Source: Nitrospirota bacterium
GTDB lineage: Bacteria > Nitrospinota_A > UBA7883
Assembly (NCBI GenBank): GCA_024275315.1
Contig: JAJRZK010000027.1
Location: forward strand, 68,714 to 132,713
Direction: 5' to 3'
Length of the DNA stretch: 64,000 nucleotides
In this document: positions 1 to 64,000 of the stretch, piece by piece
Numbering within the stretch: position 1 is the first letter of the stretch
How the letters are laid out: each line of letters starts with the position of its first letter
Program-made: the position numbers and the translations under genes
The notes under the pieces: model-generated
Told to the model about the DNA's origin: nothing
The model's input: only the letters and a program-made list of their open reading frames with translations
The model's database searches: none

Positions 1-297
1 TTGGGCTGAAACTCTAACATACAGGGCCAAAAAGTCAAGCGTGGATGGGTTGTGAAAAAGAACCTTTTATGTTATGGTAAAATATAGATATAAATAAGTT
101 TATTATATTGAAATCCCTTGCGAATACACACACTGTGTGTGGCTTGGCAATTGTAATTTTTATATTACCGTTGTCATACATGACATGCAATCCACAAAAC
201 CTACTGGGGGGGGATATATGCCGAACAGAAGCGCCAAACCATACTACAACAACGATCCAATGCATATCCTGGTACAGGCGGAGTCATAAAACTGAAA

Positions 298-912
298 GTG
301 AGAAATTTTACTGCCTCGGTAAAAGATGACAAATACGACACGGAAGAGGATTCACATTATAGTTATGACGTGTTGGAGTACGAGCTTGACCATATGGCGC
401 TCATGCTTGTCGATGTGTGGGAGAGCCATCCGAACAACGGTTGGACAGAACGGGCCAGGCGACATATTAAAAGCAAAATCGTTCCCCTGCTCAAACTGGC
501 TCGTAAACATAATTTAAAGGTTATCCACGCCCATCACACGTATTAAGGCTGGACAATCAATAAATTGATCAAACCTATGAGTGGTGAATTCATTTTGGGG
601 AATGACATATCGACATCAACTGATTTATTCAATGATTTTTTGCAGCGGAATGGTATAAAAACGCTATTGTACGCAGGCTATGCCTTGAATTATTGCGTAT
701 TGAACCGGCCCATAGGGATCGTTCCTGTTTCCCAATTACACAAATACAATATTATCCTTTTAAGGGACTGCTCGATCGCCTTTGAAACGCCTGAGACGCT
801 CGCGGGAAAATGGACACGCAAGGTTATTACCAATCTTATTGAAACACAATTTGGCCGCTCTACAACTACCGATGAACTGAGAACATCCTTTGAAAGCATC
901 AATACGCGGTAA
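298..912 (+). pseudogene. isochorismatase-family cysteine hydrolase interrupted by an in-frame TAA (544-546); track ORFs 298..546 and 565..912 are in the same frame
   Basis: N-part has the LVDVW...VIHAHH motif (catalytic Asp), C-part has the catalytic Lys (LIKPMSGE) and Cys (LNYCV). Codons run HTY-TAA-GWTINKLIKPM in one frame. The segment lies in AT-rich DNA (~40% GC). Confidence 0.5.
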
Positions 913-923
913 CCAGCGAGGTT

Positions 924-2507
924 TTATCCGTCCAGGTGGGCCCTGAGCTTTTCCACCGCGCGGTCGATACCGATCAACGTTATGAAACTTCCCATTTTAG
1001 GCCCCGAAGATTGGCCAAGAAACAGGCGGTACAGCGTGGCGAACCAATCTTTCATTTTCACATCATGTTTTTTGGCTACCTGAAACGCCATGTTCTGCGC
1101 CATTTCGACCGTTATTTCCTCACCGGCGTCACGTAGCCTTTCCAGCTCCGCCAAATAATCGCGTATGGCTTCGTCATACTCGGAACCGGCCGCCTCTTCG
1201 ACCCTGTTGGGCAGGTAAACCTCCCTGTAATAGGTCATCACTTTTTCAATCAGCTCGTCGTAATAGCCGATATTGTCCGCCACTTCCGGCTGGTACTTCA
1301 CCAGGTATTCCCGGACAATAGCGGGGTCCGTCGCCGACAGGGCGATGACCAGGTTGTATATCAGCGAGTAGGTGATAATATTATCACCATACAGGACCGC
1401 CGCGTGCGATCCCTTGGAAAGACGGGCGACGAACGGGACGGGGCTGTCCACCGACTCGCCGTCATACCTGGCCACCAGTTCCAGGTATCCATCAATGATC
1501 TTAGGCAACAGCGGCAACCCCATCTTCTTGGTCTGCTGCGGTTTTATATACATGAAGTAAAGTAGCGAATCGACAGGCCCGTAAGAGAGCCATTGCTCGA
1601 TGGAGACACCGTTGCCGATCTTTTTCGATATCTTCCTGCCGGTTTCGTCCAGGAAAAGCTCGTATTTGAAAAGCTCCGGCGGCTTGCCGCCGATCTCCCG
1701 GACGATTTTCGACGACAGCCTGCCAGACTCTACCAGGTCCTCGCCGTGCATCTCGTAATCAATCCCCAGGGCGAACCACCGCAACGCCCAGTCCACCTTC
1801 CACCCTACCTTGCAATGGCCGTCAAGGACGCTGGTCTCACCCGAGTGACCGCACGCCTGATATTTTCCATCGACGGATATGTCACACACGTATGATACGG
1901 ATCCGTTTTCAATGTCATAACCTGTCGGGCGTGTCGAGTATATCTTGCCGCAATTTTCGCAAACCGGAAAAAACGGGCTCCACGCCGCTCTTTTCTCCTC
2001 GCTTATGGTTTTTACGAACAGCTCCTTGATCTTTTCGTGTTTGCGCAAAATACGGATCAGGGGTTCGTTGAAAGCCCCGGAGCGGTATTGGTCCGTGGAA
2101 GAGGCGAACTCGTATTCAAACTCGAAAGAATCGAGAAACTCGCGCAGTCTCCTGTTCATGTTGTGGGCGTAAGACTCCTCCTCGCCGAAAGGGTCCGGAA
2201 TGGAGGTGAGCGGCTTGCCCAGATGCTGTTTGACCATGTCCCTGTTGGGGATGTTCGAGGGAGCCTCCCGCAAGCCATCCATATCGTCGGAAAAACATAT
2301 AAGGCGCGTATCGGTTTGCGGAGAAATGATCTTGAGCGCCTGGAGGACGAACGACGTCCGGGCTACTTCACCAAAAGTGCCGATATGAGGCATCCCGGAG
2401 GGGCCATACCCGGTTTGGGCGGTTATGGAGGTTTTGCCGAGTCTCTTGCAACGAGCGACGATGCGCCTGGCCTCCACGAAGGGCCATTGCTTGTAATCCA
2501 TTATCAT
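924..2507 (-). CDS. lysK: class I lysyl-tRNA synthetase
   Basis: 527 aa. HIGT (HIGH-like) motif in GYGPSGMPHIGTFGE, zinc-finger-like CENCGK, and overall archaeal/spirochete-type LysRS-I architecture. Confidence 0.88.
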   Translation of the reverse strand: MIMDYKQWPFVEARRIVARCKRLGKTSITAQTGYGPSGMPHIGTFGEVARTSFVLQALKIISPQTDTRLICFSDDMDGLREAPSNIPNRDMVKQHLGKPLTSIPDPFGEEESYAHNMNRRLREFLDSFEFEYEFASSTDQYRSGAFNEPLIRILRKHEKIKELFVKTISEEKRAAWSPFFPVCENCGKIYSTRPTGYDIENGSVSYVCDISVDGKYQACGHSGETSVLDGHCKVGWKVDWALRWFALGIDYEMHGEDLVESGRLSSKIVREIGGKPPELFKYELFLDETGRKISKKIGNGVSIEQWLSYGPVDSLLYFMYIKPQQTKKMGLPLLPKIIDGYLELVARYDGESVDSPVPFVARLSKGSHAAVLYGDNIITYSLIYNLVIALSATDPAIVREYLVKYQPEVADNIGYYDELIEKVMTYYREVYLPNRVEEAAGSEYDEAIRDYLAELERLRDAGEEITVEMAQNMAFQVAKKHDVKMKDWFATLYRLFLGQSSGPKMGSFITLIGIDRAVEKLRAHLDG

Positions 2508-2648
2508 TTATCCCATGCTTTAACAAAAGGGTGCGATTGTACCACGACAGGCGATTAACTCACGCCCAAAACCGAGCCCACAGCATGGCTGGTTGTCCCG
2601 GACGAGCCAAAACCGATAAGCGGGGCGCGTCACACCTACCCGGGCGTA

Positions 2649-2969
2649 TCACTTCGGCGAGGTCATCTCCTCCGGGAAGCTGGTCGAAAAAGTGTAGCTT
2701 TTCACTTTCATGGTTTTGTCGAATACCAGATACAAGGTTTTGGACATCGTCTGGCCGGAGGCCGATTTGAGATAACTGTATGTCCACGCCTCGTCCCCGT
2801 TATCCAACCCTGTCGAATATGGAGGGCCGAACCATTCCATTATTTCAACGGAGGTTGTAACGTTTTTTTGTATCGATCTTACTTTGGAAACGTCGAAATT
2901 GGCGCCGGTGGTGATGCTGACACATCCCGCGAAAACCAACACGCAGACCAGGAAGATTGCATGTTTCAC
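2649..2969 (-). CDS. BamE/SmpA-OmlA-like outer-membrane lipoprotein
   Basis: Lipoprotein signal MKHAIFLVCVLVFAGC, ~85 aa mature beta-rich domain, translationally coupled (ATGA-type overlap) to the upstream gene. Confidence 0.55.
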   Translation of the reverse strand: MKHAIFLVCVLVFAGCVSITTGANFDVSKVRSIQKNVTTSVEIMEWFGPPYSTGLDNGDEAWTYSYLKSASGQTMSKTLYLVFDKTMKVKSYTFSTSFPEEMTSPK

Positions 2970-3757
2970 GCCGCTCCCTCCAATCCTGTTCCGTTATCAT
3001 ATATACGCCAGGCTAGTTGATTTTCCCACTGGCTCATCCGCCCCTCCTTAAAATCAATGTCGAACAGCCGCTCAAAAGATTTTATGATGGCTTCACGCAA
3101 CCGTCCCGGATCCATTGGTGTTTTTCTGAAGTCGTTCACCGCGCCCATGCGCCCTCTGGCGTTTTCCCGGGCAGCCCGATCCTTCCATTTAAAACATGAC
3201 AGGTACCTGTCTGCGTCAATAGACAAAACTATCGACCCGTGCTGCAAAGCAGCCCCCCTGAGCCGACGCTGGGCGCTTCCGGCTATCTTGCGCCCGCCGG
3301 CTGTGATCTCGTGCCTTGTCTTCGATGCGAAACAGCACGCAGTGGACAGACCACCGCCTGAACCACTCTCAACCGGGTCCATCTTCACACCGCATTCCGA
3401 CAGAGCCATTCTCATGGCGGCGCTTATCCTGCCATGGATTTCCCTTAACGAACCGAAAATGGCGCTCGATACCGGAACCACGACTGAATACGTCACCTCT
3501 TCGTCATGCAACACAGCCCTCCCCCCGGTGGGGCGGCGCGCCAAGGACACCCCGTTTTTCTCCATAAAAGCCAAATCCGCCCATTCCCTGGGGCGCTGGG
3601 CGTATCCATACGATAAGGTAGGCCGGGTCCAGCCATAAAAACGTAAGGTAGGAAGCGGGTTTTGCTCTTGCGCGGATTGAACCAGCGCCATGTCCACCGC
3701 CATGTTCCAGGCTCCTGCGCCTGGTGGGTTTTCGATAAGACGCCAGGTTTCAGCCAT
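2966..3757 (-). CDS. lipoate-protein ligase / octanoyltransferase (BPL/LPL catalytic domain) family protein
   Basis: 263 aa, LplA/LipM-like catalytic domain (RRPTGGRAVLHD, GRKIAGSAQRR lysine motif). Confidence 0.78.
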   Translation of the reverse strand: MAETWRLIENPPGAGAWNMAVDMALVQSAQEQNPLPTLRFYGWTRPTLSYGYAQRPREWADLAFMEKNGVSLARRPTGGRAVLHDEEVTYSVVVPVSSAIFGSLREIHGRISAAMRMALSECGVKMDPVESGSGGGLSTACCFASKTRHEITAGGRKIAGSAQRRLRGAALQHGSIVLSIDADRYLSCFKWKDRAARENARGRMGAVNDFRKTPMDPGRLREAIIKSFERLFDIDFKEGRMSQWENQLAWRIYDNGTGLEGAA

Positions 3758-4104
3758 CAGTAAAGAGATTTTATACCCCGTTCACCCGTCCTGACACGAA
3801 TAGCGTCGTCTACCGGAATTATGAAAATTTTACCGTCGCCCAAAGAGCCTGTCCGGCAAATCGCCGCAAGAGCGTCGGAAAACTCCGCCAGGCTTTCATC
3901 GTCCACAACAATTTCTATGCAAATCCGATCCCGAAACTGTGGTATGGATCTATTCTCCTCCCCGTCCTTAGAGGCGATCTGGCTCATTGGTTTTCCTATC
4001 CCCTTGGCTTCGGTTACCGACATCCCCGGCGCGCCCAGCTCAAACAGCTTATGCCGGATCGGCTCCAGGTTTTCTTTTCGTGTGTAGCAACGGATCAGCT
4101 TCAT
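3757..4104 (-). CDS. P-II (GlnB-like) signal-transduction protein with a divergent T-loop
   Basis: 115 aa. GM.VTE.KG.G, IEIVVDD and GDGKIFIIPV...RVRTGE motifs of P-II. The T-loop lacks the canonical Tyr51 GAEY segment. Confidence 0.72.
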   Translation of the reverse strand: MKLIRCYTRKENLEPIRHKLFELGAPGMSVTEAKGIGKPMSQIASKDGEENRSIPQFRDRICIEIVVDDESLAEFSDALAAICRTGSLGDGKIFIIPVDDAIRVRTGERGIKSLY

Positions 4105-4222
4105 GGATAACCTTTGAACTGGTTTATATAATATGATCGATATTAGAAAAAATACGCTCCCGGGTCAAACTTTTCGACATCTCCCCCGGTCCGCTGTCCT
4201 TGCCTGGACCCGTGTGGCGCGA

Positions 4223-5479
4223 TCAATTCTTCCGTTTTCCGCTGTCTTGTGTTTTCACAGGGAGTTCGATTACGAAACGGCTCCCCTCGCCGGGGGCGCT
4301 TTCCACCCGGATCCTGCCTTTATGCGCTTTTACAGCCATATGGCAAAAGGCAAGCCCCAGCCCAGAGCCCCCTCGAGCTTTTTTCTCTCCCACCTGGTGG
4401 AATTTTTTGAAAATGCTTTTCTGAAGCTCTTTGGGAATACCGGAGCCCTGATCCGTTACGAGGATTTCCACGCAACCCCTGTCCGGCCGGTTTAAAGCTG
4501 TCAGCGTCACCTCGCTATTCTCGGGCGAATGTTCCGACGCGTTTATCAGCAGATTGGCCAGCACCCGCTCCATCAGGGGCCGGTCGGCGAAAAAGACAAC
4601 CTCATCCCCGGGCATGTCGGCTCTCGTTCTTATCTCATTTAGCTTGAACACATTCCTGAGCTTTCCCAGCGCGGTGTCCACAAGCTGTTTCGCATCGATT
4701 CTCTCCGGCTTGAGCTCTATCCTCCCCTCTTCCATCCTGCTGATGTCCAGGAGGTTGCCGATCATGCGCGACAGATCGCTGGTCCCGATTTCCGCAGATT
4801 CCAGGCAGGAAAGGGAAAATTTATCCAGGTCGCTCGACTTTATCATATCTATGTTCGCCCCGATTTCCTGGAGCGGCCCTTTCATGTCGTGTATGACCAT
4901 GTGTATCAGGTCCTGCTTCAGCTTTTCGAGCTTGCGAAGCTTTGAATTGGCTTTTTTGAGCTTGTTCCTTTCCCGCCTGATATCCTCGGTAAGTTTGGCG
5001 TTTTCCACCACCGGGCTTATTCTGCGCACCCATTTGTCCAGTATGACGGCTTCTTTTTTAGTGTACGGCCCCGAATCGATCTTGTCTGAAATGTTGAATA
5101 TCCCCACAACGCCCCCCTGGGTCTCGATAGGGGAGCTGATGAACATATTTTCCCCATTGCCACCAGGCCTTCGCATAAGACGCGCCAGCTCCGGCTGATC
5201 TTTTTTCGAGTCGCCTGTGCGGATGATTTTTCCGTGTCGATAAGCGCGAAGAGAGATCGAATCCTCACTGAGCTTTTGATGTTTACCGGTCAGGTCAAGG
5301 TTGGTCGAGGCTCTGACAACCAGGGTTTCATCCTCGATTATCATGATAGATCCGGAGCGCGAATTCATTTTCCCGAGAATAAACTTCAACAGGTCGCTCA
5401 GTTTCATATCGAAACTTCGTGACGTATCCATCATTATGTTCATCGCCCTTACAAGGGCTCTGGCTTCTGTGGAATCCAT
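4223..5479 (-). CDS. GAF-domain sensor histidine kinase
   Basis: N-terminal GAF, coiled coil, HisKA H-box (HDMKGPLQEI), HATPase_c (N, G1 and G2 boxes: NLLINASEHS, DQGSGIP, GGSGLGL). Confidence 0.82.
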   Translation of the reverse strand: MDSTEARALVRAMNIMMDTSRSFDMKLSDLLKFILGKMNSRSGSIMIIEDETLVVRASTNLDLTGKHQKLSEDSISLRAYRHGKIIRTGDSKKDQPELARLMRRPGGNGENMFISSPIETQGGVVGIFNISDKIDSGPYTKKEAVILDKWVRRISPVVENAKLTEDIRRERNKLKKANSKLRKLEKLKQDLIHMVIHDMKGPLQEIGANIDMIKSSDLDKFSLSCLESAEIGTSDLSRMIGNLLDISRMEEGRIELKPERIDAKQLVDTALGKLRNVFKLNEIRTRADMPGDEVVFFADRPLMERVLANLLINASEHSPENSEVTLTALNRPDRGCVEILVTDQGSGIPKELQKSIFKKFHQVGEKKARGGSGLGLAFCHMAVKAHKGRIRVESAPGEGSRFVIELPVKTQDSGKRKN

Positions 5480-5663
5480 ACTCCGCCTGAAATGAAATCG
5501 CCTTATTGTCCGCCAGCCATCAATAATACCATCTGCCAGATCGATTAATACCTGAAATATGCAATTTCATGACCTGTTTTTCAAAACGCCGATACCGGAA
5601 TTCCGGTTCACGGTCCGTACAAATAACCTTACAAAAGCAAGCGGATCAGCTAAGGAGAAGATC

Positions 5664-5909
5664 ATGAAACTTTCAGCTATGATTATCGCATGCGCCATGG
5701 TTATGGCGTTTTCGGCCGGATGCGCCTCTACCAACCAGCCCAAATCGGCCGCCACGGGCGCGGCTGTCGGGGCTCTTGCCGGCGCCATAATCGGCCACCA
5801 GTATGGAGAAGGCGGGCGTGACAAAGGCGCCTTGATCGGCGCAGCGCTTGGCGGTGGGGCGGGCCTGTTGTATGGCCAGCGGGAAGATCGTATCCACACA
5901 CGAAATTAG
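5664..5909 (+). CDS. glycine-zipper (YMGG/17 kDa-antigen-like) lipoprotein
   Basis: Internal ATG start at 5664 gives MKLSAMIIACAMVMAFSAGC lipobox, then GAAVGALAGAIIGH...GALIGAALGGGAGLL glycine-zipper repeats. The 5559 start of the track ORF lacks a signal peptide. Confidence 0.6.
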   Translation: MKLSAMIIACAMVMAFSAGCASTNQPKSAATGAAVGALAGAIIGHQYGEGGRDKGALIGAALGGGAGLLYGQREDRIHTRN

Positions 5910-5928
5910 AGCCATTAAACCTGCAAGC

Positions 5929-5957
5929 CCCATGGTCCCCACCGCGGGGACCATGGG
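5929..5957. terminator. perfect 12-bp-stem GC-rich palindromic hairpin (CCCATGGTCCCC-ACCGC-GGGGACCATGGG) downstream of the lipoprotein gene
   Basis: Seen directly in the sequence. There is no U-tract, so this is a terminator-like or protein-binding palindrome rather than a canonical intrinsic terminator. Confidence 0.35.
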
Positions 5958-6026
5958 CGCCGGGTGGGACGCGTTTATCCGCCAGCGAGGTTGACCATTA
6001 AATAACGGCAAGTCTATAATTGCCGG

Positions 6027-6440
6027 ATGTGTCCACAACCATCCAAGCAAGACAAGCTTTCGCATGACAAGGAACTTGTCGCGCAAATCATCCGGAACAA
6101 CGACGAGTCATGGTCGGTGTTCGTGGAAAAATACACGGATTGGGTTCTGTACAAATCAAAGGAATGGTGCACAGCTCACTGCCATTACACCGCAGGACAA
6201 CACTTTTGCGGGTTGACCAGCCTGTCCCTGCAACGGTCGGGGCGCCATGTCCACACGGAAATCCAGGAGTGCGACGAAGGTATGGACACGTATATCTGGA
6301 TTTTCGAACAACTGCGCAGGAGGATAAAAAAATATTCGGGGAAAAACAATTGTCTCCTGTCCACGTTCGTGTGGACCATCCTGAACTCCCGGGAACTGCA
6401 CATCGACTGGTTGAGATGGAAATATGGAAGAATTTTTTAG
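6027..6440 (+). CDS. ECF-type sigma-70 family factor, N-terminal part (region 2), separated from region 4 by a +1 frameshift in a T6 tract
   Basis: ELVAQIIRNNDESWSVFVEKYTDWVLY (region 2.1/2.2-like) and FVWTILNSRELHIDWLRWKYGR (region 2.3/2.4-like). The ORF ends in the TTTTTT tract at 6433-6438. Confidence 0.6.
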   Translation: MCPQPSKQDKLSHDKELVAQIIRNNDESWSVFVEKYTDWVLYKSKEWCTAHCHYTAGQHFCGLTSLSLQRSGRHVHTEIQECDEGMDTYIWIFEQLRRRIKKYSGKNNCLLSTFVWTILNSRELHIDWLRWKYGRIF

Positions 6441-7050
6441 CGCGTCGGCGTCCAAACGTCTGCCGGTGGCGATTCAGAAATTACCCGCGCCGGAGCAAAA
6501 GGCTTTCGTATTGCTCCGGATGAGGCGGGGTGAATCTGAAATTTCCAGGGAGCTGTCCATCCCGCTTGACGAGGCCAGGGCTGTCGTCAGGAGGGTGCAG
6601 GAGGCGTTGATCAGGAGCGGGTCGCTTGACCTGATCAAAAGCCCTCTCTTTTTCCAGATAGACCACCCTGCAAAGGAGGAAGACAGCCCCGGACGGCCTG
6701 TGCAGTTGGCCAAAGAGCAGATCGATATGGAGGATCGGATCGCACTGGACAGATTCTATGACGCGCTGAAAATCTCACTGGACCAGCTTCCCAAACAAAG
6801 CAGAAGACTGCTGGACCTTTGGTTTAACAAAGAGATGAAAGCAAAGGATATTATCATATTTTACAAAAACATAGGCGTTGATATTTCAAGTAAAAAATCA
6901 ATAGATGAAACTGCCGTTAACGATGTTTTTTACGCTCTGGAAAAAAATATCAAGGAATTGCTGGAGCTTGTCCGTACAAATATGAAACATGACAGGATAG
7001 AGCTTACACACAGCGGCCTGAAGACAATATTGAACGAAACCGGAGTTTAG
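6424..7050 (+). CDS. sigma-70 region-4 (HTH) part of the same sigma factor, with a C-terminal extension
   Basis: LPAPEQKAFVLLRMRRGESEISRELSIPLDEARAVVRRVQ is a typical ECF region 4.2. Removing one T from the T6 tract fuses it in frame to 6027..6440. Confidence 0.6.
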   Translation: MEEFFSASASKRLPVAIQKLPAPEQKAFVLLRMRRGESEISRELSIPLDEARAVVRRVQEALIRSGSLDLIKSPLFFQIDHPAKEEDSPGRPVQLAKEQIDMEDRIALDRFYDALKISLDQLPKQSRRLLDLWFNKEMKAKDIIIFYKNIGVDISSKKSIDETAVNDVFYALEKNIKELLELVRTNMKHDRIELTHSGLKTILNETGV

Positions 7051-7084
7051 TGGATGATTTTTCGATATTGGCGGGATTAACGAC

Positions 7085-8002
7085 ATGATGCACCCGAAGC
7101 TTTCCGAGTTGATCGCATATACCGATCCCGGCATGGAAGACGACGCGCGCGAGCGTGTCCGGGCTCATCTGGGGTTCTGCGCCCAGTGCATGGACCGGCT
7201 CATCTCGTTGCAGACTTTCAGGACAGCCGTGCGGACAGACGGGGAATCTGTAATTAGACCTTTCGAGTTGACACAAGAATGTGTCCCGACCGAAATAATG
7301 GGAGATTTTCTCGGAAACCGCCTCCCCCGGGCCGAACGTGATAGTTACTCCGAGCATGTAGTTGATTGCGACATATGTTTTGAAAGAGCCGCCTATTTCA
7401 CCCGCTCATCGGAGAAAATGGCAGAGGGTACGCTTCATATGGAAAAAACGCCGCAACGATACATAAAAGCGGTGGACAAAACATTCGAGGAGACAAAACC
7501 GAATCCGCGCAAAACAACCACCGTGGATTTGTTGCGAAGTTTTATGTCCAGGCCCATCACCGCATACGCACTTGCGGCCAGCTTCGTTTTCTTCCTGGCC
7601 TACACCAACATTTATAATCGCGCCCACATCGTAAAGCTCGATTCGAGCCAGGTATTCACCCTTTATGAAGCCCCGAAACAATCAGGCCCATCGTTCGGCT
7701 TTTCGGACGCGGGCCGCAAGCTTGGCGTGATCGAGGCCGGGCTTTATGTAAAGCTGACCGGCGACGGACAGGTGGTGTTCGGATGGAAACATGTCAAGGG
7801 CTCCGATGAATATCATTTCTCGCTGGTGGAGCTTCGGCCCACAACTCCCCTGGAAATCCACAATGTCAAAACCTCCTACCCTGGCGTTACCATCGGGAAA
7901 TCTTTTTTACAGTCCGGCAAAGCCTATCGATGGAGAGTCACCGGGGAAAAGGGGCCTGGTAAAATATTTGTCGCCACTGGACAATTCGTTTTTATTAACT
8001 AA
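7085..8002 (+). CDS. anti-sigma factor (zf-HC2 putative zinc finger, single TM helix, periplasmic domain)
   Basis: HLGFCAQCMDRL HxxxCxxC motif at the N-terminus, TM helix ITAYALAASFVFFLAYT, and a position immediately after the sigma factor gene. Confidence 0.7.
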   Translation: MMHPKLSELIAYTDPGMEDDARERVRAHLGFCAQCMDRLISLQTFRTAVRTDGESVIRPFELTQECVPTEIMGDFLGNRLPRAERDSYSEHVVDCDICFERAAYFTRSSEKMAEGTLHMEKTPQRYIKAVDKTFEETKPNPRKTTTVDLLRSFMSRPITAYALAASFVFFLAYTNIYNRAHIVKLDSSQVFTLYEAPKQSGPSFGFSDAGRKLGVIEAGLYVKLTGDGQVVFGWKHVKGSDEYHFSLVELRPTTPLEIHNVKTSYPGVTIGKSFLQSGKAYRWRVTGEKGPGKIFVATGQFVFIN

Positions 8003-8017
8003 CCTTACGAGGCTCAC

Positions 8018-9463
8018 ATGAAAAGCCCGTATGCCCTGTCGACCTCTCTTGTTGCGGCGCTACTGGTCATCATGGATCCCGCTGCCGGCCTGGCGCAAAT
8101 CACCCCCCCTGACGCAGGAAAACAATATTGGTTGCAAGGCTCTACAAAACTCGCCGACGACGATCCAAGATCGGTGCGCGCCCACCAGATTTTCGACAGG
8201 ACGCTGGCCGCCGCCGACAAGCGCCCGGGGCCTTCTCCGGAGCTGATAATACTGGATGAAGAAGGATTCCCCTGGGCGAGGTCGTTGCCCGATGGATCGA
8301 TCATCGTCACCCGGGGCGCGCTCGACATATGTTTCAGGGCGAAGACCGTCTCCGATGGAGACGCCAGGCTGGCTTTCGTGATCGGGCACGAGCTGAGCCA
8401 CCAGGTAAATGGCGATTTCTGGCATTTCTTTTTCTACCAGGGGGTTCATCCCGATTCCGCGAAAGACGAACAAACCAGAAAAACGCTGGAGCAGGTGATA
8501 AAAATCGCAAAAAGGTCGGATTCCGTCTCCGCAAAGGAGTTGCAGGCGGACCAGTACGGCCTGCTTTACGCGTCCCAGGCCGGGTATGACGTGAAAAGAA
8601 TCGTCGATATCGACACCAATTTTTTCCGGGAATGGACCGCGGCTACCAGCCCCGACCTGCTCGAAGGAATCGTGATGCAGGTAAACCATCCGAAAATAGA
8701 AGAGCGCTCCGCGGTGGCGCTGTCGACCTTGCGAAGGGTGGTCGAAAAAATCGAGGTGTTCGAAAAGGGTGTCGAGGCGTATAAAAAAGCAAGCTACACC
8801 GCCGCCATGTATTACTTCAAGGATTTTCTTTCCGTATACCAAAGCAGGGAAGGCTTTAACAACCTGGGGCTTGTCCATTACCAGATGGCGGCGGAGGAAT
8901 ACGCCAAATGGAAATCCGAAACGCCAATGTTCCGGCTGTCGCTGATAATAGACCCGACAACCCGCGCGCGCAACGCCTACAGACGCAGAAGATCGCCGGG
9001 ATCTTCCCTCACACGCAGGATGCGGCCGGAAAACGCGCATGAATCGCAGTTCCTCAAACACGCCGCCGCCGCCGCCGGTTATTTCCGAGAGGCGTGGCAA
9101 AGAGACCATACCTACGCCATGGCGCACAACAACCTGGCCTGTGTGCATTTTCTGAAATCAGAATACGCCAGCGCCGTCGGCGAGCTCGACAAGGCCATCT
9201 CGATCGACCCCGGCGTCCCGGAGGCTTTCAACAATCGCGCCGTAGCCTACCTCAAAATGGGCGAGCAACTGCGGGTGAACCTGGACAAAAAAGTGGAATC
9301 AAACCTTCTGGCGGCGTTGAAACTAAGATCCGATTACGAATACGCGCTGTTTAACATGGCGTATTTTCTTATGCAAAAAGGCAGGAACCGGGAAAAACAG
9401 GCGTATAAGAACCGCCTGGCAAAGCTCCACCCCGGATCGGAGCTACTTGCGCTGATACACTAG
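8018..9463 (+). CDS. secreted M48-family zinc metallopeptidase with C-terminal TPR repeats
   Basis: Signal peptide, HEXXH (VIGHELSHQ), and TPR-like helical repeats in the C-terminal half. Apparently co-operonic with the sigma/anti-sigma pair. Confidence 0.8.
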   Translation: MKSPYALSTSLVAALLVIMDPAAGLAQITPPDAGKQYWLQGSTKLADDDPRSVRAHQIFDRTLAAADKRPGPSPELIILDEEGFPWARSLPDGSIIVTRGALDICFRAKTVSDGDARLAFVIGHELSHQVNGDFWHFFFYQGVHPDSAKDEQTRKTLEQVIKIAKRSDSVSAKELQADQYGLLYASQAGYDVKRIVDIDTNFFREWTAATSPDLLEGIVMQVNHPKIEERSAVALSTLRRVVEKIEVFEKGVEAYKKASYTAAMYYFKDFLSVYQSREGFNNLGLVHYQMAAEEYAKWKSETPMFRLSLIIDPTTRARNAYRRRRSPGSSLTRRMRPENAHESQFLKHAAAAAGYFREAWQRDHTYAMAHNNLACVHFLKSEYASAVGELDKAISIDPGVPEAFNNRAVAYLKMGEQLRVNLDKKVESNLLAALKLRSDYEYALFNMAYFLMQKGRNREKQAYKNRLAKLHPGSELLALIH

Positions 9464-9509
9464 GATATTCGAGATATCGTTGAAGCCGGCGTCAGGCCAG
9501 GCGCAACGT

Positions 9510-10526
9510 TCACTCCCCGTCGGCGGAATGCTGTATATCGCTAAGCGAGTATTGTTCCATCCACAGAAACACCAGGCCGGGGATTATCATCATCATGAAC
9601 ATGACAATATGGATCACCAGCGCCACGGAAAGCGCCAGCTCGCTATCAACACCGTAAAACATAAGCCCCGCGATGGTGGCGGCGTGGAACACACCGATAA
9701 AACCGGGGGCTGAAGGGATCATCACGCCTATCACCTGGCTTACGTTGACCAGGTAGCCGGAGCTGAACGGCAGATCGATGTCAAACGCCATGAAGATCAT
9801 GTAATTGTAAATCCCGGCTGTCCCCCATATGATCGCACTCCAGATAATAACCCGGCGCAGGCGATGACCATGATCGAGAGAATCCAGGCCTTTCCTCAGC
9901 GACTCCAGTATCTCCCTGGTTTTTTCCCCGCTTTTTCCCGGCATCAAGCCGGTCAATGTGTCGACAAGCCACACCATGACTCTGAACTGTTTGTGAAAAA
10001 GGTACATCCCCGCAAAAAACGCGATAAAGAACATCGAAGCCGAAACTCCCGCCACCCGCAAGGTTTTCCAGAACTCCAACTGTGATTCCGGCGGCTCTAT
10101 GAACGCGAAGATCAGCATGATCATCACCACGATAGACAACCCGTCGAAGGAGCGCTCTATCACCACAGTCCCGAACGCGGAGCTTTTTGGTATCGACTCT
10201 CTCCTGGCGATCACATACGCCCTCGCCAGCTCGCCTATCCTGGCAGGCAGAACCATGTTCGCCATGAACCCGATGCAAAGAGCGGTAAACGAGCTCCATC
10301 GCGAAATTTCCTTGATGGGCGCGATAAAATGCCTCCACCTGGCCCCGCGCATCCAGAGGAATGAAAAATTGAAAACCGCCGCCGCAACCACCCACCGGTA
10401 GTCGGCCATTTTCATCGACGCCCACACCTTGCCCATGTCCATTTTCATCACCGCCCACGCGATAAAGAAAAGACTGACGCCCCACCCTATCCAGATGATG
10501 ATGTTTTTTCCGGTCGATTTCATCAT
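9510..10526 (-). CDS. UPF0104/lysylphosphatidylglycerol-synthase-TM-domain (flippase-like) membrane protein
   Basis: 338 aa with ~8 TM helices. YbhN/MprF-TM-like pattern (ARIGELARAYV, SAFGTVVIER). Confidence 0.72.
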   Translation of the reverse strand: MMKSTGKNIIIWIGWGVSLFFIAWAVMKMDMGKVWASMKMADYRWVVAAAVFNFSFLWMRGARWRHFIAPIKEISRWSSFTALCIGFMANMVLPARIGELARAYVIARRESIPKSSAFGTVVIERSFDGLSIVVMIMLIFAFIEPPESQLEFWKTLRVAGVSASMFFIAFFAGMYLFHKQFRVMVWLVDTLTGLMPGKSGEKTREILESLRKGLDSLDHGHRLRRVIIWSAIIWGTAGIYNYMIFMAFDIDLPFSSGYLVNVSQVIGVMIPSAPGFIGVFHAATIAGLMFYGVDSELALSVALVIHIVMFMMMIIPGLVFLWMEQYSLSDIQHSADGE

Positions 10527-10527
10527 C

Positions 10528-11490
10528 TCAGCCCAGCCTCGGGTCTATCCCGCATCCGCCGGGACCCAGGTTGGCCAGGACATGCCTCGTCTTTTCTATA
10601 TCCGCCTCTATCTGGGCCTGCAACTCCCTGACCGAACCGAAGCTCTTCTCGTTGCGTAATCTTTCCACGAAAAACACCTCTATTTCCGAGCCGTATATGT
10701 CGTCCCCGTAATCGAGCAGGTGAACTTCCACAATAAAGTCATCCCGGTCGAACGTGGGATTATAGCCGATGTTAACCACGCCGTCCAACAGCTCGCCATC
10801 CCCGAGGCTCACTATCACGGCGTAAACCCCCACAGCCGGAATAACCTCGTAGGGCGTGTCCAGGTTAGCGGTGGGAAACCCGATGGCCCTTCCCCGCTTG
10901 TAGCCGGAGACGACTTTGCCTTCGATAGAGTAGCACCGGTCCAGCATCTTCCTGGCCTTGCCCAGGTCGCCGTCGTTGAGATATTGACGGATACGGGTGG
11001 AGGATACGCGCTCGTTATCGACTGTAACCGGGTCCACTATCTCCACGTTGAACCCCAGTTCTTTCCCCATTTTTTTCAAATACTCTATGCTACCCGCTTT
11101 CCCCTGTCCGAACGAATAGTCATGCCCCACCATCACGGTGTCCATGTTCAGCCCGGCCATGAGCTTCTTGGCGAAGTCCCTGGGATGCATCCTTGCAAAC
11201 GCCCGTGTAAAATCGGCCATTATGCAGATGTCAATACCATACGCCGCGATAAGCTCCATTTTCTTCTTGAAAGTGCAAAGCAGGCTCAGGTTTTGATCCG
11301 GAGCCAGGATTTTCAGCGGATGAGGATCGAAAGTGTATACGACAGAAGCGCCGCCTATCTTTTTCGCCAGCTCGATAACGCGTCGGAATATCAACTGGTG
11401 ACCGATATGAACTCCGTCGAAATTGCCAAGGGTGACCACCAGCCTGGCGGGCTTGTCATGGAAATTGCGAAGGCCGCGGATTATCTTCAC
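10528..11490 (-). CDS. ribF: bifunctional riboflavin kinase / FMN adenylyltransferase
   Basis: GNFDGVHIGHQ nucleotidyltransferase motif at the N-terminus and a riboflavin-kinase C-terminal domain (GFPTANL). 320 aa. Confidence 0.9.
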   Translation of the reverse strand: MKIIRGLRNFHDKPARLVVTLGNFDGVHIGHQLIFRRVIELAKKIGGASVVYTFDPHPLKILAPDQNLSLLCTFKKKMELIAAYGIDICIMADFTRAFARMHPRDFAKKLMAGLNMDTVMVGHDYSFGQGKAGSIEYLKKMGKELGFNVEIVDPVTVDNERVSSTRIRQYLNDGDLGKARKMLDRCYSIEGKVVSGYKRGRAIGFPTANLDTPYEVIPAVGVYAVIVSLGDGELLDGVVNIGYNPTFDRDDFIVEVHLLDYGDDIYGSEIEVFFVERLRNEKSFGSVRELQAQIEADIEKTRHVLANLGPGGCGIDPRLG

Positions 11491-11523
11491 GTTACTGCAA
11501 GCCTAATCCAGCGACGGATCCGT

Positions 11524-12603
11524 CTAGTCGCCAAAACTTATACCCACATTGCGCGAGGTGACAATATGGCTCCCGTCCGGACTGACTCGTTTCATCTGGT
11601 GCAACGCTTCTTCCAGGGGCACAGACACAATGTCCGGCGTGCGTAACGCGGCCATATGGTCAAACTTGCCCTCATGGGCGAAAACCACAGCCGCCGCGCC
11701 ATAACGGGTGGCGAGAATCCTGTCGAAAGCGGAGGGAGTGCCACCACGCTGGATATGACCGAGCACGGTTGTGCGCACCTCGATATGCGTCTGGCGTTCA
11801 AGCTCGGCGGCGACATATTCCCCCACACCACCCAGGCGGACAGTTTCAGACGATCCTTCGACGATGCGCTTGATGGTCCTTTCGCCGCTGATCGGATACG
11901 CCCCTTCTGCAACGACGATCACGGTAAAATGTTTGCCCCTGCCCTTTCGTTCGTATATTTTCCGGGCGATCTTCTCGATTTCGAAGGGAATTTCGGGGAT
12001 CAGGATAATGTGCGCCCCTCCCGCGATACCGGCGGCGGTGGCGATCCACCCCGCGTCGCTACCCATGACCTCGACCACCATGACGCGGTGATGCGATTCC
12101 GCTGTCGTATGTATCTTGTCCAGCGCCTCCATCACCGTGGTTACGGCGGTGTCGTATCCGAAAGTGATGTCCGTGGCGTAGAGGTCGTTGTCTATGGTTT
12201 TGGGAATGCCTATAACGTTCAGCCCCTTTTGGGAAAACTTGTGGGCGATGTCCAGCGTCCCGTCTCCGCCTACCACGATAAGACAATCCAATCCGTTCTT
12301 TTTATAGTTCTCGACGGCGGTGTCAGACACGTCGCTCTGAACCATTTTCCCGCCTATATATTCGGCGAATTTAAAGGGGTTGTCCCTGTTGGAAGAACCA
12401 AGAATCGTTCCGCCCCGAGGCATGATGCCCGACACCCTGGCCAGGTCGAGAGGATGCGTCTTGTTCCGGATAAGCCCGGAAAACCCGTCCCGTATGCCTA
12501 TAACCTCATCGTGATACTTGTGTTCGGCGGTTTTTACCACCGCCCTGATGACGGCGTTAAGACCGGGACAATCTCCACCTCCTGTCAATACCCCTATTCG
12601 CAT
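11524..12603 (-). CDS. pfkA: 6-phosphofructokinase
   Basis: MRIGVLTGGGDCPGLNAVIR, GGDGT and MGR motifs of PFK. 359 aa. Confidence 0.9.
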   Translation of the reverse strand: MRIGVLTGGGDCPGLNAVIRAVVKTAEHKYHDEVIGIRDGFSGLIRNKTHPLDLARVSGIMPRGGTILGSSNRDNPFKFAEYIGGKMVQSDVSDTAVENYKKNGLDCLIVVGGDGTLDIAHKFSQKGLNVIGIPKTIDNDLYATDITFGYDTAVTTVMEALDKIHTTAESHHRVMVVEVMGSDAGWIATAAGIAGGAHIILIPEIPFEIEKIARKIYERKGRGKHFTVIVVAEGAYPISGERTIKRIVEGSSETVRLGGVGEYVAAELERQTHIEVRTTVLGHIQRGGTPSAFDRILATRYGAAAVVFAHEGKFDHMAALRTPDIVSVPLEEALHQMKRVSPDGSHIVTSRNVGISFGD

Positions 12604-12795
12604 TTTCGATTCCTCAATATTAAGTATTCACCGCCCAGTAATTATAACAGGTTGCTGTAACATATCGTGTTGAAAACATATAGTATTGAAAACCTGGAGC
12701 AGATGGAAACAGATGGCGGCTATTTACATCCGGCCCCGACATTGTTACCATCAGTAACAGACAGTCATTACAGGTACTATCATAGTTGGTGATCC

Positions 12796-13659
12796 ATGCG
12801 TAATCATTTGTTCTTTTTGTCCACAGACCCGCACGCCAGCCCTTTTGACGTCAACATAGCCCTCGATTCCGGGTTTGACGTTGTTATTCCCTATCCCATG
12901 GTCACACCCGAAAACACCGAATCGCTCACTCACGACATTATTTTTTCCCGCGGCCCGAAAGGGACCTCGCGCTCCGGTATTTTCATAGGAGGGTCTGATG
13001 TCGCGTTGACGGAAAAAATAGCCGGAACAGTCCGCAAATCCATGTTCGCCCCATTTACGGTATCGACATTTTCGGATCCGAAAGGGGCGTACACCACCGC
13101 CGCCGCGCTCACCGCGAAAACCGGCAAAGCGGCTGGGGGATTGAAAGACAAGCGAGCCATGATACTCGGCGGAACTGGTCCGGTGGGGAGCCTAACCGCC
13201 GTCCTGTGCGCCCGCGAAGGAGCCATAGTGACCATAGTGACCTCCAGAGACCAGGTGGCTGGCGACCGGGTGGCGGCGGAGCTTGAGAAAAATTACTCGG
13301 TGAAAATCGGAGCGGCGTCCGCCAGTACTGAGGATGAAAGGCTCGCCCTGATGAAGAAATCGGACATCGCCATCGCGGCGGTAAAGGCGGGTGTAAAACT
13401 AATGAGCAAAGAAGCTCTTGAAAAAATCGAATCACCCCTGCTTATCGCCGACGTGAACGCGACTCCTCCATACGGGTTCGAAGGGTTGGAACCGAACGAC
13501 GACGAGAAACAGATATCCGGCCACGTGCGCGGCATCGGAGCCCTTGCGACCGGAGCCATCAAGCACAAGGTGGAAACGGGTATTTTCAAATCAATGCTCC
13601 AACAAAAAATCACAGCCGGGCTGGACACAGCGTATGAACTCGCCAAAACCCTGGTCTGA
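12796..13659 (+). CDS. mtdA: NAD(P)-dependent methylene-tetrahydromethanopterin/tetrahydrofolate dehydrogenase (MtdA family)
   Basis: 287 aa. FDVN...GFDVV N-terminal Mpt_N-like motif, TTAAA...KTGKAAGG and GTGPVGSLTAVLCAREGA Rossmann segment, matching the MtdA layout. Confidence 0.7.
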   Translation: MRNHLFFLSTDPHASPFDVNIALDSGFDVVIPYPMVTPENTESLTHDIIFSRGPKGTSRSGIFIGGSDVALTEKIAGTVRKSMFAPFTVSTFSDPKGAYTTAAALTAKTGKAAGGLKDKRAMILGGTGPVGSLTAVLCAREGAIVTIVTSRDQVAGDRVAAELEKNYSVKIGAASASTEDERLALMKKSDIAIAAVKAGVKLMSKEALEKIESPLLIADVNATPPYGFEGLEPNDDEKQISGHVRGIGALATGAIKHKVETGIFKSMLQQKITAGLDTAYELAKTLV

Positions 13660-14374
13660 CCCCACCCCCGTCGACACGGAACTGCTATCGGAACTGAAGC
13701 GCGGTGTGGTCGAATATGACGAGGCGGTTGTAAGATCTGTCTGCCAGACGATAATAGACCGGCGGATGGACGCCTACATGGCTATATTCGAGGGGCTCGT
13801 CCCCGGCATGGAGCAGGTTGGGCGCTTGTATGACGAGCAGGAATATTTTGTGCCGGAGCTGTTGATGTGCGCGGACACTCTATACGCGGGACTGGGCCTG
13901 TTGCAACCCCACGTAATCAGCGGCGGCGGAACTGGAGGAAGCAAAGGGAACGTAATACTGGGAGCCATAGAAGGAGACATTCACGACATAGGAAAAAACC
14001 TGGTGAAAATGGTTTTCAAGATAGCCGGGTTCGATGTGGAAGACCTTGGGAGCGACGTGCCCATCTCCAGGTTTGTAAAAAAAGCCGCCGCCCTGGACAG
14101 GCCCCTGGTCTGCGTTTCGATGATGATGTCGACCTGTTTTTCCCGCGCGAAAGAACTCGTCGAGAGGATAAGGGAAGCCGCGCCGGAAGCCAGGGTGATG
14201 ATCGGCGGATCGATTGTGACAGAGCAAACCGTTGAACAGCTGGGATGCGATGGCACCGCCGACGACGCGCACCACGCGTTGCGCGAAGCGCTTGCGATAA
14301 TGACCTCCGTCGGCAAGCTAGACAAGCTTGGGGAGCCGGACAATGAGCGTGGCAGGCCCGCCCTCGCGGGATAA
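13634..14374 (+). CDS. cobalamin-binding corrinoid protein (B12-binding_2 cap + B12-binding Rossmann domain)
   Basis: DxHxxG motif (GDIHDIGKN), SxL (VSMMMS), GG (MIGGS), and an FVPELLMCAD cap-helix motif. The internal ATG at 13634 overlaps the mtdA end, while the track ORF starts at 13544. Confidence 0.75.
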   Translation: MNSPKPWSDPTPVDTELLSELKRGVVEYDEAVVRSVCQTIIDRRMDAYMAIFEGLVPGMEQVGRLYDEQEYFVPELLMCADTLYAGLGLLQPHVISGGGTGGSKGNVILGAIEGDIHDIGKNLVKMVFKIAGFDVEDLGSDVPISRFVKKAAALDRPLVCVSMMMSTCFSRAKELVERIREAAPEARVMIGGSIVTEQTVEQLGCDGTADDAHHALREALAIMTSVGKLDKLGEPDNERGRPALAG

Positions 14375-15722
14375 GCTGGTGAAAACGCTTGGCGAATTCA
14401 TCGGGACCGGCGAAGCGTCAAAGGAGATAGACCGCGTATACTCCACCCTTGGGATTGACGCCCGATCGCCATTGTCATCGGAGGATTTTGAAAAGATCAG
14501 GGAGGCTCTGGAAAAATCGCTGGGCCGCGAAGTGGGTGGGGCCATGGCCCGGGTCATGACAACCGGCAGGCTGGAGATAAAGCCCGAAGATGTCGGCCGG
14601 TTTTACGAGTCGTTTCACAGGATGCGAAACCAGCTCCTCAACCGCCAGCGCCGCGCCGACAACCTTAACGAGGAGTTGGCCAGGCTCAAGGAGTTGTATG
14701 AAAACGTGAGCTTGTCCATCCCCATAGGCCTATGCTCGGTGGACATGAATTTCGTGATAACCACCTGGAACAGGGAGATGGAAGCGCTGACAGGAAGAAT
14801 GGCCTCGGACACCGTCGGCGCCAAGGTGCCTGATATCCTTCGCGAATACGAACCGATGATGGTAAAAGCCATCCAGCTACGTGAAGTTGTGCGAGAGAAC
14901 AGGTTTCCCGCTGCCGGCCGTGACGGACGCAAAAGAATCGAAAACCTGACGTTGAGCCCGCTGGTGGACAGGTACGATGTTCTGCGTGGTCTGGTGATCC
15001 TTGTCCAGGATATAACCGACCATGTGGAAATGGAGCGAAACATCCTCCAGGCGGAAAAGCTGGCGTCCGTGGGCAGGCTGGCGGCGGGCGTGGCGCACGA
15101 GGTGGGTAACCCGCTCACATCCATATACGCCCTTGTACAGGAGCTGATGGGAGAAGACGGGGAAAACAAAAAGTTCAGAAACGAATCCCTCACGCTGGTA
15201 GCCCAGCATATAGGAAGGATCAACAACATAGTAAACTCCCTGGTGGAGTATTCCAGGCAAAAATCCGTGAAGTTCACACCCTCGTCCGTAAAGGAGATTG
15301 TCGACAAGGCGACACCCCTGCTCAAACTCGACAACAGGGGCCAGCTCATAGACATCGAGATAGACATACAAGAGGACCTGCCCCCCGTGTTGTGTGACCC
15401 GGACCAGATTCAGCAGGTGCTCATAAACCTGCTTTTAAACGCCGCAGACGCGATCAATGGCAAGGGAACCGTCATTGTCAAAGCCGAAAAATCATCCCCG
15501 TCGAGCGTTGCGATTTCCGTGAAAGATCATGGGCAGGGCATGACAGGGGATGTGGCCAAACACGCGATCGCGCCTTTTTTCACCACCAAACCCGTTGGAA
15601 AAGGCGCCGGGCTGGGGCTCTACGTCTGCTACAACATCCTGGAAAACCACAACTCCAGCCTGAAGATACAAAGCGCCCCGGGCAAAGGCGCCAGGATCGA
15701 ATTTGAACTGGAGACCGCCTGA
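14328..15722 (+). CDS. PAS-domain sensor histidine kinase (NtrB/AtoS-like)
   Basis: PAS segment, H-box (AAGVAHEVGNPLTSI), N/G1/G2 boxes (NLLLNAADA, DHGQGM, GKGAGLGL). The start may be the ATG at 14343. Confidence 0.8.
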   Translation: MGSRTMSVAGPPSRDKLVKTLGEFIGTGEASKEIDRVYSTLGIDARSPLSSEDFEKIREALEKSLGREVGGAMARVMTTGRLEIKPEDVGRFYESFHRMRNQLLNRQRRADNLNEELARLKELYENVSLSIPIGLCSVDMNFVITTWNREMEALTGRMASDTVGAKVPDILREYEPMMVKAIQLREVVRENRFPAAGRDGRKRIENLTLSPLVDRYDVLRGLVILVQDITDHVEMERNILQAEKLASVGRLAAGVAHEVGNPLTSIYALVQELMGEDGENKKFRNESLTLVAQHIGRINNIVNSLVEYSRQKSVKFTPSSVKEIVDKATPLLKLDNRGQLIDIEIDIQEDLPPVLCDPDQIQQVLINLLLNAADAINGKGTVIVKAEKSSPSSVAISVKDHGQGMTGDVAKHAIAPFFTTKPVGKGAGLGLYVCYNILENHNSSLKIQSAPGKGARIEFELETA

Positions 15723-16759
15723 TGTACGCACCCCGAATACTCATAGCGGACGATGAAGAGACCATCTGCGCCGTGTTGCAAAGAGTGCTGGAAAAAGATG
15801 GCTATCGTGTGGACATTTGCCACGATGGCGACACGGCCATAAAGATGGCCTCCCAGACCGTGTACGACCTCGTGCTGACCGACCTGAAAATGCCCGGAAG
15901 CGACGGGCTGGAAGTTCTGAGAAAAGTGGCGGGGGGAACCACCGGAGCCGCCGTAATGCTCATGACGAATTATTCCACCGTGGAGACCGCCGTGGAAGCC
16001 ATGCGCCAGGGAGCGCGGGATTACATCATAAAACCGTTCGTTCACGACGATATCAGGATATCCGTCGCCAACACCCTGCGCGACACGCGGCTGGCGCGGG
16101 AAAACAAGCTTTTAAAAGAGGAGCTCAACAGGTCGATCAACCTGGAGGAGTTTATCGGGTCGTGCCCGAAAATAATGGACGTGTTCAAGTTGGTGAACAA
16201 AGTGGCTCCCACAGATTCGAGCGTCCTGGTCATCGGGGAGAGCGGCGTCGGCAAGGAACTGATTGCAAGAGCCATACACCGCCATTCCCAAAGAGCAAAC
16301 GAGCCTTTCGTTCCGGTAAACTGTGGAGCCCTGCCTGCAGAGCTTATGGAGTCGGAACTGTTCGGCCACGTAAAGGGAGCCTTCAGCGGCGCGGTGTCCA
16401 GCAAGCCGGGCCTGTTCCAGGAGGCCCGGGGAGGAGCCATTTTCTTCGATGAAATCGGAGAGCTTCCACCGGCGTTGCAGGTGAAGTTGTTACGAGTGTT
16501 ACAGGACCAGGTGATCCGGCCAGTCGGGTCCAGCAAATCCTTCAAGTGCGACGTAAGGATCATCACCGCCACGAACAAAAAGCTCGATATCGAAGTCGAA
16601 AACAAGACATTCCGCGAAGACCTGTATTACAGGATCAACGTGCTTACGATAGAGTTGCCCCCTTTAAGAGAGCGCGGCCAGGACATAGAGGAGCTGGCCG
16701 TACATTTCCTGAAAAAGCACGCTTCCAGGCTGAACCGGAACGTGGAAAGCATCCAGTAG
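15722..16759 (+). CDS. sigma-54-dependent response regulator (REC + AAA+), N-terminal 345 aa ending at an in-frame TAG
   Basis: REC (ILIADDEE...LVLTDLKMPG), Walker A GESGVGKE, GAFSGA, ESELFGH, Walker B. The TAG at 16757-16759 is in frame with the downstream HTH ORF. Confidence 0.8.
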   Translation: MYAPRILIADDEETICAVLQRVLEKDGYRVDICHDGDTAIKMASQTVYDLVLTDLKMPGSDGLEVLRKVAGGTTGAAVMLMTNYSTVETAVEAMRQGARDYIIKPFVHDDIRISVANTLRDTRLARENKLLKEELNRSINLEEFIGSCPKIMDVFKLVNKVAPTDSSVLVIGESGVGKELIARAIHRHSQRANEPFVPVNCGALPAELMESELFGHVKGAFSGAVSSKPGLFQEARGGAIFFDEIGELPPALQVKLLRVLQDQVIRPVGSSKSFKCDVRIITATNKKLDIEVENKTFREDLYYRINVLTIELPPLRERGQDIEELAVHFLKKHASRLNRNVESIQ

Positions 16760-16765
16760 GAAACG

Positions 16766-17095
16766 ATGAGGTTGATAAAATCATATCACTGGCCCGGAAA
16801 CGTTCGGGAGCTGGAAAACGTCATGGAGCGAGCGTTGATACTGGAGGAGTCAACCAGCGTTACGCCCGCGTCTCTGCCGGACAAGATCATCCGTCCAAGT
16901 GACGACACACAGGCCGAATCGATAGAGCACAGGCTCTCTATCGACGAGTATATTAAAAGCTTCATAAAAAGGTACGAAAACGTCTACCGCGAAAAGGAAA
17001 TCGCCAACATGCTCGGTATCAGCCGCAAATCGCTGTGGGAAAGGCGTAAAAAATGGGGAATGGAAAGAACTAACGCAAAGCGGGAGAACGTGTGA
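16766..17095 (+). CDS. C-terminal part ([10 protein letters not shown] + Fis-type HTH) of the same sigma-54 regulator, downstream of the in-frame stop
   Basis: [23 protein letters not shown] and [20 protein letters not shown], in the same reading frame as 15722..16759 (codons read IQ-TAG-ETMRLIK). Confidence 0.65.
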
Positions 17096-17838
17096 GGGCA
17101 AACAACACCAAGGTCGCCCTGGTGACAGGCGCCGCGCGCCGCCTGGGGGCGTGTGTCGTCCGGACCCTGGCGGAGCATGGGTACAAGGTGGCCATACATC
17201 ACCGCAACGCAAAGCAGGAGGCGGACGAGCTGGCGCAGGTTGTCAATGTAAAACAGGGAGAAAACATGGCGGCCGTTTTCATGGCCGACCTGTCGGAAAG
17301 AACCGCCTGCCAGAAGCTGGTGCGATCGGTCGTAAACACATTCGGAAGGCTCGACCTGCTGGTCAACAACGCCTCGTTTTTCGCAAAAACGCCATTGGAC
17401 ACCATCACCGCCGAGGATATCGAAAAGAGCCATTCCATCCACGTGATGGCTCCTGCGATGATGTCTCTGGCGGCGATTGAAAGCTTGAGAAACAGCGAGC
17501 CCGGACACATAATAAACATGCTGGATATATACGCCGATTATCCGAGGAAGGATTTTATGGCGTACACGATTGCCAAGGCGGGACTGAAATCATTAACAAA
17601 ACAACTGGCGCTGGAGCTGGCTCCGGATATACTTGTAAACGCCGTCGCGCCAGGGGCGATACTTAAGCCTGCGCAAACGGAGGACGCGAGCGGTTTCAAC
17701 AAAGCCCTGGACCGGATTCCGCTCAAACGATTCGGAACGGCCGGTGATATCAGCGCGGCTGTAATGTTTCTTTCGCAGGCGGAATATATAACGGGCCACA
17801 CCATCGTGGTGGACGGCGGCCGGTCACTATACATTTAA
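17092..17838 (+). CDS. SDR-family oxidoreductase, pteridine-reductase (PTR1/FolM)-like
   Basis: GTG start overlapping the upstream stop (GTGA). [16 protein letters not shown] and YxxxK motifs. 248 aa. Confidence 0.78.
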
Positions 17839-17853
17839 CAGCAGGACGGAACT

Positions 17854-19860
17854 TTGGCGGGATTGCTTCCTTTATATTCACGGCGACCGGTCGTGTTTGG
17901 ATTTCTTTTGTCTGTGTCGGTGATTGTCGGATCCCTGCTCGGTCTTAGTTTCGCCATGTACCACGACCTTCCGGGCATAAACGACCTGGAGCGATATAAA
18001 CCAAACGTCGTCACCCGCGTCCTGGCCGAAGATGGCAGGCTGATATCGGAACTATACCTGGAAAAACGGATCTGGGCGCCCTACAGGAACATACCCAACC
18101 TTTTAAAAAACGCCATTCTGGACACGGAAGACGACCAGTTTTTCAGCCATCAGGGGGTAAGGTTGCTTAGCATCCTGCGCGCCCTGGTAGTGGATATCCG
18201 GCTGGGCAGGATGGCGCAGGGAGGGTCCACCATCACGCAACAGCTCGCCAAACAGCTTTTTCTCACACCGGAAAAAAGCATAATCAGAAAAATCAAGGAA
18301 GCGCTGCTGGCGATTCAAATTGAAAAAAAATACACGAAAAGAGAAATCCTGGAGCTTTACCTGAACCAGATTTACCTGGGATCCGGGGCGTACGGGGTGG
18401 AATCGGCGTCACAGATATATTTCGGCAAATCCGTCGCGGACCTTTCACTGGCGGAAACCGCCCTGCTGGCGGGGTTGCCACGGGCTCCGAGCCGTTATTC
18501 TCCTTTCAACAACATCGAGCTGGCCAAACAACGCCGGGCGACCGTGCTCAGCCGGATGAGAGCTGAAAATCACATCTCGCACGAAGAGGAAATCGCCGCC
18601 AGGGCTGAACCGATCACTTTGGCGAAAAAAGAGGGGAACGGGGGCGGAGCTTTGCATTTCGTCGAAACGGTCCGGCAATACCTGGAAAAAAAATATGGAA
18701 AGGACCGATTGTACCGCGAGGGGCTGGTTGTCACCACCACGCTGAACCTGGACATGCAAAAAGCCGCGGAAGACGCCGTGGCCAGGGGGTCGCAGACCAT
18801 AAACGAAAGGATTCGCCGGGCGAGAGTCCTCACGGACAAAGCCAAAGCGCAGGCCGCCCTGGTGGCGGTCCGTCCGGGTGACGGGGCCGTGCTTGCCATG
18901 GTTGGAGGGGCGGACTTTTCCAGCTCCCAGTTCAACCGGGCCATAAGCTCCCACAGGCAACCGGGATCGGCTTTTAAACCGTTTGTGTTCCTGGCGGCCA
19001 TCGACAAGGGGTTGTCTCCGGCCGACACGATAATAGACTCGCCGGTGTCCTACAAAGATCCGGAGCACAAGGGAAATTGGAAACCGACGAACTTTTCCAA
19101 CAAGTTCTATGGTCCCGTGACACTGCGCACAATGTTGGAAAACTCCATCAACGTAGCCTCCATAAAACTTCTGGACAAAGTGGGAATCGACCACGTCGTC
19201 GCTCTGGCGAAAAGATGCGGCATCCAGTCACCCCTGACGCCAACCCTGTCCCTGGCCCTGGGATCGTCGGAGGTGACACCCCTAGAGCTTACATCGGCTT
19301 TCGCCACCCTGGCCAACAACGGGCTTCGGGCGGAGCCGTTTTTCATCGTCTCCATAAAAAACGCCGATAACGAAATACTCGAAGAGCGCGTCCCCTCCTT
19401 CCATGACGCTATCCGCCCCGAGGTGGCGTATGTCATCACCAACATGCTCAAGGGCGTGGTGCAAAACGGAACCGGCAGAGCCGCCAAGGCGCTTAACCGG
19501 CCGGTGGCGGGAAAAACAGGCACCACCAACGACTATCGCGACGCGTGGTTCGTGGGCTACACACCCGATCTGGCGGCTGGTGTATGGGTCGGATTCGACG
19601 ACAACAGATCCATGGGACGGGGAGAGACAGGTGGCAGAACCGCCGCGCCCATATGGGTGGAGTTCATGATCCAGGCGCTCAGGAACCATCCGGTTCTCGA
19701 TTTCACACCGCCAGACAGCGTCGTTATCCGCACTATCGACCGGGAATCGGGTAAACTGGCCACCAAGCTGTGCCGAGACACTTTTGAGGAGGTGTTCGTG
19801 GCGGGATCGGAGCCTGTGGATTACTGCACCCTGGAGAGGGAGAAGGATATGCGGCTTTAA
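17854..19860 (+). CDS. mrcA: class A penicillin-binding protein 1A (transglycosylase + transpeptidase)
   Basis: N-terminal TM helix, GT51 motifs (EDxxFxxHxG, GGSTITQQ), transpeptidase SxxK (SAFKP), SxN and KTG (KTGTT). TTG start assumed. Confidence 0.9.
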   Translation: MAGLLPLYSRRPVVFGFLLSVSVIVGSLLGLSFAMYHDLPGINDLERYKPNVVTRVLAEDGRLISELYLEKRIWAPYRNIPNLLKNAILDTEDDQFFSHQGVRLLSILRALVVDIRLGRMAQGGSTITQQLAKQLFLTPEKSIIRKIKEALLAIQIEKKYTKREILELYLNQIYLGSGAYGVESASQIYFGKSVADLSLAETALLAGLPRAPSRYSPFNNIELAKQRRATVLSRMRAENHISHEEEIAARAEPITLAKKEGNGGGALHFVETVRQYLEKKYGKDRLYREGLVVTTTLNLDMQKAAEDAVARGSQTINERIRRARVLTDKAKAQAALVAVRPGDGAVLAMVGGADFSSSQFNRAISSHRQPGSAFKPFVFLAAIDKGLSPADTIIDSPVSYKDPEHKGNWKPTNFSNKFYGPVTLRTMLENSINVASIKLLDKVGIDHVVALAKRCGIQSPLTPTLSLALGSSEVTPLELTSAFATLANNGLRAEPFFIVSIKNADNEILEERVPSFHDAIRPEVAYVITNMLKGVVQNGTGRAAKALNRPVAGKTGTTNDYRDAWFVGYTPDLAAGVWVGFDDNRSMGRGETGGRTAAPIWVEFMIQALRNHPVLDFTPPDSVVIRTIDRESGKLATKLCRDTFEEVFVAGSEPVDYCTLEREKDMRL

Positions 19861-19886
19861 CCGTCGTTTCATATCATCTGACAATC

Positions 19887-20069
19887 ATGAGCATAGACTA
19901 TCAAAAACTGCGCGAGGCCACCGGGCAGAGCGAGGTGGATTTCGCCAGGGAGCTTGGGGTGACGCCGGAGCTTGTCATAGCCTGGGAAACCCAGATGGCG
20001 TTTCCCACCCCTATGGAGCAAAAGAAAATTTTCGCTCTTGTAAAAAAGATTACGGAACGGGGACAATGA
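19887..20069 (+). CDS. small XRE-type helix-turn-helix protein
   Basis: 60 aa. QSEVDFARELGVTPELVIAWE HTH pattern. Its stop overlaps the ispF start (ATGA), suggesting translational coupling. Confidence 0.5.
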   Translation: MSIDYQKLREATGQSEVDFARELGVTPELVIAWETQMAFPTPMEQKKIFALVKKITERGQ

Positions 20070-20557
20070 ACCGGTCGATTCGCGTAGGTAACGGGTTTGA
20101 TACGCACCGTCTTGTGGAAGGCCGTCCATTGATTCTCGGAGGCGTCAGGATCGATCATCCACTGGGGCTCAAAGGACATTCGGACGCAGACGTACTCACC
20201 CACGCCGTGTGCGACGCGTTGCTCGGGGCGGCCTGTCTCGGCGACCTGGGGCAAATGTTTCCGGACACGGATGAGCGATACAGGAACATATCCAGCTTGA
20301 AACTGCTGGCCATGGCAAACGACCGCATTACCAGCGACGGATGGGGTGTGATCAACATAGACGTGACAGTTGTAGCGCAGGCGCCCAGGATCGCGCCTCA
20401 TTCAGGCTCCATGCGCGACAACATAGCGCAAGCCACCGGAACCAGCCCCAGACAGGTCTCCATAAAAGCCACCACAACGGAAAAGCTGGGGTTTACAGGC
20501 CGGGGCGAAGGGATCGGGGCGTGGGCCGTGGCGCTTATAGGAAAAATCGAGCCTTGA
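20066..20557 (+). CDS. ispF: 2-C-methyl-D-erythritol 2,4-cyclodiphosphate synthase
   Basis: MNRSIRVGNGFDTHRL...GHSDADV...DVTVVAQAP are canonical IspF motifs. The real start is the internal ATG at 20066 of track ORF 19784..20557. Confidence 0.9.
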   Translation: MNRSIRVGNGFDTHRLVEGRPLILGGVRIDHPLGLKGHSDADVLTHAVCDALLGAACLGDLGQMFPDTDERYRNISSLKLLAMANDRITSDGWGVINIDVTVVAQAPRIAPHSGSMRDNIAQATGTSPRQVSIKATTTEKLGFTGRGEGIGAWAVALIGKIEP

Positions 20558-21999
20558 ACAATCCAAGAGTACGATTCGCCCCCAGCCCATCCGGAGCGGC
20601 GCACATAGGGAACGGAAGAACGGCGCTGTTCAACTGGCTGTACGCCAGGGCCAACAGCGGCAAGTTCATCGTGCGCATAGAAGACACCGACCAGGCAAGA
20701 TCATCCGAAACATCGGAGCGGCTGGTTTTAGATACGCTGTCCAGGCTTGGGCTCCGCTGGGACGAGGGGCCGGATATCGGTGGTCCGTACGGCCCGTACA
20801 GGCAATCGGAGCGCCAACACCTGTACGCCAGGGCTGTGCGGGAGCTGATTGAAACGAACGACGCGTACCCGTGCTACTGCTCCCCCCGGGAGCTGGAAAT
20901 GGAGCGCAAGGCGTCGATCGCGGCGCGTAAACCGCCCCGTTACTCCGGCAAGTGCAGGAAATTGACAGTCGCCGAACGGTCCGCCATGGAAAAAGGTGGC
21001 ATCAGGCCCGCCATCCGCTTCAAGATAAAAGGCGGATCAGTCGAGTTCGACGACGCGGTGCGGGGCGGGGTTTCTTTCGATACGGCCGATTTCGGGGATT
21101 TTATCATAATGCGTTCAGACGCCACGGCGTCGTATCTTCTGGCCTCCGCTGTCGACGATATGGAGATGCGGATAACGGACGTGATCCGCGGCGAGGATCA
21201 CCTGTCCAACACGCCGATGCAGATACTGATCATGCGCGCGCTGGGGCACGAACCGCCACGCTACGCGCACCTGCCGATGATACTCGGGCCCGACGGAAGT
21301 AAACTTTCAAAACGTCATGGATCGGCCGATATCCACGAGTTGCTCGAAGCCGGATACCTGCCGGACGCCATCAATACCGCCATGGCGATGCTGGGATGGT
21401 CGGGAGTGGATGGGAATGAGGTGGAAACGCTGGAGGCGATAGCGGCTAAATTCGACCTGGGCGGGGTATCGCGTTCCCCGTCGCGATACGATAAAAAACG
21501 GCTGGATAACCTCAATTCCAGGGCGTTGCGCTCGATGGATACTGGCGAATTGCTCTCCCTCGTCAGTCCGGCCCTGGAGCGGTCGGGGTTTCCGATCGAC
21601 AGGTTCGGTGAGGAGCATATGCGCGCGATGATCGAAACGGCGCGGGAGGGCGCCAACACGCCAGCGGACGTCGTGTCGCATATGGGCCAGTTCGCCGGCG
21701 CTGTAAAACCTGATGACGCCACGTTGACGATACTCAAAGCGCCGGAAACATCGCAAGTCGCCGACGCGCTGAAAAAGGCGTTGTCGGGACTGTCCACTAT
21801 CGATACGGAGAAATACAAGTCTGTGATAGAATCGGTCTCTTTGCAAACCGGGCTGAAAGGCAAACGCCTGTATCAACCTGTCCGGGCCGTCATCACCGGA
21901 GCCGCCAGCGGGCCAAAGCTTGCGGATATATTCACCATACTCGGCCCGGAGGAATTATTGAAACGGATAGACAAACTAGAAGCGCTGGAGAGAGCTTGA
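20554..21999 (+). CDS. gltX: glutamyl-tRNA synthetase (paralog 1)
   Basis: TTG start overlapping the ispF stop (TTGA). RVRFAPSPSGAAHIGNGRTALFNWLYA (HIGH), KLSKR (KMSKS-like). ~481 aa. The track ORF starts far upstream inside ispF. Confidence 0.85.
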   Translation: MNNPRVRFAPSPSGAAHIGNGRTALFNWLYARANSGKFIVRIEDTDQARSSETSERLVLDTLSRLGLRWDEGPDIGGPYGPYRQSERQHLYARAVRELIETNDAYPCYCSPRELEMERKASIAARKPPRYSGKCRKLTVAERSAMEKGGIRPAIRFKIKGGSVEFDDAVRGGVSFDTADFGDFIIMRSDATASYLLASAVDDMEMRITDVIRGEDHLSNTPMQILIMRALGHEPPRYAHLPMILGPDGSKLSKRHGSADIHELLEAGYLPDAINTAMAMLGWSGVDGNEVETLEAIAAKFDLGGVSRSPSRYDKKRLDNLNSRALRSMDTGELLSLVSPALERSGFPIDRFGEEHMRAMIETAREGANTPADVVSHMGQFAGAVKPDDATLTILKAPETSQVADALKKALSGLSTIDTEKYKSVIESVSLQTGLKGKRLYQPVRAVITGAASGPKLADIFTILGPEELLKRIDKLEALERA

Positions 22000-23456
22000 T
22001 GAGCCTGAAAATATATAACACCATCACCCGCCGCAAGGAAAAGTTTGTTCCCATAAATCCTCCAAAAGTGGGAATGTACGTCTGCGGCGTGACAGTATAC
22101 GACCTTTGTCACATCGGCTACGCCCGCTCCGCCATAGTGTTCGACATCATATACCGGTACATGAAGTTCCGCGGATACGACATAACCTATGTCCGCAATT
22201 TCACCGACGTAGACGACAAGATTATAAACAGGGCGGGCGAAAGCGGGCTCCAATGGAACGAGGTGGCCGAAAGGTATATAGAAGAGTTCAACGCAGATAT
22301 GGCCGCCCTGGGCGTGCTGACCCCGGACGTGGAGCCCAAGGCGACAGATCATATCGCCGAAATGCTGGAGATGATAGAAGCTCTTGTCGACAAAGGCATG
22401 GCGTACGAGCTCGATGGTTCCGTCTACTTTTCCGTGAAGAGTTTTGCCGGGTATGGAAAGCTTTCGGGAAAAAATATTGACGACCTTTTATCCGGAGCGC
22501 GGGTGGACGTGGACGAGTCGAAACACGATCCCCTGGATTTCGCGCTGTGGAAAGCCTCGAAACCGGGCGAACCGGCCTGGGAGTCACCATGGGGCATGGG
22601 TCGGCCCGGTTGGCATATAGAGTGCTCCGCCATGGGAAGAAAATATCTTGGAGACACGTTCGATATTCACGGCGGAGGAAAAGACCTCGTGTTCCCCCAT
22701 CACGAAAACGAGATCGCCCAGTCAGAGGGAAGCTCCGGCAAGGCGCCTGTGAACGTATGGATTCACAACGGATTCGTCAATATCAACTCCGAAAAAATGT
22801 CGAAATCGCTGAACAACTTTTCCACCATAAAAGATATCCTGAAGACGTACCACCCCGAAGCGGTGCGGTTTTTCCTGTTGACGAGCCATTACAGGAGCCC
22901 GATTGATTTTAACACCCAGGCCATAACCAGCGCCGGAAAGAACCTGTACAGGTTCTATGACCTTTTTTCCGAAGAAAAAAAACTGGTCCCGGAAGCCCCC
23001 CCCGGTCCGGAAACGGACACTTCTCCAACAGAAAAATTCACCGAGCTTATGAATGACGATTTTAACACCGCGACCGCCCTGGCTTTTCTCATGGAAGAGC
23101 TTAGAAGAATCAACCATCTTCGCAACGAAATGAGCCGGATGAAAAAAAAATCGGACCGCTATAAAAACGCCCGCACCCAGTTTGCGCTCGGCGTGAGAAC
23201 CATGAAAAAACTGGGCGGCGTCCTGGGCCTGTTCCAGCGTGATCCCTCGGATTTTATCGACAGCTTTAAAGTCGCAAAACTCAACGAGGTCGGCGTAACC
23301 CTGGATTGGATCCAAAAGCTTATCGACACCAGGGCCGCAGCCCGCGCCGAAAAGAATTTCGCCGAGTCCGACAGAATCCGGGACGAGCTAGAGGGCAAGG
23401 GGATACTTTTGCGCGACACTCCCGAGGGAACCACCTGGTCCATCAGCCTGGATTGA
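21996..23456 (+). CDS. cysS: cysteinyl-tRNA synthetase
   Basis: CGVTVYDLCHIGYARS (HIGH), KMSKS (KMSKSLNN), zinc-binding Cys/His. ATGA overlap with gltX. Confidence 0.9.
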   Translation: MMSLKIYNTITRRKEKFVPINPPKVGMYVCGVTVYDLCHIGYARSAIVFDIIYRYMKFRGYDITYVRNFTDVDDKIINRAGESGLQWNEVAERYIEEFNADMAALGVLTPDVEPKATDHIAEMLEMIEALVDKGMAYELDGSVYFSVKSFAGYGKLSGKNIDDLLSGARVDVDESKHDPLDFALWKASKPGEPAWESPWGMGRPGWHIECSAMGRKYLGDTFDIHGGGKDLVFPHHENEIAQSEGSSGKAPVNVWIHNGFVNINSEKMSKSLNNFSTIKDILKTYHPEAVRFFLLTSHYRSPIDFNTQAITSAGKNLYRFYDLFSEEKKLVPEAPPGPETDTSPTEKFTELMNDDFNTATALAFLMEELRRINHLRNEMSRMKKKSDRYKNARTQFALGVRTMKKLGGVLGLFQRDPSDFIDSFKVAKLNEVGVTLDWIQKLIDTRAAARAEKNFAESDRIRDELEGKGILLRDTPEGTTWSISLD

Positions 23457-23465
23457 GTTTAACGG

Positions 23466-24218
23466 ATGAAAAAGAGGCGGCGGCCGGAACGTAACCGTGA
23501 GATCATTTTCGGGGTAAACCCGATCGCTGAAGCCTTGAAGGCGGATAAACGGAAATTTTTACGGATTACGATTAAAAAAGGAGTGAACCCAAGCGGAGCC
23601 ATCCGGCGAATAATCGACACGGCGCGAAGGAGAAAAATCGTCATTGAATACGCCGACATGGATCATGTGGCCAAGCTCGCCGGAGCCGAAGGCCACCAGG
23701 GGATTGCGGCGCTGGTCTCCTGCCTTTCCATGATATCGCTCGACAAGTTGATCGATTACTCCAAAAACAGACCAAACCCGTCGTTGGCCCTCCTTGATGG
23801 TATCCAGGACCCGGGAAACTTCGGCGCGATTATCAGGTACGCCGAAGCGTTCGGCTTTGACGGGGTGATATTCCCGGCCAAACGGGCGGCGGGTTATACA
23901 CCTGTAGCCGCGAAATCCTCTGCGGGCGCCGGGGAACTGCTTCGATTGTGCAGGGTTACCAACATAGCCGAAACTGTCAGGCGACTGAAAGACGAGGGCT
24001 ATGAATGTATTGCACTCGACAGCGAAGCCGCCGCAGAGTTCACTACCCCCGCCCCTGGTTCCGTGGCCGTGGTGCTCGGCGGCGAGGGAGAGGGAGTGCG
24101 GCCTCTTGTAAAAAAACGCTGCAAAGCGGCCGGAAGAATACCCATGAAAGGAAAAGTAGGGTCGCTCAACGTATCGGCCGCGGCGGCTATAGTTTTTCAT
24201 ATCGTATCAGCCAGATAA
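23466..24218 (+). CDS. rlmB: SpoU/TrmH-family 23S rRNA (Gm2251) 2'-O-methyltransferase
   Basis: 250 aa. SpoU substrate-binding N-terminal domain plus SPOUT methylase motifs (LLDGIQDPGNFGAIIR, VVLGGEGEGV, GSLNVSAAAAI). Confidence 0.8.
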   Translation: MKKRRRPERNREIIFGVNPIAEALKADKRKFLRITIKKGVNPSGAIRRIIDTARRRKIVIEYADMDHVAKLAGAEGHQGIAALVSCLSMISLDKLIDYSKNRPNPSLALLDGIQDPGNFGAIIRYAEAFGFDGVIFPAKRAAGYTPVAAKSSAGAGELLRLCRVTNIAETVRRLKDEGYECIALDSEAAAEFTTPAPGSVAVVLGGEGEGVRPLVKKRCKAAGRIPMKGKVGSLNVSAAAAIVFHIVSAR

Positions 24219-24322
24219 ACGTGGCCTCATTGCTTCACGATTGGTTTAGAGATAAAATAAGCGGATAAACCGCACGCGCGGCAGGTGTGAAAGTAGTATC
24301 TTTTCAGTACGGTTAACAGGAC

Positions 24323-25252
24323 ATGAGCACAGCGACAAGAGCTAAGGAGTTGCAAAGCCAGGTCAGGCGCATGGTGAAGGAACGTCGCGCTCTTATGCTG
24401 GCCCACAACTATCAGCGAGACGAAATACAGGAGATAGCCGATATCGGGGGGGACTCCCTGGCGTTGGCGCAAAAGGCCGCGCAGACCGACGCGGAGGTCA
24501 TCCTGTTCTGCGGTGTCCATTTCATGGCGGAGTCCGCCGCCATACTCTCCCCGCAAAAGACGGTGCTGTTACCGATGCTGGAGGCGGGCTGTCCCATGGC
24601 GGACATGATAACCGCGGAGAAACTAAGAGAGAAAAAAGCCGAACTGGGGCCGGACGTGCCAATAGTAACTTACGTGAACTCCTCCGCCGAAGTAAAGGCG
24701 GAATCGGATATCTGCTGTACCTCCGCCAACGCGGTTGCGGTGGTGAACTCGCTCGAAGCGGATAGGGTTTTCATGACGCCTGACATGAACCTGGCAAAAT
24801 ATGTTCAACGTCACACGGCAAAAAAAATCGAATGGTGGAAAGGGTTTTGTCCCACTCATCACCTCCTCAGGGCCGAAACAATCATCGACCTGAAAAGCAA
24901 ATACCCCGAAGCCAGGGTTGTGGCCCATCCGGAGTGCACACCGGATATCCTGGACCTTGCGGACCATGTATGCTCCACTTCCGGGATGTACGCCTACGCC
25001 AAAACCGAAAATGCCCGGCGTTTCATCATCGCCACGGAAAGCGGCATATTGTACCGGTTGCGAAAGGAAAACCCGGACAAGGAGTTTATCATCGCCACGG
25101 AGGAGATGATTTGCCCGAACATGAAGGTCACCACGCTCGAAGATGTTTACGACGCACTGGTGGATATGAAAGAAGTGATCACCGTTCCGGAAAATATCCG
25201 TGTTAAAGCCAAACAGGCGCTCGACAGGATGCTTGCGATCCCCAGAGATTGA
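24323..25252 (+). CDS. nadA: quinolinate synthase
   Basis: 309 aa. [15 protein letters not shown] and HPEC motifs, with the three Cys ligands for the 4Fe-4S cluster. Confidence 0.9.
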
Positions 25253-25265
25253 CCGGCAGGTGGCG

Positions 25266-25598
25266 CTACGAAAAGCCTATCGAGCCGGAGCTGACAAACT
25301 CGCACCCCAGCCTTGCGCCCCGATCATCTTTTTTTATCCATATTATTTCCGTCACCTGATCCGGCTCGGGCGTATATTCTCTTTCTGACGTCCTGATGAC
25401 AAGCCTCTGTCCCACGCTGACGTCTTGCCCTTTGCCCCTTAGCTGGACACCATACGGGGAATAATCGACGATACGCGCCTCCATGGGATGGGATGGGGGG
25501 TTGTCCCGGGCAAACACCTTCACCAAAACCGGAGGATCAAGAACGCTCCTGACCGCCCTGCGTCTATCCTCCATGCCGGGCGTGTCATCGATGTCCAT
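25266..25598 (-). CDS. PilZ-domain (c-di-GMP-binding) protein
   Basis: 110 aa. RRxxxR-like N-terminal motif (DRRRAVR) and D.S.YG (VDYSPYGVQL) characteristic of PilZ. Confidence 0.65.
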   Translation of the reverse strand: MDIDDTPGMEDRRRAVRSVLDPPVLVKVFARDNPPSHPMEARIVDYSPYGVQLRGKGQDVSVGQRLVIRTSEREYTPEPDQVTEIIWIKKDDRGARLGCEFVSSGSIGFS

Positions 25599-25650
25599 GT
25601 ATAGTCCCCGTTAATCAGCGCGTTTGCGCCGACGGTTTTTCCAGCCTGCT

Positions 25651-26076
25651 TTATAGAAGCCCGGCATTGAAAAGCACCATAAGAAGCCCGATGAACAGCA
25701 TCATCAGGATAACCTCGTTATGGTACCTTTTCTGGATATCCTTTCCGTCAATAGCGGTTTTCAACGCATCGGCGACATATTCGTCCACGGAAACATTATT
25801 AAGGCGGGCCTGGGTGGCGGTGGCTCTGTGAAGTTTCTCACCGATATTTATGTTCAGGCTCCCCCGGAACACAGCTTCCGGTTTCTGCCCAAGGGATTTG
25901 CATGTCGCAAGGTAGTCGTCAACGGCTTTTTCGAACTCTTTTCGAAGCTCCGGCAGGCTTTGCGCCTCGTAGGTCACCACATCCTGGATATATAATATTT
26001 CACCAGAGAGGCAATCATCGGCGATATGCACTTCGGCCGATCCGTAATAGTCCTTATATTCAAAAAAGCCGTCCAT
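25651..26076 (-). CDS. HicB-family antitoxin-like protein (UPF0150 + RHH) with a hydrophobic C-terminal tail, no adjacent HicA
   Basis: FEYKDYYGSAEVHIADDCLSGEILYIQ...DDYL HicB N-domain pattern. RHH-like GSLNINIGEKLHRATATQARLNNVSVDEYV. C-terminal VILMMLFIGLLMVLFNAGLL predicted TM segment. Confidence 0.55.
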   Translation of the reverse strand: MDGFFEYKDYYGSAEVHIADDCLSGEILYIQDVVTYEAQSLPELRKEFEKAVDDYLATCKSLGQKPEAVFRGSLNINIGEKLHRATATQARLNNVSVDEYVADALKTAIDGKDIQKRYHNEVILMMLFIGLLMVLFNAGLL

Positions 26077-26269
26077 AAACCACCGCTGTTAAATGGAGAA
26101 CCTCAAAAGGCTTGACGGTGATTATACACCAGAAACCATGAGGAAAAAAACCGTGCGGCGGGGTGGGTGGATATGGACAGGGGCGCGCCTTATATTCCCG
26201 CAGACGCCTGTCATGACAACAGGCTTTGACTGCTGGCGCCGCAGATGGCGCAGGCTGGCCTGGCGCAGG

Positions 26270-27376
26270 CTAGCTGATCAGCTTCTCGAAGAATCCTTTG
26301 TAATGAGGCCGCACGTTCGACTTTTCGAGCTCCGCGAGTTTGCGATAAAGCTCCTCCTGTTCTTTCGTTATTTTTTCGGGGGTCTTGATCACCAGCCGGA
26401 CGATCATGTCTCCCCTGCCATACGAGCCGAGGTGGGCGATCCCCATGCCGGGCATCCTGTGAAGCGAATCGGACTGGGAACCGGCCTTGACGGAAAAATC
26501 GGCCTCCCCGTCCAGCGTGGGGATTTTTATATCCGCCCCCAGCACCGCCTGGGGAAAAGTTATAGGAACGGTGATTACCACGTCGTCATTGTGCCGTTTG
26601 AACACCTCGTGCTCCCTGACATGGATGACGATGTAAAGGTGCCCCGGCGGACCCCCGTTGCGCCCCGGTTCTCCCTCGCCATTGAGCCGAAGTTTCGATC
26701 CGGTGTCGACCCCGGCGGGAGCTTTTATCATGAGCTTCTTCTTCTGCACGACCTGCCCCATCCCTTTGCAGTTTTTGCATGGATGTGTGATTCTCACACC
26801 GTCGCCCTGGCATTGCGGGCAAGTGGAGGAGATGGCGAAAAAACCTTGCGACCGCGTGACCTTGCCGGATCCCTGGCACATGGAGCACACCACCGGTTCC
26901 CTGCCCCTTTCGCTCCTGGAGCCGTTACATTTTTCGCACACCACGTGCTTGGCTATCTCTATCTCCTTCTCAACGCCATGGGCGGCTTCGAAAAAATCGA
27001 GCGTCATGTCATATCGCAGGTCGGCTCCACGGTACGCCTGGTCCGGACCTCCGCCTCTCCTGCTACCGCCGAACCCGAAAAAATCCTCGAAAATATCTCC
27101 AAAACTGGAAAAAATATCGTCGAACCCCTGAAATCCGCCGAACCCGCTTCGCCGAAGCCCTTCATGGCCATACCTGTCGTACAGCGCCCGTTTCTCCCTG
27201 TCGCGCAACACCTCGTAGGCCTCTGCGGCTTCCTTGAACTTTTCCTCGGCCTCGGGGTTGTCTTTGTTCTGGTCGGGGTGGAATTCGTACGCTTTCTTCC
27301 TGTACGCCTTTTTAATCGTGGTGTCGTCGGCGCTCCTGTCCACGCCCAATATCTCGTAATAATCCCTTTTTGTCAT
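26270..27376 (-). CDS. dnaJ: molecular chaperone DnaJ
   Basis: J-domain (DYYEILGV...HPD), Gly-rich region, four CxxCxGxG zinc-finger repeats, C-terminal domains. Confidence 0.92.
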
Positions 27377-27397
27377 CGTGTATCCATGTCATTGAGA

Positions 27398-28027
27398 TTA
27401 GCTCTTCTGCCCAACCCGAACCAAGGCGTGCCGCAACACCCTGGGGCCAAAACGGTATCCTGGAACCAGCTGTTCTAAAACAACGTTATCCTTCGTTTCG
27501 TCGTCAACTGGTATCGTGGACAGGGCGCGAGCCAACTCCGGATCGAACTTCTTACCCACACAGTCTATCACTTCCAACCCCTGCCCGGTCAACACTTCAA
27601 GGAGGTTGGACCGCACCATCGCAACACCGTCCAGCATCGGGTTTTGCGCGTCGTCTTTCGATGCGGCTTCAATGGCTCGATCCAGGTCGTCGATAATCGG
27701 GAGCAGAGACGCTATCATCTCGCCAAAACGATTCAGCGAGCGGTGCTCCACGTCTTCTTCCAGACGCTTGCGGACCTTGTCCATCTCGGCCATTTTTTCC
27801 TTGTGGGCGGATATGTATTCTTTGAGCTGACTCTCCTTCTCGTCCATCCTTGTCTGTATCTGCTCCACGTATGTGGGGATACGGTCAAGATCCGCCTCTT
27901 CCGGGCTGTCGATCGTGTCATCGGGAGACTTTATCCTGCGCCGGTCGACAAACTCTATCTTTCTGTCATGTTCTTCGTTTCGATCCATATCCTCTATCGC
28001 TTTCTCGCGGTTATGTTTGGTTGTCAT
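27398..28027 (-). CDS. grpE: nucleotide exchange factor GrpE
   Basis: 209 aa. Coiled-coil N-terminus and GrpE signature region (DNVVLEQLVPGYRFGPRVLRHALVRV). Confidence 0.85.
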   Translation of the reverse strand: MTTKHNREKAIEDMDRNEEHDRKIEFVDRRRIKSPDDTIDSPEEADLDRIPTYVEQIQTRMDEKESQLKEYISAHKEKMAEMDKVRKRLEEDVEHRSLNRFGEMIASLLPIIDDLDRAIEAASKDDAQNPMLDGVAMVRSNLLEVLTGQGLEVIDCVGKKFDPELARALSTIPVDDETKDNVVLEQLVPGYRFGPRVLRHALVRVGQKS

Positions 28028-28057
28028 ATCAATATTCTCACTATCGCCACGCTCCTC

Positions 28058-29839
28058 TCACCGGCCAGTGGCTTCCCACAAATTGTCCAGTGAGTTTACC
28101 ATGGTCGTGGTAACAAATTGCTTATCTATGATATAAACAGTGTCGCCACTTGCCGATCGGACGTAATAGCCATCCCCGCCCGGGGTTTTACGTCCTATTG
28201 CGATATCGTTTATCACCAGGCCGGATTTCCCGTACACCGTTATCTCAAGCTCCGGTTTGTCAAAACCGTATTTCGCGTCTTCCACATCTTTTGCGCTATC
28301 GGTGCGCTCATATTCAAGGCTCTTCACGGCCCAAACCAGCCGGTTCCACTGGTCATGGGTCACCCTGGCCTCATGCGGAGACAACAACCGGTAGTCGTCC
28401 CCCGATTTCGTGACGTCGAACACCTGGCCGACCCGGTTTATATTTATCCTTTCGATCTCTTCGGATTTGACTGCGAACAGGCGCTTGTCGAGCAGATCGT
28501 CATATTTCAGGGCAAGGCTGTCGTATACCGATTTTTCAACACTCATAACCAGGGGAAGGCCACCAGGGATCACATAAAACCTCGACACACCCCCTTTATC
28601 CACCGAGGCGGCCTTTATGGTGTATTCATCCGAGTCCGTCACAACCTTTATCGAAAGCCCCGGGTTGTCCAATCCATACTCGGAAAGATCGACCTCACCC
28701 TCCGCTACGATATCCACTCCCGTAGCCTCAGCGAGGTCGTACAGCAACCCGGACACAACAGCCCCGTCGGCCCTGGCGGGTTGCGGGCTTGTTATACGCC
28801 AAGCCCCGTCTGCGCCACCTGTCCCGCCGGTGTCATCCTTCTCAAGTTCCACGGCCTCACCAGAAACTACAAGTGATATTTTTTTTACGGAATCCGTTTC
28901 CAGAGAGACTAAGGACCGGTCCCTGAGTTTCATGACTGACTCCGGAAGGTCCGACACGATATCCCCAGACACCATTACAACCTGGCCGGAATCGGTCATT
29001 CTGGCGTACCGGTCGCCATCTTTTGACACAGCCCCCAGCAGGAGAGTACGGGAGCCTTTATCGCCGAAGGTGGCGGTAAATTCATACTCCGGATTGTCGA
29101 ACCCGTAGCGGCCCGGGTTTGCGTCCGTATCGTCCACAAACCCCGCGGCTTCCGCTGTCATGAATTTTCTTATAAAAGCTTCAACGCCAACGTCATCCGC
29201 ATCGGCCTCGACCGGAGATGTCAGCTTCCATGACTTGTCCGCACCCCTGACCGCAGAAACGCTGAAACTTTTCGATTTGTATTGAAACCCGGTGACATCC
29301 AACACAGATTTGCGGAACATTTTTCGGTCACGCACATCGAACAGGGTTGGTAACACAGCGTTGACATCACTTCCGTTCGCCATCGCCACATCTCCGGCCA
29401 CCATCACGTACCGCATCGACCCGGTCGGGTTCCGGCAGCCAATCTCCAGCGATTGTGTTTTTCCTCCATCACCCTGATCAAATGTAACCGTCACCGGTTC
29501 ATCCAGGCCGTAATCAGCCAGGTTGGAGACTTTTCCAAAATTCCTGGCCGCCTTGAGCAACCCGGCCTTGTAAAGAATGTATCGGACCTTGCCCGGATCC
29601 GCGTCCGCCTCAAGTGGCTCGACTATCGTCCAGCCCGATTTTTTCCGCGCCAATACCATATTTTCATCCGGCCTGCGGATGGTGATTTTCGTAACTTTGT
29701 CTTGATCGATATCAAGCAACAGCCCCGCGACACGCTCCCGCTCCGCCCGTTTTTCCACAATCCTGGTGTCATAAAAATAATACCCGGCCTCCAGCGCCAC
29801 CAATATCAACAAGGCGACGGCTATCCTGGAAGGTTTCAA
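28058..29839 (-). CDS. DUF4340-family protein (GldG-associated), N-terminal TM anchor
   Basis: Follows the GldG-like gene. A proposed TTG start at 29839 overlaps the gldG stop (TTGA), giving MKPSRIAVALLILVALEAG. The track ORF (start 30010) would overlap gldG by 175 nt. Confidence 0.65.
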   Translation of the reverse strand: MKPSRIAVALLILVALEAGYYFYDTRIVEKRAERERVAGLLLDIDQDKVTKITIRRPDENMVLARKKSGWTIVEPLEADADPGKVRYILYKAGLLKAARNFGKVSNLADYGLDEPVTVTFDQGDGGKTQSLEIGCRNPTGSMRYVMVAGDVAMANGSDVNAVLPTLFDVRDRKMFRKSVLDVTGFQYKSKSFSVSAVRGADKSWKLTSPVEADADDVGVEAFIRKFMTAEAAGFVDDTDANPGRYGFDNPEYEFTATFGDKGSRTLLLGAVSKDGDRYARMTDSGQVVMVSGDIVSDLPESVMKLRDRSLVSLETDSVKKISLVVSGEAVELEKDDTGGTGGADGAWRITSPQPARADGAVVSGLLYDLAEATGVDIVAEGEVDLSEYGLDNPGLSIKVVTDSDEYTIKAASVDKGGVSRFYVIPGGLPLVMSVEKSVYDSLALKYDDLLDKRLFAVKSEEIERININRVGQVFDVTKSGDDYRLLSPHEARVTHDQWNRLVWAVKSLEYERTDSAKDVEDAKYGFDKPELEITVYGKSGLVINDIAIGRKTPGGDGYYVRSASGDTVYIIDKQFVTTTMVNSLDNLWEATGR

Positions 29840-31212
29840 CTTTTTCGTCTCCGGATTCTTACGATAACACCGGCGACGACCACTATCATGGGAATCGCCA
29901 CCACGACCACCCAGAATATTACGCCGAGCTGAAAATCCGTGAACAGCACAGGGTGGAATCCGCGGGTTTTCGGACGGATGAAAATCCGGTTCTCCTCTTC
30001 GAGAAGCCATCCGGCCATGTTAAGGAAAAGGTCCCGGTTCCCGGTGAAATTCAACGTGGAGTTGGACGCGAAATCCGAATCGCCCACCACTATCATCCTG
30101 GCTTTCTCCGGTTTTTCGCCGATTTTCCGGACGGCTCCCTCCGGGTTCGTTTCCCATTGCGCCGAAGCGGCCACGGTCAACGGGCCGGGATGATCGTCCG
30201 ATTTTGAAAAAACCGGAGCGCCGGAGTCTATGGATTTCAGGTCGGTCTCTCCCCAGCTCTGAACGTCCGTTTTGGCGATCGGCAAAAGCTCCGCCTTCTT
30301 CTCGTTGGTTTTTTCCAGTGTGACAGACCTCGCCACAGGGAAAAATGTGACCGTCGTAAAATCCCGGACCACCGGATGGTCCGGATACGACGCAACCGTG
30401 GCCACCAACGGCTCGAACCCCAGCCTCTGGCTCAACGGGTCGAGGATCATGTCGTCGTTTAACCGCAACCCGTATTTCAACAACAGCTTCTCCAGGTTGG
30501 GCAGGTCGACAGGATCAAGGGTAATCAGAAGTTTACGCCCGGCCTCCAGATATTCGGCCAGACGTTTTATCTCCGCATCCCGCATATCCACCCGGGGCCC
30601 CGGGATGATAAGCAAATCCGCGTCATCCGGGATCTGGCCCGTATCAAACCAGTTAAGCTCGGCGACGTCATACATGGCCGATTCCAGCGCCGCCTTCGCC
30701 CCGGACCAGCCGACGGGTTTTGTCTGCGCCAGTGATCTTTCGTCGTGCCCCGTAAGGACGTATACTTTTTTCTGGCCGGATGTCGTCGCTTTATATATGG
30801 CGTTGGTTATCTCCTCTTCCTCGAACTTTTTACCCGATTCGCGTCGGCCCGATTTTGTCTCGACGACGAACGTTCCGTATTCTTCCACATTATACTTTTT
30901 CGCCAATCCCGGCTGTTTGTCCGGATCCAGAATCGTGTGGCTCAGCATTTCCGATCTGCGTGAATACCTTTCGAGGATCTCTTTGACCTCCACGTTGCGC
31001 CTGGGCCGGACAAAGGCGTATATGGTTATGGGCTCTTTCAGCGACTCGAGGATTTTCACCGTTTGCGGCGCCAGGGTGCGCAACCCTTCCCCGGTCATGT
31101 CATACACCTGGTAATGCCTGAAGGATATTATGTTAATGACGATCACTATAAGAAGCGTCACCAGCGTATAGATCGCCATACCGGCGCCATATTTAAACCT
31201 GCCCAGCAGCAT
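29836..31212 (-). CDS. GldG-like ABC-transporter auxiliary component
   Basis: 458 aa. N- and C-terminal TM helices flanking a large periplasmic domain, in a COG3225/GldG-like arrangement. Confidence 0.78.
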   Translation of the reverse strand: MLLGRFKYGAGMAIYTLVTLLIVIVINIISFRHYQVYDMTGEGLRTLAPQTVKILESLKEPITIYAFVRPRRNVEVKEILERYSRRSEMLSHTILDPDKQPGLAKKYNVEEYGTFVVETKSGRRESGKKFEEEEITNAIYKATTSGQKKVYVLTGHDERSLAQTKPVGWSGAKAALESAMYDVAELNWFDTGQIPDDADLLIIPGPRVDMRDAEIKRLAEYLEAGRKLLITLDPVDLPNLEKLLLKYGLRLNDDMILDPLSQRLGFEPLVATVASYPDHPVVRDFTTVTFFPVARSVTLEKTNEKKAELLPIAKTDVQSWGETDLKSIDSGAPVFSKSDDHPGPLTVAASAQWETNPEGAVRKIGEKPEKARMIVVGDSDFASNSTLNFTGNRDLFLNMAGWLLEEENRIFIRPKTRGFHPVLFTDFQLGVIFWVVVVAIPMIVVVAGVIVRIRRRKS

Positions 31213-31215
31213 CTT

Positions 31216-31998
31216 TTACCCTCTCCACTTTCCCGATTCGAGCGATCTGAAGGTGAAAAACAGGAATGTGAATATAAATGTCAGGTAATAGACCACGTCC
31301 CTGGTATCTACACTTCCCCTGGCGAACTGGTAAAAGTGTTTGAGTATGGAAAGATAGTTCAGCGTCTGCGACAAGGTGTCCGTTTTCTCCTCCACCGCCC
31401 ATCCGATAACCCAAAACACCAGTAGCGCGCCAAAGCTCAACGCGGCGGAGATGATCTGGTTTTCGGTCAGGGTGGAGACAAAAATCCCCAACGCCAGAAA
31501 AGAAGCCCCCAGAAGGACAAGGCCCAGGTAGCCCGCCAATATAGCCTGCCAATGGGGGGTGGAGTACCAGTACACGAACCCGAGGTAAGACGCGGTCGAG
31601 GCGAGCATGATGAAAAACACCGATAGCGCCGCCAGGTACTTGCCCATGACCAGATCGAAATCCCGAATGGGCCATGTGAACAGAAGCTCCGCCGATCCGT
31701 TTTTTCTCTCCTCGGAAAAAAGACGCATCGTGATGAGAGGCATCATGAGAAGCATCACGATCGACAGGTTGCCAAATAACTGGCCCATCACCATATCTGT
31801 CATGTCCAGCTCCTGGGGGCCGGTGACCTGCGCAGTCCGGCTCAATTCAAAACTGACAAGGCCATACAGGCTCATGGCGGAATAGAAGAAAAACCCGGAT
31901 ATCAGCACAAACATGCAGATCACCGCGTAAGCCACTGGCGAATGGAAATACGATTTGAATTCGCGTTTCATCACTACCAGAAGATTGCCCATCATGTC
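31216..31998 (-). CDS. ABC-2 type permease (GldF/NosY-like)
   Basis: Six TM helices. The start MMGNLLVVMKREF at 31998/31995 overlaps the ATPase stop (ATGA). The track ORF start at 32124 would overlap the ATPase gene. Confidence 0.75.
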   Translation of the reverse strand, partial: DMMGNLLVVMKREFKSYFHSPVAYAVICMFVLISGFFFYSAMSLYGLVSFELSRTAQVTGPQELDMTDMVMGQLFGNLSIVMLLMMPLITMRLFSEERKNGSAELLFTWPIRDFDLVMGKYLAALSVFFIMLASTASYLGFVYWYSTPHWQAILAGYLGLVLLGASFLALGIFVSTLTENQIISAALSFGALLVFWVIGWAVEEKTDTLSQTLNYLSILKHFYQFARGSVDTRDVVYYLTFIFTFLFFTFRSLESGKWRG

Positions 31999-32996
31999 AC
32001 ATCCCCCGGATCTGTCCCGGGCAAAGATTTCTCCTCTTCCGATGTCCCGGCGTCTTGCGTGATAATTTTTATATAGATATCCTCCAGCGACACCGACCCC
32101 TTGCCAAGCTCGATCAGGTCCCACCCTTTCGAAGCCACCAGCCGGACAAGATCGCCCCTGGGGTTTGTATCGTCTTTGTGATGTATCTCTATAGTCATGG
32201 TTCGGGTTTGGTCCCTGGTTCCGGGCCGATCCTGCCTGACCAATACCTCCGTAACTCCGGGCAGGAGCCTCAGCTCGCTTCTGATCTGCTCCCCGGGACC
32301 GTCCAGCGTCACCAGAACCGTGTTTACCGCATCACCGGAAAGCCGATCCATGGCGTTGGAATCGACCAGTTTACCCTTGTTTATAATCATCGCCCTTGTG
32401 CACACCATCTGCACCTCGGACAGCAGGTGGCTCGACAGTATCACGGTGCGCCTTCCTCCCAGGTCTTTTATAAGCGAGCGCATCTCCATTATCTGTTTTG
32501 GATCCAGGCCTATGGTGGGCTCGTCCAGGATGAGAACCTGCGGGTCGCCGATCAACGCCTGCGCCAACCCGACCCTCTGCCGAAGCCCCTTGGACAGCGC
32601 TCCTATAAGCGAATTCCGGCGGGATATGACGCCGGTCAACTCCATGATGTCACCAACTTTTCTCATCCGGTCCGAACGGGCCGCGCATCCCTTAAGTTCG
32701 GCGACGTAATCGATATATTCCCATACCCTCATGTCCGGATACAGGGGTGTCGATTCCGGCAGATACCCGACACGTTTTTTCACCTCCATCGCGTGGGTGA
32801 ACACGTTGAACCCCGCGACAGTGGCCGTTCCCGCCGTAGGTGGCATGAAACCGGCGAGAATACGCATCGTGGATGTTTTACCGGCCCCGTTCGGACCCAG
32901 GAAACCGCAGATTTCCCCAGGTTCGATGGAAAATGACAGGTTGTCAACGGCGGTATGGTCGCCGTATTTCTTAGTAAGACTGTCCGCCTGGATCAA
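31992..32996 (-). CDS. ABC transporter ATP-binding protein (GldA-like)
   Basis: Walker A GPNGAGKTS, ABC signature LSKGLRQRV, Walker B ILILDEPT. Confidence 0.88.
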   Translation of the reverse strand: MIQADSLTKKYGDHTAVDNLSFSIEPGEICGFLGPNGAGKTSTMRILAGFMPPTAGTATVAGFNVFTHAMEVKKRVGYLPESTPLYPDMRVWEYIDYVAELKGCAARSDRMRKVGDIMELTGVISRRNSLIGALSKGLRQRVGLAQALIGDPQVLILDEPTIGLDPKQIMEMRSLIKDLGGRRTVILSSHLLSEVQMVCTRAMIINKGKLVDSNAMDRLSGDAVNTVLVTLDGPGEQIRSELRLLPGVTEVLVRQDRPGTRDQTRTMTIEIHHKDDTNPRGDLVRLVASKGWDLIELGKGSVSLEDIYIKIITQDAGTSEEEKSLPGTDPGDVT

Positions 32997-33174
32997 GAGA
33001 TAAACTCAAGCTAGGTCAAATCGGTTATAAACAGACCGGGTATCCGGTTCATCAGAGGTTGAGATAAGACCGGGGCGCCGGATTGTCAAGCTCTGGTGGT
33101 GAAGAATTCCGCTATGGGCCCCGGTTTATCACCGATTTCGCCTGTCGTCTGGAAATGTCCATGAAAGGCGTTTT

Positions 33175-33468
33175 CTACCTCGACCATTTGTACTTCGCCA
33201 CTTTCTCCTCGTCATCGTAAAGTATCCACAAAGAGCCAAGGTTAACATCCTTGAAAAAATACCCCACACCATCGGGTGTGGGCACTTCCATTTCAGGCGC
33301 GCCGAAGAGCCGCTCCACCTCCTGCCGCGTGGTCACACCCTTTTGCAACTGCGCTATTTTATCTCTTGTGATGGCGGACGGCGAATCAATCTCAAGCGAT
33401 GGCGTGGCGCACGCCCCGAAAAATGTGAGCGTAGCGAGAAGGATCGCCGATTTGAACGCACGTGTCAT
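33175..33468 (-). CDS. BamE/SmpA-OmlA-like lipoprotein (second copy)
   Basis: Internal start MTRAFKSAILLATLTFFGAC (lipobox). TRQEVERLFGAP motif typical of BamE. ATGA-type overlap with the upstream DUF192 gene. Confidence 0.55.
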   Translation of the reverse strand: MTRAFKSAILLATLTFFGACATPSLEIDSPSAITRDKIAQLQKGVTTRQEVERLFGAPEMEVPTPDGVGYFFKDVNLGSLWILYDDEEKVAKYKWSR

Positions 33469-33923
33469 GGTCGAAATATTATCCTCTGTTTTTCCCGGAT
33501 ACCGTTGCGTTGACAAAACTCCGACTGAACCTCTATGACATATCTCACTTTTGCGCCGGAATCGTAATGGTCGCACGGCTCCGTTTGGCACGGTGGAACC
33601 GAGCTCCATATTTTACGGATATAAAAGCCGCTGTCGACAAAAATAATATCTATCGGGAATATAACGTTTTTCATCCAGAAAGCCAGGAACCGATCTTCGG
33701 AAAAATCAAACCACATCCCGCGACCGTCCGGCAACGACCTGCGGTACATCAGACCGGTCATACGTTTTGCAGGCGTATCGGCAATTTCCACCTGTATTGT
33801 CTTATGCCCGGCTTCTACAAACGTTACAGACGCCGCCGGAGCGGAGACGGAAAAAGCAACTACAACTACGACGAACAGAACCAGCGACCACACAACCGCC
33901 AGCCGCTGGTTTAGTTTGGGCAT
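33465..33923 (-). CDS. DUF192 (COG1430) secreted protein
   Basis: Signal peptide plus conserved DUF192-like core (MWFDFSEDRFLAFWMKNVIFPIDIIFVDS). Confidence 0.65.
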   Translation of the reverse strand: MPKLNQRLAVVWSLVLFVVVVVAFSVSAPAASVTFVEAGHKTIQVEIADTPAKRMTGLMYRRSLPDGRGMWFDFSEDRFLAFWMKNVIFPIDIIFVDSGFYIRKIWSSVPPCQTEPCDHYDSGAKVRYVIEVQSEFCQRNGIREKQRIIFRP

Positions 33924-33975
33924 TTGGCGTAGCTTGGATAATTAATAATAAAGGTGCTCTTCTTACGGGAGCCGA

Positions 33976-34212
33976 TCAACTGAATTTAGCCAAACGCTTT
34001 TGCTTTCGATTTTGCGATTCTTCATATCTCTTTTCAAGCGCTTCGCGTAGCCCCTCTAAAATCTCGCTCTGCTGTTTGGCCAATAACCTGATCTCCTGAT
34101 CCATCAGGGCCAGTTTCACGGCGCTGGCGGCGCCGGCTACAGCCACATACGCAAAACAAAGCGTCACAACGCCCCTTAAAACCAGATCAACAATCGCAAG
34201 ATCCATAGTCAA
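33976..34212 (-). CDS. hypothetical small membrane protein (N-terminal TM helix + charged coiled-coil tail)
   Basis: 78 aa with a strong N-terminal hydrophobic helix. Lies between the ferredoxin and DUF192 genes on the same strand. Confidence 0.4.
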   Translation of the reverse strand: MTMDLAIVDLVLRGVVTLCFAYVAVAGAASAVKLALMDQEIRLLAKQQSEILEGLREALEKRYEESQNRKQKRLAKFS

Positions 34213-34398
34213 GCTCCAATCCCCTATAACAGGTTATCGGAAAAGCCATGTGTCCACTTGAGCTTTTAACACAAACTCCCGGCGCCCGAACCGCCGCCAT
34301 CACCCCATACAGAATCGGGAAGCTACGAGGCCCGTCCCGTTCATCAAAGGCTGGGCCCTCCGCAGGTCCCAGCCCCGTAAACAACAGCGTCCACGCCG

Positions 34399-34662
<264 letters not shown>

Positions 34663-37600
34663 TCAATAGTTTTCAAATACGCGTTCTTTGCCGCGGTATT
34701 GCTCCGCCTGGTACATGAACGCCTCTAGACGTGTCTGAGAGTTAGTCTCCTCGACACCGTCATAGTCAAGGTTGAGCCAGGGTATGTTGTCATGGTCTTC
34801 CCGAAGTTTTTTCGAGATAGCGGCGACTATAGTGCCTGGCATACAGGAAAAAGGCATAATGTTTACAACGCCATCCAAACCCTTCCGCGCAAAATCCACC
34901 GCTTTGCCCAGGCTCAATATCGCCTCGCCCTCGATCGTGTCGCGCATGTAAGGGCTTGCGTATTCGAGCACCTGGCCGATCATCGGATCTTCGGCGCTCG
35001 CCAGGGTCTCCTTGAATGGCTCCAGCAGTTTTCGCTCATCCTTTTTCTGGATTCTATCCTGCATGTAACCTTTAATGAGGTCAAGATATTTTTTGTCGAT
35101 CCTGGACTTGTTAATATACCGGTCCGTGCAGTACATTATCCATTCCCCGATAGGCGCAAGCCACACTTTGCCACCCAGATTCTCTATACGCTTTATGATC
35201 TCCTGGTTGCCAAACGAATGGCTCCGCATGAATATTTCGCCGACAACGCCTATGCGCGGCCTGGTTTTTCCATCCACCTGTATAGCCTGAAACCTGTCTT
35301 GTATCTCCCATACGTAATCAAATAACAGCGAGCTGTCTTTTTCCACCAGTTCGGCCGTTTTTTGTAGGCATTGCTCATACACCCTGTCCGTTTCGCCCGG
35401 TCGCAACTCGTGCGGGCGGGTCTCGTGCAACAGCTTCGCGAGAATATCCACCACAACGACACCACGCCAAGCGGACCTGCGAAACCGCATCCCAAAATCC
35501 ACACTGTTACCATAGCCACTGTCCGCGTCTGGAGAAAGGAGCGGAACATTGCCAAACCCCAGCTCGTCTAGAATGATCCTCTGCACCCTTTGATACTGGC
35601 CAAACCGGCAGGGACCCTGGGTGGTGGGCATGAAAAAGGCTGACCTGTCCGGATCGAACCCTGTCTCCCGCGCTTTTTTGATTATGTCTCCGGTGGTGAT
35701 GGCAAACGGGACACATTCCTTGCCGGAGGAGAATTTCAGGCCGATATCCAGGGACTCCCGATCCGACTTGGGCAAAAGCACAGCCGGCACACCGGTTCCC
35801 CGCAGAGCGGCCGCGATAATGTGACCATGGTCGCACATATATGGGAGATAAAGAGTCCTGCAACGACCCTTGACGATATCTCCCCTAACGACCCCGGCGC
35901 CGACGCCGTTCCCGTTGTATCCGCCGGAACCGGCGCCATTGACGCCGGTTTTCCCCAGGATATTCCGGACGACCACGGACGCGGTTTCACAGTTCTCAAG
36001 GCTGTCGAAAAACGCCTCCAGCCTGGTAATCGCCCCGGCGTCGGCTGCGTGCTCGTCTATCTCCAGGCGCAGGCATGGTTTCCCCCCCAGGGCTTGCGTC
36101 AAAATATGCTCGATAAACGAATCCGGTCCGCACTTGAAGCTGTATATAAAAATGGCGTCCAGACGGTTGTTTTTGCCCACCTGCTGCGCGGCGGAGATTA
36201 TCCTTTGGCCCGATCGCCAGTACATGTCCGGATACTTGTCCCAAGCGGGTCCCTCGGCAAGATCGAGAAAATCGATGGGTACAGCAATTTTACCCATCTC
36301 CCGCAGTTTGCGAGGCAGGTCCAGGTTTATCCCGGAATCACAGCCATTGTAGGGTCTGCTTAGTATCACCACAGGCTTTTCCCCACGGTCCTGGGCTTGC
36401 CTGAGAACTTCCCTTCCCCGGTCCCGCATGGACATGTAAAACGCGTCCTGCGCTTTTCTGGCCTTGGCGACGGCTCTTCTTATGTCTTTCAACGGTATCC
36501 CGAACTTGTCGCCCAAAACGGTCTTCAGCTCCCTGGCGACATCCTGGTCACCGCGTTGAAAAAAAATGGAAGGCGCAAGCAAATCCACGCCGGCGCCGGC
36601 GAGGTCTATCGCGGACTGGATGATGTGCGATATCGACTGCACCAGCGGGCACGTGTAACTTTGCACAAACATGCTCTTCACGGAATTCATGGTGATGACG
36701 GATGGGAGAAAAATAAAATCGACACCCTTTTCTATCAGGTCGATTACGTGCCCGTGCATGATCTTTATGGGGAAACACGTCTCCGCCTTTACATGCTGTA
36801 TAGAATCCCGAATCACCGCCGGTGACGTCTTGCCGGACAGCACCACCTCAAACCCCAAATCTTCCAGGAGAGTCTTCCAGAAGGGGAACAGTTCGTAAGA
36901 CATAAGGCTCCTGGGCACACCCACCGCGGCCCTGGTCCCCGATGGCCGTTTTACCTTCGTCGACACGGAACCGAACATCATCTTCTCCCGTTCGACGAAA
37001 AGATCGACGGGACGATCGGCCTTTTTCTTCTTTTTCTTGTCTCCCTCGAACAGCTCGCAACGGGCGCCATAGTAATGTGCGTCCTCGCCTTCAAACTTGA
37101 TCCGGCTGACATTGCACACATTGTCGCAAGCCTTGCACTCGAACGTGGTGACCTTGTATTTCCTGTTCTGCAAGTCAAACCCCAGGAACCTGGAAGGCTC
37201 TGAAGGGCCATCCCGCAAACGCTTTTTCATGGCGATAAGAGCCGCTCCTATCGCTCCTGTTACGTCGTGGTGAGGCGGGACGGTGATTTTCTTCCCGGTG
37301 ACGTTTTGAAAAGCCGCAACCACCGCCCTGTTCCACGCCACCCCTCCCTGGAACAGGATGTTGGAGCCGATCTTCCTGTCTCCCACCACCTTGTTGAGGT
37401 AGTTCGATACAATCGAATAGGCCAGCCCCGCGGCCAGATCCTGCTTGTTCATCCCTTTCTGCTGGTTCGACACCAGGTCCGACTCGATGAAGACCGTGCA
37501 TCTGTCGCCGAATTTGCCCGGCGCTTTCGCATCAAAAGCCGTATTGGCGAAATCCTTTTCGATATCAAGGTCTATCTTCTCCGCCTGCTCCTCGATAAAC

Positions 37601-38964
37601 GACCCGGTGCCCGCGGCGCATACCTTGTTCATTTCAAAATCAACCACGGCGCCTTTGTCGATGGAGACGTATTTGCTGTCCTGCCCGCCGATCTCGAAAA
37701 TCGTATCCACTTCCGGATGAAAATGTATCGCCGCCGTCGCCTGGGCGGTTATTTCATTGCGGACGGTGTCGGCGCCGATAAAGTCGCCGATCATATACCG
37801 GCCCGATCCGGTGGTTCCCACCCCGAGTACGTTGACCTTATCCCCTATTTCCGACCCTATCTCCATCAGGCCCCTGGTGACCGCCTCGATGGGGCGGCTC
37901 CTAGTCCTGATGTATCGTCTCGCGATAACTCTCATGCTCTCGTCGATGGCGACCACGTTTGTGCTCAGCGACCCTATATCCACACCGATAAAACATCCGA
38001 TGTTTTTGTGGCCGTTCAATCTGTTCGTATGTGTGTCATACATCTCGTCATTCATCTCGCCGGTCAGGGGGCTCATGGAGCTTCTGGCGGCGTTGCGCAC
38101 GGCTCGATAGTTCTCAAGCCCACCGGTCCCCTTGAACCTGAAGCCGTTCTGGTTCTCCATGGAAATCAGCGCCGCGCCTATGGCGCCCATTACCGCCCGC
38201 TCCGGCGGGATGAATAACTCCTCTGCCGGCAATTCGAACTGTTCCGCCATGGCCTGCACCACGCCCTGGTTCCAGGAGACCCCACCGAAAAACGCGACTG
38301 GTTTGTTAATCTCCCTGCCCATGCACACGTTGCTCTTGTATGACCTCGCCACCGCGTGGCACAGCCCCGCCACTATATCCCACACCGGAGTTCCGATCTG
38401 TTGCAGGTGGATCATGTCGGATTTTGCGAAGACGGAGCACCGCCCCGCGATCCGCGGCGGGTTCTTGGATTTCAGCGCCAACTGGCCAAACTCGCCTTCT
38501 ATATCCACCCCGATTCGCTTGGCCTGCTGGTCCAGAAAACTGCCTGTGCCGGCGGCGCACAGATTGTTCATGGAAAAATCGGCGAGAACCGTCTTTCCCT
38601 CGACCTCCTTGAACATGAGCATCTTGGAGTCTTCTCCGCCCATCTCTATGAGTGTCCTGATGTTTGGGTACAAAGAGGATACGGCCCTGGAAAATGATAC
38701 GATCTCGTTGGCGAACTCCCCCCCCACCAGAGAAGCGACCAGTTCACCCGCGCTACCGGTGACGCCGATGTTCATGACGCGGGAGCCTTCGGCTTTTCCC
38801 AGCAGTTCGCTAATCGTTTTTACCGTGGCCGGAATAGGCTCGCCATACGATCGTCTGTAGGAATGGGATAAAACAGAGCCACTAGAATCGACAATGGCTC
38901 CTTTAACCGAAACAGAGCCAATATCAAGACCAATCCATACACCACCGGTTTTGTCCAAGCCCAT
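34663..38964 (-). CDS. fused 2x BadF/BadG/BcrA/BcrD-type ATPase (CoA-substrate-specific enzyme activase) + 2-hydroxyacyl-CoA-dehydratase-like domains (1433 aa)
   Basis: Two acetate/sugar-kinase-fold ATPase repeats (IGLDIGSVSVKG... and IGVDIGSLSTNV...), each with cluster-ligand CAAGTGSF motifs, followed by HgdB/HgdC-like dehydratase domains. YjiL/YjiM-type fusion architecture. Confidence 0.85.
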   Translation of the reverse strand: MGLDKTGGVWIGLDIGSVSVKGAIVDSSGSVLSHSYRRSYGEPIPATVKTISELLGKAEGSRVMNIGVTGSAGELVASLVGGEFANEIVSFSRAVSSLYPNIRTLIEMGGEDSKMLMFKEVEGKTVLADFSMNNLCAAGTGSFLDQQAKRIGVDIEGEFGQLALKSKNPPRIAGRCSVFAKSDMIHLQQIGTPVWDIVAGLCHAVARSYKSNVCMGREINKPVAFFGGVSWNQGVVQAMAEQFELPAEELFIPPERAVMGAIGAALISMENQNGFRFKGTGGLENYRAVRNAARSSMSPLTGEMNDEMYDTHTNRLNGHKNIGCFIGVDIGSLSTNVVAIDESMRVIARRYIRTRSRPIEAVTRGLMEIGSEIGDKVNVLGVGTTGSGRYMIGDFIGADTVRNEITAQATAAIHFHPEVDTIFEIGGQDSKYVSIDKGAVVDFEMNKVCAAGTGSFIEEQAEKIDLDIEKDFANTAFDAKAPGKFGDRCTVFIESDLVSNQQKGMNKQDLAAGLAYSIVSNYLNKVVGDRKIGSNILFQGGVAWNRAVVAAFQNVTGKKITVPPHHDVTGAIGAALIAMKKRLRDGPSEPSRFLGFDLQNRKYKVTTFECKACDNVCNVSRIKFEGEDAHYYGARCELFEGDKKKKKKADRPVDLFVEREKMMFGSVSTKVKRPSGTRAAVGVPRSLMSYELFPFWKTLLEDLGFEVVLSGKTSPAVIRDSIQHVKAETCFPIKIMHGHVIDLIEKGVDFIFLPSVITMNSVKSMFVQSYTCPLVQSISHIIQSAIDLAGAGVDLLAPSIFFQRGDQDVARELKTVLGDKFGIPLKDIRRAVAKARKAQDAFYMSMRDRGREVLRQAQDRGEKPVVILSRPYNGCDSGINLDLPRKLREMGKIAVPIDFLDLAEGPAWDKYPDMYWRSGQRIISAAQQVGKNNRLDAIFIYSFKCGPDSFIEHILTQALGGKPCLRLEIDEHAADAGAITRLEAFFDSLENCETASVVVRNILGKTGVNGAGSGGYNGNGVGAGVVRGDIVKGRCRTLYLPYMCDHGHIIAAALRGTGVPAVLLPKSDRESLDIGLKFSSGKECVPFAITTGDIIKKARETGFDPDRSAFFMPTTQGPCRFGQYQRVQRIILDELGFGNVPLLSPDADSGYGNSVDFGMRFRRSAWRGVVVVDILAKLLHETRPHELRPGETDRVYEQCLQKTAELVEKDSSLLFDYVWEIQDRFQAIQVDGKTRPRIGVVGEIFMRSHSFGNQEIIKRIENLGGKVWLAPIGEWIMYCTDRYINKSRIDKKYLDLIKGYMQDRIQKKDERKLLEPFKETLASAEDPMIGQVLEYASPYMRDTIEGEAILSLGKAVDFARKGLDGVVNIMPFSCMPGTIVAAISKKLREDHDNIPWLNLDYDGVEETNSQTRLEAFMYQAEQYRGKERVFENY

Positions 38965-39110
38965 TGTATCCCCTCAACTTAAGCGTATACTCTTAAAAAT
39001 CGACCAGACCATCCCACCAGCGAAAGATGAGTGATAAAAGACAGCGCCGACGCGCAAGTAAAAGTTAAACTCTTTTCAAGGTTAATGTCAACCTGTCCGC
39101 GAACGGGATC

Positions 39111-39713
39111 TCATTCGACGCCGTCCGGTTCCAGTGCGTCATACAGCTCTTCTTCGCCACCGCACACCCGCCACAGCTTCTCCAACCCTCCGCCCATCAA
39201 CCCCTCGTCCCGGCACTTTGCGAAATGGGCCAGCAAATGATCGTAATATCCGTCCTGGTTGAGAATGATAACAGGACGGATATGGATACCCAGGTATTTC
39301 CAGGTGATAATCTCCAGAGTCTCCTCCAGGGTGCCAATCCCGCCCGGCAGGGTGACGAACACGTCCGAAAGCTCGAACATCGTCTTTTTACGTTCATGCA
39401 TATCCCTGGTGACGATCAGCCTTGTCAACCCTGTGTGGACGACTTCCTTTATTTTCAGGTTTTCCGGAATCACGCCCGTCACCTTTCCGCCTGCCCCAAG
39501 GGCGGCGTCGGCCAACTCTCCCATCATACCGATCGAGGCTCCGCCGTATATAATCCGCTTTCCATCAGCGGCCAACCTGGCCCCAACGCGCCGGGCCAGG
39601 CTCCTCATTTTCTCCGGCGTTCCCCTGCTCGAAGCGCAATAAACGCATACCGACCTGATGTCCATCTGATCGATTATAGTCATTCCCGACCGGTGGGGCA
39701 TATTTTTTTGCAA
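39111..39713 (-). CDS. LOG-family cytokinin riboside 5'-monophosphate phosphoribohydrolase (TIGR00730)
   Basis: VCVYCASS, GGASIGMMG and PGGIGTLEE motifs. The start may be the internal ATG at 39683. Confidence 0.8.
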   Translation of the reverse strand: MQKNMPHRSGMTIIDQMDIRSVCVYCASSRGTPEKMRSLARRVGARLAADGKRIIYGGASIGMMGELADAALGAGGKVTGVIPENLKIKEVVHTGLTRLIVTRDMHERKKTMFELSDVFVTLPGGIGTLEETLEIITWKYLGIHIRPVIILNQDGYYDHLLAHFAKCRDEGLMGGGLEKLWRVCGGEEELYDALEPDGVE

Positions 39714-39784
39714 ACTAAACCTTATTACTTGCCGGGTTTTGTATTAAACTTCTATCCCTGTATATTTAATTAAACAGGGTTATT

Positions 39785-41608
39785 GTGACGGAAACATTCA
39801 AACAAGCGCTGGAAAAACGCCTGCTGGTATGTGACGGCGCTTTCGGCGCCATGCTCTATTCCAAGGGTGTGACAATCAACCGGTGCTACGAAGAGCTGAA
39901 CCTGACCCAGCCCGACCTGGTGCGCGAACTCCACCGGGACTATATAAAAGCCGGCGCCGACATTATCGAGGCCAATACTTTCGGCGCCAACAGGTTCAAG
40001 CTCCGCCATTTCGGCCTGGAAGACAAGGTAAAACAGATCAACAGCACCGGGCTGGCGCTGGCGCTGGAGGAGGCGCGGGGTTCCGCGTTTGTCGCCGGGT
40101 CGATCGGCCCGCTGGGGTTGAGTGTGGAGCCATACGGTAAAATCACCATCTCCGAGGCGAGCGACGCTTTTCGCGAGCATGGCGCAGAGCTTGTGGAAAA
40201 CGGGGCGGACCTGATTATATTCGAAACATTCCATGATCTTAACGAGCTCAAGGCCGCCATAAAAGCCATCAGGTCGTTGTCGTCGGACATTCCCATAGTC
40301 GCCCAAATGGCGTTTGAAACCGACGGTAAAACCGTGCATGGCGCCACACCTTTCCAGGTGGTCAATGCGTTGGAGCGTCTGAATATAGACGCGGTCGGGG
40401 CGAACTGTTCCGTTGGTCCCGCCGACATGCTCGACGTGGTAAAAGCCATGGCCTCGTCGACGCGCCTTCCCGTGTTCGCCCAGCCGAACGCCGGCATGCC
40501 CAGGGTTGTGGACGACCGGCTGATATATCTAACCACACCCGAATACCTGCTGACGTATGGCAAACGGTTTATCCGCGCCGGGGCGCGGGTTGTGGGGGGG
40601 TGTTGCGGAACCACCCCTGCGCATACGGCCGCGCTGAAGGGGGCCGTGATGGCGTTGTCCCCTTCCAGGGTCGAGGTGAGCGAGACACCTCAAACAAAAG
40701 GCCGGGAGGAGATAAAGGAAACCCCACGAAAAGATAAAACCCCGATGTCCAAAAAATTGTGCGAGGGGAAATGGGTCCAGTCGGTGGAGCTTCTGCCCCC
40801 GAAAGGCCCGGACGCCACCCGTGTGCTGGGGCACGCGAAAAAGCTCAAGGAAGCCGGGATAGACTGCCTGAACATACCGGACGGTCCCCGGGCGATGGCG
40901 CGGATGAGCCCCATGTCGCTGGCGCTCCTGTTCAAAAACGAAATTGGTGTGGAGCCTATATTGCACTATACCTGCCGCGACAGGAACCTGTTGGGAATGC
41001 AATCGGACATCCTTGGAGCCCACGCTGTTGGTATTAAAAACATCCTTGCAATCACGGGCGACCCGCCGAAACTCGGCAATTATCCCAACGCGACCGCGGT
41101 ATACGACGTGGACGCCATTGGGCTGGTCAAAATGATCCGCAACCTTAACCGTGGGCTGGACATTGTCGGCAATGCGATCAACGGCCAGACGGCGATCCAT
41201 ATTGGTGTGGGAGTAAACCCGGGAGCCTCCAATATAGAGGAAGAGATCAGAAGGTTTGAATTGAAGGTGGAATCCGGGGCGGAGTTTTGCATGACCCAGC
41301 CCATTTTCGAGACAGAGAAGCTTTTCAGTTTTCTGGACAAGATCGAGCGATTCCGCATCCCGGTGCTGGTGGGTATTCTTCCGCTGGCCTCGCTTCGGTC
41401 CGCCGAGTTTCTGCACAACGAAGTCCCCGGAATGCAGGTACCGAAGAAAATTCGTGAAAGCCTGAAACGCGCCGGGGATGATGCTTTGGAAACGGGTGTG
41501 ATGATAGCCCGGGAGGCGTTGGAAGAGGCCAGGGGGCGTGTGCAGGGTGTGTATGTGATGGCGCCGGTGGGAGGCGCCGACACGGCGCTTAGGCTGCTTG
41601 GGGGATAA
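39785..41608 (+). CDS. bifunctional homocysteine S-methyltransferase (MetH N-terminal Hcy-binding domain) / 5,10-methylenetetrahydrofolate reductase
   Basis: Hcy-binding barrel with zinc-ligand Cys (GANCS...GGCCGTTP), a linker, then a MetF TIM-barrel (ILHYTCRDRN, ILAITGDPP). No B12-binding domain. Confidence 0.85.
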   Translation: MTETFKQALEKRLLVCDGAFGAMLYSKGVTINRCYEELNLTQPDLVRELHRDYIKAGADIIEANTFGANRFKLRHFGLEDKVKQINSTGLALALEEARGSAFVAGSIGPLGLSVEPYGKITISEASDAFREHGAELVENGADLIIFETFHDLNELKAAIKAIRSLSSDIPIVAQMAFETDGKTVHGATPFQVVNALERLNIDAVGANCSVGPADMLDVVKAMASSTRLPVFAQPNAGMPRVVDDRLIYLTTPEYLLTYGKRFIRAGARVVGGCCGTTPAHTAALKGAVMALSPSRVEVSETPQTKGREEIKETPRKDKTPMSKKLCEGKWVQSVELLPPKGPDATRVLGHAKKLKEAGIDCLNIPDGPRAMARMSPMSLALLFKNEIGVEPILHYTCRDRNLLGMQSDILGAHAVGIKNILAITGDPPKLGNYPNATAVYDVDAIGLVKMIRNLNRGLDIVGNAINGQTAIHIGVGVNPGASNIEEEIRRFELKVESGAEFCMTQPIFETEKLFSFLDKIERFRIPVLVGILPLASLRSAEFLHNEVPGMQVPKKIRESLKRAGDDALETGVMIAREALEEARGRVQGVYVMAPVGGADTALRLLGG

Positions 41609-41769
41609 TTGTGACCATTCCGTTTTTTTTGCGAAATCGATGTTTTTCTCTTTGTTTGAGCGGCGAAGTGGGAGGCGCCGACACGGCGCTTAGGCTGCTT
41701 GGGGGATAATTGTGACCATTCCGTTTTTTTTTGCGAAATCGACGTTTTTCTCTTTGTTTGAGCGGCGAA
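41567..41769. repeat. tandem direct duplication, 2 copies of ~101 bp (41567-41667 and 41668-41769), first copy spanning the last 42 nt of the metF-fusion gene
   Basis: The copies are near-identical. Differences are T8 vs T9 in a homopolymer and gatg vs gacg. The junction carries GTG microhomology. Confidence 0.8.
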
Positions 41770-41987
41770 TGTGTTATAGTTACTGGGCGAATGTCGGTTC
41801 GCCTGAATCTATCAGTTCCGGACGCTTGGCAGGGGGACAGCTCGCGTCGCCTGTGGTAATCAATAATTATTATTTCCCGATGCGTGCTCGAGTTGAGAAA
41901 ATCGTCCCTCTGCGCATTTTAAGAACGCTGTAAGACCAGAAGTAACCATAACTTTCTTGATCTCTATACATTTTGTGCGCTTAACAC

Positions 41988-43109
41988 ATGGCTAAACCAG
42001 AACAAGTCTCCGGAGTGCTGGACATCACCGACAAAGGTTTCGGTTTTTTGCGATCCATTGATAATGGCTACGCCATAAACCCGAAAGACCCGTACGTGGG
42101 GCAGAACGTGATCCGCAAATACTCTTTAAAGCCGGGTATGTTCATTAACGGCGTCGGGTCCAAGAAAAGCTCGAACCAGGCCAACCTCGCGCTGGACAGG
42201 ATCAACACGGTCGACGGGGGCCCCCTCGCGTCTGTGTCGAAACGGATACCGTTCCACAAGCTCACAGTCATCGACCCAACGGATAAACTGGTTCTGGAAA
42301 CCGGAGCCAAGCCTCTCACCACCCGTGTGCTGGACCTTTTTACACCGATTGGCAAAGGTCAGCGGGCGCTTATGGTATCACCGCCGAAAGCCGGCAAAAC
42401 CGTGTTCATAGAAGATATCGCCCACGGGGTGAAAAAAAACAATCCCGAAGCGATTGTAATAGTGTTCCTGGTGGATGAAAGGCCGGAGGAAGTCACACAG
42501 TTCAAGCGCAGTGTGGGTGGCGAAGTGGTGGCGACCAGTTTCGACGCTCCTCTCAACGAGCAGATCCGCCTGTCGGAGCTTCTTTTGGAACGGGTCATGC
42601 GCCTGGTGGAAGTCGGCAAGGACGTTGTGCTGATCGTCGATTCCCTCACTCGTATGGGCAGGGCCTTTAACAAGGCCACCGACACACGAGGCAAAACCCT
42701 GTCCGGAGGCGTTGGCGCGAACGCGCTGCAATTTCCCAGAAAGTTTTTCGGCGCGGCCCGCAACATAGAAAACGGAGGTAGCCTTACAATAGTGGCCACC
42801 TGCCTTGTGGACACCGGTAGCAGGATGGACGAAGTGATTTTCCAGGAGTTCAAGGGCACCGGCAACACGGAGGTGGTGCTGGACAGGAGCCTGGCGGAAA
42901 GCCGGGTGTTTCCCGCTGTCAACCTTGGTCTTTCCGGCACAAGAAAAGAAGAAAAGCTCCAGAGCGGCGAAGACCTGAATAAAATATGGACGTTGATGCG
43001 TGTGCTTTCGAGGGACAAAGGGTTTGAAAAGTACAAAGCGATGCTCAAGAAAATGAGCCAGACCAAATCCAACTACGAATTTCTCGACACCATACCTGCG
43101 ACAAGGTAA
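41988..43109 (+). CDS. rho: transcription termination factor Rho (short N-terminus)
   Basis: CSD-like RNA-binding (GVLDITDKGFGFLR), Walker A PPKAGKT, Q- and R-loops, Walker B VVLIVDSLTR. 373 aa with a long 380-nt leader upstream. Confidence 0.85.
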   Translation: MAKPEQVSGVLDITDKGFGFLRSIDNGYAINPKDPYVGQNVIRKYSLKPGMFINGVGSKKSSNQANLALDRINTVDGGPLASVSKRIPFHKLTVIDPTDKLVLETGAKPLTTRVLDLFTPIGKGQRALMVSPPKAGKTVFIEDIAHGVKKNNPEAIVIVFLVDERPEEVTQFKRSVGGEVVATSFDAPLNEQIRLSELLLERVMRLVEVGKDVVLIVDSLTRMGRAFNKATDTRGKTLSGGVGANALQFPRKFFGAARNIENGGSLTIVATCLVDTGSRMDEVIFQEFKGTGNTEVVLDRSLAESRVFPAVNLGLSGTRKEEKLQSGEDLNKIWTLMRVLSRDKGFEKYKAMLKKMSQTKSNYEFLDTIPATR

Positions 43110-43148
43110 CCGTTCCCCCTTTTTTCTGTTTTGGCAGGAGCCGACACG

Positions 43149-44636
43149 ATGACGTTGGCCGATGAATTGGCCGGAAAGCTTTCCGCCGCCCTATCGAAAA
43201 CAACCCACGCGGAAAATTTGCGCCGTCATTTCACCGAATCGGGGTTTGACATCTGGCTGGTTGGAGGCGCCACGAGAAACGTGTCGCTGGGCAGACGGCT
43301 TGCCGATGTCGATCTTGTGGTCAACGGTGACCCGGTTCCCGCGGCCAGTGGTTTTGCCAGGGATAACGGGCTGAGTTACGTCACCCTGGACGAAAAGCGG
43401 AGGATCGCCCGCATTGTCCTGAAGCCACCAGACCCGGTCATGTTCGATATCTCCCGAATGAACGGGGAGTCGATAGAAGCCGACCTTTCGCGGCGTGACT
43501 TTACCATAAACGCGATCGCGGCGAAATGGAACAGTGACCGCATCGAGATCACCGACCCCCTGGGCGGGCTGGCGGACCTGGATTCCGGCGTGTTGCGTCC
43601 GGCCTCTCCGAGCGCGTTTGCGGACGATCCGGTCAGGATAGTCCGGGCCTATCGTTTCGCCTGCGTCTGTAAAATGAAAATGGAAAAAGGGCTTCGGAAC
43701 CTGATGCGCCGGTCGCTTGGCAGGCTTCCGCCTATGCCCCAGGAAAGAGTTTCAAGGGAGATTTTCCATATTCTCAACGAACCCGATTGTCACACGGCGA
43801 TAGCTGATATGGCGCAGGACAATGCGCTGGAAACCGTTTTCCCGGAGATGGGCCCCATGCGAGGTGTTTTACAGAACAGGTGGCATCACCTGGATGTGTT
43901 CGACCATACACTGGCGACTTTGGCGCGGCTGGACGATATCGCCATGAACCCTCCGCAATGGGCTGGCGGCTACCTGCGCGAGAGGGTCTCTTACGACGCC
44001 AACAGGCTGGCTGTGACCAGGCTGGCGGCGCTTTACCATGACGCCGGCAAGCCACACTGCGCCGGGGTTTCCGCCCGGGGCGAAGTCTGTTTCATCGGGC
44101 ACGAAAACACAAGCGCGAAGCTGGCCTTAACAGCCGCCAGGCGGTTGCGGGTTCCACGGGAAATAGCCAGGGGATGGAGAGTGCTCGTGAAAAATCACCT
44201 GCGCCCGTTAAACGCGGCGGCTGGGCAGGGATTGTCGCGCAGGGGGATGTACCGGTTCTGCAGGGACCTGGGACAATGGGACATCGCGGCGCTGGTCCAC
44301 GCCATGGCCGATTCCGGGGCCACCTGCGGCCCTGCCGTCACGATGGATATCCGGTCAAATGAAAAAAGGCTGATTAAAAATATAATCGAGTTTAAAAATT
44401 CGATGAAAGTCTCCGCCCAACATGCCAGACCACCGGTTGACGGGAACGATCTGATGCGCGAGCTTGGTGTGGAACCGGGACCTGTCGTGGGAATGATACT
44501 GGAGAAGCTGGCGGAGGCCGCGGCCACGGAAAATATAAGGGACAGGAACGACGCTTTCAGGCTCGCCAGCGACATCCTGAAAAACCTGGAGCGACCATAC
44601 AAACCGGAGATGAACCGCGGCGAATATCCCGGATAA
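43149..44636 (+). CDS. cca: CCA-adding tRNA nucleotidyltransferase with HD domain
   Basis: PolyA-polymerase head domain (WLVGGATRN...DVDLVV) plus HD domain (HHLDVFDH...YHDAGK). The ATG at 43149 with an AGGAG RBS is preferred over the TTG at 43131. Confidence 0.8.
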   Translation: MTLADELAGKLSAALSKTTHAENLRRHFTESGFDIWLVGGATRNVSLGRRLADVDLVVNGDPVPAASGFARDNGLSYVTLDEKRRIARIVLKPPDPVMFDISRMNGESIEADLSRRDFTINAIAAKWNSDRIEITDPLGGLADLDSGVLRPASPSAFADDPVRIVRAYRFACVCKMKMEKGLRNLMRRSLGRLPPMPQERVSREIFHILNEPDCHTAIADMAQDNALETVFPEMGPMRGVLQNRWHHLDVFDHTLATLARLDDIAMNPPQWAGGYLRERVSYDANRLAVTRLAALYHDAGKPHCAGVSARGEVCFIGHENTSAKLALTAARRLRVPREIARGWRVLVKNHLRPLNAAAGQGLSRRGMYRFCRDLGQWDIAALVHAMADSGATCGPAVTMDIRSNEKRLIKNIIEFKNSMKVSAQHARPPVDGNDLMRELGVEPGPVVGMILEKLAEAAATENIRDRNDAFRLASDILKNLERPYKPEMNRGEYPG

Positions 44637-44641
44637 CACGA

Positions 44642-45580
44642 TCAGATATGCGCGACATCCTCGGCGGATCGTTTCTTGACGTGTGTGGCGGCGGCCACCT
44701 TTATCTTGCTGGACAGAATCCTGCGGACCGTATCCAACCCCTGGTACAGCTTCAGCTCCTCCTTGTCCACCACGTCCACGGCGCCTATTTCATTCGCCCG
44801 GAGCCTCATTTTGCTCCCTTTCTGAGCGACGGAGCTGACTATGATCACAGGCTTGGGAAAATGGATCATCAGTTTTTTCAGAAACGAGACACCATCGAGC
44901 TTGGGCATGATAATGTCCAGCGTTATCACATCCGGGTTGAGCTCTAATATTTTCGACCGGGCGTCGTACGCGTCCTCGGCCTGGCCGACAACATGGATTT
45001 CATCATCCGTCGAAAGGGCTTTTTGAATGATGCCACGAACGGTGTAGGAATCGTCCACGATTAGCACCTGGATTTTGCGGCCCGCCAGGTCTTTTTTCTT
45101 CGCCTCAAGCTGTAATGTAAGCTCCGATTTCTGTATCATCCGAACTTCCACTTCGCCCGTATGGTTATCGAAGAAAATCTTCATGCCAGAGTCGCCCCCG
45201 GTCCTGTTTCTCTTTATGGCGATCCCGTGAGATTTGAGCAACTCCAGGGCTATGGCTATGTTTCGCTGGCCTATCTCGAACCCCGTGTTCAGGTGCCCGA
45301 CAACGGCGCCTCCTCCATAAACGCTCGCCTCCAGGTTTCTTTTGTTCGGGTCAACCTTGAGCATGGAGGAGATGAGCTTGTTGGTGGAATAATCACCGTA
45401 TTTACCCACCATGCTCTGGTTCCCGCCCGTGGGGAGCATAAAATGGTTCATGCCGCCGAATTTCCCGCTTTTGTTATAAAGACACACCGCGACACACGAC
45501 CCGAGCAGGGTCGATATGATGGCAGGTTGTTTGGTCAAGGCGATTTCACCCGGAAGAACAAACAGCTTCTTTTTTTCCAT
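44642..45580 (-). CDS. CheD (chemoreceptor glutamine deamidase) fused to a C-terminal CheB-type receiver domain
   Basis: N-terminus matches CheD with catalytic Cys/His context (LLGSCVAVCLY, MNHFMLP). C-terminus has KIQVLIVDDS...DVITLDIIMPKLDG...VIIVSS, closely matching the CheB N-terminal REC domain. Confidence 0.75.
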   Translation of the reverse strand: MEKKKLFVLPGEIALTKQPAIISTLLGSCVAVCLYNKSGKFGGMNHFMLPTGGNQSMVGKYGDYSTNKLISSMLKVDPNKRNLEASVYGGGAVVGHLNTGFEIGQRNIAIALELLKSHGIAIKRNRTGGDSGMKIFFDNHTGEVEVRMIQKSELTLQLEAKKKDLAGRKIQVLIVDDSYTVRGIIQKALSTDDEIHVVGQAEDAYDARSKILELNPDVITLDIIMPKLDGVSFLKKLMIHFPKPVIIVSSVAQKGSKMRLRANEIGAVDVVDKEELKLYQGLDTVRRILSSKIKVAAATHVKKRSAEDVAHI

Positions 45581-45681
45581 TGTCTATATTTCCCGTATTT
45601 ATGATAAACAGATTTCAGCGATATGTTTATTGTATCCCAAGGACGAATCGCTCCGCTCCGGGCCGAATAACGGTTTTTGTA

Positions 45682-47841
45682 TCATTGTCCCAGAAACTGC
45701 TTGAGTATCCCTTCCACGCTCAATATCAGCGCCATCCTTGTTCCGTCCAGTATCGACACCCCCTCGAATGCACTGGGCTCTTTTGTCTGGACGGTAAGTT
45801 GCTTGTATACTATCTGGCGCTGGCCCATCATCTCGTCCACCACGAGACAGACCGTCATGCCACGCGATTCGATCAATACGCATATCGCATCCCATATATT
45901 TTCGTACCTCGGTTTCGTCTTGAAAAGAGCGTGAAGCCGGACGACCGGGTATATCTTGCCCCATCTCTGGACGACCTCGCCCTTGCCTTCCACGGTGCTT
46001 ACATCCTCGCGTTTGGCCCTGAAAGACTCTCGCACGCTCTCTGCGGGAATCAGAAACATGCTCGACCCCACCGCCAGAGTCAACCCCAGCTTGATCCTGG
46101 TTGTGTACGCCAGCGGCGTTACTATCTTCACCCGCAACCCTTCGCCGGGGGAGTTGTCCAACAGCAGTGTCCCACCCATTTCATGAACACCCGCCGACAG
46201 CACGTCCATCCCCACTCCCCTGCCGGAGGTTTCGGTGATCGATTGCGCGGTGGAAAAGCCCGGTTTTAGTATCAGGTTCAACGCTTCACTATCAGACATC
46301 TTCGCGGCCGCGTCTTGCGACACAAACCCCTTGTCTACGGCCACCTGGCGGATTTTGGCGGTATCCACACCACTTCCGTTGTCAGATATTTCTATTATCA
46401 GGTTCGCCTTGTCCGAACTGACATCGATGCAGATGCGCCCCTCCTCCTCTTTACCCGCCGCGGCGCGCTCTTTTGGTGTTTCTATTCCATGATCGGCGCT
46501 GTTTCTCACCAGATGCACAAGGATGGTTTCAATTTTTTCCAGCAGGCTTTTGTCAATCTCCGTGTCGCCACCTCTACACTCGAGCCGGATATTTTTCTTC
46601 CTTTCCCTGGCGATATTTCGCACCAGCCTGGGCAACTTGGCCAATGCCCTTTCCACGGGGGTTTTCCTGATGACGTACAGGCTTTTCTGGAGCTGGTTCG
46701 AAAGTTCACGAAACGACTGGTTGGTGTTCTTGAAATTAAGGGCGATCCCATTGAGCTCGTTATCTTCAGGCCTGCGCTGGATATAGTTGAACAGCTCGCT
46801 TAGCGTAATCAGCTCTCCCACATAGTCGATAAAAACATCCAGAAGCGATTCCTCCACCCGGACAAAACCCACCCTCCGCTCTCCCCTCCTTTGCTGGTAC
46901 CCCTTGCCATCTTGCGGCTCGGCGGCCGAGGGGGCTTTTGTCCGCTCCGGTTTTTGTTGTGTAAGTCCCTTGGCGTATTCATCCAGAACGGCGGATATGG
47001 AGCCGGCGAGCATCTCGTCGATCCCGATGGCGTCCTGGTAAAACATTTCGAAATCTTCCTTCAGAGTGTTAAGCTCGCCCAAGGGCCCGGTCACTTCCGC
47101 CTTGACGTGTTTTTCTATGAGCGCATCAAGAGCCTTGGTGAAAGTCGCATACGCGGTTTCGTCCTGGGAGCTGTTTTCCATGGCGTTGTTTATCAGAGCG
47201 CGCAAATCCAGATATTCCCGGGTAACGTCGATGTCGCCATACATCCATTTTGTTCCATCTTCCATGGATGTTTTTCTTTTGTCTTTCAACAAAAACGGGG
47301 CGTTTTTGGATATAATCTCGAACATTTCAGACACCGGACTATCTTCATATTGTCCATCATCGTAACTGGAGAAAAACACCAGCAGGCTCTTCCTCAAATT
47401 TTCAAGCTGGTTTTCCTCTGAGCCCTCTCCCAGGCTGGCGTCTATCTGCGACAAATAGGCCGCTTCATCTTCGGTAAGAGTTACATCAACTCCCTTGTTG
47501 GCGTTCAGACGGTTGAAGATATTTTTCAGGTAATCCGCGCCTTCAAGAATGAATTTCACTATCTCCCTGTCGATCTCTATTTCCTTGCTGCGGATAAGGT
47601 CAAGATAGTTTTCGAGTGTATGACAAAATGTCTGCACGTTTGTGAAATTGAAAAACGAGCTGTTTCCCTTCAGGGAATGGACAGCGCGGAAAATGCCGTG
47701 GATATGGCTTTCATCGGTCAAATCGGCGTCGAGCCCCTGGGAATGCTCCTCTATCTCCTGGAGCATCTCATCGGCCTCTTCCAAAAACGACTGGAAAAGA
47801 CTCTCCTCTATTTCCCCGCTACTCTGGTCTGTCATAAGCAC
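45682..47841 (-). CDS. cheA: chemotaxis histidine kinase CheA
   Basis: HPt (IFRAVHSLKGNS), dimerization and HATPase domains (HLVRNSADHGIE, DNGSGV, GRGVGMD), C-terminal CheW-like domain. A ~250-aa insert sits between HPt and the dimerization domain. Confidence 0.9.
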   Translation of the reverse strand: MLMTDQSSGEIEESLFQSFLEEADEMLQEIEEHSQGLDADLTDESHIHGIFRAVHSLKGNSSFFNFTNVQTFCHTLENYLDLIRSKEIEIDREIVKFILEGADYLKNIFNRLNANKGVDVTLTEDEAAYLSQIDASLGEGSEENQLENLRKSLLVFFSSYDDGQYEDSPVSEMFEIISKNAPFLLKDKRKTSMEDGTKWMYGDIDVTREYLDLRALINNAMENSSQDETAYATFTKALDALIEKHVKAEVTGPLGELNTLKEDFEMFYQDAIGIDEMLAGSISAVLDEYAKGLTQQKPERTKAPSAAEPQDGKGYQQRRGERRVGFVRVEESLLDVFIDYVGELITLSELFNYIQRRPEDNELNGIALNFKNTNQSFRELSNQLQKSLYVIRKTPVERALAKLPRLVRNIARERKKNIRLECRGGDTEIDKSLLEKIETILVHLVRNSADHGIETPKERAAAGKEEEGRICIDVSSDKANLIIEISDNGSGVDTAKIRQVAVDKGFVSQDAAAKMSDSEALNLILKPGFSTAQSITETSGRGVGMDVLSAGVHEMGGTLLLDNSPGEGLRVKIVTPLAYTTRIKLGLTLAVGSSMFLIPAESVRESFRAKREDVSTVEGKGEVVQRWGKIYPVVRLHALFKTKPRYENIWDAICVLIESRGMTVCLVVDEMMGQRQIVYKQLTVQTKEPSAFEGVSILDGTRMALILSVEGILKQFLGQ

Positions 47842-48008
47842 AAAGTCTCACAAACACCAGCAGTAAGATTGCGCATTATATATTTTGCGACCAATGATGT
47901 ATAATCATGTCCAGGCGTATTTTGATTATTTTAACACATATGTTTCAACAATTTTGAAATAATTACTTGTATTTCCTTGATTTTAACCCGATTTTCCTCT
48001 AGAGCGCC

Positions 48009-48509
48009 ATGGACAACAAACAGGTAATCACACTGGAAACATCTCTTGGGTTCGCCGCTGTCGGGTTCATCGATGGTGTTATCGCCAGATTGTGGTTGCC
48101 GGAGTATGACAGGCAAAGCCTTGAAAGCAGGGTACGCCTATGGTCTCCCCGCGCCATCCGGGTAAAAAACCGCGATGTGGAAAACAGGGTCAGAGATTAT
48201 TTCAACAGGAAACAAGTAACGTTCGCCGACCGTGTGGACCTAAGTTGCGCAAACGATTTTGCAAAGAGGGTATACACAACACTGCGAAAAATTAAAAGAG
48301 GCCAGACCATAACCTACAGCGCCGTCGCCGCTCTTGCAGGAAGCCCCGGAGCCGCCCGGGCGGTGGGCTATGTCATGGGCCGCAACCCGATACCCCTGAT
48401 AATACCGTGTCATCGCGTAGTCCGATCGGACGGGTCTTTGGGAGGGTTCACCACCGCCGGCGGTGTCGCTCTGAAAAAGAAAATGCTGGAGCTTGAATCG
48501 GGCGGTTAA
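48009..48509 (+). CDS. ogt: methylated-DNA-[protein]-cysteine S-methyltransferase
   Basis: PCHRVV active-site motif and a C-terminal DNA-binding HTH. 166 aa. Confidence 0.8.
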   Translation: MDNKQVITLETSLGFAAVGFIDGVIARLWLPEYDRQSLESRVRLWSPRAIRVKNRDVENRVRDYFNRKQVTFADRVDLSCANDFAKRVYTTLRKIKRGQTITYSAVAALAGSPGAARAVGYVMGRNPIPLIIPCHRVVRSDGSLGGFTTAGGVALKKKMLELESGG

Positions 48510-48543
48510 GGCCCGAACAGTCCGGTTTCGCCTGTCCGGAAGG

Positions 48544-49275
48544 TCATGGCGCGGGACGGGTGGATTCAAACGCCTCCCATACCATCGGCCAGCCTTTCTT
48601 CGCAATCCGGGCCATTATCACGGCATAGTCCCTGATCTCTTTTTGCGCGTCCGGAGCCAGCCGCAACGAAAAATAGTGAAGCAGGTTACGCATGTCGATG
48701 CTCCAAACGATCTGGGTATACGCCGAAACCGGCAACACTACCCTGGCCTGCTCCCTGGCCACGCCAAGCTCCATCAGCTGGCCATACACGCTGTACGCAT
48801 GATGGTTGAGCCCCTCAATCAGCGTCCTGGCCCTGCTGGAAACATCGTCGGGAAGCGTATCGCCGCTCATCTGCTTGTTGGTGGAGTGCTGTGACCGTAC
48901 GTCATCCTGGCCTGGAACATAAAACAGGTCGGGGCATTCGGTATATCTGAAAGACCACTCGTTGAGCGACGCCGTGCGGTGCCGCACATGCTGGCGCATG
49001 ACGAAAATGGGGAGCCGGATGCGAAACGTAAGCTGGATCATCTCGAACGGGGATGTGTGCCGATCCCGCCACAGCCTCAGTATGAGCCTCCTGTCCGCTT
49101 CCTCGGACTTGCCATTGTCCCGCTGGTACGATGTCCTGGCGGCCCTGGCTACGGTGTTGTCCGACCCAAGGTAATCGACAAGCTCCACCTCGCCGGCTTC
49201 ATGCACCTTGTATACCTTGTTAAGCTCCTCCTCGGCGCCAGGGCTTATCGGACGGCTCGTCTCAGACATTGTCAT
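48544..49275 (-). CDS. thyX: FAD-dependent thymidylate synthase
   Basis: ThyX motif RHRTASLNEWSFRY (RHRxxSxxxxSxRY). 243 aa. Confidence 0.9.
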   Translation of the reverse strand: MTMSETSRPISPGAEEELNKVYKVHEAGEVELVDYLGSDNTVARAARTSYQRDNGKSEEADRRLILRLWRDRHTSPFEMIQLTFRIRLPIFVMRQHVRHRTASLNEWSFRYTECPDLFYVPGQDDVRSQHSTNKQMSGDTLPDDVSSRARTLIEGLNHHAYSVYGQLMELGVAREQARVVLPVSAYTQIVWSIDMRNLLHYFSLRLAPDAQKEIRDYAVIMARIAKKGWPMVWEAFESTRPAP

Positions 49276-49369
49276 AATCCCCCATTTTTCCTGATATCAG
49301 GCCAACACTTCCCGCCAGATCAGCGTATTCGGCTTGAGCGTTCCCTGCCTATAACGATTATCACGGTTG

Positions 49370-50785
49370 TCAATCCGGCGTTTGGGCGTACTTTGCGGCG
49401 GCGCGTATTCTCTTTACGCATTTCGATTTGCCCAACGCCGCCATGACATCGAACAAACCGGGGCTGACAGTCCCGCCGGTAAGAGCCACCCGCACCGGCT
49501 GAGCCAGGTTTTTAAGCTTCATATCCTTTTCATCAACCATGCCCCGGAAGTTTTCCTCGATATTGCTCTGAACAGAAAAATCAATATTCTCAAGCCGCTC
49601 CGCCAACTCCAATAAAACCGGCGCAATCTCGCGCGTCAAGAATTTTTTCGCCGCTTTCGGGTCAAACTCGATCGTGTCGGCGAAGAAATATTCCATGCTG
49701 TCGGCAATCTCCACGACAGTTCTGGACCTTGGCCTCAACAGAGGCGACAATTTTTCAATTTCTCCAGGTGGGGCGTCGACACCCCTGGCGCTTAATATAC
49801 CACCAACCAGCGGGGTAAGGACGCTGGCCGGAACAATCTTCATATGCTCGGAGTTGATCCAGATCAACTTGTCCTCGTCGAACCTGGCGGCTGATTTTGT
49901 TATCGCGTCAAGATCGAAAAGGCGCTTTAGCTCGTCGAGGGTGAAAACCTCCCTGTCGCCGTGGCTCCATCCGAGCCGCACAAGATAGTTTACAAGCGCG
50001 TCGGGTAGCACCCCCCTGTCCCGATACTCCATGACAGACAGCGCCCCGTGCCGTTTGGACAGGCGTTTGCCATCCTTGCCCAGGATCATCGACACATGCG
50101 CGAACTTCGGCAGGCTGTACCCCAACGCATTATATATCACGGCCTGCCTCGGCGTGTTGGCCAGGTGGTCGTCACCCCGGATCACGTGGCTGATTCCCAT
50201 CTGGGCGTCGTCCACCACCACGCAGAAATTATAGGTCGGCGTACTGTCCGATCGAAGGATTATGATATCGTCCAGCTCGTCGTTTTTGAAGCTGACATAA
50301 CCCCTCAACAGATCCTCGACTTTCGTCTCGCCATCTTTTGGGGTGGCGAACCGGACGACAAACGGCTTCCCGCAATCGGCGGCGATATCCTTGCCCCGGC
50401 ACGCGCCGTCGTATTTCGGCTTTTTGCCCGACTTCATCATCGCGTCACGTTTTGTGTCCAGATCCTCTTTGGAGCATACGCAACGGTACGCCTTGCCCTC
50501 GTCCAGAAGACGGTCCACATGGCTTATATAAATGTCCCGCCGGTCTGTCTGGCGAAACGGACCTTCGTCAAAATCGAGGTTCATCCATTCCATCGACTCC
50601 ATAATCTGGCTGATGGAATCATCAGTGGAACGTTCCCGGTCGGTGTCTTCAATGCGCAAGATGAACTTGCCGCCATGACGCCGGGCGAACAGCCAGTTGA
50701 ATATGGCCGTGCGCGCCCCTCCTATATGCAGATATCCTGTCGGGCTCGGCGCGAAACGGGTTCTTATTTCATTAGTATCGGTCAT
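49370..50785 (-). CDS. gltX: glutamyl-tRNA synthetase (paralog 2)
   Basis: RTRFAPSPTGYLHIGGARTAIFNWLFA (HIGH), zinc-binding CVCS...C motif, KLSKR. 471 aa. Clearly diverged from paralog 1 at 20554. Confidence 0.85.
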   Translation of the reverse strand: MTDTNEIRTRFAPSPTGYLHIGGARTAIFNWLFARRHGGKFILRIEDTDRERSTDDSISQIMESMEWMNLDFDEGPFRQTDRRDIYISHVDRLLDEGKAYRCVCSKEDLDTKRDAMMKSGKKPKYDGACRGKDIAADCGKPFVVRFATPKDGETKVEDLLRGYVSFKNDELDDIIILRSDSTPTYNFCVVVDDAQMGISHVIRGDDHLANTPRQAVIYNALGYSLPKFAHVSMILGKDGKRLSKRHGALSVMEYRDRGVLPDALVNYLVRLGWSHGDREVFTLDELKRLFDLDAITKSAARFDEDKLIWINSEHMKIVPASVLTPLVGGILSARGVDAPPGEIEKLSPLLRPRSRTVVEIADSMEYFFADTIEFDPKAAKKFLTREIAPVLLELAERLENIDFSVQSNIEENFRGMVDEKDMKLKNLAQPVRVALTGGTVSPGLFDVMAALGKSKCVKRIRAAAKYAQTPD

Positions 50786-50854
50786 ATTTCATTAATCATC
50801 CGAGCAGTAATAAATCCTTCAGCAGTCATCCAGAACCGGTCTTTCGCCCTGAGC

Positions 50855-52633
50855 CTAGCTCAAATCCCGCTTCAGCCCCAGTTCCCTGAGCTGTTTGGCG
50901 TCCACTCCCGACGGGGCGTCGGTCAGCACGCAGACGGCTTTCTGGGTTTTGGGAAACGCGATGACCTCCCTGATCGATTCGGCTCCCGTTAATATCGCAA
51001 CCAGCCGGTCCAGCCCGAAAGCGATGCCCCCGTGGGGCGGAGCTCCATATTCCAGCGCTTCGAGCAAAAACCCGAACTTTTCCATCGCCTCGTCCGGGCC
51101 GATTGAAAGGGCCTTGAACATGGCGCTCTGGGTCTGCCTGTCATGGATACGGATCGAGCCCCCCCCGATCTCCATGCCGTTCAACACCAGGTCGTACGCC
51201 CTCGCCCGCATCTTCAGCGGTTCGGTTTCGAACAGGCCCTTGTCCTCCTCGACCGGCGCGGTAAAGGGGTGATGCAGGGCGACATGGCGTTTGGCTTCCT
51301 CGTCATATTCAAACAGCGGAAAGTCGACAATCCACACGAAGTTGTATTCCGACCCATCGAAAAGGTTCAACCGCTTGGCAAGGCTGAGCCGCAACGCGCC
51401 CAGCACCTCGAAACCTATCCGCTCCTTGTCCGCCACGAACACCATCAGGTCGCCCGGTTTCGCCCCGGTGGCCTGTTTGAACCCGTCTATGGTTTCCGGT
51501 TTGAAAAACTTCGTTATGGGGCTGACAAATCCTTCATCGGTCACTTTTATCCACGCCAGCCCCTTGGCGCCAAAACCTATGGCTTCACCGGTGAGGTCGT
51601 CGAGCTCTTTACGTGAATAGGCCGCGCATCCGGGGGCGGCCATGGCGCGCACCGCTCCTCCTTTTTTTATCGCGTCTTTAAACACCTTGAAATCGGACTG
51701 GCCAGCAAGCTCCGAAACGTCGGCAAGCTCCATCCCGAACCGGGTGTCGGGCCTGTCGACCCCGTATCTTCGCATCGATTCCGCGAAGGTCATCACGGTA
51801 AACGGAGTATTGATTTTCATCCCTTTTACCTTGTCGAAGATATCGGCGATCATCCCTTCGCATATGGAGCGCACATTGTTCTCGTCCACAAACGACATCT
51901 CTATGTCAATCTGTGTGAACTCCGGTTGCCTGTCCGACCGCAAATCCTCGTCGCGAAAACATCGCACCACCTGGTAATAGCGATCCATCCCCGCCACCAT
52001 AAGCAATTGCTTGAAAAGCTGGGGGGATTGGGGCAACGCGAAGAAACTGCCGGGGTTGGTCCTGCTGGGCACCAGGTAATCCCTCGCCCCTTCATGGGTG
52101 GACTTGGTGAGCATGGGTGTTTCCACCTCCACGAAACCATGTTCGTCCAGATAATTTCGCACCACAGAAGACACTTTGTGCCGTGTTTCGAGACGTTTCA
52201 TCAGCGGACCGCGGCGTATTTCCAGGTAGCGGTGTTTCAGTTTCATCGCCTCGCCCGGTGTGTCGTCCTCGTCTATGACGAACGGAGGCGTTTTCGAGGC
52301 GCTCGCTATTTCCGCTTCATCGGCGTATATCTCCACTTCGCCGGTGGCCAGCTTTTGGTTTACCGTTCCCTCCGGCCGCGCGGAAACCTTCCCCCGTATC
52401 TTAAGGACGAACTCCGCCCGAACCTTGTGCGCCAGCTCATGCGCGGATTCGTCAATCTGGGGGTTTAAGGCCACCTGGGTCACCCCGTACCGGTCACGAA
52501 GATCAACAAAAACCAGCCCTCCGTGATCGCGACGTTTATGTACCCATCCGACCAGTGTAACGGTCTGACCTATATGCGACGAGCGAAGCTCTCCGCAGGT
52601 GTGTGTGCGCATCGATGTGGCAAAATCGGACAT
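50855..52633 (-). CDS. aspS: aspartyl-tRNA synthetase
   Basis: N-terminal OB anticodon-binding domain, class II motifs 1-3, bacterial GAD insertion. 592 aa. Confidence 0.9.
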   Translation of the reverse strand: MSDFATSMRTHTCGELRSSHIGQTVTLVGWVHKRRDHGGLVFVDLRDRYGVTQVALNPQIDESAHELAHKVRAEFVLKIRGKVSARPEGTVNQKLATGEVEIYADEAEIASASKTPPFVIDEDDTPGEAMKLKHRYLEIRRGPLMKRLETRHKVSSVVRNYLDEHGFVEVETPMLTKSTHEGARDYLVPSRTNPGSFFALPQSPQLFKQLLMVAGMDRYYQVVRCFRDEDLRSDRQPEFTQIDIEMSFVDENNVRSICEGMIADIFDKVKGMKINTPFTVMTFAESMRRYGVDRPDTRFGMELADVSELAGQSDFKVFKDAIKKGGAVRAMAAPGCAAYSRKELDDLTGEAIGFGAKGLAWIKVTDEGFVSPITKFFKPETIDGFKQATGAKPGDLMVFVADKERIGFEVLGALRLSLAKRLNLFDGSEYNFVWIVDFPLFEYDEEAKRHVALHHPFTAPVEEDKGLFETEPLKMRARAYDLVLNGMEIGGGSIRIHDRQTQSAMFKALSIGPDEAMEKFGFLLEALEYGAPPHGGIAFGLDRLVAILTGAESIREVIAFPKTQKAVCVLTDAPSGVDAKQLRELGLKRDLS

Positions 52634-52722
52634 GGTCTCCTCTTTGTATCGAAAAAGGTGGGTATTATAGTCGAAGTAGGTTTCGAATGAAATGATAACC
52701 GAATCGGAGAGGGACCGGAGAA

Positions 52723-55173
52723 TTGAATAATTCCACAGGATCGTCCCTGACCAGGCGCCCGGAACTGGTTGCGGTGTTCACCCTGGCGGCCGGGATAGTG
52801 GCTGGTCGCCAGTTCGCAGAACCGGCCTTGTCCGCAAACCCGCTAATCGGGCTGGTTGTTATTGCGATCGCCGTTACAGCGCTTGTCAGCTCCGAGCGGC
52901 GGTTCAGGCTTGTCCTGGCGACATTGTTCATCCTTGGCGCCGGGTTGATAACACGTCACGATCACGCTGTTCCCCCTGACAACCATGTGTCGCTGGTTGT
53001 TACGGGCGAACCGGTGGATATAACCGGACAGATAATCAGCCTTAATTCCGTCCGGATCAGAAGCGACCGGTACCTTGTCTCCATACATACGGTGGACGGC
53101 GAACCTGTGCGGGGAACCGGCGGGATGTACGTTTCGCGCCCGTCTCTCCCGGAACGCGCCTTGCCTGGCGACATGTTGCGCCTTGAAAAGGTCACACTCC
53201 GGAAAATACGAGGGTTTCACAATATCGGCGGATGGAGCTACGAAAATTTCATGAGAGACAGGGGTGTAGACGTTCTCATAAAAATTTCCAGATCATCCAA
53301 ACTGACCGTCACAGGATCACGCTGGACGTGGCGGCGCCCATTTGAAAAGATGAAAAACGACGCGCGAAAATTGATCACGGCGGACAAACCCGATGTCCGG
53401 GCGGCGCTGGAAGCCATGCTCACCGGTGACCAGGGACATGTCACACCGGAGTTGCGGGACACGTTCGCCAAGGCGGGGACGTCGCACCTGCTGGCCGTAT
53501 CCGGGTTGCATGTAGGGTTCGTGGCGGCCGCGAGCTATTTCGTGTTGCGTGTCCTGATGTTCATCATCATCTACCCGATCGGTTACAGGTGGGCCTCGTT
53601 CGGCCTCCCGATGCGGTTGGCGGCGGGCGGGGCGCTGGTGGTTGTGATCGGTTTTACCCTTTTTACCGGGCCGCGTCTGCCGGCGTTAAGGGCCGGGATC
53701 ATGATAGGGGTCTACCTGGTTGCGGTAATCTTTGGAAGGGGGCGGGATTTTTACGGAGCTTTCTCACTGGCGATGGCCATAATTTTACTGACCATGCCAT
53801 GGTCACTTTTTACGGCCGGTTTCAATCTATCGTTTTCCGCTGTTTTCTTCATCACCGTGTTCTTGGAAAAATGGTGGAAGCCGATGGGCGGGCCGGAGGC
53901 GGAACTGGACCGTCTGGCCCCTTCCTGGTGGAGACGGGTCCTGTCCAGATATCCGGTGACAGGGTCGTACGCGGCCGTATCCCTGTTCGCCATGATAGGA
54001 TCCGCCCCGATAGCCGCGCTTTATTTCAACACGGTTCCGTTGTACTCTGTGGTTGTAAACTCGTTCCTGGTTCCCATTACTTCTGTAACCGTACCCATCG
54101 GCCTGCTGGGCTTGGCCTTGCACAGTGGAACGTTTATCGCCATCGCCGCGTCCCTGGCCAACGTCATCGTCACCGTTTCCCGTTCCGCCGCCGCGCTTCC
54201 TTTTTCGTTTGTACACGTCGCCAGCGTCACCCCGATGTTCATGGTCTCCTATTACGCCGCGATAGCCATCTTGCTGATCATGCCAAGAGGGCCGGTTCGA
54301 AGGGGGTGTTTTATCGGCGTATCGGCGGCGGCCCTTATATCTCTGGCCATACCGTCGGCCCTCTCGACGCTCGACAAAACCCTCACAGTACGGTTCCTGG
54401 ACGTGGGACAGGGTGACTGCACCCTGGCGATATGGCCGAAGGGGGGAGCCCTGGCGATCGACGGGGGGAACAGGTATCCGAACTTCGACGTGGGGCGCTC
54501 TGTGATAGCTCCGGTGTTGTGGAGCTCTGGCCGGCTGCGGTTCAACGCGATTTTCGTCACCCACGGCGACGCGGACCACATTGGCGGAATACCGGGACTC
54601 GCCGACAAGGCTCCTGCGGATTTAATCGCCGATCACGGTCTGCCATCAAGGCATCCGTTGTTCGCCTCGCTACGGTCCCGGGCGCAGACGGCGGGTGTAT
54701 ATCGAAAACTCAAAGCAGGCGACCGGTTGACTTTCCCCGGCGGGCTTGTGGTGGATGTTCTAAATCCGCCGCCAGGCCCGCTTCCATACGCAGACAAGGT
54801 GAACAACCGCTCTCTTGCGCTGAAGCTTACATATGGCGCGATCAAAATCCTGACGGTGGGTGATATTGGCAGGGAGACGGAACGGTGGCTTGTCGAATCG
54901 GGCGCGGATTTGCAGGCTGATATTTTGAAAGTGGCTCATCACGGATCCAACAGCTCTTCATCGGAAGGGTTTCTCCGGGCGGTTGGGGCACGATACGCGG
55001 TTATAAGCGTAGGATACAACAACCATCACGGCCACCCGCATCCAAAAACCCTGGAGCGGCTCAGAAACGCGGGGATGACAATCTATAGAACCGACCGGAA
55101 TGGCGAAGTGATGGTCAGCACCGATGGCGTTAATATCGAAATCAAAACCTACGAGTCCACAGCGGGGAAATAG
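52723..55173 (+). CDS. comEC: DNA-internalization competence protein ComEC/Rec2 (with C-terminal metallo-beta-lactamase domain)
   Basis: DUF4131 N-terminal TM region, competence domain (HLLAVSGLHVGF), C-terminal MBL fold (HGDADHIGG, VAHHGS). TTG start assumed. Confidence 0.85.
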   Translation: MNNSTGSSLTRRPELVAVFTLAAGIVAGRQFAEPALSANPLIGLVVIAIAVTALVSSERRFRLVLATLFILGAGLITRHDHAVPPDNHVSLVVTGEPVDITGQIISLNSVRIRSDRYLVSIHTVDGEPVRGTGGMYVSRPSLPERALPGDMLRLEKVTLRKIRGFHNIGGWSYENFMRDRGVDVLIKISRSSKLTVTGSRWTWRRPFEKMKNDARKLITADKPDVRAALEAMLTGDQGHVTPELRDTFAKAGTSHLLAVSGLHVGFVAAASYFVLRVLMFIIIYPIGYRWASFGLPMRLAAGGALVVVIGFTLFTGPRLPALRAGIMIGVYLVAVIFGRGRDFYGAFSLAMAIILLTMPWSLFTAGFNLSFSAVFFITVFLEKWWKPMGGPEAELDRLAPSWWRRVLSRYPVTGSYAAVSLFAMIGSAPIAALYFNTVPLYSVVVNSFLVPITSVTVPIGLLGLALHSGTFIAIAASLANVIVTVSRSAAALPFSFVHVASVTPMFMVSYYAAIAILLIMPRGPVRRGCFIGVSAAALISLAIPSALSTLDKTLTVRFLDVGQGDCTLAIWPKGGALAIDGGNRYPNFDVGRSVIAPVLWSSGRLRFNAIFVTHGDADHIGGIPGLADKAPADLIADHGLPSRHPLFASLRSRAQTAGVYRKLKAGDRLTFPGGLVVDVLNPPPGPLPYADKVNNRSLALKLTYGAIKILTVGDIGRETERWLVESGADLQADILKVAHHGSNSSSSEGFLRAVGARYAVISVGYNNHHGHPHPKTLERLRNAGMTIYRTDRNGEVMVSTDGVNIEIKTYESTAGK

Positions 55174-55251
55174 ACAGGTTGATCGCTCGAACACCTGCGC
55201 AAAACGGCGCATGGCTCTCACACGGCGCCGACGGCGGGGTCGTGTTTCAGT

Positions 55252-55785
55252 CTATTCCTCCAGAACAGCGATGTATGGCAGGCATCTGTACTTGTTCCCA
55301 GCGTCGAGCCCGTACCCCACGACAAAAACATCGTCTATGGTAAAACCTGTGTAATCGGGACTGATATTCTCGACCCTCCTGGACGGCTTGTCCAGCAGAG
55401 CGCAGGTTATAACGTCCATTGCGCCTTTGGCGTATATGTGGTTGCGCACTTCCGCAAGGGTCCGGCCTGTGTCCACGATATCATCTACAAGCAGTACCGT
55501 TCTGGATTTCAAATCGATACGGACATCCTGCTCTATATCCACCTTGCCTGAAGAGCCGGTTGCGTCTTTGTAGCTGGAAACTATCATGAAATCGACAAGG
55601 GGACATAACCCGTGCCGGCTGAGACTTCGCATCATGTCCGACAAAAAAACGACGCTCCCGTTTAGCAACCCAACCATAATTGTTGATGAACCATCCAGAC
55701 GAGACGCGATCAAAGCGGCCATATGGTCCACTTTTACCGCTATATCCCCCTGTGATATCAATAACTTACCTACGCCCACGGTCAA
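55252..55785 (-). CDS. hpt: hypoxanthine-guanine phosphoribosyltransferase
   Basis: PRPP-binding motif VLLVDDIVDTGRTL. 177 aa. Confidence 0.85.
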   Translation of the reverse strand: MTVGVGKLLISQGDIAVKVDHMAALIASRLDGSSTIMVGLLNGSVVFLSDMMRSLSRHGLCPLVDFMIVSSYKDATGSSGKVDIEQDVRIDLKSRTVLLVDDIVDTGRTLAEVRNHIYAKGAMDVITCALLDKPSRRVENISPDYTGFTIDDVFVVGYGLDAGNKYRCLPYIAVLEE

Positions 55786-55974
55786 ATTCCCGATTCGTCA
55801 ATATTTTGGTACTGAATTTGAAACGATATGGAATTGTACAAGAAATTGACGGTTATCACCATAGGGAGCATTTGGGAAACCGGTTTCGCGGCTAAAACAG
55901 ATACAGATATAGAAGCTTCCTATAGCTATCGCACGATTGCAGGTGGTCGTGCGATAGCCGTGGTGATATGCGAA

Positions 55975-56000
55975 AGATTTGAAGCATTGTGGTATAACGA
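55975..56000 (+). promoter_or_regulatory. candidate sigma-70 extended -10 promoter (TGGTATAAC) and AGGAGG RBS upstream of the sigma-54 activator gene
   Basis: Sequence ...ttgaagcattgtggtataacgacaag... lies 40 nt upstream of the ATG at 56032, with an AGGAGG RBS 8 nt upstream of the start. Confidence 0.3.
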
Positions 56001-56031
56001 CAAGTAAAACAAGCATACAGGAGGAGTAAAG

Positions 56032-57228
56032 ATGGTAACCGAGCTTGCTGAAGCTCCCGGGACTGAAACGGTTTGCGCGCCCGATTTTTCGATTTTCGTA
56101 GGTAAAAGTCCTGCGTTGCAATCGGTGCTTGACACCATCTCCAACCTGTTGGATAACGACTCGACAGTCCTGGTTTTAGGCGAGAGCGGCACCGGCAAGG
56201 AACTGATCGCAAGAGCCATACATTACAATTCAAACCGAAACCAATACCCCCTGGTGACCGTCAACTGCGGCGCGATACCCGAGGAATTGCTGGAATCGGA
56301 GCTGTTCGGTCATGAAAAGGGAGCGTTTACAGGCGCCATCCGCACCCGAATCGGCAAGTTCGAGCTGGCCGACAAGGGGACAATATTCCTTGACGAGATC
56401 GGAGACATGAGCCCCACGCTTCAGATAAAGCTGTTGCGGGTGCTCCAGGAGCATGAATTCGATCGAGTGGGCGGAAACAGGACCATGAAAGTATCTGTCC
56501 GCATCATAGCGGCGACAAACCAGAACCTGGAAAAAGCCATAGAGGAAGGCAGGTTCCGTGAAGACCTCTATTACCGGCTCAACGTCATCCCGATAGAAGT
56601 CCCAGCGCTGCGTTTCCGGGGCGATGATATCTCCCTGCTGGTGACGCATTTCATAAAAAACTTCAACGCGTTGAAAAACAGAAACATCTCCGGGATGAGC
56701 CAGGAGGCGATCAACCTGCTTCGGGCGTATACATGGCCAGGCAACATACGCGAACTCGAACACATGATCGAACGGCTTGTCGTGCTCAAGGCGAGCGGTG
56801 TCATAGAAAAGCAGGATCTGCCGCCTAAACTTCAAAATCTCGAATTACCACCGGACGACCAGCTATCCAAAGACATGCTTCTCGTTGGCGATCCGGATGA
56901 ATTGGCAGAAGAGCGTCTGTCCGCCCCGGCGATCAAAATCGCGCAACCTCCAAACGGGTCACCCGACAATGTCGGCGCCCGGAGCAACATCATTGAAAAC
57001 CATCCGGGGCGGACGGACGCTGATTTTCAGATTGAAGACTCGCCCACACTTCCGGAAGAAGGGATAAACCTCAAAGAAGCGGTAGACCGTTATGAAACCG
57101 CCCTGATCCTCGCCGCGCTCGACAGATGCGGCTGGGTGAAAAACAAGGCGGCCAACCTGCTGGGGCTTAACCGCACCACCCTGGTGGAAAAACTGAAAAA
57201 GAAAAAGCTGGTCAGAACAGAGGGATAA
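56032..57228 (+). CDS. sigma-54-dependent transcriptional activator lacking any N-terminal regulatory domain (AAA+ + long linker + Fis-type HTH)
   Basis: Walker [31 protein letters not shown]-finger. C-terminal HTH ([18 protein letters not shown]). Only ~30 aa precede the AAA+ domain. Confidence 0.85.
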
Positions 57229-57536
57229 AGCCGGGCTCGCTGACAAAATCTTTTGTGCCGCCAACCAACGCCCCGCAGGTGTCGCGAATCTCGCTTCTTT
57301 GCACATACCGAGCTTTTTGCGCGGCCCTCCCTAACCTTCATTATGGAATCCGCCGATACCTCAAATGACAGCCCCAAGCCCGACCAGCCCTGTTATGGTT
57401 GCGGGCGGAGGGACACTTTTGCATGGCGGCCGGCAGGTTATGAAGGCTATTGAATGATTTACAACATGGTCTGGCCGACTTTATAATAAGGTTTTCTTGA
57501 AACGCAACTTATAACAGAAAATATCAGGACCTTTTC

Positions 57537-58916
57537 ATGGGCGATCATATCGAAACCATAGCGCTTGTCGCGGATAAGTTCATGGTGGATATGAAAATAG
57601 AGGAGCAGCTCAAAAAGGAGGGATTTAACGCCGTCATGGTCAAAAAAGCGCCTGATCTTATAAAGGCGCTGGTAAAGCTGAGCCCCGCGATCATAATCAT
57701 CGACCTGGATCACCAAAACCAGGACAATCCCCTCGCCGTAATTTCCGCCATAAAAAAAGAAGCCCAACTCAAGGAATCCGAGGTGTTCATATATACCGAA
57801 GGAATCGATGTCAGAACTGAAGTGGCCCTGAGAAAGCTAAAGGTGCAATCCTATTTCACCAAATCGAAAAACACGGAACTATTGATAAATGGAGTGCGGA
57901 ACCATTTTTCATGGGACGAAATGACGCAGGAGTATAACCCGTGGGAAGACGAGGAGGAAAACGATGACGATTACATCTATGATTTGAGAGAAGAAGAGCA
58001 AATCATAGAAAAACAGCTGGTAAAACGTCCCCGCCATCGCCCGCCGGACCGGCCGTCCCGGCCAGCGGCGACTGATGGAGCCCCCACCGCGACCCCGGCA
58101 CAGCAACGTCGTCCCGCGCCTCCACCGCAAGAGGCCGCGCCTCCACCGCAAGAGGCCGCGCCTCCAGCGCGGGAAGAACCAGCCCCGGCGGCCAAGACGC
58201 CATCCGATATCGAGGAATCATCCATAAATCTTCCGGGAATGCTCCCTGAAGATCAAAAGGAAAGCGACACCAACGAGTTCATGGAAATGCTGACCGATTT
58301 TCAAAATGGCATCAGCAAAAAGCTCGACGATGTGGAAAAAGCGCCTGGACACGGACAGGCCGCCGAGGTTGAGAACCAGATAATACAAGACGGTCCGTTC
58401 AAGGCCGAAAACCTTACATCGGAAGGGGAAGCGCTATTGACCCAGCCGGAAAATTTCACCAACACCGACGAGTTCCAGGACCTTTTGAACGAGTTTCACG
58501 CCGGGTTGGACAACAAACTTGCAAACATGGAAAAAGGTCATGAATCTCACTACAACCTGGGCATCTCGTATTTTGAAATGGGGCTGTTCGAGCAGGCCCT
58601 GGAGCAGTTCGAAAAATGCGTTGGAACCCAGGAATACAAGCTGAGAAGCATGAACATGATAGGCGCCATTCACAGAAAGCTAGGCGCCTATGATAAAGCC
58701 GTGGAGTCTTTTAAGGCATGCCACATGAACGCGCCTGATGAATATTCCAAGCTCAGCTTCCGTTATGAAATCGCGGACACTTTTATGACCCAGGGGAAAA
58801 TGCGCGACGCTTACAAAATGTTCGCCACAGTCTACAAGGTGGACAAGGGGTTTAAGGACACCAGAGCCAAGTTGATAAAAATCAAATCGGCTCTTGAAGC
58901 GAACAACCAACCCTGA
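57537..58916 (+). CDS. pseudo-receiver-like N-domain / Pro-rich linker / C-terminal TPR protein (candidate MglA partner)
   Basis: N-terminal REC-like fold with degenerate acidic pocket (ALVADKFM, IIIIDLD). Pro/Ala-rich linker including tandem APPPQEA. C-terminal TPR-like repeats (YNLGISYFEMGLFEQALEQFEKC...). The stop overlaps the mglA-like start (TGATG). Confidence 0.7.
   Translation: MGDHIETIALVADKFMVDMKIEEQLKKEGFNAVMVKKAPDLIKALVKLSPAIIIIDLDHQNQDNPLAVISAIKKEAQLKESEVFIYTEGIDVRTEVALRKLKVQSYFTKSKNTELLINGVRNHFSWDEMTQEYNPWEDEEENDDDYIYDLREEEQIIEKQLVKRPRHRPPDRPSRPAATDGAPTATPAQQRRPAPPPQEAAPPPQEAAPPAREEPAPAAKTPSDIEESSINLPGMLPEDQKESDTNEFMEMLTDFQNGISKKLDDVEKAPGHGQAAEVENQIIQDGPFKAENLTSEGEALLTQPENFTNTDEFQDLLNEFHAGLDNKLANMEKGHESHYNLGISYFEMGLFEQALEQFEKCVGTQEYKLRSMNMIGAIHRKLGAYDKAVESFKACHMNAPDEYSKLSFRYEIADTFMTQGKMRDAYKMFATVYKVDKGFKDTRAKLIKIKSALEANNQP
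58116..58166 (+). repeat. 21-nt tandem repeat (gcgcctccaccgcaagaggcc x ~2.4) encoding APPPQEA repeats in the Pro-rich linker
   Basis: Direct tandem copies at 58116-58136 and 58137-58157, plus a partial third copy. Confidence 0.6.
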
Positions 58917-59890
58917 TGGTAGTCTTCAATTACGCCAATCGTGAATTGACGGCGAAAATCGTCTATTACGGCCCGGGGCTGTGCGGGAAAACCACGAACC
59001 TTGAATTCATCCACCAGAAAATCTCCCCCGGCAAAAGAGGCCAGCTTCTAAGCCTGGCCACCGAAACCGACAGGACCCTGTTTTTCGACCTGCTACCGGT
59101 GGATCTGGGTACCATATCGGGGTTCCACGTCCGGCTACAGCTTTTTACCGTGCCCGGCCAGACGTATTATAACTCCACACGCAAACTGGTGTTGCGCGGC
59201 GCTGACGGTGTCGTATTTGTGGCCGACAGCAGGCGAGATCTGCTTGACGCCAATATCGAAAGCCTTCATAACCTTTTTGAAAACCTGAAGGAAAACAACA
59301 TCGATCCCGACTCCCTGGCGTTGGTGTTGCAATATAACAAACAGGATCTAAAACCGCTTATACCGGTGGAGGAATTGAACAAAGCCCTTAACCCCAAAGG
59401 AGCGCCATGGACAAAAGCCGTGGCGCTACGGGGTGTAGGCGTCATAGAAACTTTCAAGCTCATCTCCAAGGATGTGATCACACTGCTGAAAAACAAAGTC
59501 GGCGCGGTCCAGGTCCCGCCGGGTCCAGCCACGCCTCCGCAAAAGGCGCCACCGGCGGATATCGATGGCCAGCAGATAAAAATCAAATCGGAAAAAACCC
59601 ATATTCCGAAAGGCTCCAGGGCTACCAGGGAACAGATCCGCAAAGAAACCAGCCTTTCGGAACATGGGATAAAGTCACCGGCCCAAACAATCGAAACATG
59701 GCTAAGCTTGATGGAGGAGGGTAAAATAGACATGAGCGCAAAAGAAACACTGCCCCTGATCAACCATATAAAGAAAAACCTCGTGGGCATCATAGAAAGC
59801 AACAAGAAAACAAACGTCCAGCATGAAGACCTGTTCCGCCTTCTCGACAAGCTGGCGATGACGCTGAAAAAAGAGCCTGGTAACAAGTAA
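58916..59890 (+). CDS. mglA: MglA/SofG-family Ras-like GTPase with ~130-aa C-terminal extension
   Basis: First ~195 aa align closely with Myxococcus MglA (KIVYYGPGLCGKTTNL P-loop, TETDRTLFFD switch I with intrinsic Arg, TVPGQ, NKQD, GVGV). A Pro-rich linker and a ~90-aa helical C-domain follow. Confidence 0.8.
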   Translation: MVVFNYANRELTAKIVYYGPGLCGKTTNLEFIHQKISPGKRGQLLSLATETDRTLFFDLLPVDLGTISGFHVRLQLFTVPGQTYYNSTRKLVLRGADGVVFVADSRRDLLDANIESLHNLFENLKENNIDPDSLALVLQYNKQDLKPLIPVEELNKALNPKGAPWTKAVALRGVGVIETFKLISKDVITLLKNKVGAVQVPPGPATPPQKAPPADIDGQQIKIKSEKTHIPKGSRATREQIRKETSLSEHGIKSPAQTIETWLSLMEEGKIDMSAKETLPLINHIKKNLVGIIESNKKTNVQHEDLFRLLDKLAMTLKKEPGNK

Positions 59891-60101
59891 TAATATCCAT
59901 CCGGAACTCGGCCGGGGCTCGCCGCTGTCAACAATTTGACACAAGCGCCCATACCCGTCGCCCTGACCTGAGATATAACTCCATTAATATTAAATTGTTA
60001 ACTCGATCGCACGTCTTTCCGGAGTCGCGGCGCAAAACCGGCCACTCCGGCACGGGACTTGCTCACTTTACAGTCAGGAACAGTTGACTTTGGACAGGTA
60101 A

Positions 60102-62723
60102 GTGAGAATAGACAGCTTGGCGTTTAAAACGGTCTCCGCGCTTGTTGCGGTGGGGTTTTTCACTTTTGGCTTTCAGTTTGCCATAGGAGCCCCCGCCCGC
60201 ATCATCGATTTGAGCCTGAGCGAGCAGGAGGATCACAGCACACTCTCGATCACGACAGACATCACCCCCGACTTGGCTATGTCTTTCGACACGAAGACAT
60301 CCACCCTGACCGCCAGGCTTGTTTCAGTGACAGGGGAGAACATACTGGACGATCTCAAATACTCTGACAAGCTCATAAAATCGGTTTCGGCCGTAAAGGA
60401 AGAAAAAACCGGTGACGTGCTGATAAAGATAGCGTTCCACAAGCCAAACATCACCTTTAACCGCGCAAGCCTCCCCGGCGAGCCCGGGATCACGCTAAAC
60501 TTCCGCTCGACAGAAAAACCATTGAGAATAACCGGCGTCACCCCGGAAAAACTGATGGCCGCCATTGCCCGGCCTGCCGGGGAAAAACCTTCCAAAGAAA
60601 AAACCGTCGAACCCACCGCCCCGAAAACCGAACAACCCGCCGGCGAAACTATGGAAAAAAAGCCGGCCTCCATCGAGCCCGTAGCGGCAAAAGCGCCGGT
60701 GAAAAAGCCGGTCCGGTCAGAGCGGGAACTAGCCGAGTTGGCCGAACTGGACAAGGAATACAAGAAAATCGAGAACAATTCAGGCCGTGAACAGTATATC
60801 GAGTTGATGAAAAAGATACAGAAAGGAGAATTCGCAGAAGCCGTCGACGACGCCAACAGGTTCATGAAATATTTTCCGCTGTCGATTTACAGGGAACGGG
60901 TGTTGTACAGCAAGGCCGAAGCGCTGTACCGGATCGCAAAAAAGGACATGACCACGTTCAACACCGCCATCACAGCCGCAAACGAGGCTATCGCCTCGGC
61001 CCCGGACTCGTACCTGGCGCAACCGGCGCTGATGCACAAGGCGAGCCTGCTGGCCGACCAGGAGCTTTACACCGAAGCGCTGGCGGAATACGGCGGATTG
61101 CTTCGCCTCGCCCCGAAAGGGAAATATATTGTCACAGCCATGCTTTCCAGGGCGCAGATTTATATGAAGCAGGAGAAATTTCAGAAAGCGTACAACGAAC
61201 TGGAAAAAATCCTGATCCTTTTTCCGGCGCACAGGAAAGTGCGCGACGCAAAATATCTCATAGCAGAATCGCATTATCACAGGGGAAACTATAAGATCGC
61301 GGGAACCATATTTAACGAAGCCCTGAAACAATGGCCGACATACCCTAAAACCCACCCGGCCACATATATCAGAATCGCAGAAACGAACTATCGCCTGGGC
61401 AAAAAAAAACAGGCCATTGAAGATTGGTATTCGATCGTCAACCTCTTTCCCAAATCGTTTGAAGCGAGAAAATCGATGCTGTGGATCGGGGACACTCTTG
61501 TGGACATGAACAAGAAGCTCGACGCGGCCAAGATATTCGAGCGAACCGCGCGGCGTTATCCCAAGAACGACGAAGCTGTCATGGCCAGTATGAGACTGGC
61601 CACCTTGGGAGCCGAAAACCCGAAACTGTTGAAGCACAGCGAGATTTTCGATTACCACGCTTTTGAGCGTCCTTTTGAAACTTTCAATGAAATAATAAAG
61701 CGTTATCCCGACAAGCAGATAGGCCAGGACGCCCTCGTGCGCAAGGGCAAGGCGTTTTCCGACATCAAAAGATCCCTCTCGGCCATAATGGCGTTCAAAG
61801 AGCTCCTGAGGACATATCCGGGCTATCGCATGTCCGAAGAGGTGTTCGGGCTCGTAAGGAGCAACTTCCTGGAAATGATCAACACATATTACGAACAGGA
61901 CGGCTTTTTTATCGTGCTGATGACATATTACAACAACTTCGACCCCTTTCTGCGTGGAATAGAAAATCCCGAAATCCTGGTAAAAATAGCCGACAGCTAC
62001 TCGCATATGACACTGTACGACAGGGCCATAGAGTATTTCAGGCTCGCCAACAAGTTTGATCCGGACAAAAAACTGCTACCCAAAACGGCTTTCAACATCG
62101 CCATGATAACGCTGAAAAAGAAAAACTACGAAGAAGCGAAATCCATGTTGCGCCTTTACCTGAGGCAGTTCCCCCGATCCTCATACACCACGTCGGCCCG
62201 TCACCTGCTCGGTGACGCCTTTTATAAAACAGGTGAAGCGACGCAGGCCGTCACGGAATGGCGCATGGCCGTGGAAACAAACCCGGGACATCCCCGCACC
62301 TCGCGATCCCTGTACAATATGGGGCTGGTATACAAGGGCAAAAAGCAATACGCAATGGCCATAGACTCCTTTAACCGCGCCATAGACACTTTCTCGCCGA
62401 CCGTGAATACCGGAGAAGACCCGATCCACATTAAAAACAGCGTATATCTCGTCGCCGAAACCTATTATCTGGACCGAGACTTTCCCAACGCCATCCGGGA
62501 GGCCAACGCGGCGAAACGAAGATATAATGACGATAAACGCAATATCTGGATGGATTACCTGATATCATCCAGCCTGGAGCGGATCAACAAAGATGAGCAA
62601 GCCATAGCCAGGTTGAAAGACATGTCTGAACAGGACAAGGACCTTGCGGTGGCCAAAGTGGCCATGGCCAAGCTCAAAGCCTTCGAATGGAGAAGGAAAA
62701 ACGAGAGTCTTTTCGTAGACTAG
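60102..62723 (+). CDS. secreted multi-TPR protein with a possible N-terminal AMIN-like beta domain
   Basis: Signal peptide. A ~100-aa beta-rich segment (RIIDLSL...VLIKIAF...ITLNFRS) resembling AMIN domains. Lys/Glu/Pro-rich linker, then >=12 TPR-like repeats. GTG (60102) or TTG (60117) start. Confidence 0.7.
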   Translation: MRIDSLAFKTVSALVAVGFFTFGFQFAIGAPARIIDLSLSEQEDHSTLSITTDITPDLAMSFDTKTSTLTARLVSVTGENILDDLKYSDKLIKSVSAVKEEKTGDVLIKIAFHKPNITFNRASLPGEPGITLNFRSTEKPLRITGVTPEKLMAAIARPAGEKPSKEKTVEPTAPKTEQPAGETMEKKPASIEPVAAKAPVKKPVRSERELAELAELDKEYKKIENNSGREQYIELMKKIQKGEFAEAVDDANRFMKYFPLSIYRERVLYSKAEALYRIAKKDMTTFNTAITAANEAIASAPDSYLAQPALMHKASLLADQELYTEALAEYGGLLRLAPKGKYIVTAMLSRAQIYMKQEKFQKAYNELEKILILFPAHRKVRDAKYLIAESHYHRGNYKIAGTIFNEALKQWPTYPKTHPATYIRIAETNYRLGKKKQAIEDWYSIVNLFPKSFEARKSMLWIGDTLVDMNKKLDAAKIFERTARRYPKNDEAVMASMRLATLGAENPKLLKHSEIFDYHAFERPFETFNEIIKRYPDKQIGQDALVRKGKAFSDIKRSLSAIMAFKELLRTYPGYRMSEEVFGLVRSNFLEMINTYYEQDGFFIVLMTYYNNFDPFLRGIENPEILVKIADSYSHMTLYDRAIEYFRLANKFDPDKKLLPKTAFNIAMITLKKKNYEEAKSMLRLYLRQFPRSSYTTSARHLLGDAFYKTGEATQAVTEWRMAVETNPGHPRTSRSLYNMGLVYKGKKQYAMAIDSFNRAIDTFSPTVNTGEDPIHIKNSVYLVAETYYLDRDFPNAIREANAAKRRYNDDKRNIWMDYLISSSLERINKDEQAIARLKDMSEQDKDLAVAKVAMAKLKAFEWRRKNESLFVD

Positions 62724-62735
62724 CCGTATTCCGGA

Positions 62736-63866
62736 ATGAACAACAGGGCAAAAGAACTCGAAAAGCTCCGGGAGGCTTTTGACGCGCTCAACCTTTCGAC
62801 AGGCAAGCTAAAATCCGCCTACGACGAGCTAAAGTCCGAAGCGGCCCGGGTCAACAGGGACCTGGAGGAGAACCGGGGATTTCTGAGCGATATCCTGGAC
62901 AACCTCAACTGCGCCGTGGTGGTCACGGGCCTGGACGGTGCGGTACGCCTGTCCAACCCTGAAGCCCGCAGGCTCGGGGTGGACACCGGGCGAATGATCA
63001 AGGCGCTTCATAACAAGATGGTCAGCATCGCCGACAGGACCGAAATCCTCCAGCCGAAAATCGAGTGTGACACGGAAAACGGCGTCAAGCTCGCTGTCTC
63101 CGTTTCATGCCTGCACGCCAAAAAAAAGGGAAACGCGGGATTTATCTTCGTCATCGAAGACCAGACCGAGCTCGGCCGCCTGCGTAAACAAACCCAGAGA
63201 GCCGACAGGCTGGCGGCGATAGGGAAAATGGCGGCGGACATGGCCCACGAGGTGCGAAACCCGCTGGGGGGGATGGAAATCTTCGCTTCCCTGCTCGGGC
63301 GGGAGCTCGAGGGGGATGACGAGAAACTAAGGCTGTTAAATCACGTCACGACAGGCATCCATTCGATAAACAACGTAATCTCCAACTTCCTCCTGTTTAC
63401 AACCGACCCCAAACCTGTTAGAAAAGAGTTTGATCTTCGCAAGCTCGTCCTGAACGTAATTGAATTCACCGGGCACGTGTTCGAACAAAACAATATATTA
63501 GCCAAAACGGACATCCAGGAGTATCCGATGCCCGTCACAGCGGATGAAAACCTGATCCGGCAGGTGTTGTTGAACATGATACAAAACGCCATCAACGCAA
63601 TGCCGGATGGGGGAGAGTTTACAATCACCGCAAAAGACATAAAATCGGACGGACGGGTGGAGATCACCTGCTCTGACACGGGGCCCGGAGTGCCGGAAAA
63701 CATCAGGGAAAAAATATTCGACCCGTTTTTCACCACGAAAGAGACTGGAGCGGGACTGGGGCTCAGCATAGTGAGCCAGGTGCTCCAGGCGCATGGGGGT
63801 TACGCGGATATTCTGGAAACGGGCGCAGGCGGGACAAAATTCATCCTGGCTATTCCATACAGTTAG
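62736..63866 (+). CDS. PAS-domain sensor histidine kinase
   Basis: H-box AADMAHEVRNPLGG, N box NMIQNAINA, G1 DTGPGV, G2 GAGLGL. Confidence 0.8.
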   Translation: MNNRAKELEKLREAFDALNLSTGKLKSAYDELKSEAARVNRDLEENRGFLSDILDNLNCAVVVTGLDGAVRLSNPEARRLGVDTGRMIKALHNKMVSIADRTEILQPKIECDTENGVKLAVSVSCLHAKKKGNAGFIFVIEDQTELGRLRKQTQRADRLAAIGKMAADMAHEVRNPLGGMEIFASLLGRELEGDDEKLRLLNHVTTGIHSINNVISNFLLFTTDPKPVRKEFDLRKLVLNVIEFTGHVFEQNNILAKTDIQEYPMPVTADENLIRQVLLNMIQNAINAMPDGGEFTITAKDIKSDGRVEITCSDTGPGVPENIREKIFDPFFTTKETGAGLGLSIVSQVLQAHGGYADILETGAGGTKFILAIPYS

Positions 63867-63875
63867 AGCGGACAA

Positions 63876-64000
63876 ATGGAGCCTAAAAACATCCTGGTCG
63901 TCGACGACGAAGAAGAGATGCGTATAGCGCTGAAAGAAGCGCTCCACCGCGCCGGATACCAGGTCACCCTGGCAGGCGATGGCGAGGAGGGATACCGCCT
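63876..64000 (+). CDS. response regulator receiver (5' partial, runs off the window)
   Basis: MEPKNILVVDDEEEMRIALKEAL..., a typical REC N-terminus. Likely the cognate regulator of the kinase at 62736. Confidence 0.6.
   Translation, partial: MEPKNILVVDDEEEMRIALKEALHRAGYQVTLAGDGEEGYR

Follow-up and report, generated by a model that had tools for sequence, protein, structure and literature searches.

In B. subtilis and T. maritima CheD deamidates chemoreceptors, and for T. maritima an esterase activity has been reported as well. Of the receptor-modifying enzymes it is the one least well understood, notably in its esterase activity, its physical link to CheB and its role beyond Bacillus. The CheDs known so far stand alone, at a length of about 160 aa, and that of B. 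subtilis is controlled by CheC and CheY-P rather than by a receiver domain of its own. The locus described here, found in a 64-kb stretch of DNA (the window, meaning the whole stretch that was analysed), encodes a CheD that carries its own receiver, with a dedicated CheA beside it and no cheC nearby. As a simple two-protein system, this CheD-receiver protein (CheD-REC) and its kinase raise the question of whether CheD can be a regulated adaptation enzyme.

The fused gene and its two domains

The cheD-REC gene is a single intact ORF of 312 aa (Table 1). Pfam places CheD (PF03975) at aa 48-147 of the product (E 5.4e-21, 75.2 bits, cutoff 25; profile positions 1-107 of 108) and Response_reg (PF00072) at aa 172-274 (E 6e-19, 68.7 bits, cutoff 30.2); a CheB_methylest domain (PF01339) was not found by Pfam in the 312-aa protein. 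The N-terminal domain aligns with residues 7-152 of T. maritima CheD (2f9z chain C), and Thr24, Cys29 and His46, which we take to be the counterparts of Thr21, Cys27 and His44 in that enzyme, stand in register with its triad in GSCVAV and HxMLP contexts. These three residues are invariant in 39/39 two-domain representatives. Foldseek matches the CheD part to the same chain over 148 columns (E 3e-14, target-normalised TM 0.86, rmsd 2.0 A, 35% identity), and all NCBIfam CheD equivalogs fall below cutoff, the best being PRK13487 (126 bits vs a cutoff of 223). By its Pfam profile, its catalytic triad in register and its fold, the domain is a CheD domain, which bears out the complete N-terminal core with Cys/His context of the original prediction; in common with CheD of 2f9z and B. 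subtilis it has the full CheD fold and the conserved triad, with PF03975 well over cutoff.

The C-terminal domain is a receiver of the CheB type, again as predicted. Its best NCBIfam match is CheB (PRK00742, model positions 2-140, 1.4e-40; the whole protein, at 139.6 bits, does not reach the CheB cutoff of 293), its best PDB sequence matches are CheB structures (6ymz residues 8-146 and 1a2o residues 3-135, any CheY being far behind), and Foldseek gives a target-normalised TM of about 0.9 against the CheB receiver 3t8y. Identity to CheB residues 3-146, linker included, is about 50% (1a2o, 6ymz); D222 aligns to D56 of CheB, and the receiver quintet is complete, with D176, D177, D222, S249 and K273 invariant in a 25-sequence alignment. 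CheD-REC thus shares with CheB (1a2o, 6ymz) the receiver, homology in the inter-domain linker, the phospho-Asp, the DD pair, the Ser and the Lys; like CheB it is encoded with cheA, and it presumably follows the same logic of a receptor-modifying enzyme under CheA control. Unlike CheB, it has neither CheB_methylest nor the Ser-His-Asp triad, its enzyme being CheD with Cys-His-Thr chemistry, and this enzyme lies N-terminal to the receiver, whereas that of CheB is C-terminal. The known role of a CheB-type receiver is allosteric control of the attached enzyme. CheV, in which a CheW domain is joined to a CheA-phosphorylated receiver to form a phosphorylation-dependent adaptation branch, is comparable by analogy only: both proteins have a chemosensory accessory domain N-terminal to a receiver, but in CheD-REC that domain is the enzyme CheD and not a CheW scaffold, with no homology there, and the receiver is of the CheB type.

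The CheD-REC polypeptide stops where the CheB esterase domain would start, after a family-wide conserved segment with a helix predicted by AlphaFold at residues 282-298. Only 5 nt separate its stop codon from that of a convergent CCA-adding-enzyme gene, so an esterase remnant downstream is impossible. The AlphaFold model combines a pLDDT of 88 with a pTM of 0.55, and its inter-domain arrangement is not confident. An exact-sequence look-up returned no record identical to the 312-aa protein of the window.

Very commonly cheD and cheB lie side by side with a gap of a few bases (L012-L087), a point for the idea that the ORF is a frameshift or assembly merger of cheD with a truncated cheB. Such a merger, or a decaying pseudogene, has a vanishingly small chance of being the explanation: the ORF is continuous, the junction (KSELTxQLEAKKKDLAGRKI) recurs in the protein sequence of orthologues that are 49-95% identical and 312 +/- 5 aa long, more than 120 independent clusters agree in length and junction, the catalytic and phospho-acceptor residues are invariant, and there is no room downstream for an esterase remnant. 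The fusion therefore withstands the frameshift check attached to the original prediction.

Table 1. Coordinates of the cheA and cheD-REC features in the window
Feature	Position	Strand	Basis
cheD-REC gene, CheD deamidase domain + CheB-type receiver domain	44642..45580, stop codon included	(-)	ORF, Pfam, NCBIfam, orthologues
CheD domain, aa 1-152; Thr24, Cys29 (codon 45494-45496), His46 (codon 45443-45445)	45125..45580	(-)	alignment to 2f9z_C
Inter-domain linker, conserved, helical, aa 153-167 (SELTLQLEAKKKDLAG)	45080..45124	(-)	alignment; predicted helix 153-166, lower pLDDT
CheB-type receiver domain, aa 168-280; Asp222 (codon 44915-44917), D176, D177, S249, K273	44741..45079	(-)	Pfam, CheB alignment
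C-terminal helix and tail, aa 281-312, homologous to CheB receiver-esterase linker	44642..44740	(-)	CheB alignments, family conservation
cheA / cheD-REC intergenic spacer, 101 nt	45581..45681	.	ORF boundaries; cheD-REC downstream
cheA, 719 aa from GTG 47841, probably 717 aa from ATG 47835	45682..47841	(-)	Pfam, NCBIfam, orthologues
CheA P1/Hpt, aa 15-107; His55 in HSLKG	codon 47677-47679 (His55)	(-)	PF01627 8e-15
CheA P3 dimerisation region, weak match, aa 327-387			PF02895 19 bits, under cutoff 23; region aligns to P3 of other CheAs
CheA P4 HATPase_c, aa 437-577			PF02518 2e-14
CheA P5/CheW, aa 586-714			PF01584 3e-19
Sigma-70-like promoter match TATACA-17-TATAAT, 10/12	47875..47903	(-)	AT-rich cheA / ogt divergent intergenic region

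A conserved family and its tri-domain relatives

On sequence comparison CheD-REC is a sizeable conserved family, not unique to the window. More than 120 full-length orthologue clusters (90% identity) were found, mostly from Nitrospinota MAGs, and at 50% identity the top 150 matches comprise about 39 representatives. Scans of genomes and metagenomes with the family alignment returned true two-domain genes only in L008-L011 and L088-L090; since the conserved patterns fall within the receiver, neighbouring but separate cheD and cheB genes of the ordinary kind flooded the output. The orthologues bear generic annotation from automated pipelines only, and a full-text search found no literature description of a CheD-receiver or other CheD fusion, apart from a possible mention in Wuichet & Zhulin (2010); the 'cheBD' of the literature, considered as a candidate fusion, is operon shorthand instead. 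The original prediction did not recognise the architecture as described, in agreement with the literature search; the protein is no one-off, however, but a member of a conserved family of generically annotated clusters.

The database also holds tri-domain proteins of about 500-545 aa that join CheD, a receiver and CheB_methylest (domain-scanned examples are P0142, P0144, P0152 and P0188), on which a full-text search found no literature. CheD-REC is alignable with them over residues ~4-303 at 35-41% identity, the CheD triad and phospho-Asp being common to both; the tri-domain fusions keep a C-terminal CheB esterase domain, active or inactivated, whereas CheD-REC has only the first two domains. 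The esterase triad Ser164/His190/Asp286 is intact in about 40 tri-domain clusters (e.g. P0188, P0162) and the esterase is dead in about 20 (P0142-P0161), with Ser164 changed to Asn and His190 to Ser, Thr or other residues. In 20/20 dead-esterase relatives, as in the 39/39 two-domain representatives, the CheD triad and the phospho-Asp are invariant, which indicates that CheD catalysis and phosphorylation were kept when esterase chemistry was lost. A dead-esterase form also resembles a two-domain form in its setting, each following an Hpt-CheW protein within a che cluster (L168 and L006, respectively).

In the phylogeny the dead-esterase clade was robust, recovered in 197/200 bootstraps, monophyly of the two-domain form was recovered in only 34/200, and a sister relation of two-domain and dead-esterase forms in only 10/200. 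CheD-REC belongs with the CheD-CheB fusions, which arise from cheR-cheD-cheB, a very common gene order, and resembles one that ends at the CheB receiver-esterase linker. The two-domain form may have come about by loss of the esterase domain from a fusion. The predicted order of enzyme then receiver, with no esterase, stands; the phrase 'esterase replaced by deamidase' is, given the tri-domain relatives, better replaced by the description of a CheD-CheB type protein that lacks the esterase domain.

The partner kinase and its genomic settings

The partner cheA is intact; its product has an NCBIfam CheA match of 4e-96, and the N, G1 and G2 boxes are visible in the translation. Started at the ATG two codons after the GTG, the protein would have 717 aa, as does the 92%-identical L001 orthologue in its gene call, and over its full length it is 38-92% identical to the cheD-REC-adjacent CheAs of L001, L002, L007 and L009. 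Between P1 and the weakly matching P3 lies an unassigned acidic region of about 220 aa (aa 108-326), with neither a P2 or CheY-binding Pfam match nor a PDB hit by sequence at E <= 1; the CheB/CheY-docking P2 domain is not universal among CheAs. A CheW domain within CheA, singled out in the original prediction, is indeed present, but it is the standard P5 domain, whose role is array coupling, and not a special feature. Pfam analysis of the neighbours and a phmmer sweep of the 64-kb window (all ORFs >= 70 aa vs che seeds) found no MCP, CheW, CheR, CheB, CheY, CheC or CheX, leaving cheA as the only other che gene nearby, as had been claimed. The promoter match upstream of cheA is weak evidence, the consensus scan having returned 6 sites vs 3.3 +/- 1.8 expected, and the cheA / cheD-REC spacer holds a single weak promoter-like match at 45629-45601, which is not significant.

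A CheA or CheA-derived Hpt/HATPase protein adjoins the fusion in 14/15 distinct two-domain contexts (the window, L001, L002, L003/L004, L005, L006, L007, L008, L009, L011, L088, L089, L090 and L169). The CheA-type gene is directly upstream of the fusion in 13/15, about 1.4 kb downstream in L008, and missing from L010, where CheD-REC is an orphan. In Nitrospinota-type contexts (the window, L001, L002, L007, L009, L088 and L089) the pair is alone among unrelated genes, in varied neighbourhoods. Elsewhere the fusion is found amid MCP, CheW, CheR, CheD, CheB and CheY (L003/L004 and L006), a dead-esterase relative amid MCP, CheW, CheR and CheB (L168), and an active CheD-CheB fusion in a W-MCP-A-R-[D-B] cluster (L170). 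Canonical CheB coexists with the fusions in full clusters (L003/L004, L006, L168), and canonical CheD also in L003/L006, so the fusion there does something else and is not a simple substitute.

The core genome of the Nitrospinae is reported to encode flagellar and chemotaxis genes (PMC5029188). Together with the full che clusters elsewhere and the orphan in L010, this suggests that the pair probably uses receptors encoded elsewhere, and makes the predicted 'minimal chemosensory pair' doubtful; CheA and CheD-REC more likely form an accessory branch that works on such receptors than a minimal autonomous system. A self-contained non-motility pathway, in which CheD deamidates some substrate other than a chemoreceptor and an input besides an MCP array drives CheA, would fit the several different neighbourhoods in which the pair stands alone in Nitrospinota-type contexts, as well as the 220-aa region that CheA has in place of a recognisable P2. 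We nevertheless hold such a pathway to be rather improbable: the CheA keeps a full P5/CheW-like domain, known for array coupling, the fusion is found in full MCP-containing clusters elsewhere, and no alternative substrate candidate is conserved beside the pair. The chemotaxis genes reported in the Nitrospinae core genome (PMC5029188) also argue against it, as does the lack of a receptor-like [ASTG]xx[EQ][EQ]xx[ASTG] site in the partner CheA by motif scan, on which ground CheA was rejected as the carrier of a receptor-mimic substrate site for CheD.

Proposed control of CheD

We hypothesize that CheD-REC resembles CheB in being a receptor deamidase/esterase under phosphorylation control, and that its catalysis comes from CheD alone, a reading to which we assign a probability of roughly 0.6. 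The two-gene operon would supply a catalytically competent CheA together with a response regulator that resembles CheB and uses CheD for output in place of the CheB esterase. CheA would autophosphorylate at His55 of P1, where the residue is present, and gene adjacency and intact residues suggest that the phosphoryl group would pass from P1 to Asp222 of the receiver. By analogy with CheB, phosphorylation may then alter the restraint or positioning of CheD by the receiver, via the linker and C-terminal helix, and the Cys29/His46/Thr24 site would deamidate Gln, and possibly hydrolyse methyl-Glu, on chemoreceptors encoded elsewhere; the outcome would be kinase-dependent feedback on receptor state. 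CheD-REC probably puts CheD under the control of the neighbouring CheA, and we infer that phosphorylation control is the most economical reading of the architecture.

Several observations count against this reading. The inter-domain arrangement in the AlphaFold model is not confident, and the full clusters also contain a canonical CheB, with a canonical CheD as well in L003/L006. The partner CheA is without a detectable P2, and the sweep of the 64-kb window turned up neither an MCP nor a CheW; moreover, adaptation-type feedback would need CheD esterase activity, because deamidation is irreversible, and that activity is documented for T. maritima CheD only.

In some contexts the CheA-type partner is truncated (Hpt-CheW in L006 and, for the tri-domain relative, in L168; Hpt-HATPase without P5 in L003), which bears on another reading: the receiver may be mainly a docking or phosphate-sink module, with CheD constitutive and its catalysis not gated by phosphorylation. 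The fusion would then tie CheD to the kinase or array, or drain phosphoryl groups from a dedicated Hpt branch; docking of the CheB receiver on CheA, CheV and sink CheYs are comparable cases. Its position after Hpt-bearing or CheA-derived proteins, including the truncated ones of L006, L168 and L003 that cannot be whole kinases, agrees with such a role, as do the canonical CheB in those same clusters, the canonical CheD in L003/L006 and the lack of confident inter-domain packing in the AlphaFold model; where the esterase of a tri-domain fusion is active, it is presumably what the receiver controls, with CheD just tethered. A docking or sink role seems unlikely, however, in view of the strong conservation of the linker and post-receiver helix in the two-domain family, which suggests domain coupling, and of the CheB type of the receiver, known for allosteric control of an attached enzyme; the strict retention of the CheD triad is compatible with both views.

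The phosphorylation-controlled CheD can be taken further, and we do so tentatively. CheD-REC could possibly be an independent second solution to kinase-controlled adaptation, in which phosphorylation of the CheB-type receiver would switch on the Cys-His-Thr enzyme CheD as a working methylesterase/deamidase, the Ser-His-Asp esterase, seen inactivated or absent in this lineage group, would be redundant, and the Nitrospinota operon would form a dedicated feedback branch whose own kinase resets arrays encoded elsewhere.

The CheD-CheB fusions provide 'Rosetta-stone' evidence for both enzymes acting jointly on receptors, and a physical interaction of CheD and CheB is reported in Halobacterium salinarum (PMC3579733). 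The dead-esterase relatives, by keeping CheD, point the same way as the two-protein system of CheD-REC and its CheA, namely to CheD as a possible regulated adaptation enzyme. Nitrospinota are major marine nitrite oxidisers in which, to our knowledge, motility has never been observed, and as the family is common among them, the role of their chemosensory genes is also an ecological question.

The cheA/cheD-REC pair and its protein family

The kinase gene cheA and the fusion gene cheD-REC lie on the same strand, 101 nt apart, with an ogt-like gene diverging upstream and a CCA-adding-enzyme gene converging on cheD-REC (stop codons 5 nt apart). CheA comprises 719 aa from GTG, or 717 aa from an ATG two codons in, the length called for its 92% identical orthologue in the syntenic locus L001. 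Pfam recognizes Hpt, HATPase_c and, as originally predicted, CheW domains, with a sub-threshold dimerisation match; His55 lies within HSLKG, and the N, G1 and G2 boxes are recognizable in the translation. Residues 108-326 matched neither P2 (response-regulator docking) nor another known domain in Pfam and PDB sequence searches. In the 64-kb window no further che genes were detected, either by Pfam among the neighbours or by a seed-based phmmer sweep covering every ORF of 70 aa or more, which agrees with the prediction that cheA is the sole che neighbour.

The 312-aa CheD-REC protein combines a CheD domain (aa 48-147, 5.4e-21) with a C-terminal Response_reg domain (aa 172-274, 6e-19), and the Pfam, NCBIfam and PDB sequence matches agree on this predicted architecture. 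Judged by sequence, the receiver is specifically of the CheB type: its top NCBIfam match is the CheB model (positions 2-140, 1.4e-40) and its top PDB matches are CheB 6ymz (residues 8-146) and 1a2o (residues 3-135), at about 50% identity, with any CheY far below. CheB homology spans the receiver-esterase linker and ends at the expected esterase start. The predicted Cys/His catalytic context is borne out by Thr24, Cys29 and His46, which occupy the catalytic positions when aligned to T. maritima CheD (2f9z_C). In an AlphaFold model (pLDDT 88) the CheD part superposes on 2f9z_C with a target-normalised TM of 0.86 and the receiver on the T. maritima CheB receiver 3t8y with a TM of ~0.9; pTM is 0.55, and the domain-to-domain orientation is of low confidence. 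All points of the original observation are confirmed.

A word-indexed search for such fusions in public sequences indicates that CheD-REC is a family and not an accident: all of the best 120 clusters listed (defined at 90% identity, hence at least 120) were full-length CheD+Response_reg proteins of 301-326 aa, 49-95% identical. Named sources are mostly Nitrospinota/Nitrospinae MAGs, joined by Nitrospirota-, Omnitrophota- and Pseudomonadota-labelled MAGs and hydrothermal-vent metagenomes; the window itself thus probably derives from a Nitrospinota genome. The artefact reading, two genes merged by a frameshift, has a negligible probability and is excluded by the junction, CheD triad, receiver quintet and C-terminal helix, all conserved in a 25-sequence alignment (A1). 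In the same alignment the C-terminus is likewise conserved, with the acidic/hydrophobic pattern ...(E/D)(V/I/L)xx(I/L)-COOH (window 44642-44680), which might be a docking motif. The claim of an undescribed architecture stands insofar as a full-text literature search found no description of a CheD-receiver or CheD-CheB fusion, an absence of evidence only, since most subscription journals lay outside it; the architecture is, however, already abundant in databases, labelled 'response regulator', 'CheD' or 'CheB'.

Genomic settings of the fusion

CheA lies directly upstream, with other chemosensory genes absent within 10 kb, in the window and six comparison loci (L001, L002, L007, L009, L088 and L089, the last five differing in neighbours). 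Additional receiver or kinase genes surround the fusion in L005, L090 and L011; L008 has a CheA in which dimerisation, HATPase and CheW domains precede Hpt and P2; in L169 the fusion is accompanied by CheR and a 312-aa HATPase-only protein; and in L010 it is an orphan amid housekeeping genes. In L003/L004 (Omnitrophota-labelled) and L006 it sits inside complete clusters encoding MCP, CheW, CheA, CheR, canonical CheD, canonical CheB and CheY (also CheX in L003/L004), with an extra CheA-derived protein directly upstream. These truncated derivatives, Hpt-CheW without the kinase core or Hpt-HATPase without P5 (the CheW domain), accompany a full CheA within their clusters and suggest a dedicated phosphorelay branch. 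Overall, a CheA or CheA-derived protein adjoins the fusion in 14 of 15 distinct two-domain contexts. The module looks like an accessory branch, and the original framing as a minimal chemosensory pair is therefore probably wrong.

Elsewhere in the window lies a regulatory gene run, possibly a polarity or motility module of the MglA type. Its products are a 398-aa sigma-54 activator lacking a receiver domain, a 459-aa receiver-TPR protein, a 324-aa Ras/Arf-like small GTPase, a TPR protein of 873 aa and a HisKA kinase. A 650-aa DUF4340 protein accompanies the Gld-like ABC set, and the BcrAD_BadFG and MTHFR fusions are both conserved in L001.

Features of the window and of comparison loci
Feature	Locus	Position	Strand	Remarks
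cheA	window	45682-47841	-	ORF
cheD-REC	window	44642-45580	-	ORF; downstream of cheA
ogt-like gene	window			divergent
CCA-adding-enzyme gene	window			convergent
Regulatory gene run	window	56032-63866	+	neighbour Pfam scans
ABC transporter set, gliding-associated GldA/GldF/GldG-like	window	28058-32996	-	ABC_tran, ABC2_membrane, ABC_transp_aux
1433-aa fusion: two BcrAD_BadFG ATPase modules, DUF2229, HGD-D-like end	window	34663-38964	-	CoA-enzyme activase type
607-aa homocysteine S-methyltransferase-MTHFR fusion	window	39785-41608	+	
Circularly permuted CheA, P3-P4-P5-P1-P2	L008, Nitrospinota MAG JAOUMU010000046.1	12389-14515		~1.4 kb downstream of CheD-REC
Truncated CheA derivatives	L006; L168; L003	8873-9838; 8943-10004; 8463-9995		directly upstream of CheD-REC or dead-esterase relative
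HATPase_c-only (or weak HisKA + HATPase_c), ~290-312 aa	L169; L012; also L015, L023, L059	9050-9988; 9113-9988		
CheD-CheB fusion, active esterase	L077, Steroidobacter MAG	9818-11782		
CheR-CheD fusion	L083, 'Ca. Eisenbacteria' MAG	8363-10543		

Tri-domain relatives and origin

An exhaustive HMMER search over 1.84 billion representatives returned, besides two-domain proteins, many proteins of ~500-545 aa alignable over the entire query, which Pfam resolves as CheD + Response_reg + CheB_methylest. We aligned 71 of these to Salmonella CheB, using what we take to be its sequence (the GASTGG, QHMP and GNDG contexts are consistent in the alignment). The Ser164/His190/Asp286 triad is kept in about 40-45, whereas in about 20-22 Ser164 is replaced by Asn (GGNxG) and His190 is lost; these dead-esterase proteins still keep the esterase fold (Pfam ~97-101 bits, against ~208 in active forms). 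The CheD triad and phospho-acceptor Asp are invariant in 20/20 dead-esterase and 39/39 two-domain representatives, so selection retains CheD chemistry and phosphorylation when esterase chemistry is dropped. The dead-esterase protein of L168, which follows an Hpt-CheW protein and precedes a genuine CheB, has a setting like that of L003/L004 and L006; the active protein of L170 occupies the place of cheD-cheB in a W-MCP-A-R cluster.

Neighbour-joining on the common region recovered the dead-esterase group in 197/200 bootstraps; the two-domain proteins form a single split in the full tree, but in only 34/200 bootstraps, and the trees do not settle how they relate to other groups. The retained CheB linker suggests that the two-domain form arose by esterase loss. 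Raw material for CheD-CheB-type fusions is everywhere: adjacent cheR-cheD-cheB genes made up most matches in a scan of species-representative genomes (L012-L087), with genuine fusions turning up now and then (CheD-CheB in L077, CheR-CheD in L083). Several lineages, those with Bacteroidota-type cheR-X-cheD-cheB clusters among them, carry a HATPase_c-only protein directly upstream of cheD or CheD-REC. CheD seems prone to fusing with operon neighbours.

Proposed function

The kinase gene, CheB-type receiver and CheD active site are all intact; the fusion's pairing with CheA-type proteins is conserved, and other lineages carry it within chemosensory clusters. We favour, at a probability of about 0.6, a model in which CheA-P1~P would phosphorylate Asp222; phosphorylation would, as in CheB, change receiver-enzyme coupling via conserved helices 153-166 and 282-298; and CheD would deamidate, perhaps demethylate, receptors encoded elsewhere. 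In B. subtilis and T. maritima CheD acts as a receptor deamidase, an esterase activity also being reported for T. maritima CheD, and a physical CheD-CheB interaction was detected in Halobacterium (PMC3579733); the Che2 CheD of P. aeruginosa modulates methylation of several receptors (PMC10107281). Flagellar and chemotaxis genes are reported in the Nitrospinae core genome, although motility has never been seen (PMC5029188). The main alternative, a receiver serving as tether or phosphate sink with CheD ungated, draws on the coexistence of the fusion with canonical CheB (plus canonical CheD in L003/L006) and on its truncated Hpt partners; we consider it unlikely. A non-receptor substrate or alternative-function pathway is less probable still.

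From its sequence CheD-REC would work in a CheB-like manner, yet it lacks the esterase domain that defines a CheB and so is not one; it has a CheD domain, yet is no equivalog of stand-alone CheD, since it falls below the NCBIfam cutoffs; compared with the tri-domain CheD-CheB fusions it lacks a single domain, and its likeness to CheV is an analogy only. Rather than a new kind of system, CheD-REC offers a clean and testable way into how CheD functions and how it cooperates with CheB.

Follow-up and report, generated by a model that had tools for sequence, protein, structure and literature searches.

The region around mglA consists of three separable modules and not of a single operon. The genuine sigma-54 link inside it is a predicted -24/-12 promoter at 60048-60063 with an upstream palindrome, both conserved ahead of the gene for an exported AMIN-TPR protein and both new here. 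All parts of the region are of known kinds and are loosely linked; the system as such is uncharacterised. Module A comprises the AMIN-TPR protein, a histidine kinase and an NtrC-type regulator, module B a domain-less sigma-54 activator with comEC-hpt, and module C a REC-TPR protein with an MglA-type GTPase. Positions are those of the window, the whole 64-kb stretch of DNA that was analysed.

55797..55822, plus strand: sigma-54-like -24/-12 element with abutting half-site, GTCAA-N4-TTGGTAC-N5-TTGAA, about 210 nt upstream of the activator
55846..55852, plus strand: TTGACGG half-site just 3' of the sigma-54-like element
56032..57228, plus strand: sigma-54 activator (bEBP) with AAA+ and Fis-type HTH only (Pfam domains)
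57458..57487, plus strand: sigma-70-like promoter TTTACA-18-TATAAT ahead of REC-TPR/mglA, 11 of 12 consensus positions
57537..58916, plus strand: REC-TPR, cytoplasmic, with receiver-like domain, Pro/Glu-rich linker and C-terminal TPRs (Pfam)
58916..59890, plus strand: MglA-type GTPase with a C-terminal extension of about 130 aa; the start overlaps the upstream stop (TGATG)
59926..59941, no strand: 16-bp palindrome TGTCAAcaatTTGACA, candidate enhancer (UAS), centre 115 bp upstream of the -24 GG
59988..60000, plus strand: tentative IHF-like site TATTAAATTGTTA between UAS and promoter
60048..60063, plus strand: predicted canonical sigma-54 promoter cGGCACgggacTTGCt, GG at 60049-50 and GC at 60061-62, 39 nt before the GTG start
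60102..62723, plus strand: 873-aa AMIN-TPR protein, predicted to be exported
62736..63866, plus strand: soluble histidine kinase with coiled coil, PAS-like domain, HisKA and HATPase (Pfam; ThkA alignment)
63876..64000, plus strand: start of a response regulator that runs past the window end; 41 aa match Response_reg

Gene order

The preliminary description regarded these genes as tightly spaced and as one functional unit. Tight spacing holds inside the sub-groups, where REC-TPR and mglA overlap by 1 nt and the distances are 12 nt between the TPR and kinase genes and 9 nt between the kinase and regulator genes. It does not hold between them: 308 nt separate the activator from REC-TPR and 211 nt separate mglA from the TPR gene, and each gap has promoter-like elements of its own. 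The single functional unit is contradicted by the gene order, which splits into three modules that are each found independently. The dispersal in orthologous genomes that had been named as an argument against such a unit is seen in some of them. In the MAG GCA_942491805.1 the activator (L023) and the TPR operon (L008) lie on separate contigs, only 4 of 10 loci have mglA beside the TPR operon, and REC-TPR and mglA occur without the other modules in L017 and L019. The order TPR-kinase-NtrC is kept in the window and in L001, L002, L004, L007 and L008, and the order TPR-kinase in L003, where the contig stops. In L007 the activator is directly upstream of the operon and REC-TPR and mglA are gone; L006 deviates in having neither the kinase nor the GTCAA motif.

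Predicted promoter, palindrome and regulatory genes of the AMIN-TPR operon

Of all sites in the 64-kb window cGGCACgggacTTGCt fits the sigma-54 consensus best, with 1 mismatch, and GGYAY-N5-TTGC occurs there a single time, at 60049. The same pattern is found once upstream of the TPR gene in each of L001-L004 and L006-L009. Among the 10 orthologous loci the -24/-12 promoter is conserved in nine and the palindrome in eight; in L005 the promoter is a weak variant and the palindrome is another one. In the window the palindrome has the form TGTCAA-N4-TTGACA, the sole exact GTCAA-N4-TTGAC in 64 kb, and GTCAA-N4-TTGRC occurs once in each of the eight loci, 83-117 bp upstream of the -24. Together the two blocks account for 19 of the 22 invariant columns of otherwise unalignable intergenic DNA. 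The IHF-like motif WATYAN-N4-TTR follows the palindrome by 46-48 nt in the window, L001, L002, L003 and L007.

The two genes at the end of the operon were described beforehand as a PAS kinase followed by a receiver, which is borne out. HisKA and HATPase were identified with Pfam, and the receiver begins at 63876. The PAS assignment comes from an alignment with Thermotoga ThkA (3a0r, E 5e-39), which spans residues 44-374 and matches its PAS domain to residues 44-140; Pfam PAS models do not match the kinase. The kinase contains no membrane segment. Its best NCBIfam matches, AtoS and ZraS, are below their cutoffs, a ZraS structure is among its best PDB relatives, and FlgS and FlgR both give weak NCBIfam matches. 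In the orthologues (L001, L002, L004, L006, L007, L008) the response regulator is a REC+AAA++HTH sigma-54 activator of about 450 aa. The operon resembles autoregulated sigma-54 two-component operons of the NtrB/NtrC type (glnALG, zraP-zraSR, atoSC, FlgSR) in having a PAS-HisKA-HATPase kinase followed by a REC-AAA+-HTH regulator and, as far as can be predicted, a canonical -24/-12 promoter, an IHF-like site and, about 100 bp before the promoter, a palindromic UAS. It differs from them in that its proteins reach no equivalog cutoff, its first gene encodes an 873-aa exported AMIN-TPR protein, its kinase is soluble, and a second, domain-less activator is associated with the same cis half-sites.

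The domain-less activator

That the activator has no N-terminal sensory or receiver domain proved correct. In the 398-aa protein, which carries GAFTGA, Pfam places Sigma54_activat at residues 23-189 and AAA_lid_14 and HTH_8 after it. No other domain precedes Sigma54_activat, and the ORF, which has a good RBS, cannot be extended further upstream. The architecture is conserved: the orthologues in L001, L006, L007, L020, L022 and L023 have 402-441 aa, and for about 45 orthologous clusters, with lengths of 347-467 aa, Pfam records neither a receiver nor any other sensory domain. The family forms a clade confined to Nitrospinota and keeps synteny with comEC-hpt. As also described before, the activator has no PspA-like gene next to it; its neighbours are the minus-strand hpt and the REC-TPR gene, and a 36-aa ORF that follows the activator lacks conservation. 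Over residues 23-390 the protein aligns with the whole NCBIfam PspF model, at 298.8 bits and hence below the cutoff of 443.6. Activators without a cis-regulatory domain are a described class (PspF, HrpR/HrpS; PMC7057263), with which the Nitrospinota protein shares the AAA+ sigma-54 interaction domain with GAFTGA, the C-terminal Fis-type HTH and the missing N-terminal sensor. Unlike these, it has no adjoining PspA- or HrpV-like trans-regulator, it contains a variable linker of about 75 aa between lid and HTH, and its own promoter appears sigma-54-like rather than sigma-70.

Each of the seven independent activator loci has TGGTAY-N5-TTGWA a single time upstream of the activator, and the 452 kb contain no other instance. 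The element is preceded by GTCAA in six of the seven, and TTGACG is likewise kept in six at variable spacing. The element has GT or GA at -12 in place of the near-invariant GC, which makes its designation as a sigma-54 promoter tentative. The GTCAA/TTGAC half-sites common to this element and the operon would place the activator and module A in the same regulon.

According to an alternative that we consider rather unlikely, the activator is a bystander in the comEC-hpt block, the operon has no activator besides its NtrC-type regulator, and the GTCAA likeness is coincidental or reflects an unrelated factor. In its favour, the activator keeps comEC(-hpt) with unrelated downstream genes in L020/L021, L022 and L023, the loci L002, L003, L004, L008 and L009 carry palindrome and promoter with no activator gene found on these contigs, and activator and operon are on different contigs of one MAG (L023, L008). 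The two activators also have different HTH recognition helices and probably do not both bind the palindrome; whether the domain-less activator or the NtrC-type regulator binds it is a roughly even choice. Arguing against a bystander is the recurrence of both GTCAA and TTGACG around the activator's promoter-like element in six of seven loci, together with the joint loss in L006 of the motif at the operon and at the activator. Moreover, L007 has lost REC-TPR and mglA and has the activator immediately before the operon, and in four genomes the operon's promoter is the sole canonical sigma-54 promoter within the activator's reach.

The REC-TPR/MglA pair

The 459-aa REC-TPR gene is missing from the gene list of the preliminary description. 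Its product contains TPRs and matches Pfam Response_reg below cutoff; equivalents of CheY D57, T87 and K109 are retained, and the receiver-like domain is degenerate in L017. Residues 3-196 of the GTPase match M. xanthus MglA with an E-value of 3.6e-66, and the G domain is about 60% identical. The 1-nt start-stop overlap of the two genes is kept in L001, L004, L006 and L019 and points to translational coupling. RomR has a receiver-like domain and a Pro-rich linker; REC-TPR has both, combined with TPRs that resemble the MglA-binding ones of SgmX. Its best NCBIfam match is the C-terminal, MglA-binding region of SgmX, and its TPR part is likely the MglA-binding partner. In Myxococcus the C-terminal region of SgmX, TPR12-14, binds MglA, which acts on type IV pili via SgmX (PMC7668184). 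The Nitrospinota locus differs from MglA-SgmX/RomR in having no adjacent mglB, an MglA with a 130-aa C-terminal extension, and REC and TPR in one partner of about 315-460 aa that is probably translationally coupled with mglA.

The AMIN-TPR protein and the process it may serve

An 873-aa TPR protein downstream of mglA was correctly recognised from the start: a hydrophobic signal or anchor helix (residues 6-28), a beta-sandwich (32-136), a disordered linker (141-204) and a solenoid of about 17 TPRs (207-871) are seen with Pfam and in an AF2 model. The AMIN-like N-terminus described before stands as a fold, the best match being the septum-targeting AMIN domain of AmiC, and through near-threshold matches in relatives; the Pfam AMIN HMM, whose failure had been named beforehand as an argument against the assignment, does not match the window protein even at E<=10. 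The domain family is tiny, with 30 representatives in 1.84 billion proteins, nearly all in proteins of about 810-880 aa with the same layout. In both respects the protein differs from AmiC, PilQ and the catalogued AMIN+TPR proteins; AMIN domains occur in PilQ, and the AMIN+TPR architecture has been listed for alpha-proteobacteria and firmicutes (de Souza et al. 2008; PMC2572700).

The top Foldseek PDB match of the full-length model is 9hmf_K, from a periplasmic flagellar scaffold of C. jejuni (E 1.2e-18, over the full length, with low TM-scores of 0.32 and 0.35), four orders of magnitude better than generic TPR matches. Chain K is probably PflA, judged from its length of 773 residues. PflA is the closest whole-protein structural match of the model by architecture only; sequence similarity to it is not detectable. 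In PflA a beta-sandwich at the N-terminus is joined by an unstructured linker to 16 TPRs (PMC12222027). Both proteins share a signal peptide, this layout with a superhelix of 16-17 TPRs and a length of about 800 aa, but the N-terminal domain here is nearer to AMIN, and neither PflB nor flagellar genes surround its gene.

A role of the cluster in controlling a polar envelope machine, be it type IV pili or another secretin system with which the AMIN-TPR protein associates, is very unlikely. AMIN domains of PilQ, the resemblance of REC-TPR to the MglA-binding end of SgmX, PilZ genes after mglA in L017 and weak NCBIfam matches to PilW and Tgl, two TPR lipoproteins of pili, speak for it. However, a Pfam scan of about 50 window ORFs and the annotated genes of related loci revealed no pil, gsp or secretin gene apart from one of prepilin type in L002, at a distance of 8 kb; Pfam shows neither a secretin nor an STN domain in the protein, and the PilW and Tgl scores are far below cutoff and generic for TPRs. 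The FlgS kinase is likewise soluble and FlgR is of NtrC type, and their weak matches, the PflA-like layout with 9hmf_K as top match, and a flagellin near REC-TPR/mglA on the Nitrospinota contig L017 would fit a PflA-like motor-scaffold spoke with FlgS/FlgR-like regulators and an organelle positioned by MglA and REC-TPR. We hold this highly improbable, considering the missing sequence match to PflA, its identification in 9hmf by chain length, and that neither flagellar genes (near any of 10 operon loci or in the window) nor a PflB-like partner are encoded nearby. A CpoB/YbgF-like scaffold at septal or polar peptidoglycan, targeted as AmiC is, in a Psp/ZraPSR-like response to envelope stress or growth phase, is also distinctly unlikely. 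Sigma-54 envelope-stress systems include the domain-less PspF and the NtrC-type ZraSR, whose partner gene encodes a periplasmic protein, ZraS is structurally related to the kinase, AmiC provides the best N-terminal fold match, and the Tol-Pal YbgF TPR model is the sole NCBIfam model above cutoff (175 vs 90.1 bits, in three stretches), with BamD and CpoB also matching. These TPR matches are generic, however, tol, pal and fts genes are not found nearby, and a kinase that has no periplasmic sensor cannot read the envelope directly.

Proposed circuit

Three juxtaposed modules, comprising a sigma-54 AMIN-TPR operon, a regulon of shared half-sites and a polarity pair, are on balance probably the best explanation as a whole. 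In this model the AMIN-TPR protein would be exported and anchored to peptidoglycan by its AMIN beta-sandwich, and the TPR solenoid on its flexible linker would form a periplasmic scaffold of PflA-type architecture; partner machinery for such a scaffold was not found nearby. The kinase would phosphorylate the NtrC-type regulator; the receiver-like domain of REC-TPR, whose gene lies just upstream, may be a further target. Module C would be a polarity module, often but not always next to module A. Module B would provide a PspF/HrpRS-type activator anchored to comEC-hpt and not to module A, expressed from its own sigma-54-like promoter within the same regulon. Module A would be transcribed from the -24/-12 promoter, served by the palindromic enhancer YGTCAA-N4-TTGRCR with the IHF-like site between them; an AAA+ activator bound to the enhancer would open the promoter, and the operon would thereby feed back on itself. 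The common half-sites suggest that the activator and the AMIN-TPR operon may share a regulon even where their genes are dispersed.

Modular organization of the region

Six plus-strand genes are located in 56032-64000 of the window. One of them, encoding a receiver-like protein with TPRs (REC-TPR), was missing from the preliminary description. The genes and the regulatory elements discussed below are as follows.

Features of the region, in window positions
55807-55822: TGGTAY-N5-TTGWA, an element with sigma-54 spacing and the -24 GG, upstream of the activator gene
56032-57228 (+): sigma-54 activator, 398 aa
57537-58916 (+): REC-TPR, 459 aa, with a receiver-like domain, a Pro/Glu-rich linker and C-terminal TPRs
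58916-59890 (+): MglA-type GTPase, 324 aa
59926-59941: palindrome TGTCAAcaatTTGACA, candidate enhancer, centred 115 bp upstream of the promoter
60048-60063: predicted sigma-54 promoter cGGCACgggacTTGCt, the best consensus match in the window, with one mismatch
60102-62723 (+): TPR protein (AMIN-TPR), 873 aa
62736-63866 (+): histidine kinase, 376 aa
63876 onward (+): response regulator, of which the first 41 codons are in the window

Gene order was compared in ten loci, including the window, whose TPR proteins are at least 40% identical; genes beyond the end of the window were deduced from orthologues. All relatives found belong to the Nitrospinota, with a few records labelled Nitrospirae or 'bacterium'. 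The order TPR gene, kinase, NtrC-type regulator is retained wherever the contig extends, except in L006 (= L025), where the kinase has been lost between the TPR gene and the regulator and both -24/-12 elements are retained. REC-TPR lies upstream of the TPR operon in nine of the ten loci, mglA is present in four (the window, L001, L004 and L006) and the domain-less activator likewise in four (the window, L001, L006 and L007). In L007, the activator is positioned immediately upstream of the operon and REC-TPR and mglA are absent. At the activator loci, comEC, with or without hpt, is always upstream, and unrelated genes follow downstream in L020/L021, L022 and L023. The activator locus L023 and the operon locus L008 belong to the same MAG (GCA_942491805.1), in which the activator and the operon are on separate contigs. 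The REC-TPR/mglA pair occurs alone in L017/L018 and L019. Based on these comparisons, made from the TPR operon, the activator and MglA, the 'island' consists of three separable modules, which contradicts the original proposal of one functional unit. The gene queA comes after the regulator in L006 and L007 and after mglA in L019, which fits insertion or loss of the operon as a block.

Seven loci with more distant TPR homologues (L010-L016, 28-36% identity) were left out of these statistics since they are without kinase and regulator neighbours. In one of them, the TPR homologue (L010 9480-12028, 36% identity) has GGCAC-N5-TTGC just upstream; an HTH_3 gene is located upstream and a REC+TPR protein is encoded 5 kb away on the other strand.

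A predicted sigma-54 operon with an enhancer

The promoter cGGCACgggacTTGCt lies within the 211-nt gap that precedes the TPR gene. The pattern TGGC-N8-TGC misses it because the first base of the site is a C; recognized by eye, the site was then recovered with GGYAY-N5-TTGC, a pattern that occurs a single time in the 64 kb, at this position. In L001-L004 and L006-L009, the pattern likewise occurs once, immediately ahead of the TPR gene. A -24/-12 promoter (GG-N10-GC) is kept in nine of ten orthologous loci. The palindrome TGTCAAcaatTTGACA is the sole exact instance of GTCAA-N4-TTGAC in the window, and the same palindromic motif is found 83-117 bp upstream of the promoter in eight of the ten close orthologous loci, within the distance of about 80-150 bp expected for an upstream activator sequence. 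When the intergenic regions were aligned, 19 of the 22 invariant columns fell within the promoter and palindrome blocks. In five loci, an IHF-like sequence (WATYAN-N4-TTR) follows 46-48 nt past the palindrome. The gaps between the TPR gene and the kinase gene and between the kinase gene and the regulator gene are only 12 and 9 nt. Promoter, palindrome, IHF-like site and short gaps together predict that the three genes form a classical sigma-54 operon with an enhancer. Ahead of REC-TPR/mglA no sigma-54 promoter was found, only a sigma-70-like site, and no Rfam match to a structured RNA was obtained in 55000-64000 (E<=0.1).

The element TGGTAY-N5-TTGWA is present upstream of the activator in seven of seven independent loci, once in each, and nowhere else in the 452 kb searched. 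It should be called no more than sigma-54-like, since GT or GA replaces GC at -12. In six of the seven activator loci, GTCAA precedes the element (GTCAA-N4-TTGGTA) and TTGACG follows it, both of them half-sites of the enhancer proposed for the operon. In L006, the one locus where GTCAA is missing at the activator, the palindrome before the TPR gene is missing as well. The common half-sites in six of seven loci and their joint loss in L006 argue that the activator gene and the operon are probably controlled by one common DNA-binding protein, also where they lie apart. This protein could be the activator or the NtrC-type regulator, with roughly even chances; their recognition helices differ (an 11-residue stretch in the activator versus SIRTLRNKLNEY in the NtrC-type regulator). 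The possibility that TTGACG serves as the sigma-70 -35 box of the activator was dismissed, as inspection by eye revealed no consistent -10 sequence at 16-18 nt.

The sensor-less activator

The activator contains a sigma-54 AAA+ domain (PF00158, 249.5 bits, residues 23-189 by Pfam), with a GAFTGA loop seen in the translation, followed by an AAA lid and a Fis-type HTH. The latter (PF02954 HTH_8, 50 bits, residues 354-390) is nearly invariant in seven orthologues. As initially described, the protein has no N-terminal sensory or receiver domain: the AAA+ domain begins at residue 23 of an ORF that is already maximal and is preceded by the ribosome-binding site GGAGGAG, and the orthologues agree. 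For about 45 clusters of 347-467 aa, at 54-69% identity, neither a receiver nor any other sensory domain is recorded in Pfam, which shows that the sensor-less architecture is no truncation artefact. NtrC-type proteins with a receiver turn up only below about 55% identity. The architectural type is that of PspF and HrpRS, members of a class of sigma-54 activators (bEBPs) without a cis-regulatory domain (PMC7057263). The NCBIfam PspF model TIGR02974 aligns end to end with the activator at 298.8 bits, below the equivalog cutoff of 443.55, and the activator is therefore not a PspF equivalog. The reported lack of an adjacent PspA-like regulator was likewise confirmed: the neighbours are hpt and REC-TPR, no conserved small ORF is located downstream, and at this locus no PspA- or HrpV-type negative regulator was found beside the activator. 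Two candidates for a hidden PspA-like partner, a 36-aa ORF downstream of the activator and a 65-aa ORF in the activator locus L020, were rejected because neither is conserved.

The kinase and the NtrC-type regulator

The kinase of the operon has HisKA and HATPase domains (Pfam) and no hydrophobic segment. Its residues 44-374 align with Thermotoga ThkA (3a0r, E 5e-39) including the PAS domain, which makes the label 'PAS kinase' reasonable; the Pfam PAS models themselves gave no match. In the orthologous loci, the gene that follows the kinase encodes a REC+AAA+ +HTH protein of 447-503 aa, complete in L001, L002, L004, L006, L007 and L008. The 41 residues of the receiver that are contained in the window thus most likely form the start of a second sigma-54 activator. 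The combination of a HisKA+HATPase kinase with an adjoining REC+AAA+ +HTH regulator is that of NtrB/NtrC-type two-component systems.

Elsewhere in the window, another NtrC-type activator (REC and sigma-54 AAA+, 15722-17095, +), preceded by a PAS histidine kinase (14328-15722), is interrupted inside the lid domain by a single in-frame TAG at 16757-16759. This could indicate a pseudogene, a sequencing error or a candidate for amber read-through.

MglA and REC-TPR

The G domain of MglA aligns with Myxococcus xanthus MglA (5ymx/6izw) over residues 3-196 with E 3.6e-66, including the P-loop GPGLCGKT and the motifs TDRTLFFD and VPGQ; it is followed by a helical C-terminal extension of 130 aa. C-terminally extended MglA-like proteins (about 310-460 aa) are very abundant; of the few matches with a source name, those outside the Nitrospinota come from Nitrospirae and Thermoanaerobaculia. 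No mglB (Roadblock GAP) gene is adjacent, mglA being flanked by REC-TPR and AMIN-TPR. The ATG of mglA overlaps the REC-TPR stop codon (TGATG), and start and stop coincide likewise in L001, L004, L006 and L019. Among the NCBIfam models, the best match of the REC-TPR TPRs, far below the cutoff, is to the C-terminal end of SgmX (E 1e-11), with which SgmX binds MglA-GTP in Myxococcus (PMC7668184). A direct partnership between REC-TPR and MglA may reasonably be proposed. The equivalents of CheY D57, T87 and K109 are conserved in the receiver-like domain of most orthologues, and this domain might conceivably be phosphorylated by the neighbouring kinase. The window's REC-TPR, at 459 aa, exceeds its orthologues (314-371 aa) by an expanded Pro/Glu-rich linker with PPPQEAA-type repeats.

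On another Nitrospinota contig (L017, 5062-14410), two PilZ-domain genes follow REC-TPR/mglA and a flagellin gene is located 4 kb upstream, which suggests that at least some relatives may be flagellated and that the pair may be tied to c-di-GMP signalling. In the window, a CheA (Hpt, HATPase, CheW) and a CheD-receiver fusion are encoded at 44642-47841 (-), 8-11 kb upstream of the MglA region, with housekeeping genes in between. MglA polarity receives input from a Che-like system in Myxococcus.

The AMIN-TPR protein

The N-terminus of the 873-aa protein had been thought to resemble an AMIN domain, and this holds for the fold but not for the HMM. AlphaFold2 modelled residues 29-150, based on 12 orthologues, with eight strands (pLDDT 84.8) arranged in two four-stranded sheets as a beta-sandwich, the arrangement that defines the AMIN fold. 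Pfam AMIN (PF11741) did not match the window protein at E<=10; among 12 orthologues two reached E 0.019 at best, and two distant relatives, at 19.1 and 20.2 bits, stayed below the cutoff of 20.5. A profile search of PDB sequences likewise gave no match. We conclude that the N-terminus is a divergent AMIN-fold domain. When 1.84 billion representative proteins were searched with a profile of this domain, only 30 were retrieved, and nearly all of these are about 810-880 aa in length with the domain at residues ~25-150. In the full-length model (pLDDT 80.2), a hydrophobic helix (residues 6-28), which lacks a Cys lipobox and may be either a cleaved signal peptide or a membrane anchor, precedes the sandwich (32-136), a disordered linker (141-204) and about 17 TPR hairpins that extend to residue 871. 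Fusion of AMIN to multiple TPRs had already been catalogued in 2008 (PMC2572700).

A search of the PDB with the whole model by Foldseek yielded chain K of 9hmf as the best match, aligned over the full length with E 1.2e-18, whereas generic TPR proteins scored worse by four orders of magnitude. From its length, we take this chain to be PflA. The structure 9hmf is the flagellar periplasmic scaffold of C. jejuni, in which PflA is composed of an N-terminal beta-sandwich, an unstructured linker and a superhelix of 16 TPRs (PMC12222027). The layout of beta-sandwich, linker and approximately 16 TPRs is that predicted for AMIN-TPR, and a flagellar function similar to that of PflA would be one interpretation. 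A profile built from 13 orthologues, however, retrieved no PflA chain among the PDB sequences (E<=1e-3), and neither a flagellar gene nor a PflB partner is present in the window or the annotated related loci. As there is no similarity at the sequence level, AMIN-TPR is to be regarded as an architectural analogue of PflA and not as a demonstrated homologue. AMIN-TPR might otherwise be associated with a pilus or, like CpoB, act in division or at the envelope. The gene context favours none of the three: pilus, secretin and flagellar genes were not found when about 50 ORFs, covering most of the 64-kb window, were examined with Pfam, nor do such genes adjoin the operon in any annotated locus. In the most plausible model, AMIN-TPR would be a periplasmic TPR scaffold that is anchored to peptidoglycan and produced under the control of sigma-54.

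Other genes in the window

An ABC transporter cluster (28058-32996, -), which includes a GldG-like auxiliary protein (ABC_transp_aux) and a 650-aa DUF4340 protein, is similar to gliding-associated GldAFG-type transporters. A stand-alone PilZ-domain protein of 110 aa (25266-25598, -) is encoded beside a HicB antitoxin-like gene. A 1433-aa protein (34663-38964, -) is a fusion of a BcrAD/BadFG ATPase and a DUF2229 'CoA enzyme activase'.

Implications for the Nitrospinota

The preliminary description was largely right in what it observed. Its suggestion of a single unit that controls pili or a secretin was only partly supported. Every component belongs to a known kind. The novelty lies in the conserved pair of promoter and enhancer, predicted from the aligned loci, the half-site code that the operon apparently has in common with the sensor-less activator, and the PflA-like layout of the modelled, lineage-restricted AMIN-TPR protein.

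A reading that joins all parts would be a two-tier sigma-54 circuit in which the sensor-less activator and the NtrC-type regulator use one enhancer code (GTCAA/TTGAC) to produce a periplasmic spoke, similar to PflA and anchored to peptidoglycan, for a polar organelle that is positioned by a new MglA pairing in which a C-terminally extended MglA and a phosphorylatable REC-TPR replace MglB and RomR. We regard this as improbable. If it were true, a Ras-like polarity switch, a two-component system and sigma-54 transcription would constitute one assembly pathway. If the PflA-like interpretation held, 'high-torque motor scaffold' proteins would extend beyond the Campylobacterota; if it fails, the operon would represent an ordinary lineage-specific sigma-54 regulon.

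In the sea, the Nitrospinota are the principal nitrite oxidisers; to our knowledge, their cell biology is almost unstudied. They possess a whole clade of sensor-less sigma-54 activators, and as no PspA- or HrpV-type partner is visible, it may be asked how these proteins are controlled. For an uncharacterised, lineage-restricted protein that is predicted to be a periplasmic scaffold, the analysis provides a concrete and testable regulatory map that consists of one canonical sigma-54 promoter, one 16-bp candidate enhancer and a second promoter-like element with the same half-sites.

Follow-up and report, generated by a model that had tools for sequence, protein, structure and literature searches.

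The closest described systems are built around MglA, the Ras-like GTPase of the known bacterial polarity switch, and around SgmX, a TPR protein of Myxococcus xanthus that binds it. The C-terminal TPR triad of SgmX is by itself able to bind MglA-GTP and does not bind MglA-GDP (PMC7668184, PMC13408092); its KD for MglA-GTP is about 0.6 uM, and GTP release is slowed approximately tenfold (PMC13408092). In the full-length protein, the triad keeps a further binding site hidden as long as MglA-GTP is not bound (PMC9811614). Bd2492 of Bdellovibrio has been described as a remote homolog of SgmX (PMC7668184), and the role of RomR/RomX is under revision, as effector rather than GEF (PMC13408092). For MglA itself, the reference classification is the survey of Wuichet and Sogaard-Andersen (2015), which applied a size filter of 150-240 aa and recorded 59 of 449 MglAs without an mglB gene within four genes.

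The window, i.e. the whole 64-kb stretch of DNA that was analysed, carries on its + strand a partner gene (57537..58916), which encodes a 459-aa protein made up of a receiver domain, a Pro-rich linker and a TPR module resembling the C-terminus of SgmX, and directly behind it the gene of an extended MglA of 324 aa (58916..59890, + strand). In the ORF listing the two reading frames overlap by one base, which the MglA gene has in common with the stop codon of the partner (TGATG, in the context ccCTGATGgt). Both ORFs and the overlap are real, in agreement with the translational coupling that a sequence-only reading of this DNA had proposed. The gene immediately before the long MglA is a homolog of the partner in all of the 8 independent loci compared (the window and seven others), and the one-base overlap is found in 6 of them; the flanking genes vary between loci, while the pair itself is adjacent in every one. 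The tail of the MglA and the partner were found only together, both being confined to one lineage. A putative sigma-70-like promoter (TTTACA, 18-nt spacer, TATAAT; 57458..57487, + strand), assigned by consensus match only, precedes the partner gene by about 50 nt; it agrees with the consensus at 11 of 12 positions and is the sole strong + strand site between 55.7 and 60.2 kb. Gene order and reading frames mark the pair as a conserved MglA switch module of Nitrospinota, bicistronic and coupled in translation.

Matches to solved MglA structures assign residues 1-196 of the GTPase (58916..59503, + strand) to the G domain of a Group-1 MglA. In phmmer searches of the PDB, residues 3-196 align without a gap over 194 residues to MglA of M. 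xanthus (5ymx; E 3.6e-66, 54.6% identity), further matches being 6h17 (E 7e-66) and 3t12 of T. thermophilus (E 1.1e-61); the next best matches after the MglA structures are Rab and Sec4, at E of about 1e-4. The motifs GPGLCGKTT, TETDRT (R53, T54), TVPGQ (T78-V79-P80-G81-Q82) and NKQD are intact, which bears out the earlier statement that all the catalytic signatures of MglA are present. G21, K25, T26, R53, T54, TVPGQ and NKQD are invariant or nearly so in family alignment A1; R53-T54 is invariant in the 29-sequence family alignment, and so, within the family, is TVPGQ, the G3 motif, in which Thr replaces the Asp of Ras and the catalytic Gln is kept. The intrinsic Arg finger R53 sits beside the conserved G2 Thr, the arrangement required of Group-1 MglAs. 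In switch I and switch II (ATETDRTLFFDLLP and TVPGQTYYNSTRKL) the GTPase differs little in sequence from M. xanthus MglA, and the pLDDT of the AF2 model is about 90 over the G domain. With R53, Gln82 and G21 unsubstituted, the GTPase is, to judge from its residues, a catalytically complete Group-1 MglA.

The G domain is followed by a tail of about 128 residues that starts with a Pro-rich stretch, in line with the ~130 extra residues and Pro-rich start noted before. The first part of the tail (residues 197-277; 59504..59746, + strand) consists of the Pro-rich linker and then the short motifs IKIKSEKTHIP, REQIRKETSLSEHG and TIETWLSL, which are conserved in alignment A1. The second part (residues 278-318; 59747..59869, + strand) is predicted by AF2 to be a single long amphipathic helix with a heptad pattern, in which the best register places hydrophobic residues at 8 of 12 a/d positions and whose consensus in alignment A1 is IRKNLxxIIExNKKxNxRYExLxRQLxKLA. 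A helical domain of about 90 aa had been envisaged here; the AF2 model gives instead a disordered linker (disorder predicted for residues 198-259, pLDDT <50) with the short motifs, plus a pair of short helices and a longer one of about 40 aa (residues 278-318, pLDDT 59-73), all of low to moderate confidence. The tail matched no family in Pfam or NCBIfam, as had been expected of a region of no obvious family, and among 1.84 billion representative proteins its profile recovered nothing beyond its own family. Because the predicted structure is of low confidence and a homolog is lacking, localisation, oligomerisation or tethering as the role of the tail is a guess. The tail is conserved along its whole length in about 40 protein clusters, those named being from Nitrospinota. 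On account of this conservation we rejected the explanation, raised earlier as a possible refutation, that a misassembly or a frameshift error has fused mglA to a separate downstream ORF; the clusters represent single ORFs of 293-358 aa with alignable tail motifs from independent NCBI, JGI, ENA and Logan assemblies, seven further independent loci show the extended MglA at the DNA level, and the chance of such an artefact is practically nil.

Extended MglAs had been thought to be rare. This is contradicted by the presence of C-terminal extensions in most of the 120 best database matches to the GTPase and in 83 of 84 MglA genes counted over the fetched loci and the window, and by these counts C-terminally extended MglAs are common in metagenomes. 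A related arrangement was seen in another lineage, where a mini-SgmX gene lies directly upstream of an extended MglA (locus L069). At 324 aa the GTPase exceeds the single-domain size range of 150-240 aa, and since the survey kept only proteins in that range, extended MglAs fell outside the reference classification.

Only one of the 84 MglA genes adjoins an mglB, and it encodes the sole short MglA, of 192 aa. The search for Roadblock/LC7 domains (Robl_LC7) in the 26 small ORFs of the 64-kb window found none, and searches together with precomputed Pfam annotation found no Roadblock/MglB genes within +/-10 kb in the seven other loci; the known mglB of locus L048, used as the positive control, was detected at E 2e-9. 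By the canonical measure, an mglB lies within four genes of mglA; in the window, mglA is surrounded by genes for a sigma-54 activator, the receiver-TPR protein, a further TPR protein, a kinase and a regulator. A canonical mglB immediately outside the window, forming the usual mglBA pair, had been named as an observation that would overturn the interpretation; the window ends in a gene for a receiver-sigma54 regulator, not in mglB. The loci examined therefore support the earlier view of a compact two-gene MglA module with no Roadblock/LC7 MglB encoded nearby. Extended MglAs without a nearby mglB appear to be common in Nitrospinota, Nitrospirota and Acidobacteriota, which constitutes a gap in the reference classification.

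The receiver (REC) domain of the partner, delimited by AF2 and the family profile, spans residues 7-127 (57555..57917, + strand). Its predicted fold is (beta-alpha)5 (pLDDT about 85-91), with strands at residues 7-11, 31-35, 52-55, 82-87 and 105-108 and helices between them. The acceptor D56 (codon 57702-57704) aligns with CheY D57 and Spo0F D54 in the family profile. The window protein keeps D13, D56, T87 and K109, a set retained in 16 of the 17 distinct partner proteins, and has lost the first acidic residue (A12-D13, versus E-D in most homologs). With Pfam Response_reg (PF00072) it scores 22.4 bits, below the curated cut-off of 30.2, while the homolog in locus L004 reaches 38.1 bits. The domain had been called a degenerate or pseudo-receiver. 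That label fails because the phospho-acceptor set is largely intact, only A12 being lost from a confidently modelled fold, and the receiver appears not clearly degenerate. In the lineage of locus L001 the acceptor set is replaced by N, C, A and Q; the core function thus cannot require phosphorylation in all lineages.

Between the receiver and the TPR module lies an acidic and Pro-rich linker (residues 131-306; 57927..58454, + strand), which is disordered in the AF2 model, with pLDDT <50 over most of its length. It is much longer than in the homologs, most of which have 314-383 aa in total against 459 aa for the window partner (alignment A2). It holds a 21-bp tandem repeat of 2.7 copies at 58114-58170. 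The pre-TPR helix recurs within the linker at 58248-58337 (residues 238-267), where 28 aa align at 36% identity (E 4e-7). The order of receiver-like domain, Pro-rich linker and TPR repeats stood as described before.

Residues 308-457 of the partner (58458..58907, + strand) comprise a pre-TPR helix, three TPRs and a capping helix, modelled by AF2 at pLDDT 84-95, and NCBIfam and hhalign relate them to the C-terminal MglA-GTP-binding module (M-domain) of SgmX. The top match of the window protein is the NCBIfam SgmX model NF052243, at positions 866-1021 of 1065 (E 1e-11). This model is matched by 12 of the 13 family members (best E 2.6e-16), and in 7 of the 8 members checked individually the matched region is about 860-1020 of 1065, which we equated with TPR12-14 from the shared C-terminal location. 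As specificity controls, SgmX was not listed for 6 of 7 generic TPR proteins, nor for the neighbouring TPR protein of 873 aa. When the whole partner was searched against 5.8 billion proteins, the sole match outside the family was P0133, an SgmX-like protein of 798 aa that matches the SgmX model at E 2.6e-57; the TPR module aligns with its C-terminal end (640-781) with an hhalign probability of 99.3% (E 2.7e-20, 141 of 155 columns). On these alignments, the TPR module is a homolog of the SgmX C-terminal module, and the parallel drawn earlier with the TPR partner of MglA in Bdellovibrio proves stronger than anticipated, Bd2492 being described as a remote SgmX homolog. The identity to SgmX is about 28%, and the partner scores 44 bits with the SgmX model, far below the NCBIfam equivalog cut-off of 1800, the match covering the C-terminal module alone; the binding of MglA by the TPR module is thus something we infer.

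The genes around the pair are in part shared between loci. Immediately upstream is a sigma-54 activator with AAA+ and HTH domains and without an N-terminal regulatory domain (56032..57228, + strand; Pfam Sigma54_activat over residues 23-189 of 398). An equivalent gene takes the corresponding place in L003, where Pfam identifies it, and in L004 (402 aa), where it was judged by size and position only, so that the activator is adjacent in 3 of the 8 loci; it stands outside the invariant core because it is absent from the others. Downstream, a sigma-54-type promoter (GGCACG, 4 nt, TTGC; 60049..60062, + strand) lies about 40 nt before the gene of the large TPR protein (873 aa, with an N-terminal hydrophobic segment; 60102-62723, + strand, annotated from Pfam and NCBIfam). 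It is the single exact match in the 64-kb window, where 0.65 would be expected by chance, and L003 and L004 have equivalent sites in the corresponding position. A histidine kinase gene (62736-63866, + strand) and the start of the receiver-sigma54 regulator gene (63876 to the window end at 64000, + strand) follow. The large TPR gene and the kinase come after the pair in 4 of the 8 loci (the window, L003 and L086 by Pfam, and L004 by gene sizes), and the neighbours are unrelated in L001, L005, L085 and L087. These two genes are frequent, not invariant, neighbours.

We consider it somewhat better than an even chance (probability about 55%) that the partner is a phosphorylation-tunable, SgmX-like binder of MglA-GTP that is made together with its GTPase. 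The TPR module would bind the GTP form of the co-produced MglA, and the partner, as effector or adaptor, would stabilise the ON state. Through the receiver, this interaction or the next step of the complex may depend on phosphorylation by a kinase, for which the histidine kinase at 62736-63866 and a CheA encoded at 45682-47841 in the window are candidates. The tail could serve, through its flexible linker and amphipathic, coiled-coil-like helix, in localisation, in oligomerisation or as a second tether to the partner, and GTP would be hydrolysed by means of the Arg and Gln of MglA itself, possibly with help from an unrelated factor or from a GAP whose gene lies elsewhere. The output of the switch may lie in pili, polarity, the envelope or transcription. 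To our knowledge, no MglA function is known in the phylum of this pair, and we infer a role in polarity from the homologs. A bolder version, in which tail and partner form a closed regulatory loop (for instance by docking of the tail motifs or helix on the partner) and phosphorylation of the receiver, in place of a Roadblock GAP, decides when MglA-GTP is held, released or hydrolysed, would make the pair a self-contained, MglB-independent switch; we regard this as doubtful, and if true it would couple two-component signalling directly to a Ras-like switch.

Other explanations have to be weighed against that of a co-produced MglA-GTP binder. The polarity system to which the pair belongs might be of the ordinary MglA/MglB type, with mglB, romR/romX and a full-length sgmX at other places in the genome, the partner being one accessory MglA-GTP effector and the tail a dispensable decoration. 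The sequence covered amounts to 64 kb here and to 20 kb for the other genomes, MglAs without mglB within four genes make up 59 of the 449 in the reference survey, and the G domain is very conservative, with 55% identity to M. xanthus MglA. However, the pair remains adjacent, its reading frames overlapping, in 8 of 8 loci while its flanking genes vary, the tail motifs and the terminal helix are conserved across the family, and mglB adjoins only the short 192-aa MglA among the 84 examined; an ordinary system is possible but rather unlikely. The want of an mglB in the window or within +/-10 kb across the 8 loci can also be read otherwise, for G21, R53 and Q82 are intact and GTP hydrolysis is consequently expected to matter. 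The partner might act upstream of MglA, as a phosphorylation-controlled regulator of the nucleotide cycle that replaces MglB or RomR/RomX (as GAP, GEF, GDI-like or sequestering protein), its TPR module holding MglA while the receiver or the tail regulates. Such a function would agree with the translational coupling, which suggests stoichiometric co-production, with the confinement of tail and partner to the same lineage, and with the altered nucleotide kinetics already brought about by the SgmX C-terminus in slowing GTP release. The homologous SgmX module nevertheless behaves as an effector, the AF2 models of the pair show no Roadblock- or longin-like fold, and we know of no TPR or receiver domain that is a GAP or GEF for MglA; we judge an upstream regulator improbable.

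The genomic context raises one more explanation, namely that the pair controls sigma-54 transcription by gating the adjacent activator, as PspA gates PspF, the activator in turn driving the promoter of the TPR-kinase-regulator operon. The activator without N-terminal domain immediately upstream, the sigma-54 promoter immediately downstream, which is conserved in L003 and L004, and the large TPR gene and kinase behind the pair in 4 of 8 loci are consistent with it, and a transcriptional role was proposed for another MglA group by Wuichet and Sogaard-Andersen. Against it, no more than 3 of the 8 loci have the activator next to the pair and 4 the TPR-kinase unit, the neighbours in L001, L005, L085 and L087 are unrelated, and the homolog of the TPR module is an effector in pilus function and polarity and not a partner of a transcription factor. 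We therefore hold a transcriptional function to be very unlikely.

If the partner does bind MglA-GTP, the SgmX C-terminal module of about 150 residues would be a portable MglA-GTP reader that is joined to varied input and output domains; here it sits on a phosphorylatable receiver, in one operon with its GTPase. The pair is small and naturally co-expressed, and could serve both to solve how MglA-GTP is recognised by TPR effectors and to ask whether two-component phosphorylation feeds directly into a bacterial Ras-like switch.

Compared with the known systems, a receiver and SgmX-type TPR partner encoded together with MglA would represent a new wiring of the bacterial polarity switch. The GTPase shares with MglA of M. 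xanthus and T. thermophilus the P-loop, the Arg finger by the G2 Thr, TVPGQ, NKxD and near-identical switches. It is longer than canonical MglA (324 against ~195 aa) because of its family-specific tail of 128 aa, and whereas canonical mglA adjoins mglB, the Nitrospinota mglA is coupled translationally to the receiver-TPR gene. SofG, a 239-aa MglA paralog of M. xanthus compared here by description, likewise combines Group-1-type catalytic residues with additional sequence after the G domain and lacks a cognate MglB, but is much shorter. The tail of our GTPase has no homolog outside its own family.

The partner had also been called RomR-like. This holds for the architecture, since RomR, an MglA-linked protein of the polarity module in M. 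xanthus and Bdellovibrio, also has a receiver at its N-terminus and a disordered Pro-rich linker behind it; it does not hold for the C-terminus, which is Glu-rich and conserved in RomR and is replaced by the TPR module in the partner, nor for the receiver, whose NCBIfam matches are all to generic response-regulator families (ActR/PrrA, FixJ, PleD) with none specific to RomR. No RomX-like small gene adjoining the pair was seen in the ORF listing, RomR and RomX being judged by description.

With SgmX and Bd2492 the partner shares the helix and three TPRs homologous to the MglA-GTP-binding C-terminal part of SgmX. A disordered Pro-rich region precedes its TPR module, and SgmX, too, is reported to contain a Pro-rich region. 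TPR1-8 (pilus-activating) and TPR9-11 (FrzS-binding) of SgmX are absent from the partner, which has the receiver in their place, and its gene is directly upstream of mglA, unlike sgmX with its tamAB-type cluster. The masking of another site by the SgmX triad offers a precedent for a possible interaction between receiver and TPRs within the partner chain. In the pairing of the FrzS pseudo-receiver with TPR9-11 of SgmX, too, a CheY-like domain and SgmX-type TPRs cooperate in MglA-controlled targeting. The FrzS system is distributed over two proteins and works through FrzS-binding TPRs, whereas the partner unites the receiver and TPRs of the MglA-binding type in one polypeptide; and where FrzS has lost the capacity for phosphorylation, the receiver of the partner has kept its phospho-acceptor residues.

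Two overlapping genes on the forward strand are defined by the ORF listing and the raw sequence: 57537-58916 (+), which encodes the 459-aa protein composed of a receiver, a Pro-rich linker and TPRs (hereafter the partner), and 58916-59890 (+), which encodes the 324-aa long MglA. The coupling of the two ORFs through a TGATG overlap, claimed by the sequence-only reading, is real; the raw sequence at the junction is ccCTGATGgt, in which the A of the MglA ATG is also the A of the partner's TGA. Since the ORFs overlap and a sigma-70-like promoter (TTTACA, an 18-nt spacer and TATAAT; 11 of 12 consensus matches) is found at 57458-57487, the two genes appear to form an operon by themselves. Eight independent loci were read, namely the window and the database loci L001 (L002 covers the same site), L003, L004, L005, L085, L086 and L087. 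A receiver-TPR gene lies directly upstream of a long MglA gene in all eight and the one-base overlap of the reading frames is present in six, while the genes flanking the pair vary; the gene pair alone is the invariant core of the locus. A contig profile search with the family alignment revealed at least two further loci of the family, and the matches listed were mostly MglAs of Acidobacteriota and Nitrospirota. Nitrospinota genomes in which the pair occurs include JBPRGF01, GCA_016208975.1 and GCA_040961205.1.

Residues 3-196 of the long MglA match the solved structures of the MglAs of Myxococcus xanthus (5ymx, E 3.6e-66) and Thermus thermophilus (3t12, E 1.1e-61), and the next structures after the MglAs, Rab and Sec4, match near E 1e-4. 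The alignment with M. xanthus MglA is gapless, with 54.6% identity. All of the MglA catalytic signatures noticed earlier are intact: the P-loop GPGLCGKTT, TETDRT (with R53 and T54), TVPGQ (with Q82) and NKQD. Group-1 MglAs are defined by two features, an Arg beside the G2 Thr and TVPGQ (PMC4316618); both are found in the window GTPase, which by its sequence is a Group-1 MglA. The MglA of Bdellovibrio has Ser in place of the Gly at the G21 position, a change believed to hold that protein in its GTP state (PMC3983030). Because G21 is retained in the window MglA, this protein should be able to cycle.

Beyond the G domain, the GTPase carries a tail of about 128 aa. In a database search, about 40 clusters of 293-358 aa aligned over 95-100% of the long MglA, and where the source gives an organism for them it is Nitrospinota or Nitrospinae. 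In the tail alignment a Pro-rich linker comes first; conserved motifs follow at residues 220-262 (K-V-T-T-E-K, then H-I-P; K-E-x-I-x-x-E-x-S-L-x-x-H-G), all of them short, and the end is formed by a block with the consensus IRKNLxxIIExNKKxNxRYExLxRQLxKLA. As these motifs and the terminal block are conserved across the roughly 40 clusters, we rejected the possibility that the long ORF is a frameshift or fusion artefact. The sequence-only reading had described a helical domain of about 90 aa in the tail, which the AlphaFold2 model based on the family alignment does not bear out: after a G domain with pLDDT of about 90, residues 198-259 are disordered, and the tail comprises two short helices (238-245 and 254-267) and a single long helix (278-318, pLDDT 59-73), which carries a heptad-like hydrophobic stripe. 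The tail matched no Pfam family at E<=1, and a search of 15 members against NCBIfam at E<=10 gave scattered single matches with no consistent family. When a tail profile was run with HMMER on 1.84 billion representative proteins, only two representatives came up, both of which belong to the long-MglA family, and among the 84 MglAs examined the profile matched solely the long MglAs of receiver-TPR pair loci. As the Pfam, NCBIfam and exhaustive profile searches gave no outside relative, the tail is, to judge from them, a lineage-specific addition without detectable stand-alone relative. In these searches, which did not include RomX itself, no sequence evidence supports the idea that the tail derives from a regulator, RomX-like or otherwise independent, that became fused to the GTPase.

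In the partner, Pfam detected TPRs at 336-456 and, below threshold, a receiver at 8-118. A search of 5.8 billion proteins with the partner gave 13 matches at E<=1e-5, 12 of which, comprising the query itself and 11 homologs, share the receiver-TPR architecture and are mostly 314-383 aa long; the 13th, P0133, is a 798-aa all-TPR protein. The window partner is longer than its homologs because its linker is expanded. This linker contains a 21-bp tandem repeat (58114-58170 (+); 2.7 copies, 97% identity) encoding repeated PPPQEAA, as well as a duplicate, now diverged, of the pre-TPR helix (58248-58337 (+); 36% identity over 28 aa), and in the alignment of partner homologs both features are common to the window protein and P0122, an 84% identical partner from another sample. 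In the AlphaFold2 model, residues 7-127 form with confidence a (beta-alpha)5 receiver (pLDDT about 85-91), most of the stretch 131-306 is disordered, and residues 311-455 form, again with confidence, a helix followed by three TPRs and a cap (pLDDT 84-95).

The receiver had been called degenerate. The fold is predicted with confidence, however, and the window partner retains D13, D56, T87 and K109, as do 16 of 17 distinct partner proteins; D56 aligns with CheY D57 and Spo0F D54 in the family profile. The L001 lineage is the sole one in which the four residues are lost (replaced by N, C, A and Q). As the window partner keeps them, the label 'pseudo-receiver' does not appear to be justified for it; its receiver may be phosphorylated, with the reservation that the domain is divergent and has A12 in place of the first acidic residue, which is E in most homologs. 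At a distance of about 10 kb from the pair are genes for a CheA (45682-47841 (-); Hpt, HATPase_c and CheW) and for a fusion of CheD with a receiver (44642-45580 (-)). The Frz input into the MglA module is a parallel from which this CheA may be proposed as phosphodonor of the partner's receiver.

The best NCBIfam match of the partner is the model of SgmX, the M. xanthus TPR effector of MglA-GTP, at positions 866-1021 of 1065 (E 1e-11). The SgmX model is matched by 12 of the 13 partner-family members, and seven of eight members checked individually match the same region (about 858-1020; best E 2.6e-16). As controls, the TPR-rich 873-aa protein encoded directly downstream of the pair and six of seven generic TPR proteins have no SgmX listing, and the seventh lists it at rank 15 through a single repeat. 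P0133 matches the SgmX model with E 2.6e-57, and hhalign aligned the partner's TPR profile with the C-terminal residues 640-781 of P0133 (probability 99.3%, E 2.7e-20, 141 of 155 columns), including the helix ahead of the TPRs and the F-K/R-D/N motif at the end. The link of the partner to SgmX thus comes from NCBIfam and hhalign; no named SgmX proteins surfaced when the TPR-module profile was searched against a word-indexed protein database, where the best new match was P0136, whose gene does not adjoin an mglA. In SgmX, MglA-GTP, though not MglA-GDP, is bound by the final TPR triad, TPR12-14 (the M-domain), which also covers a polar-targeting site as long as no MglA-GTP is bound (PMC7668184; PMC9811614). 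In isolation, this triad has a KD of about 0.6 uM for MglA-GTP and reduces the rate of GTP release by a factor of about ten (PMC13408092). Judged from position and not from the M. xanthus sequence, the C-terminal 160 positions of the SgmX model would correspond to TPR12-14.

A related arrangement was found at L069 8813-10987, from a Candidatus Anaeroferrophillacea MAG, where a 386-aa mini-SgmX is encoded directly upstream of a 328-aa extended MglA. This mini-SgmX has no receiver domain; it matches the SgmX model in two stretches (E 6e-25), the better of which falls on the N-terminal TPRs of the model, and in its C-terminal region it is matched by the TPR profile of the partner (E 1.9e-17). On this sequence evidence, the pairing of an SgmX-type gene with mglA is not unique to Nitrospinota.

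No gene for MglB, the Roadblock/LC7 GAP of MglA, was found nearby, in agreement with the earlier observation. When 26 small window ORFs of 80-250 aa, none overlapping another, were scanned with Pfam, no Robl_LC7 came up; the gene running off the window end encodes a receiver-sigma54 regulator, as in L003, and the precomputed Pfam annotation of L001, L003 and L085-L087 gave no Robl_LC7 within +/-10 kb. The sole short MglA of the set (192 aa, L048) has a bona fide mglB upstream (Robl_LC7, E 2e-9). A phmmer search with this MglB against all ORFs of the 84 loci recovered only itself, with none in the other 83 loci or the window, and its sensitivity is limited because a single seed was used; the 83 loci were assessed for mglB by this search alone. 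One rival explanation would be an ordinary MglA system with mglB elsewhere in the genome, and the absence found here covers the window and up to +/-10 kb at the other loci. Another would be that the partner regulates the nucleotide cycle, replacing MglB or RomRX.

A third rival, that the module would gate sigma-54 transcription, concerns the genes around it. Upstream, at 56032-57228 (+), lies a gene for a sigma-54 activator of PspF-like architecture, without N-terminal regulatory domain; such a gene also precedes the pair in L003 (by Pfam) and L004 (by size and position). On the other side, an operon of the large TPR gene, a kinase (62736-63866) and a regulator (60049-64000 (+)) starts with a sigma-54-type promoter (GGCA[CT]G, 4 nt, TTGCT; 60049-60062 (+)) that is conserved in L003 and L004. 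After the pair, a large TPR gene and a histidine kinase gene are present in the window, L003 and L086 (by Pfam) and in L004 (by gene sizes). No sigma-54 promoter was found ahead of the pair itself; the only site is the downstream one, before the 873-aa TPR gene. In L001, a PilZ-domain gene replaces the large TPR gene after MglA, with a 9-nt gap.

Several other features were observed around the pairs and in the window. In L001 (9032-11608), from one Nitrospinota lineage, the first PilZ gene is closely followed by another PilZ gene and a ComF-like one, with a flagellin gene upstream, and on the Nitrospinota contig of L085 a Mu-like prophage region (1-7346; capsid, protease, a portal split in three ORFs, and terminase) lies a few kb from the pair. 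The window region 25266-26076 (-) contains a small PilZ-domain ORF (25266-25598) and a HicB-like ORF (25651-26076). An NtrC-type regulator gene at 15722-17095 (+) (receiver, sigma-54 AAA+ and HTH) is interrupted at 16757-16759 by one in-frame TAG, which could reflect a pseudogene, an error of sequencing or read-through at this codon. The region 28058-32996 (-) encodes a DUF4340 protein and, slightly further on, an ABC-transporter ATPase, reminiscent of GldA/F/G-type transporters, and 34663-38964 (-) encodes a 1433-aa fusion of a BcrAD/BadFG-type ATPase, DUF2229 and a 2-hydroxyglutaryl-CoA dehydratase D-like end (CoA-enzyme activase type).

Extended MglAs had been regarded as rare, but C-terminal extensions of several unrelated kinds were present in 83 of the 84 MglA genes examined. 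Long unrelated extensions are widespread in L006-L083 (Acidobacteriota, Nitrospirota and others); the kinds include beta-rich modules as well as coiled coils whose ends, KKSWFRF or KKGFFWNR, look like membrane-targeting ones. In the phmmer search with its single seed, the extended MglAs of L006-L083, the short MglA of L048 being excepted, had no mglB within 10 kb. The reference survey retained only GTPases of 150-240 aa (PMC4316618), and this size limit may explain why extended MglAs are unclassified. The pair points to an uncatalogued class of extended MglAs without nearby mglB. We found no paper mentioning both MglA and Nitrospina.

The reading we propose is that the partner's TPR module would bind the GTP form of its MglA, that the receiver would make this interaction, or its consequence, dependent on phosphorylation, and that the tail may tether, localise or oligomerise the GTPase. 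The pair is a compact and testable system. The parallel drawn earlier with the TPR partner of MglA in Bdellovibrio has a sequence basis, since the partner's TPRs match the C-terminal end of SgmX and Bd2492, the Bdellovibrio protein, is described as a remote SgmX homolog (PMC3983030; PMC7668184). The partner's TPR module is of the SgmX-C-terminal type, and the pair belongs, as a variant, to the known system of MglA and an SgmX-type effector.
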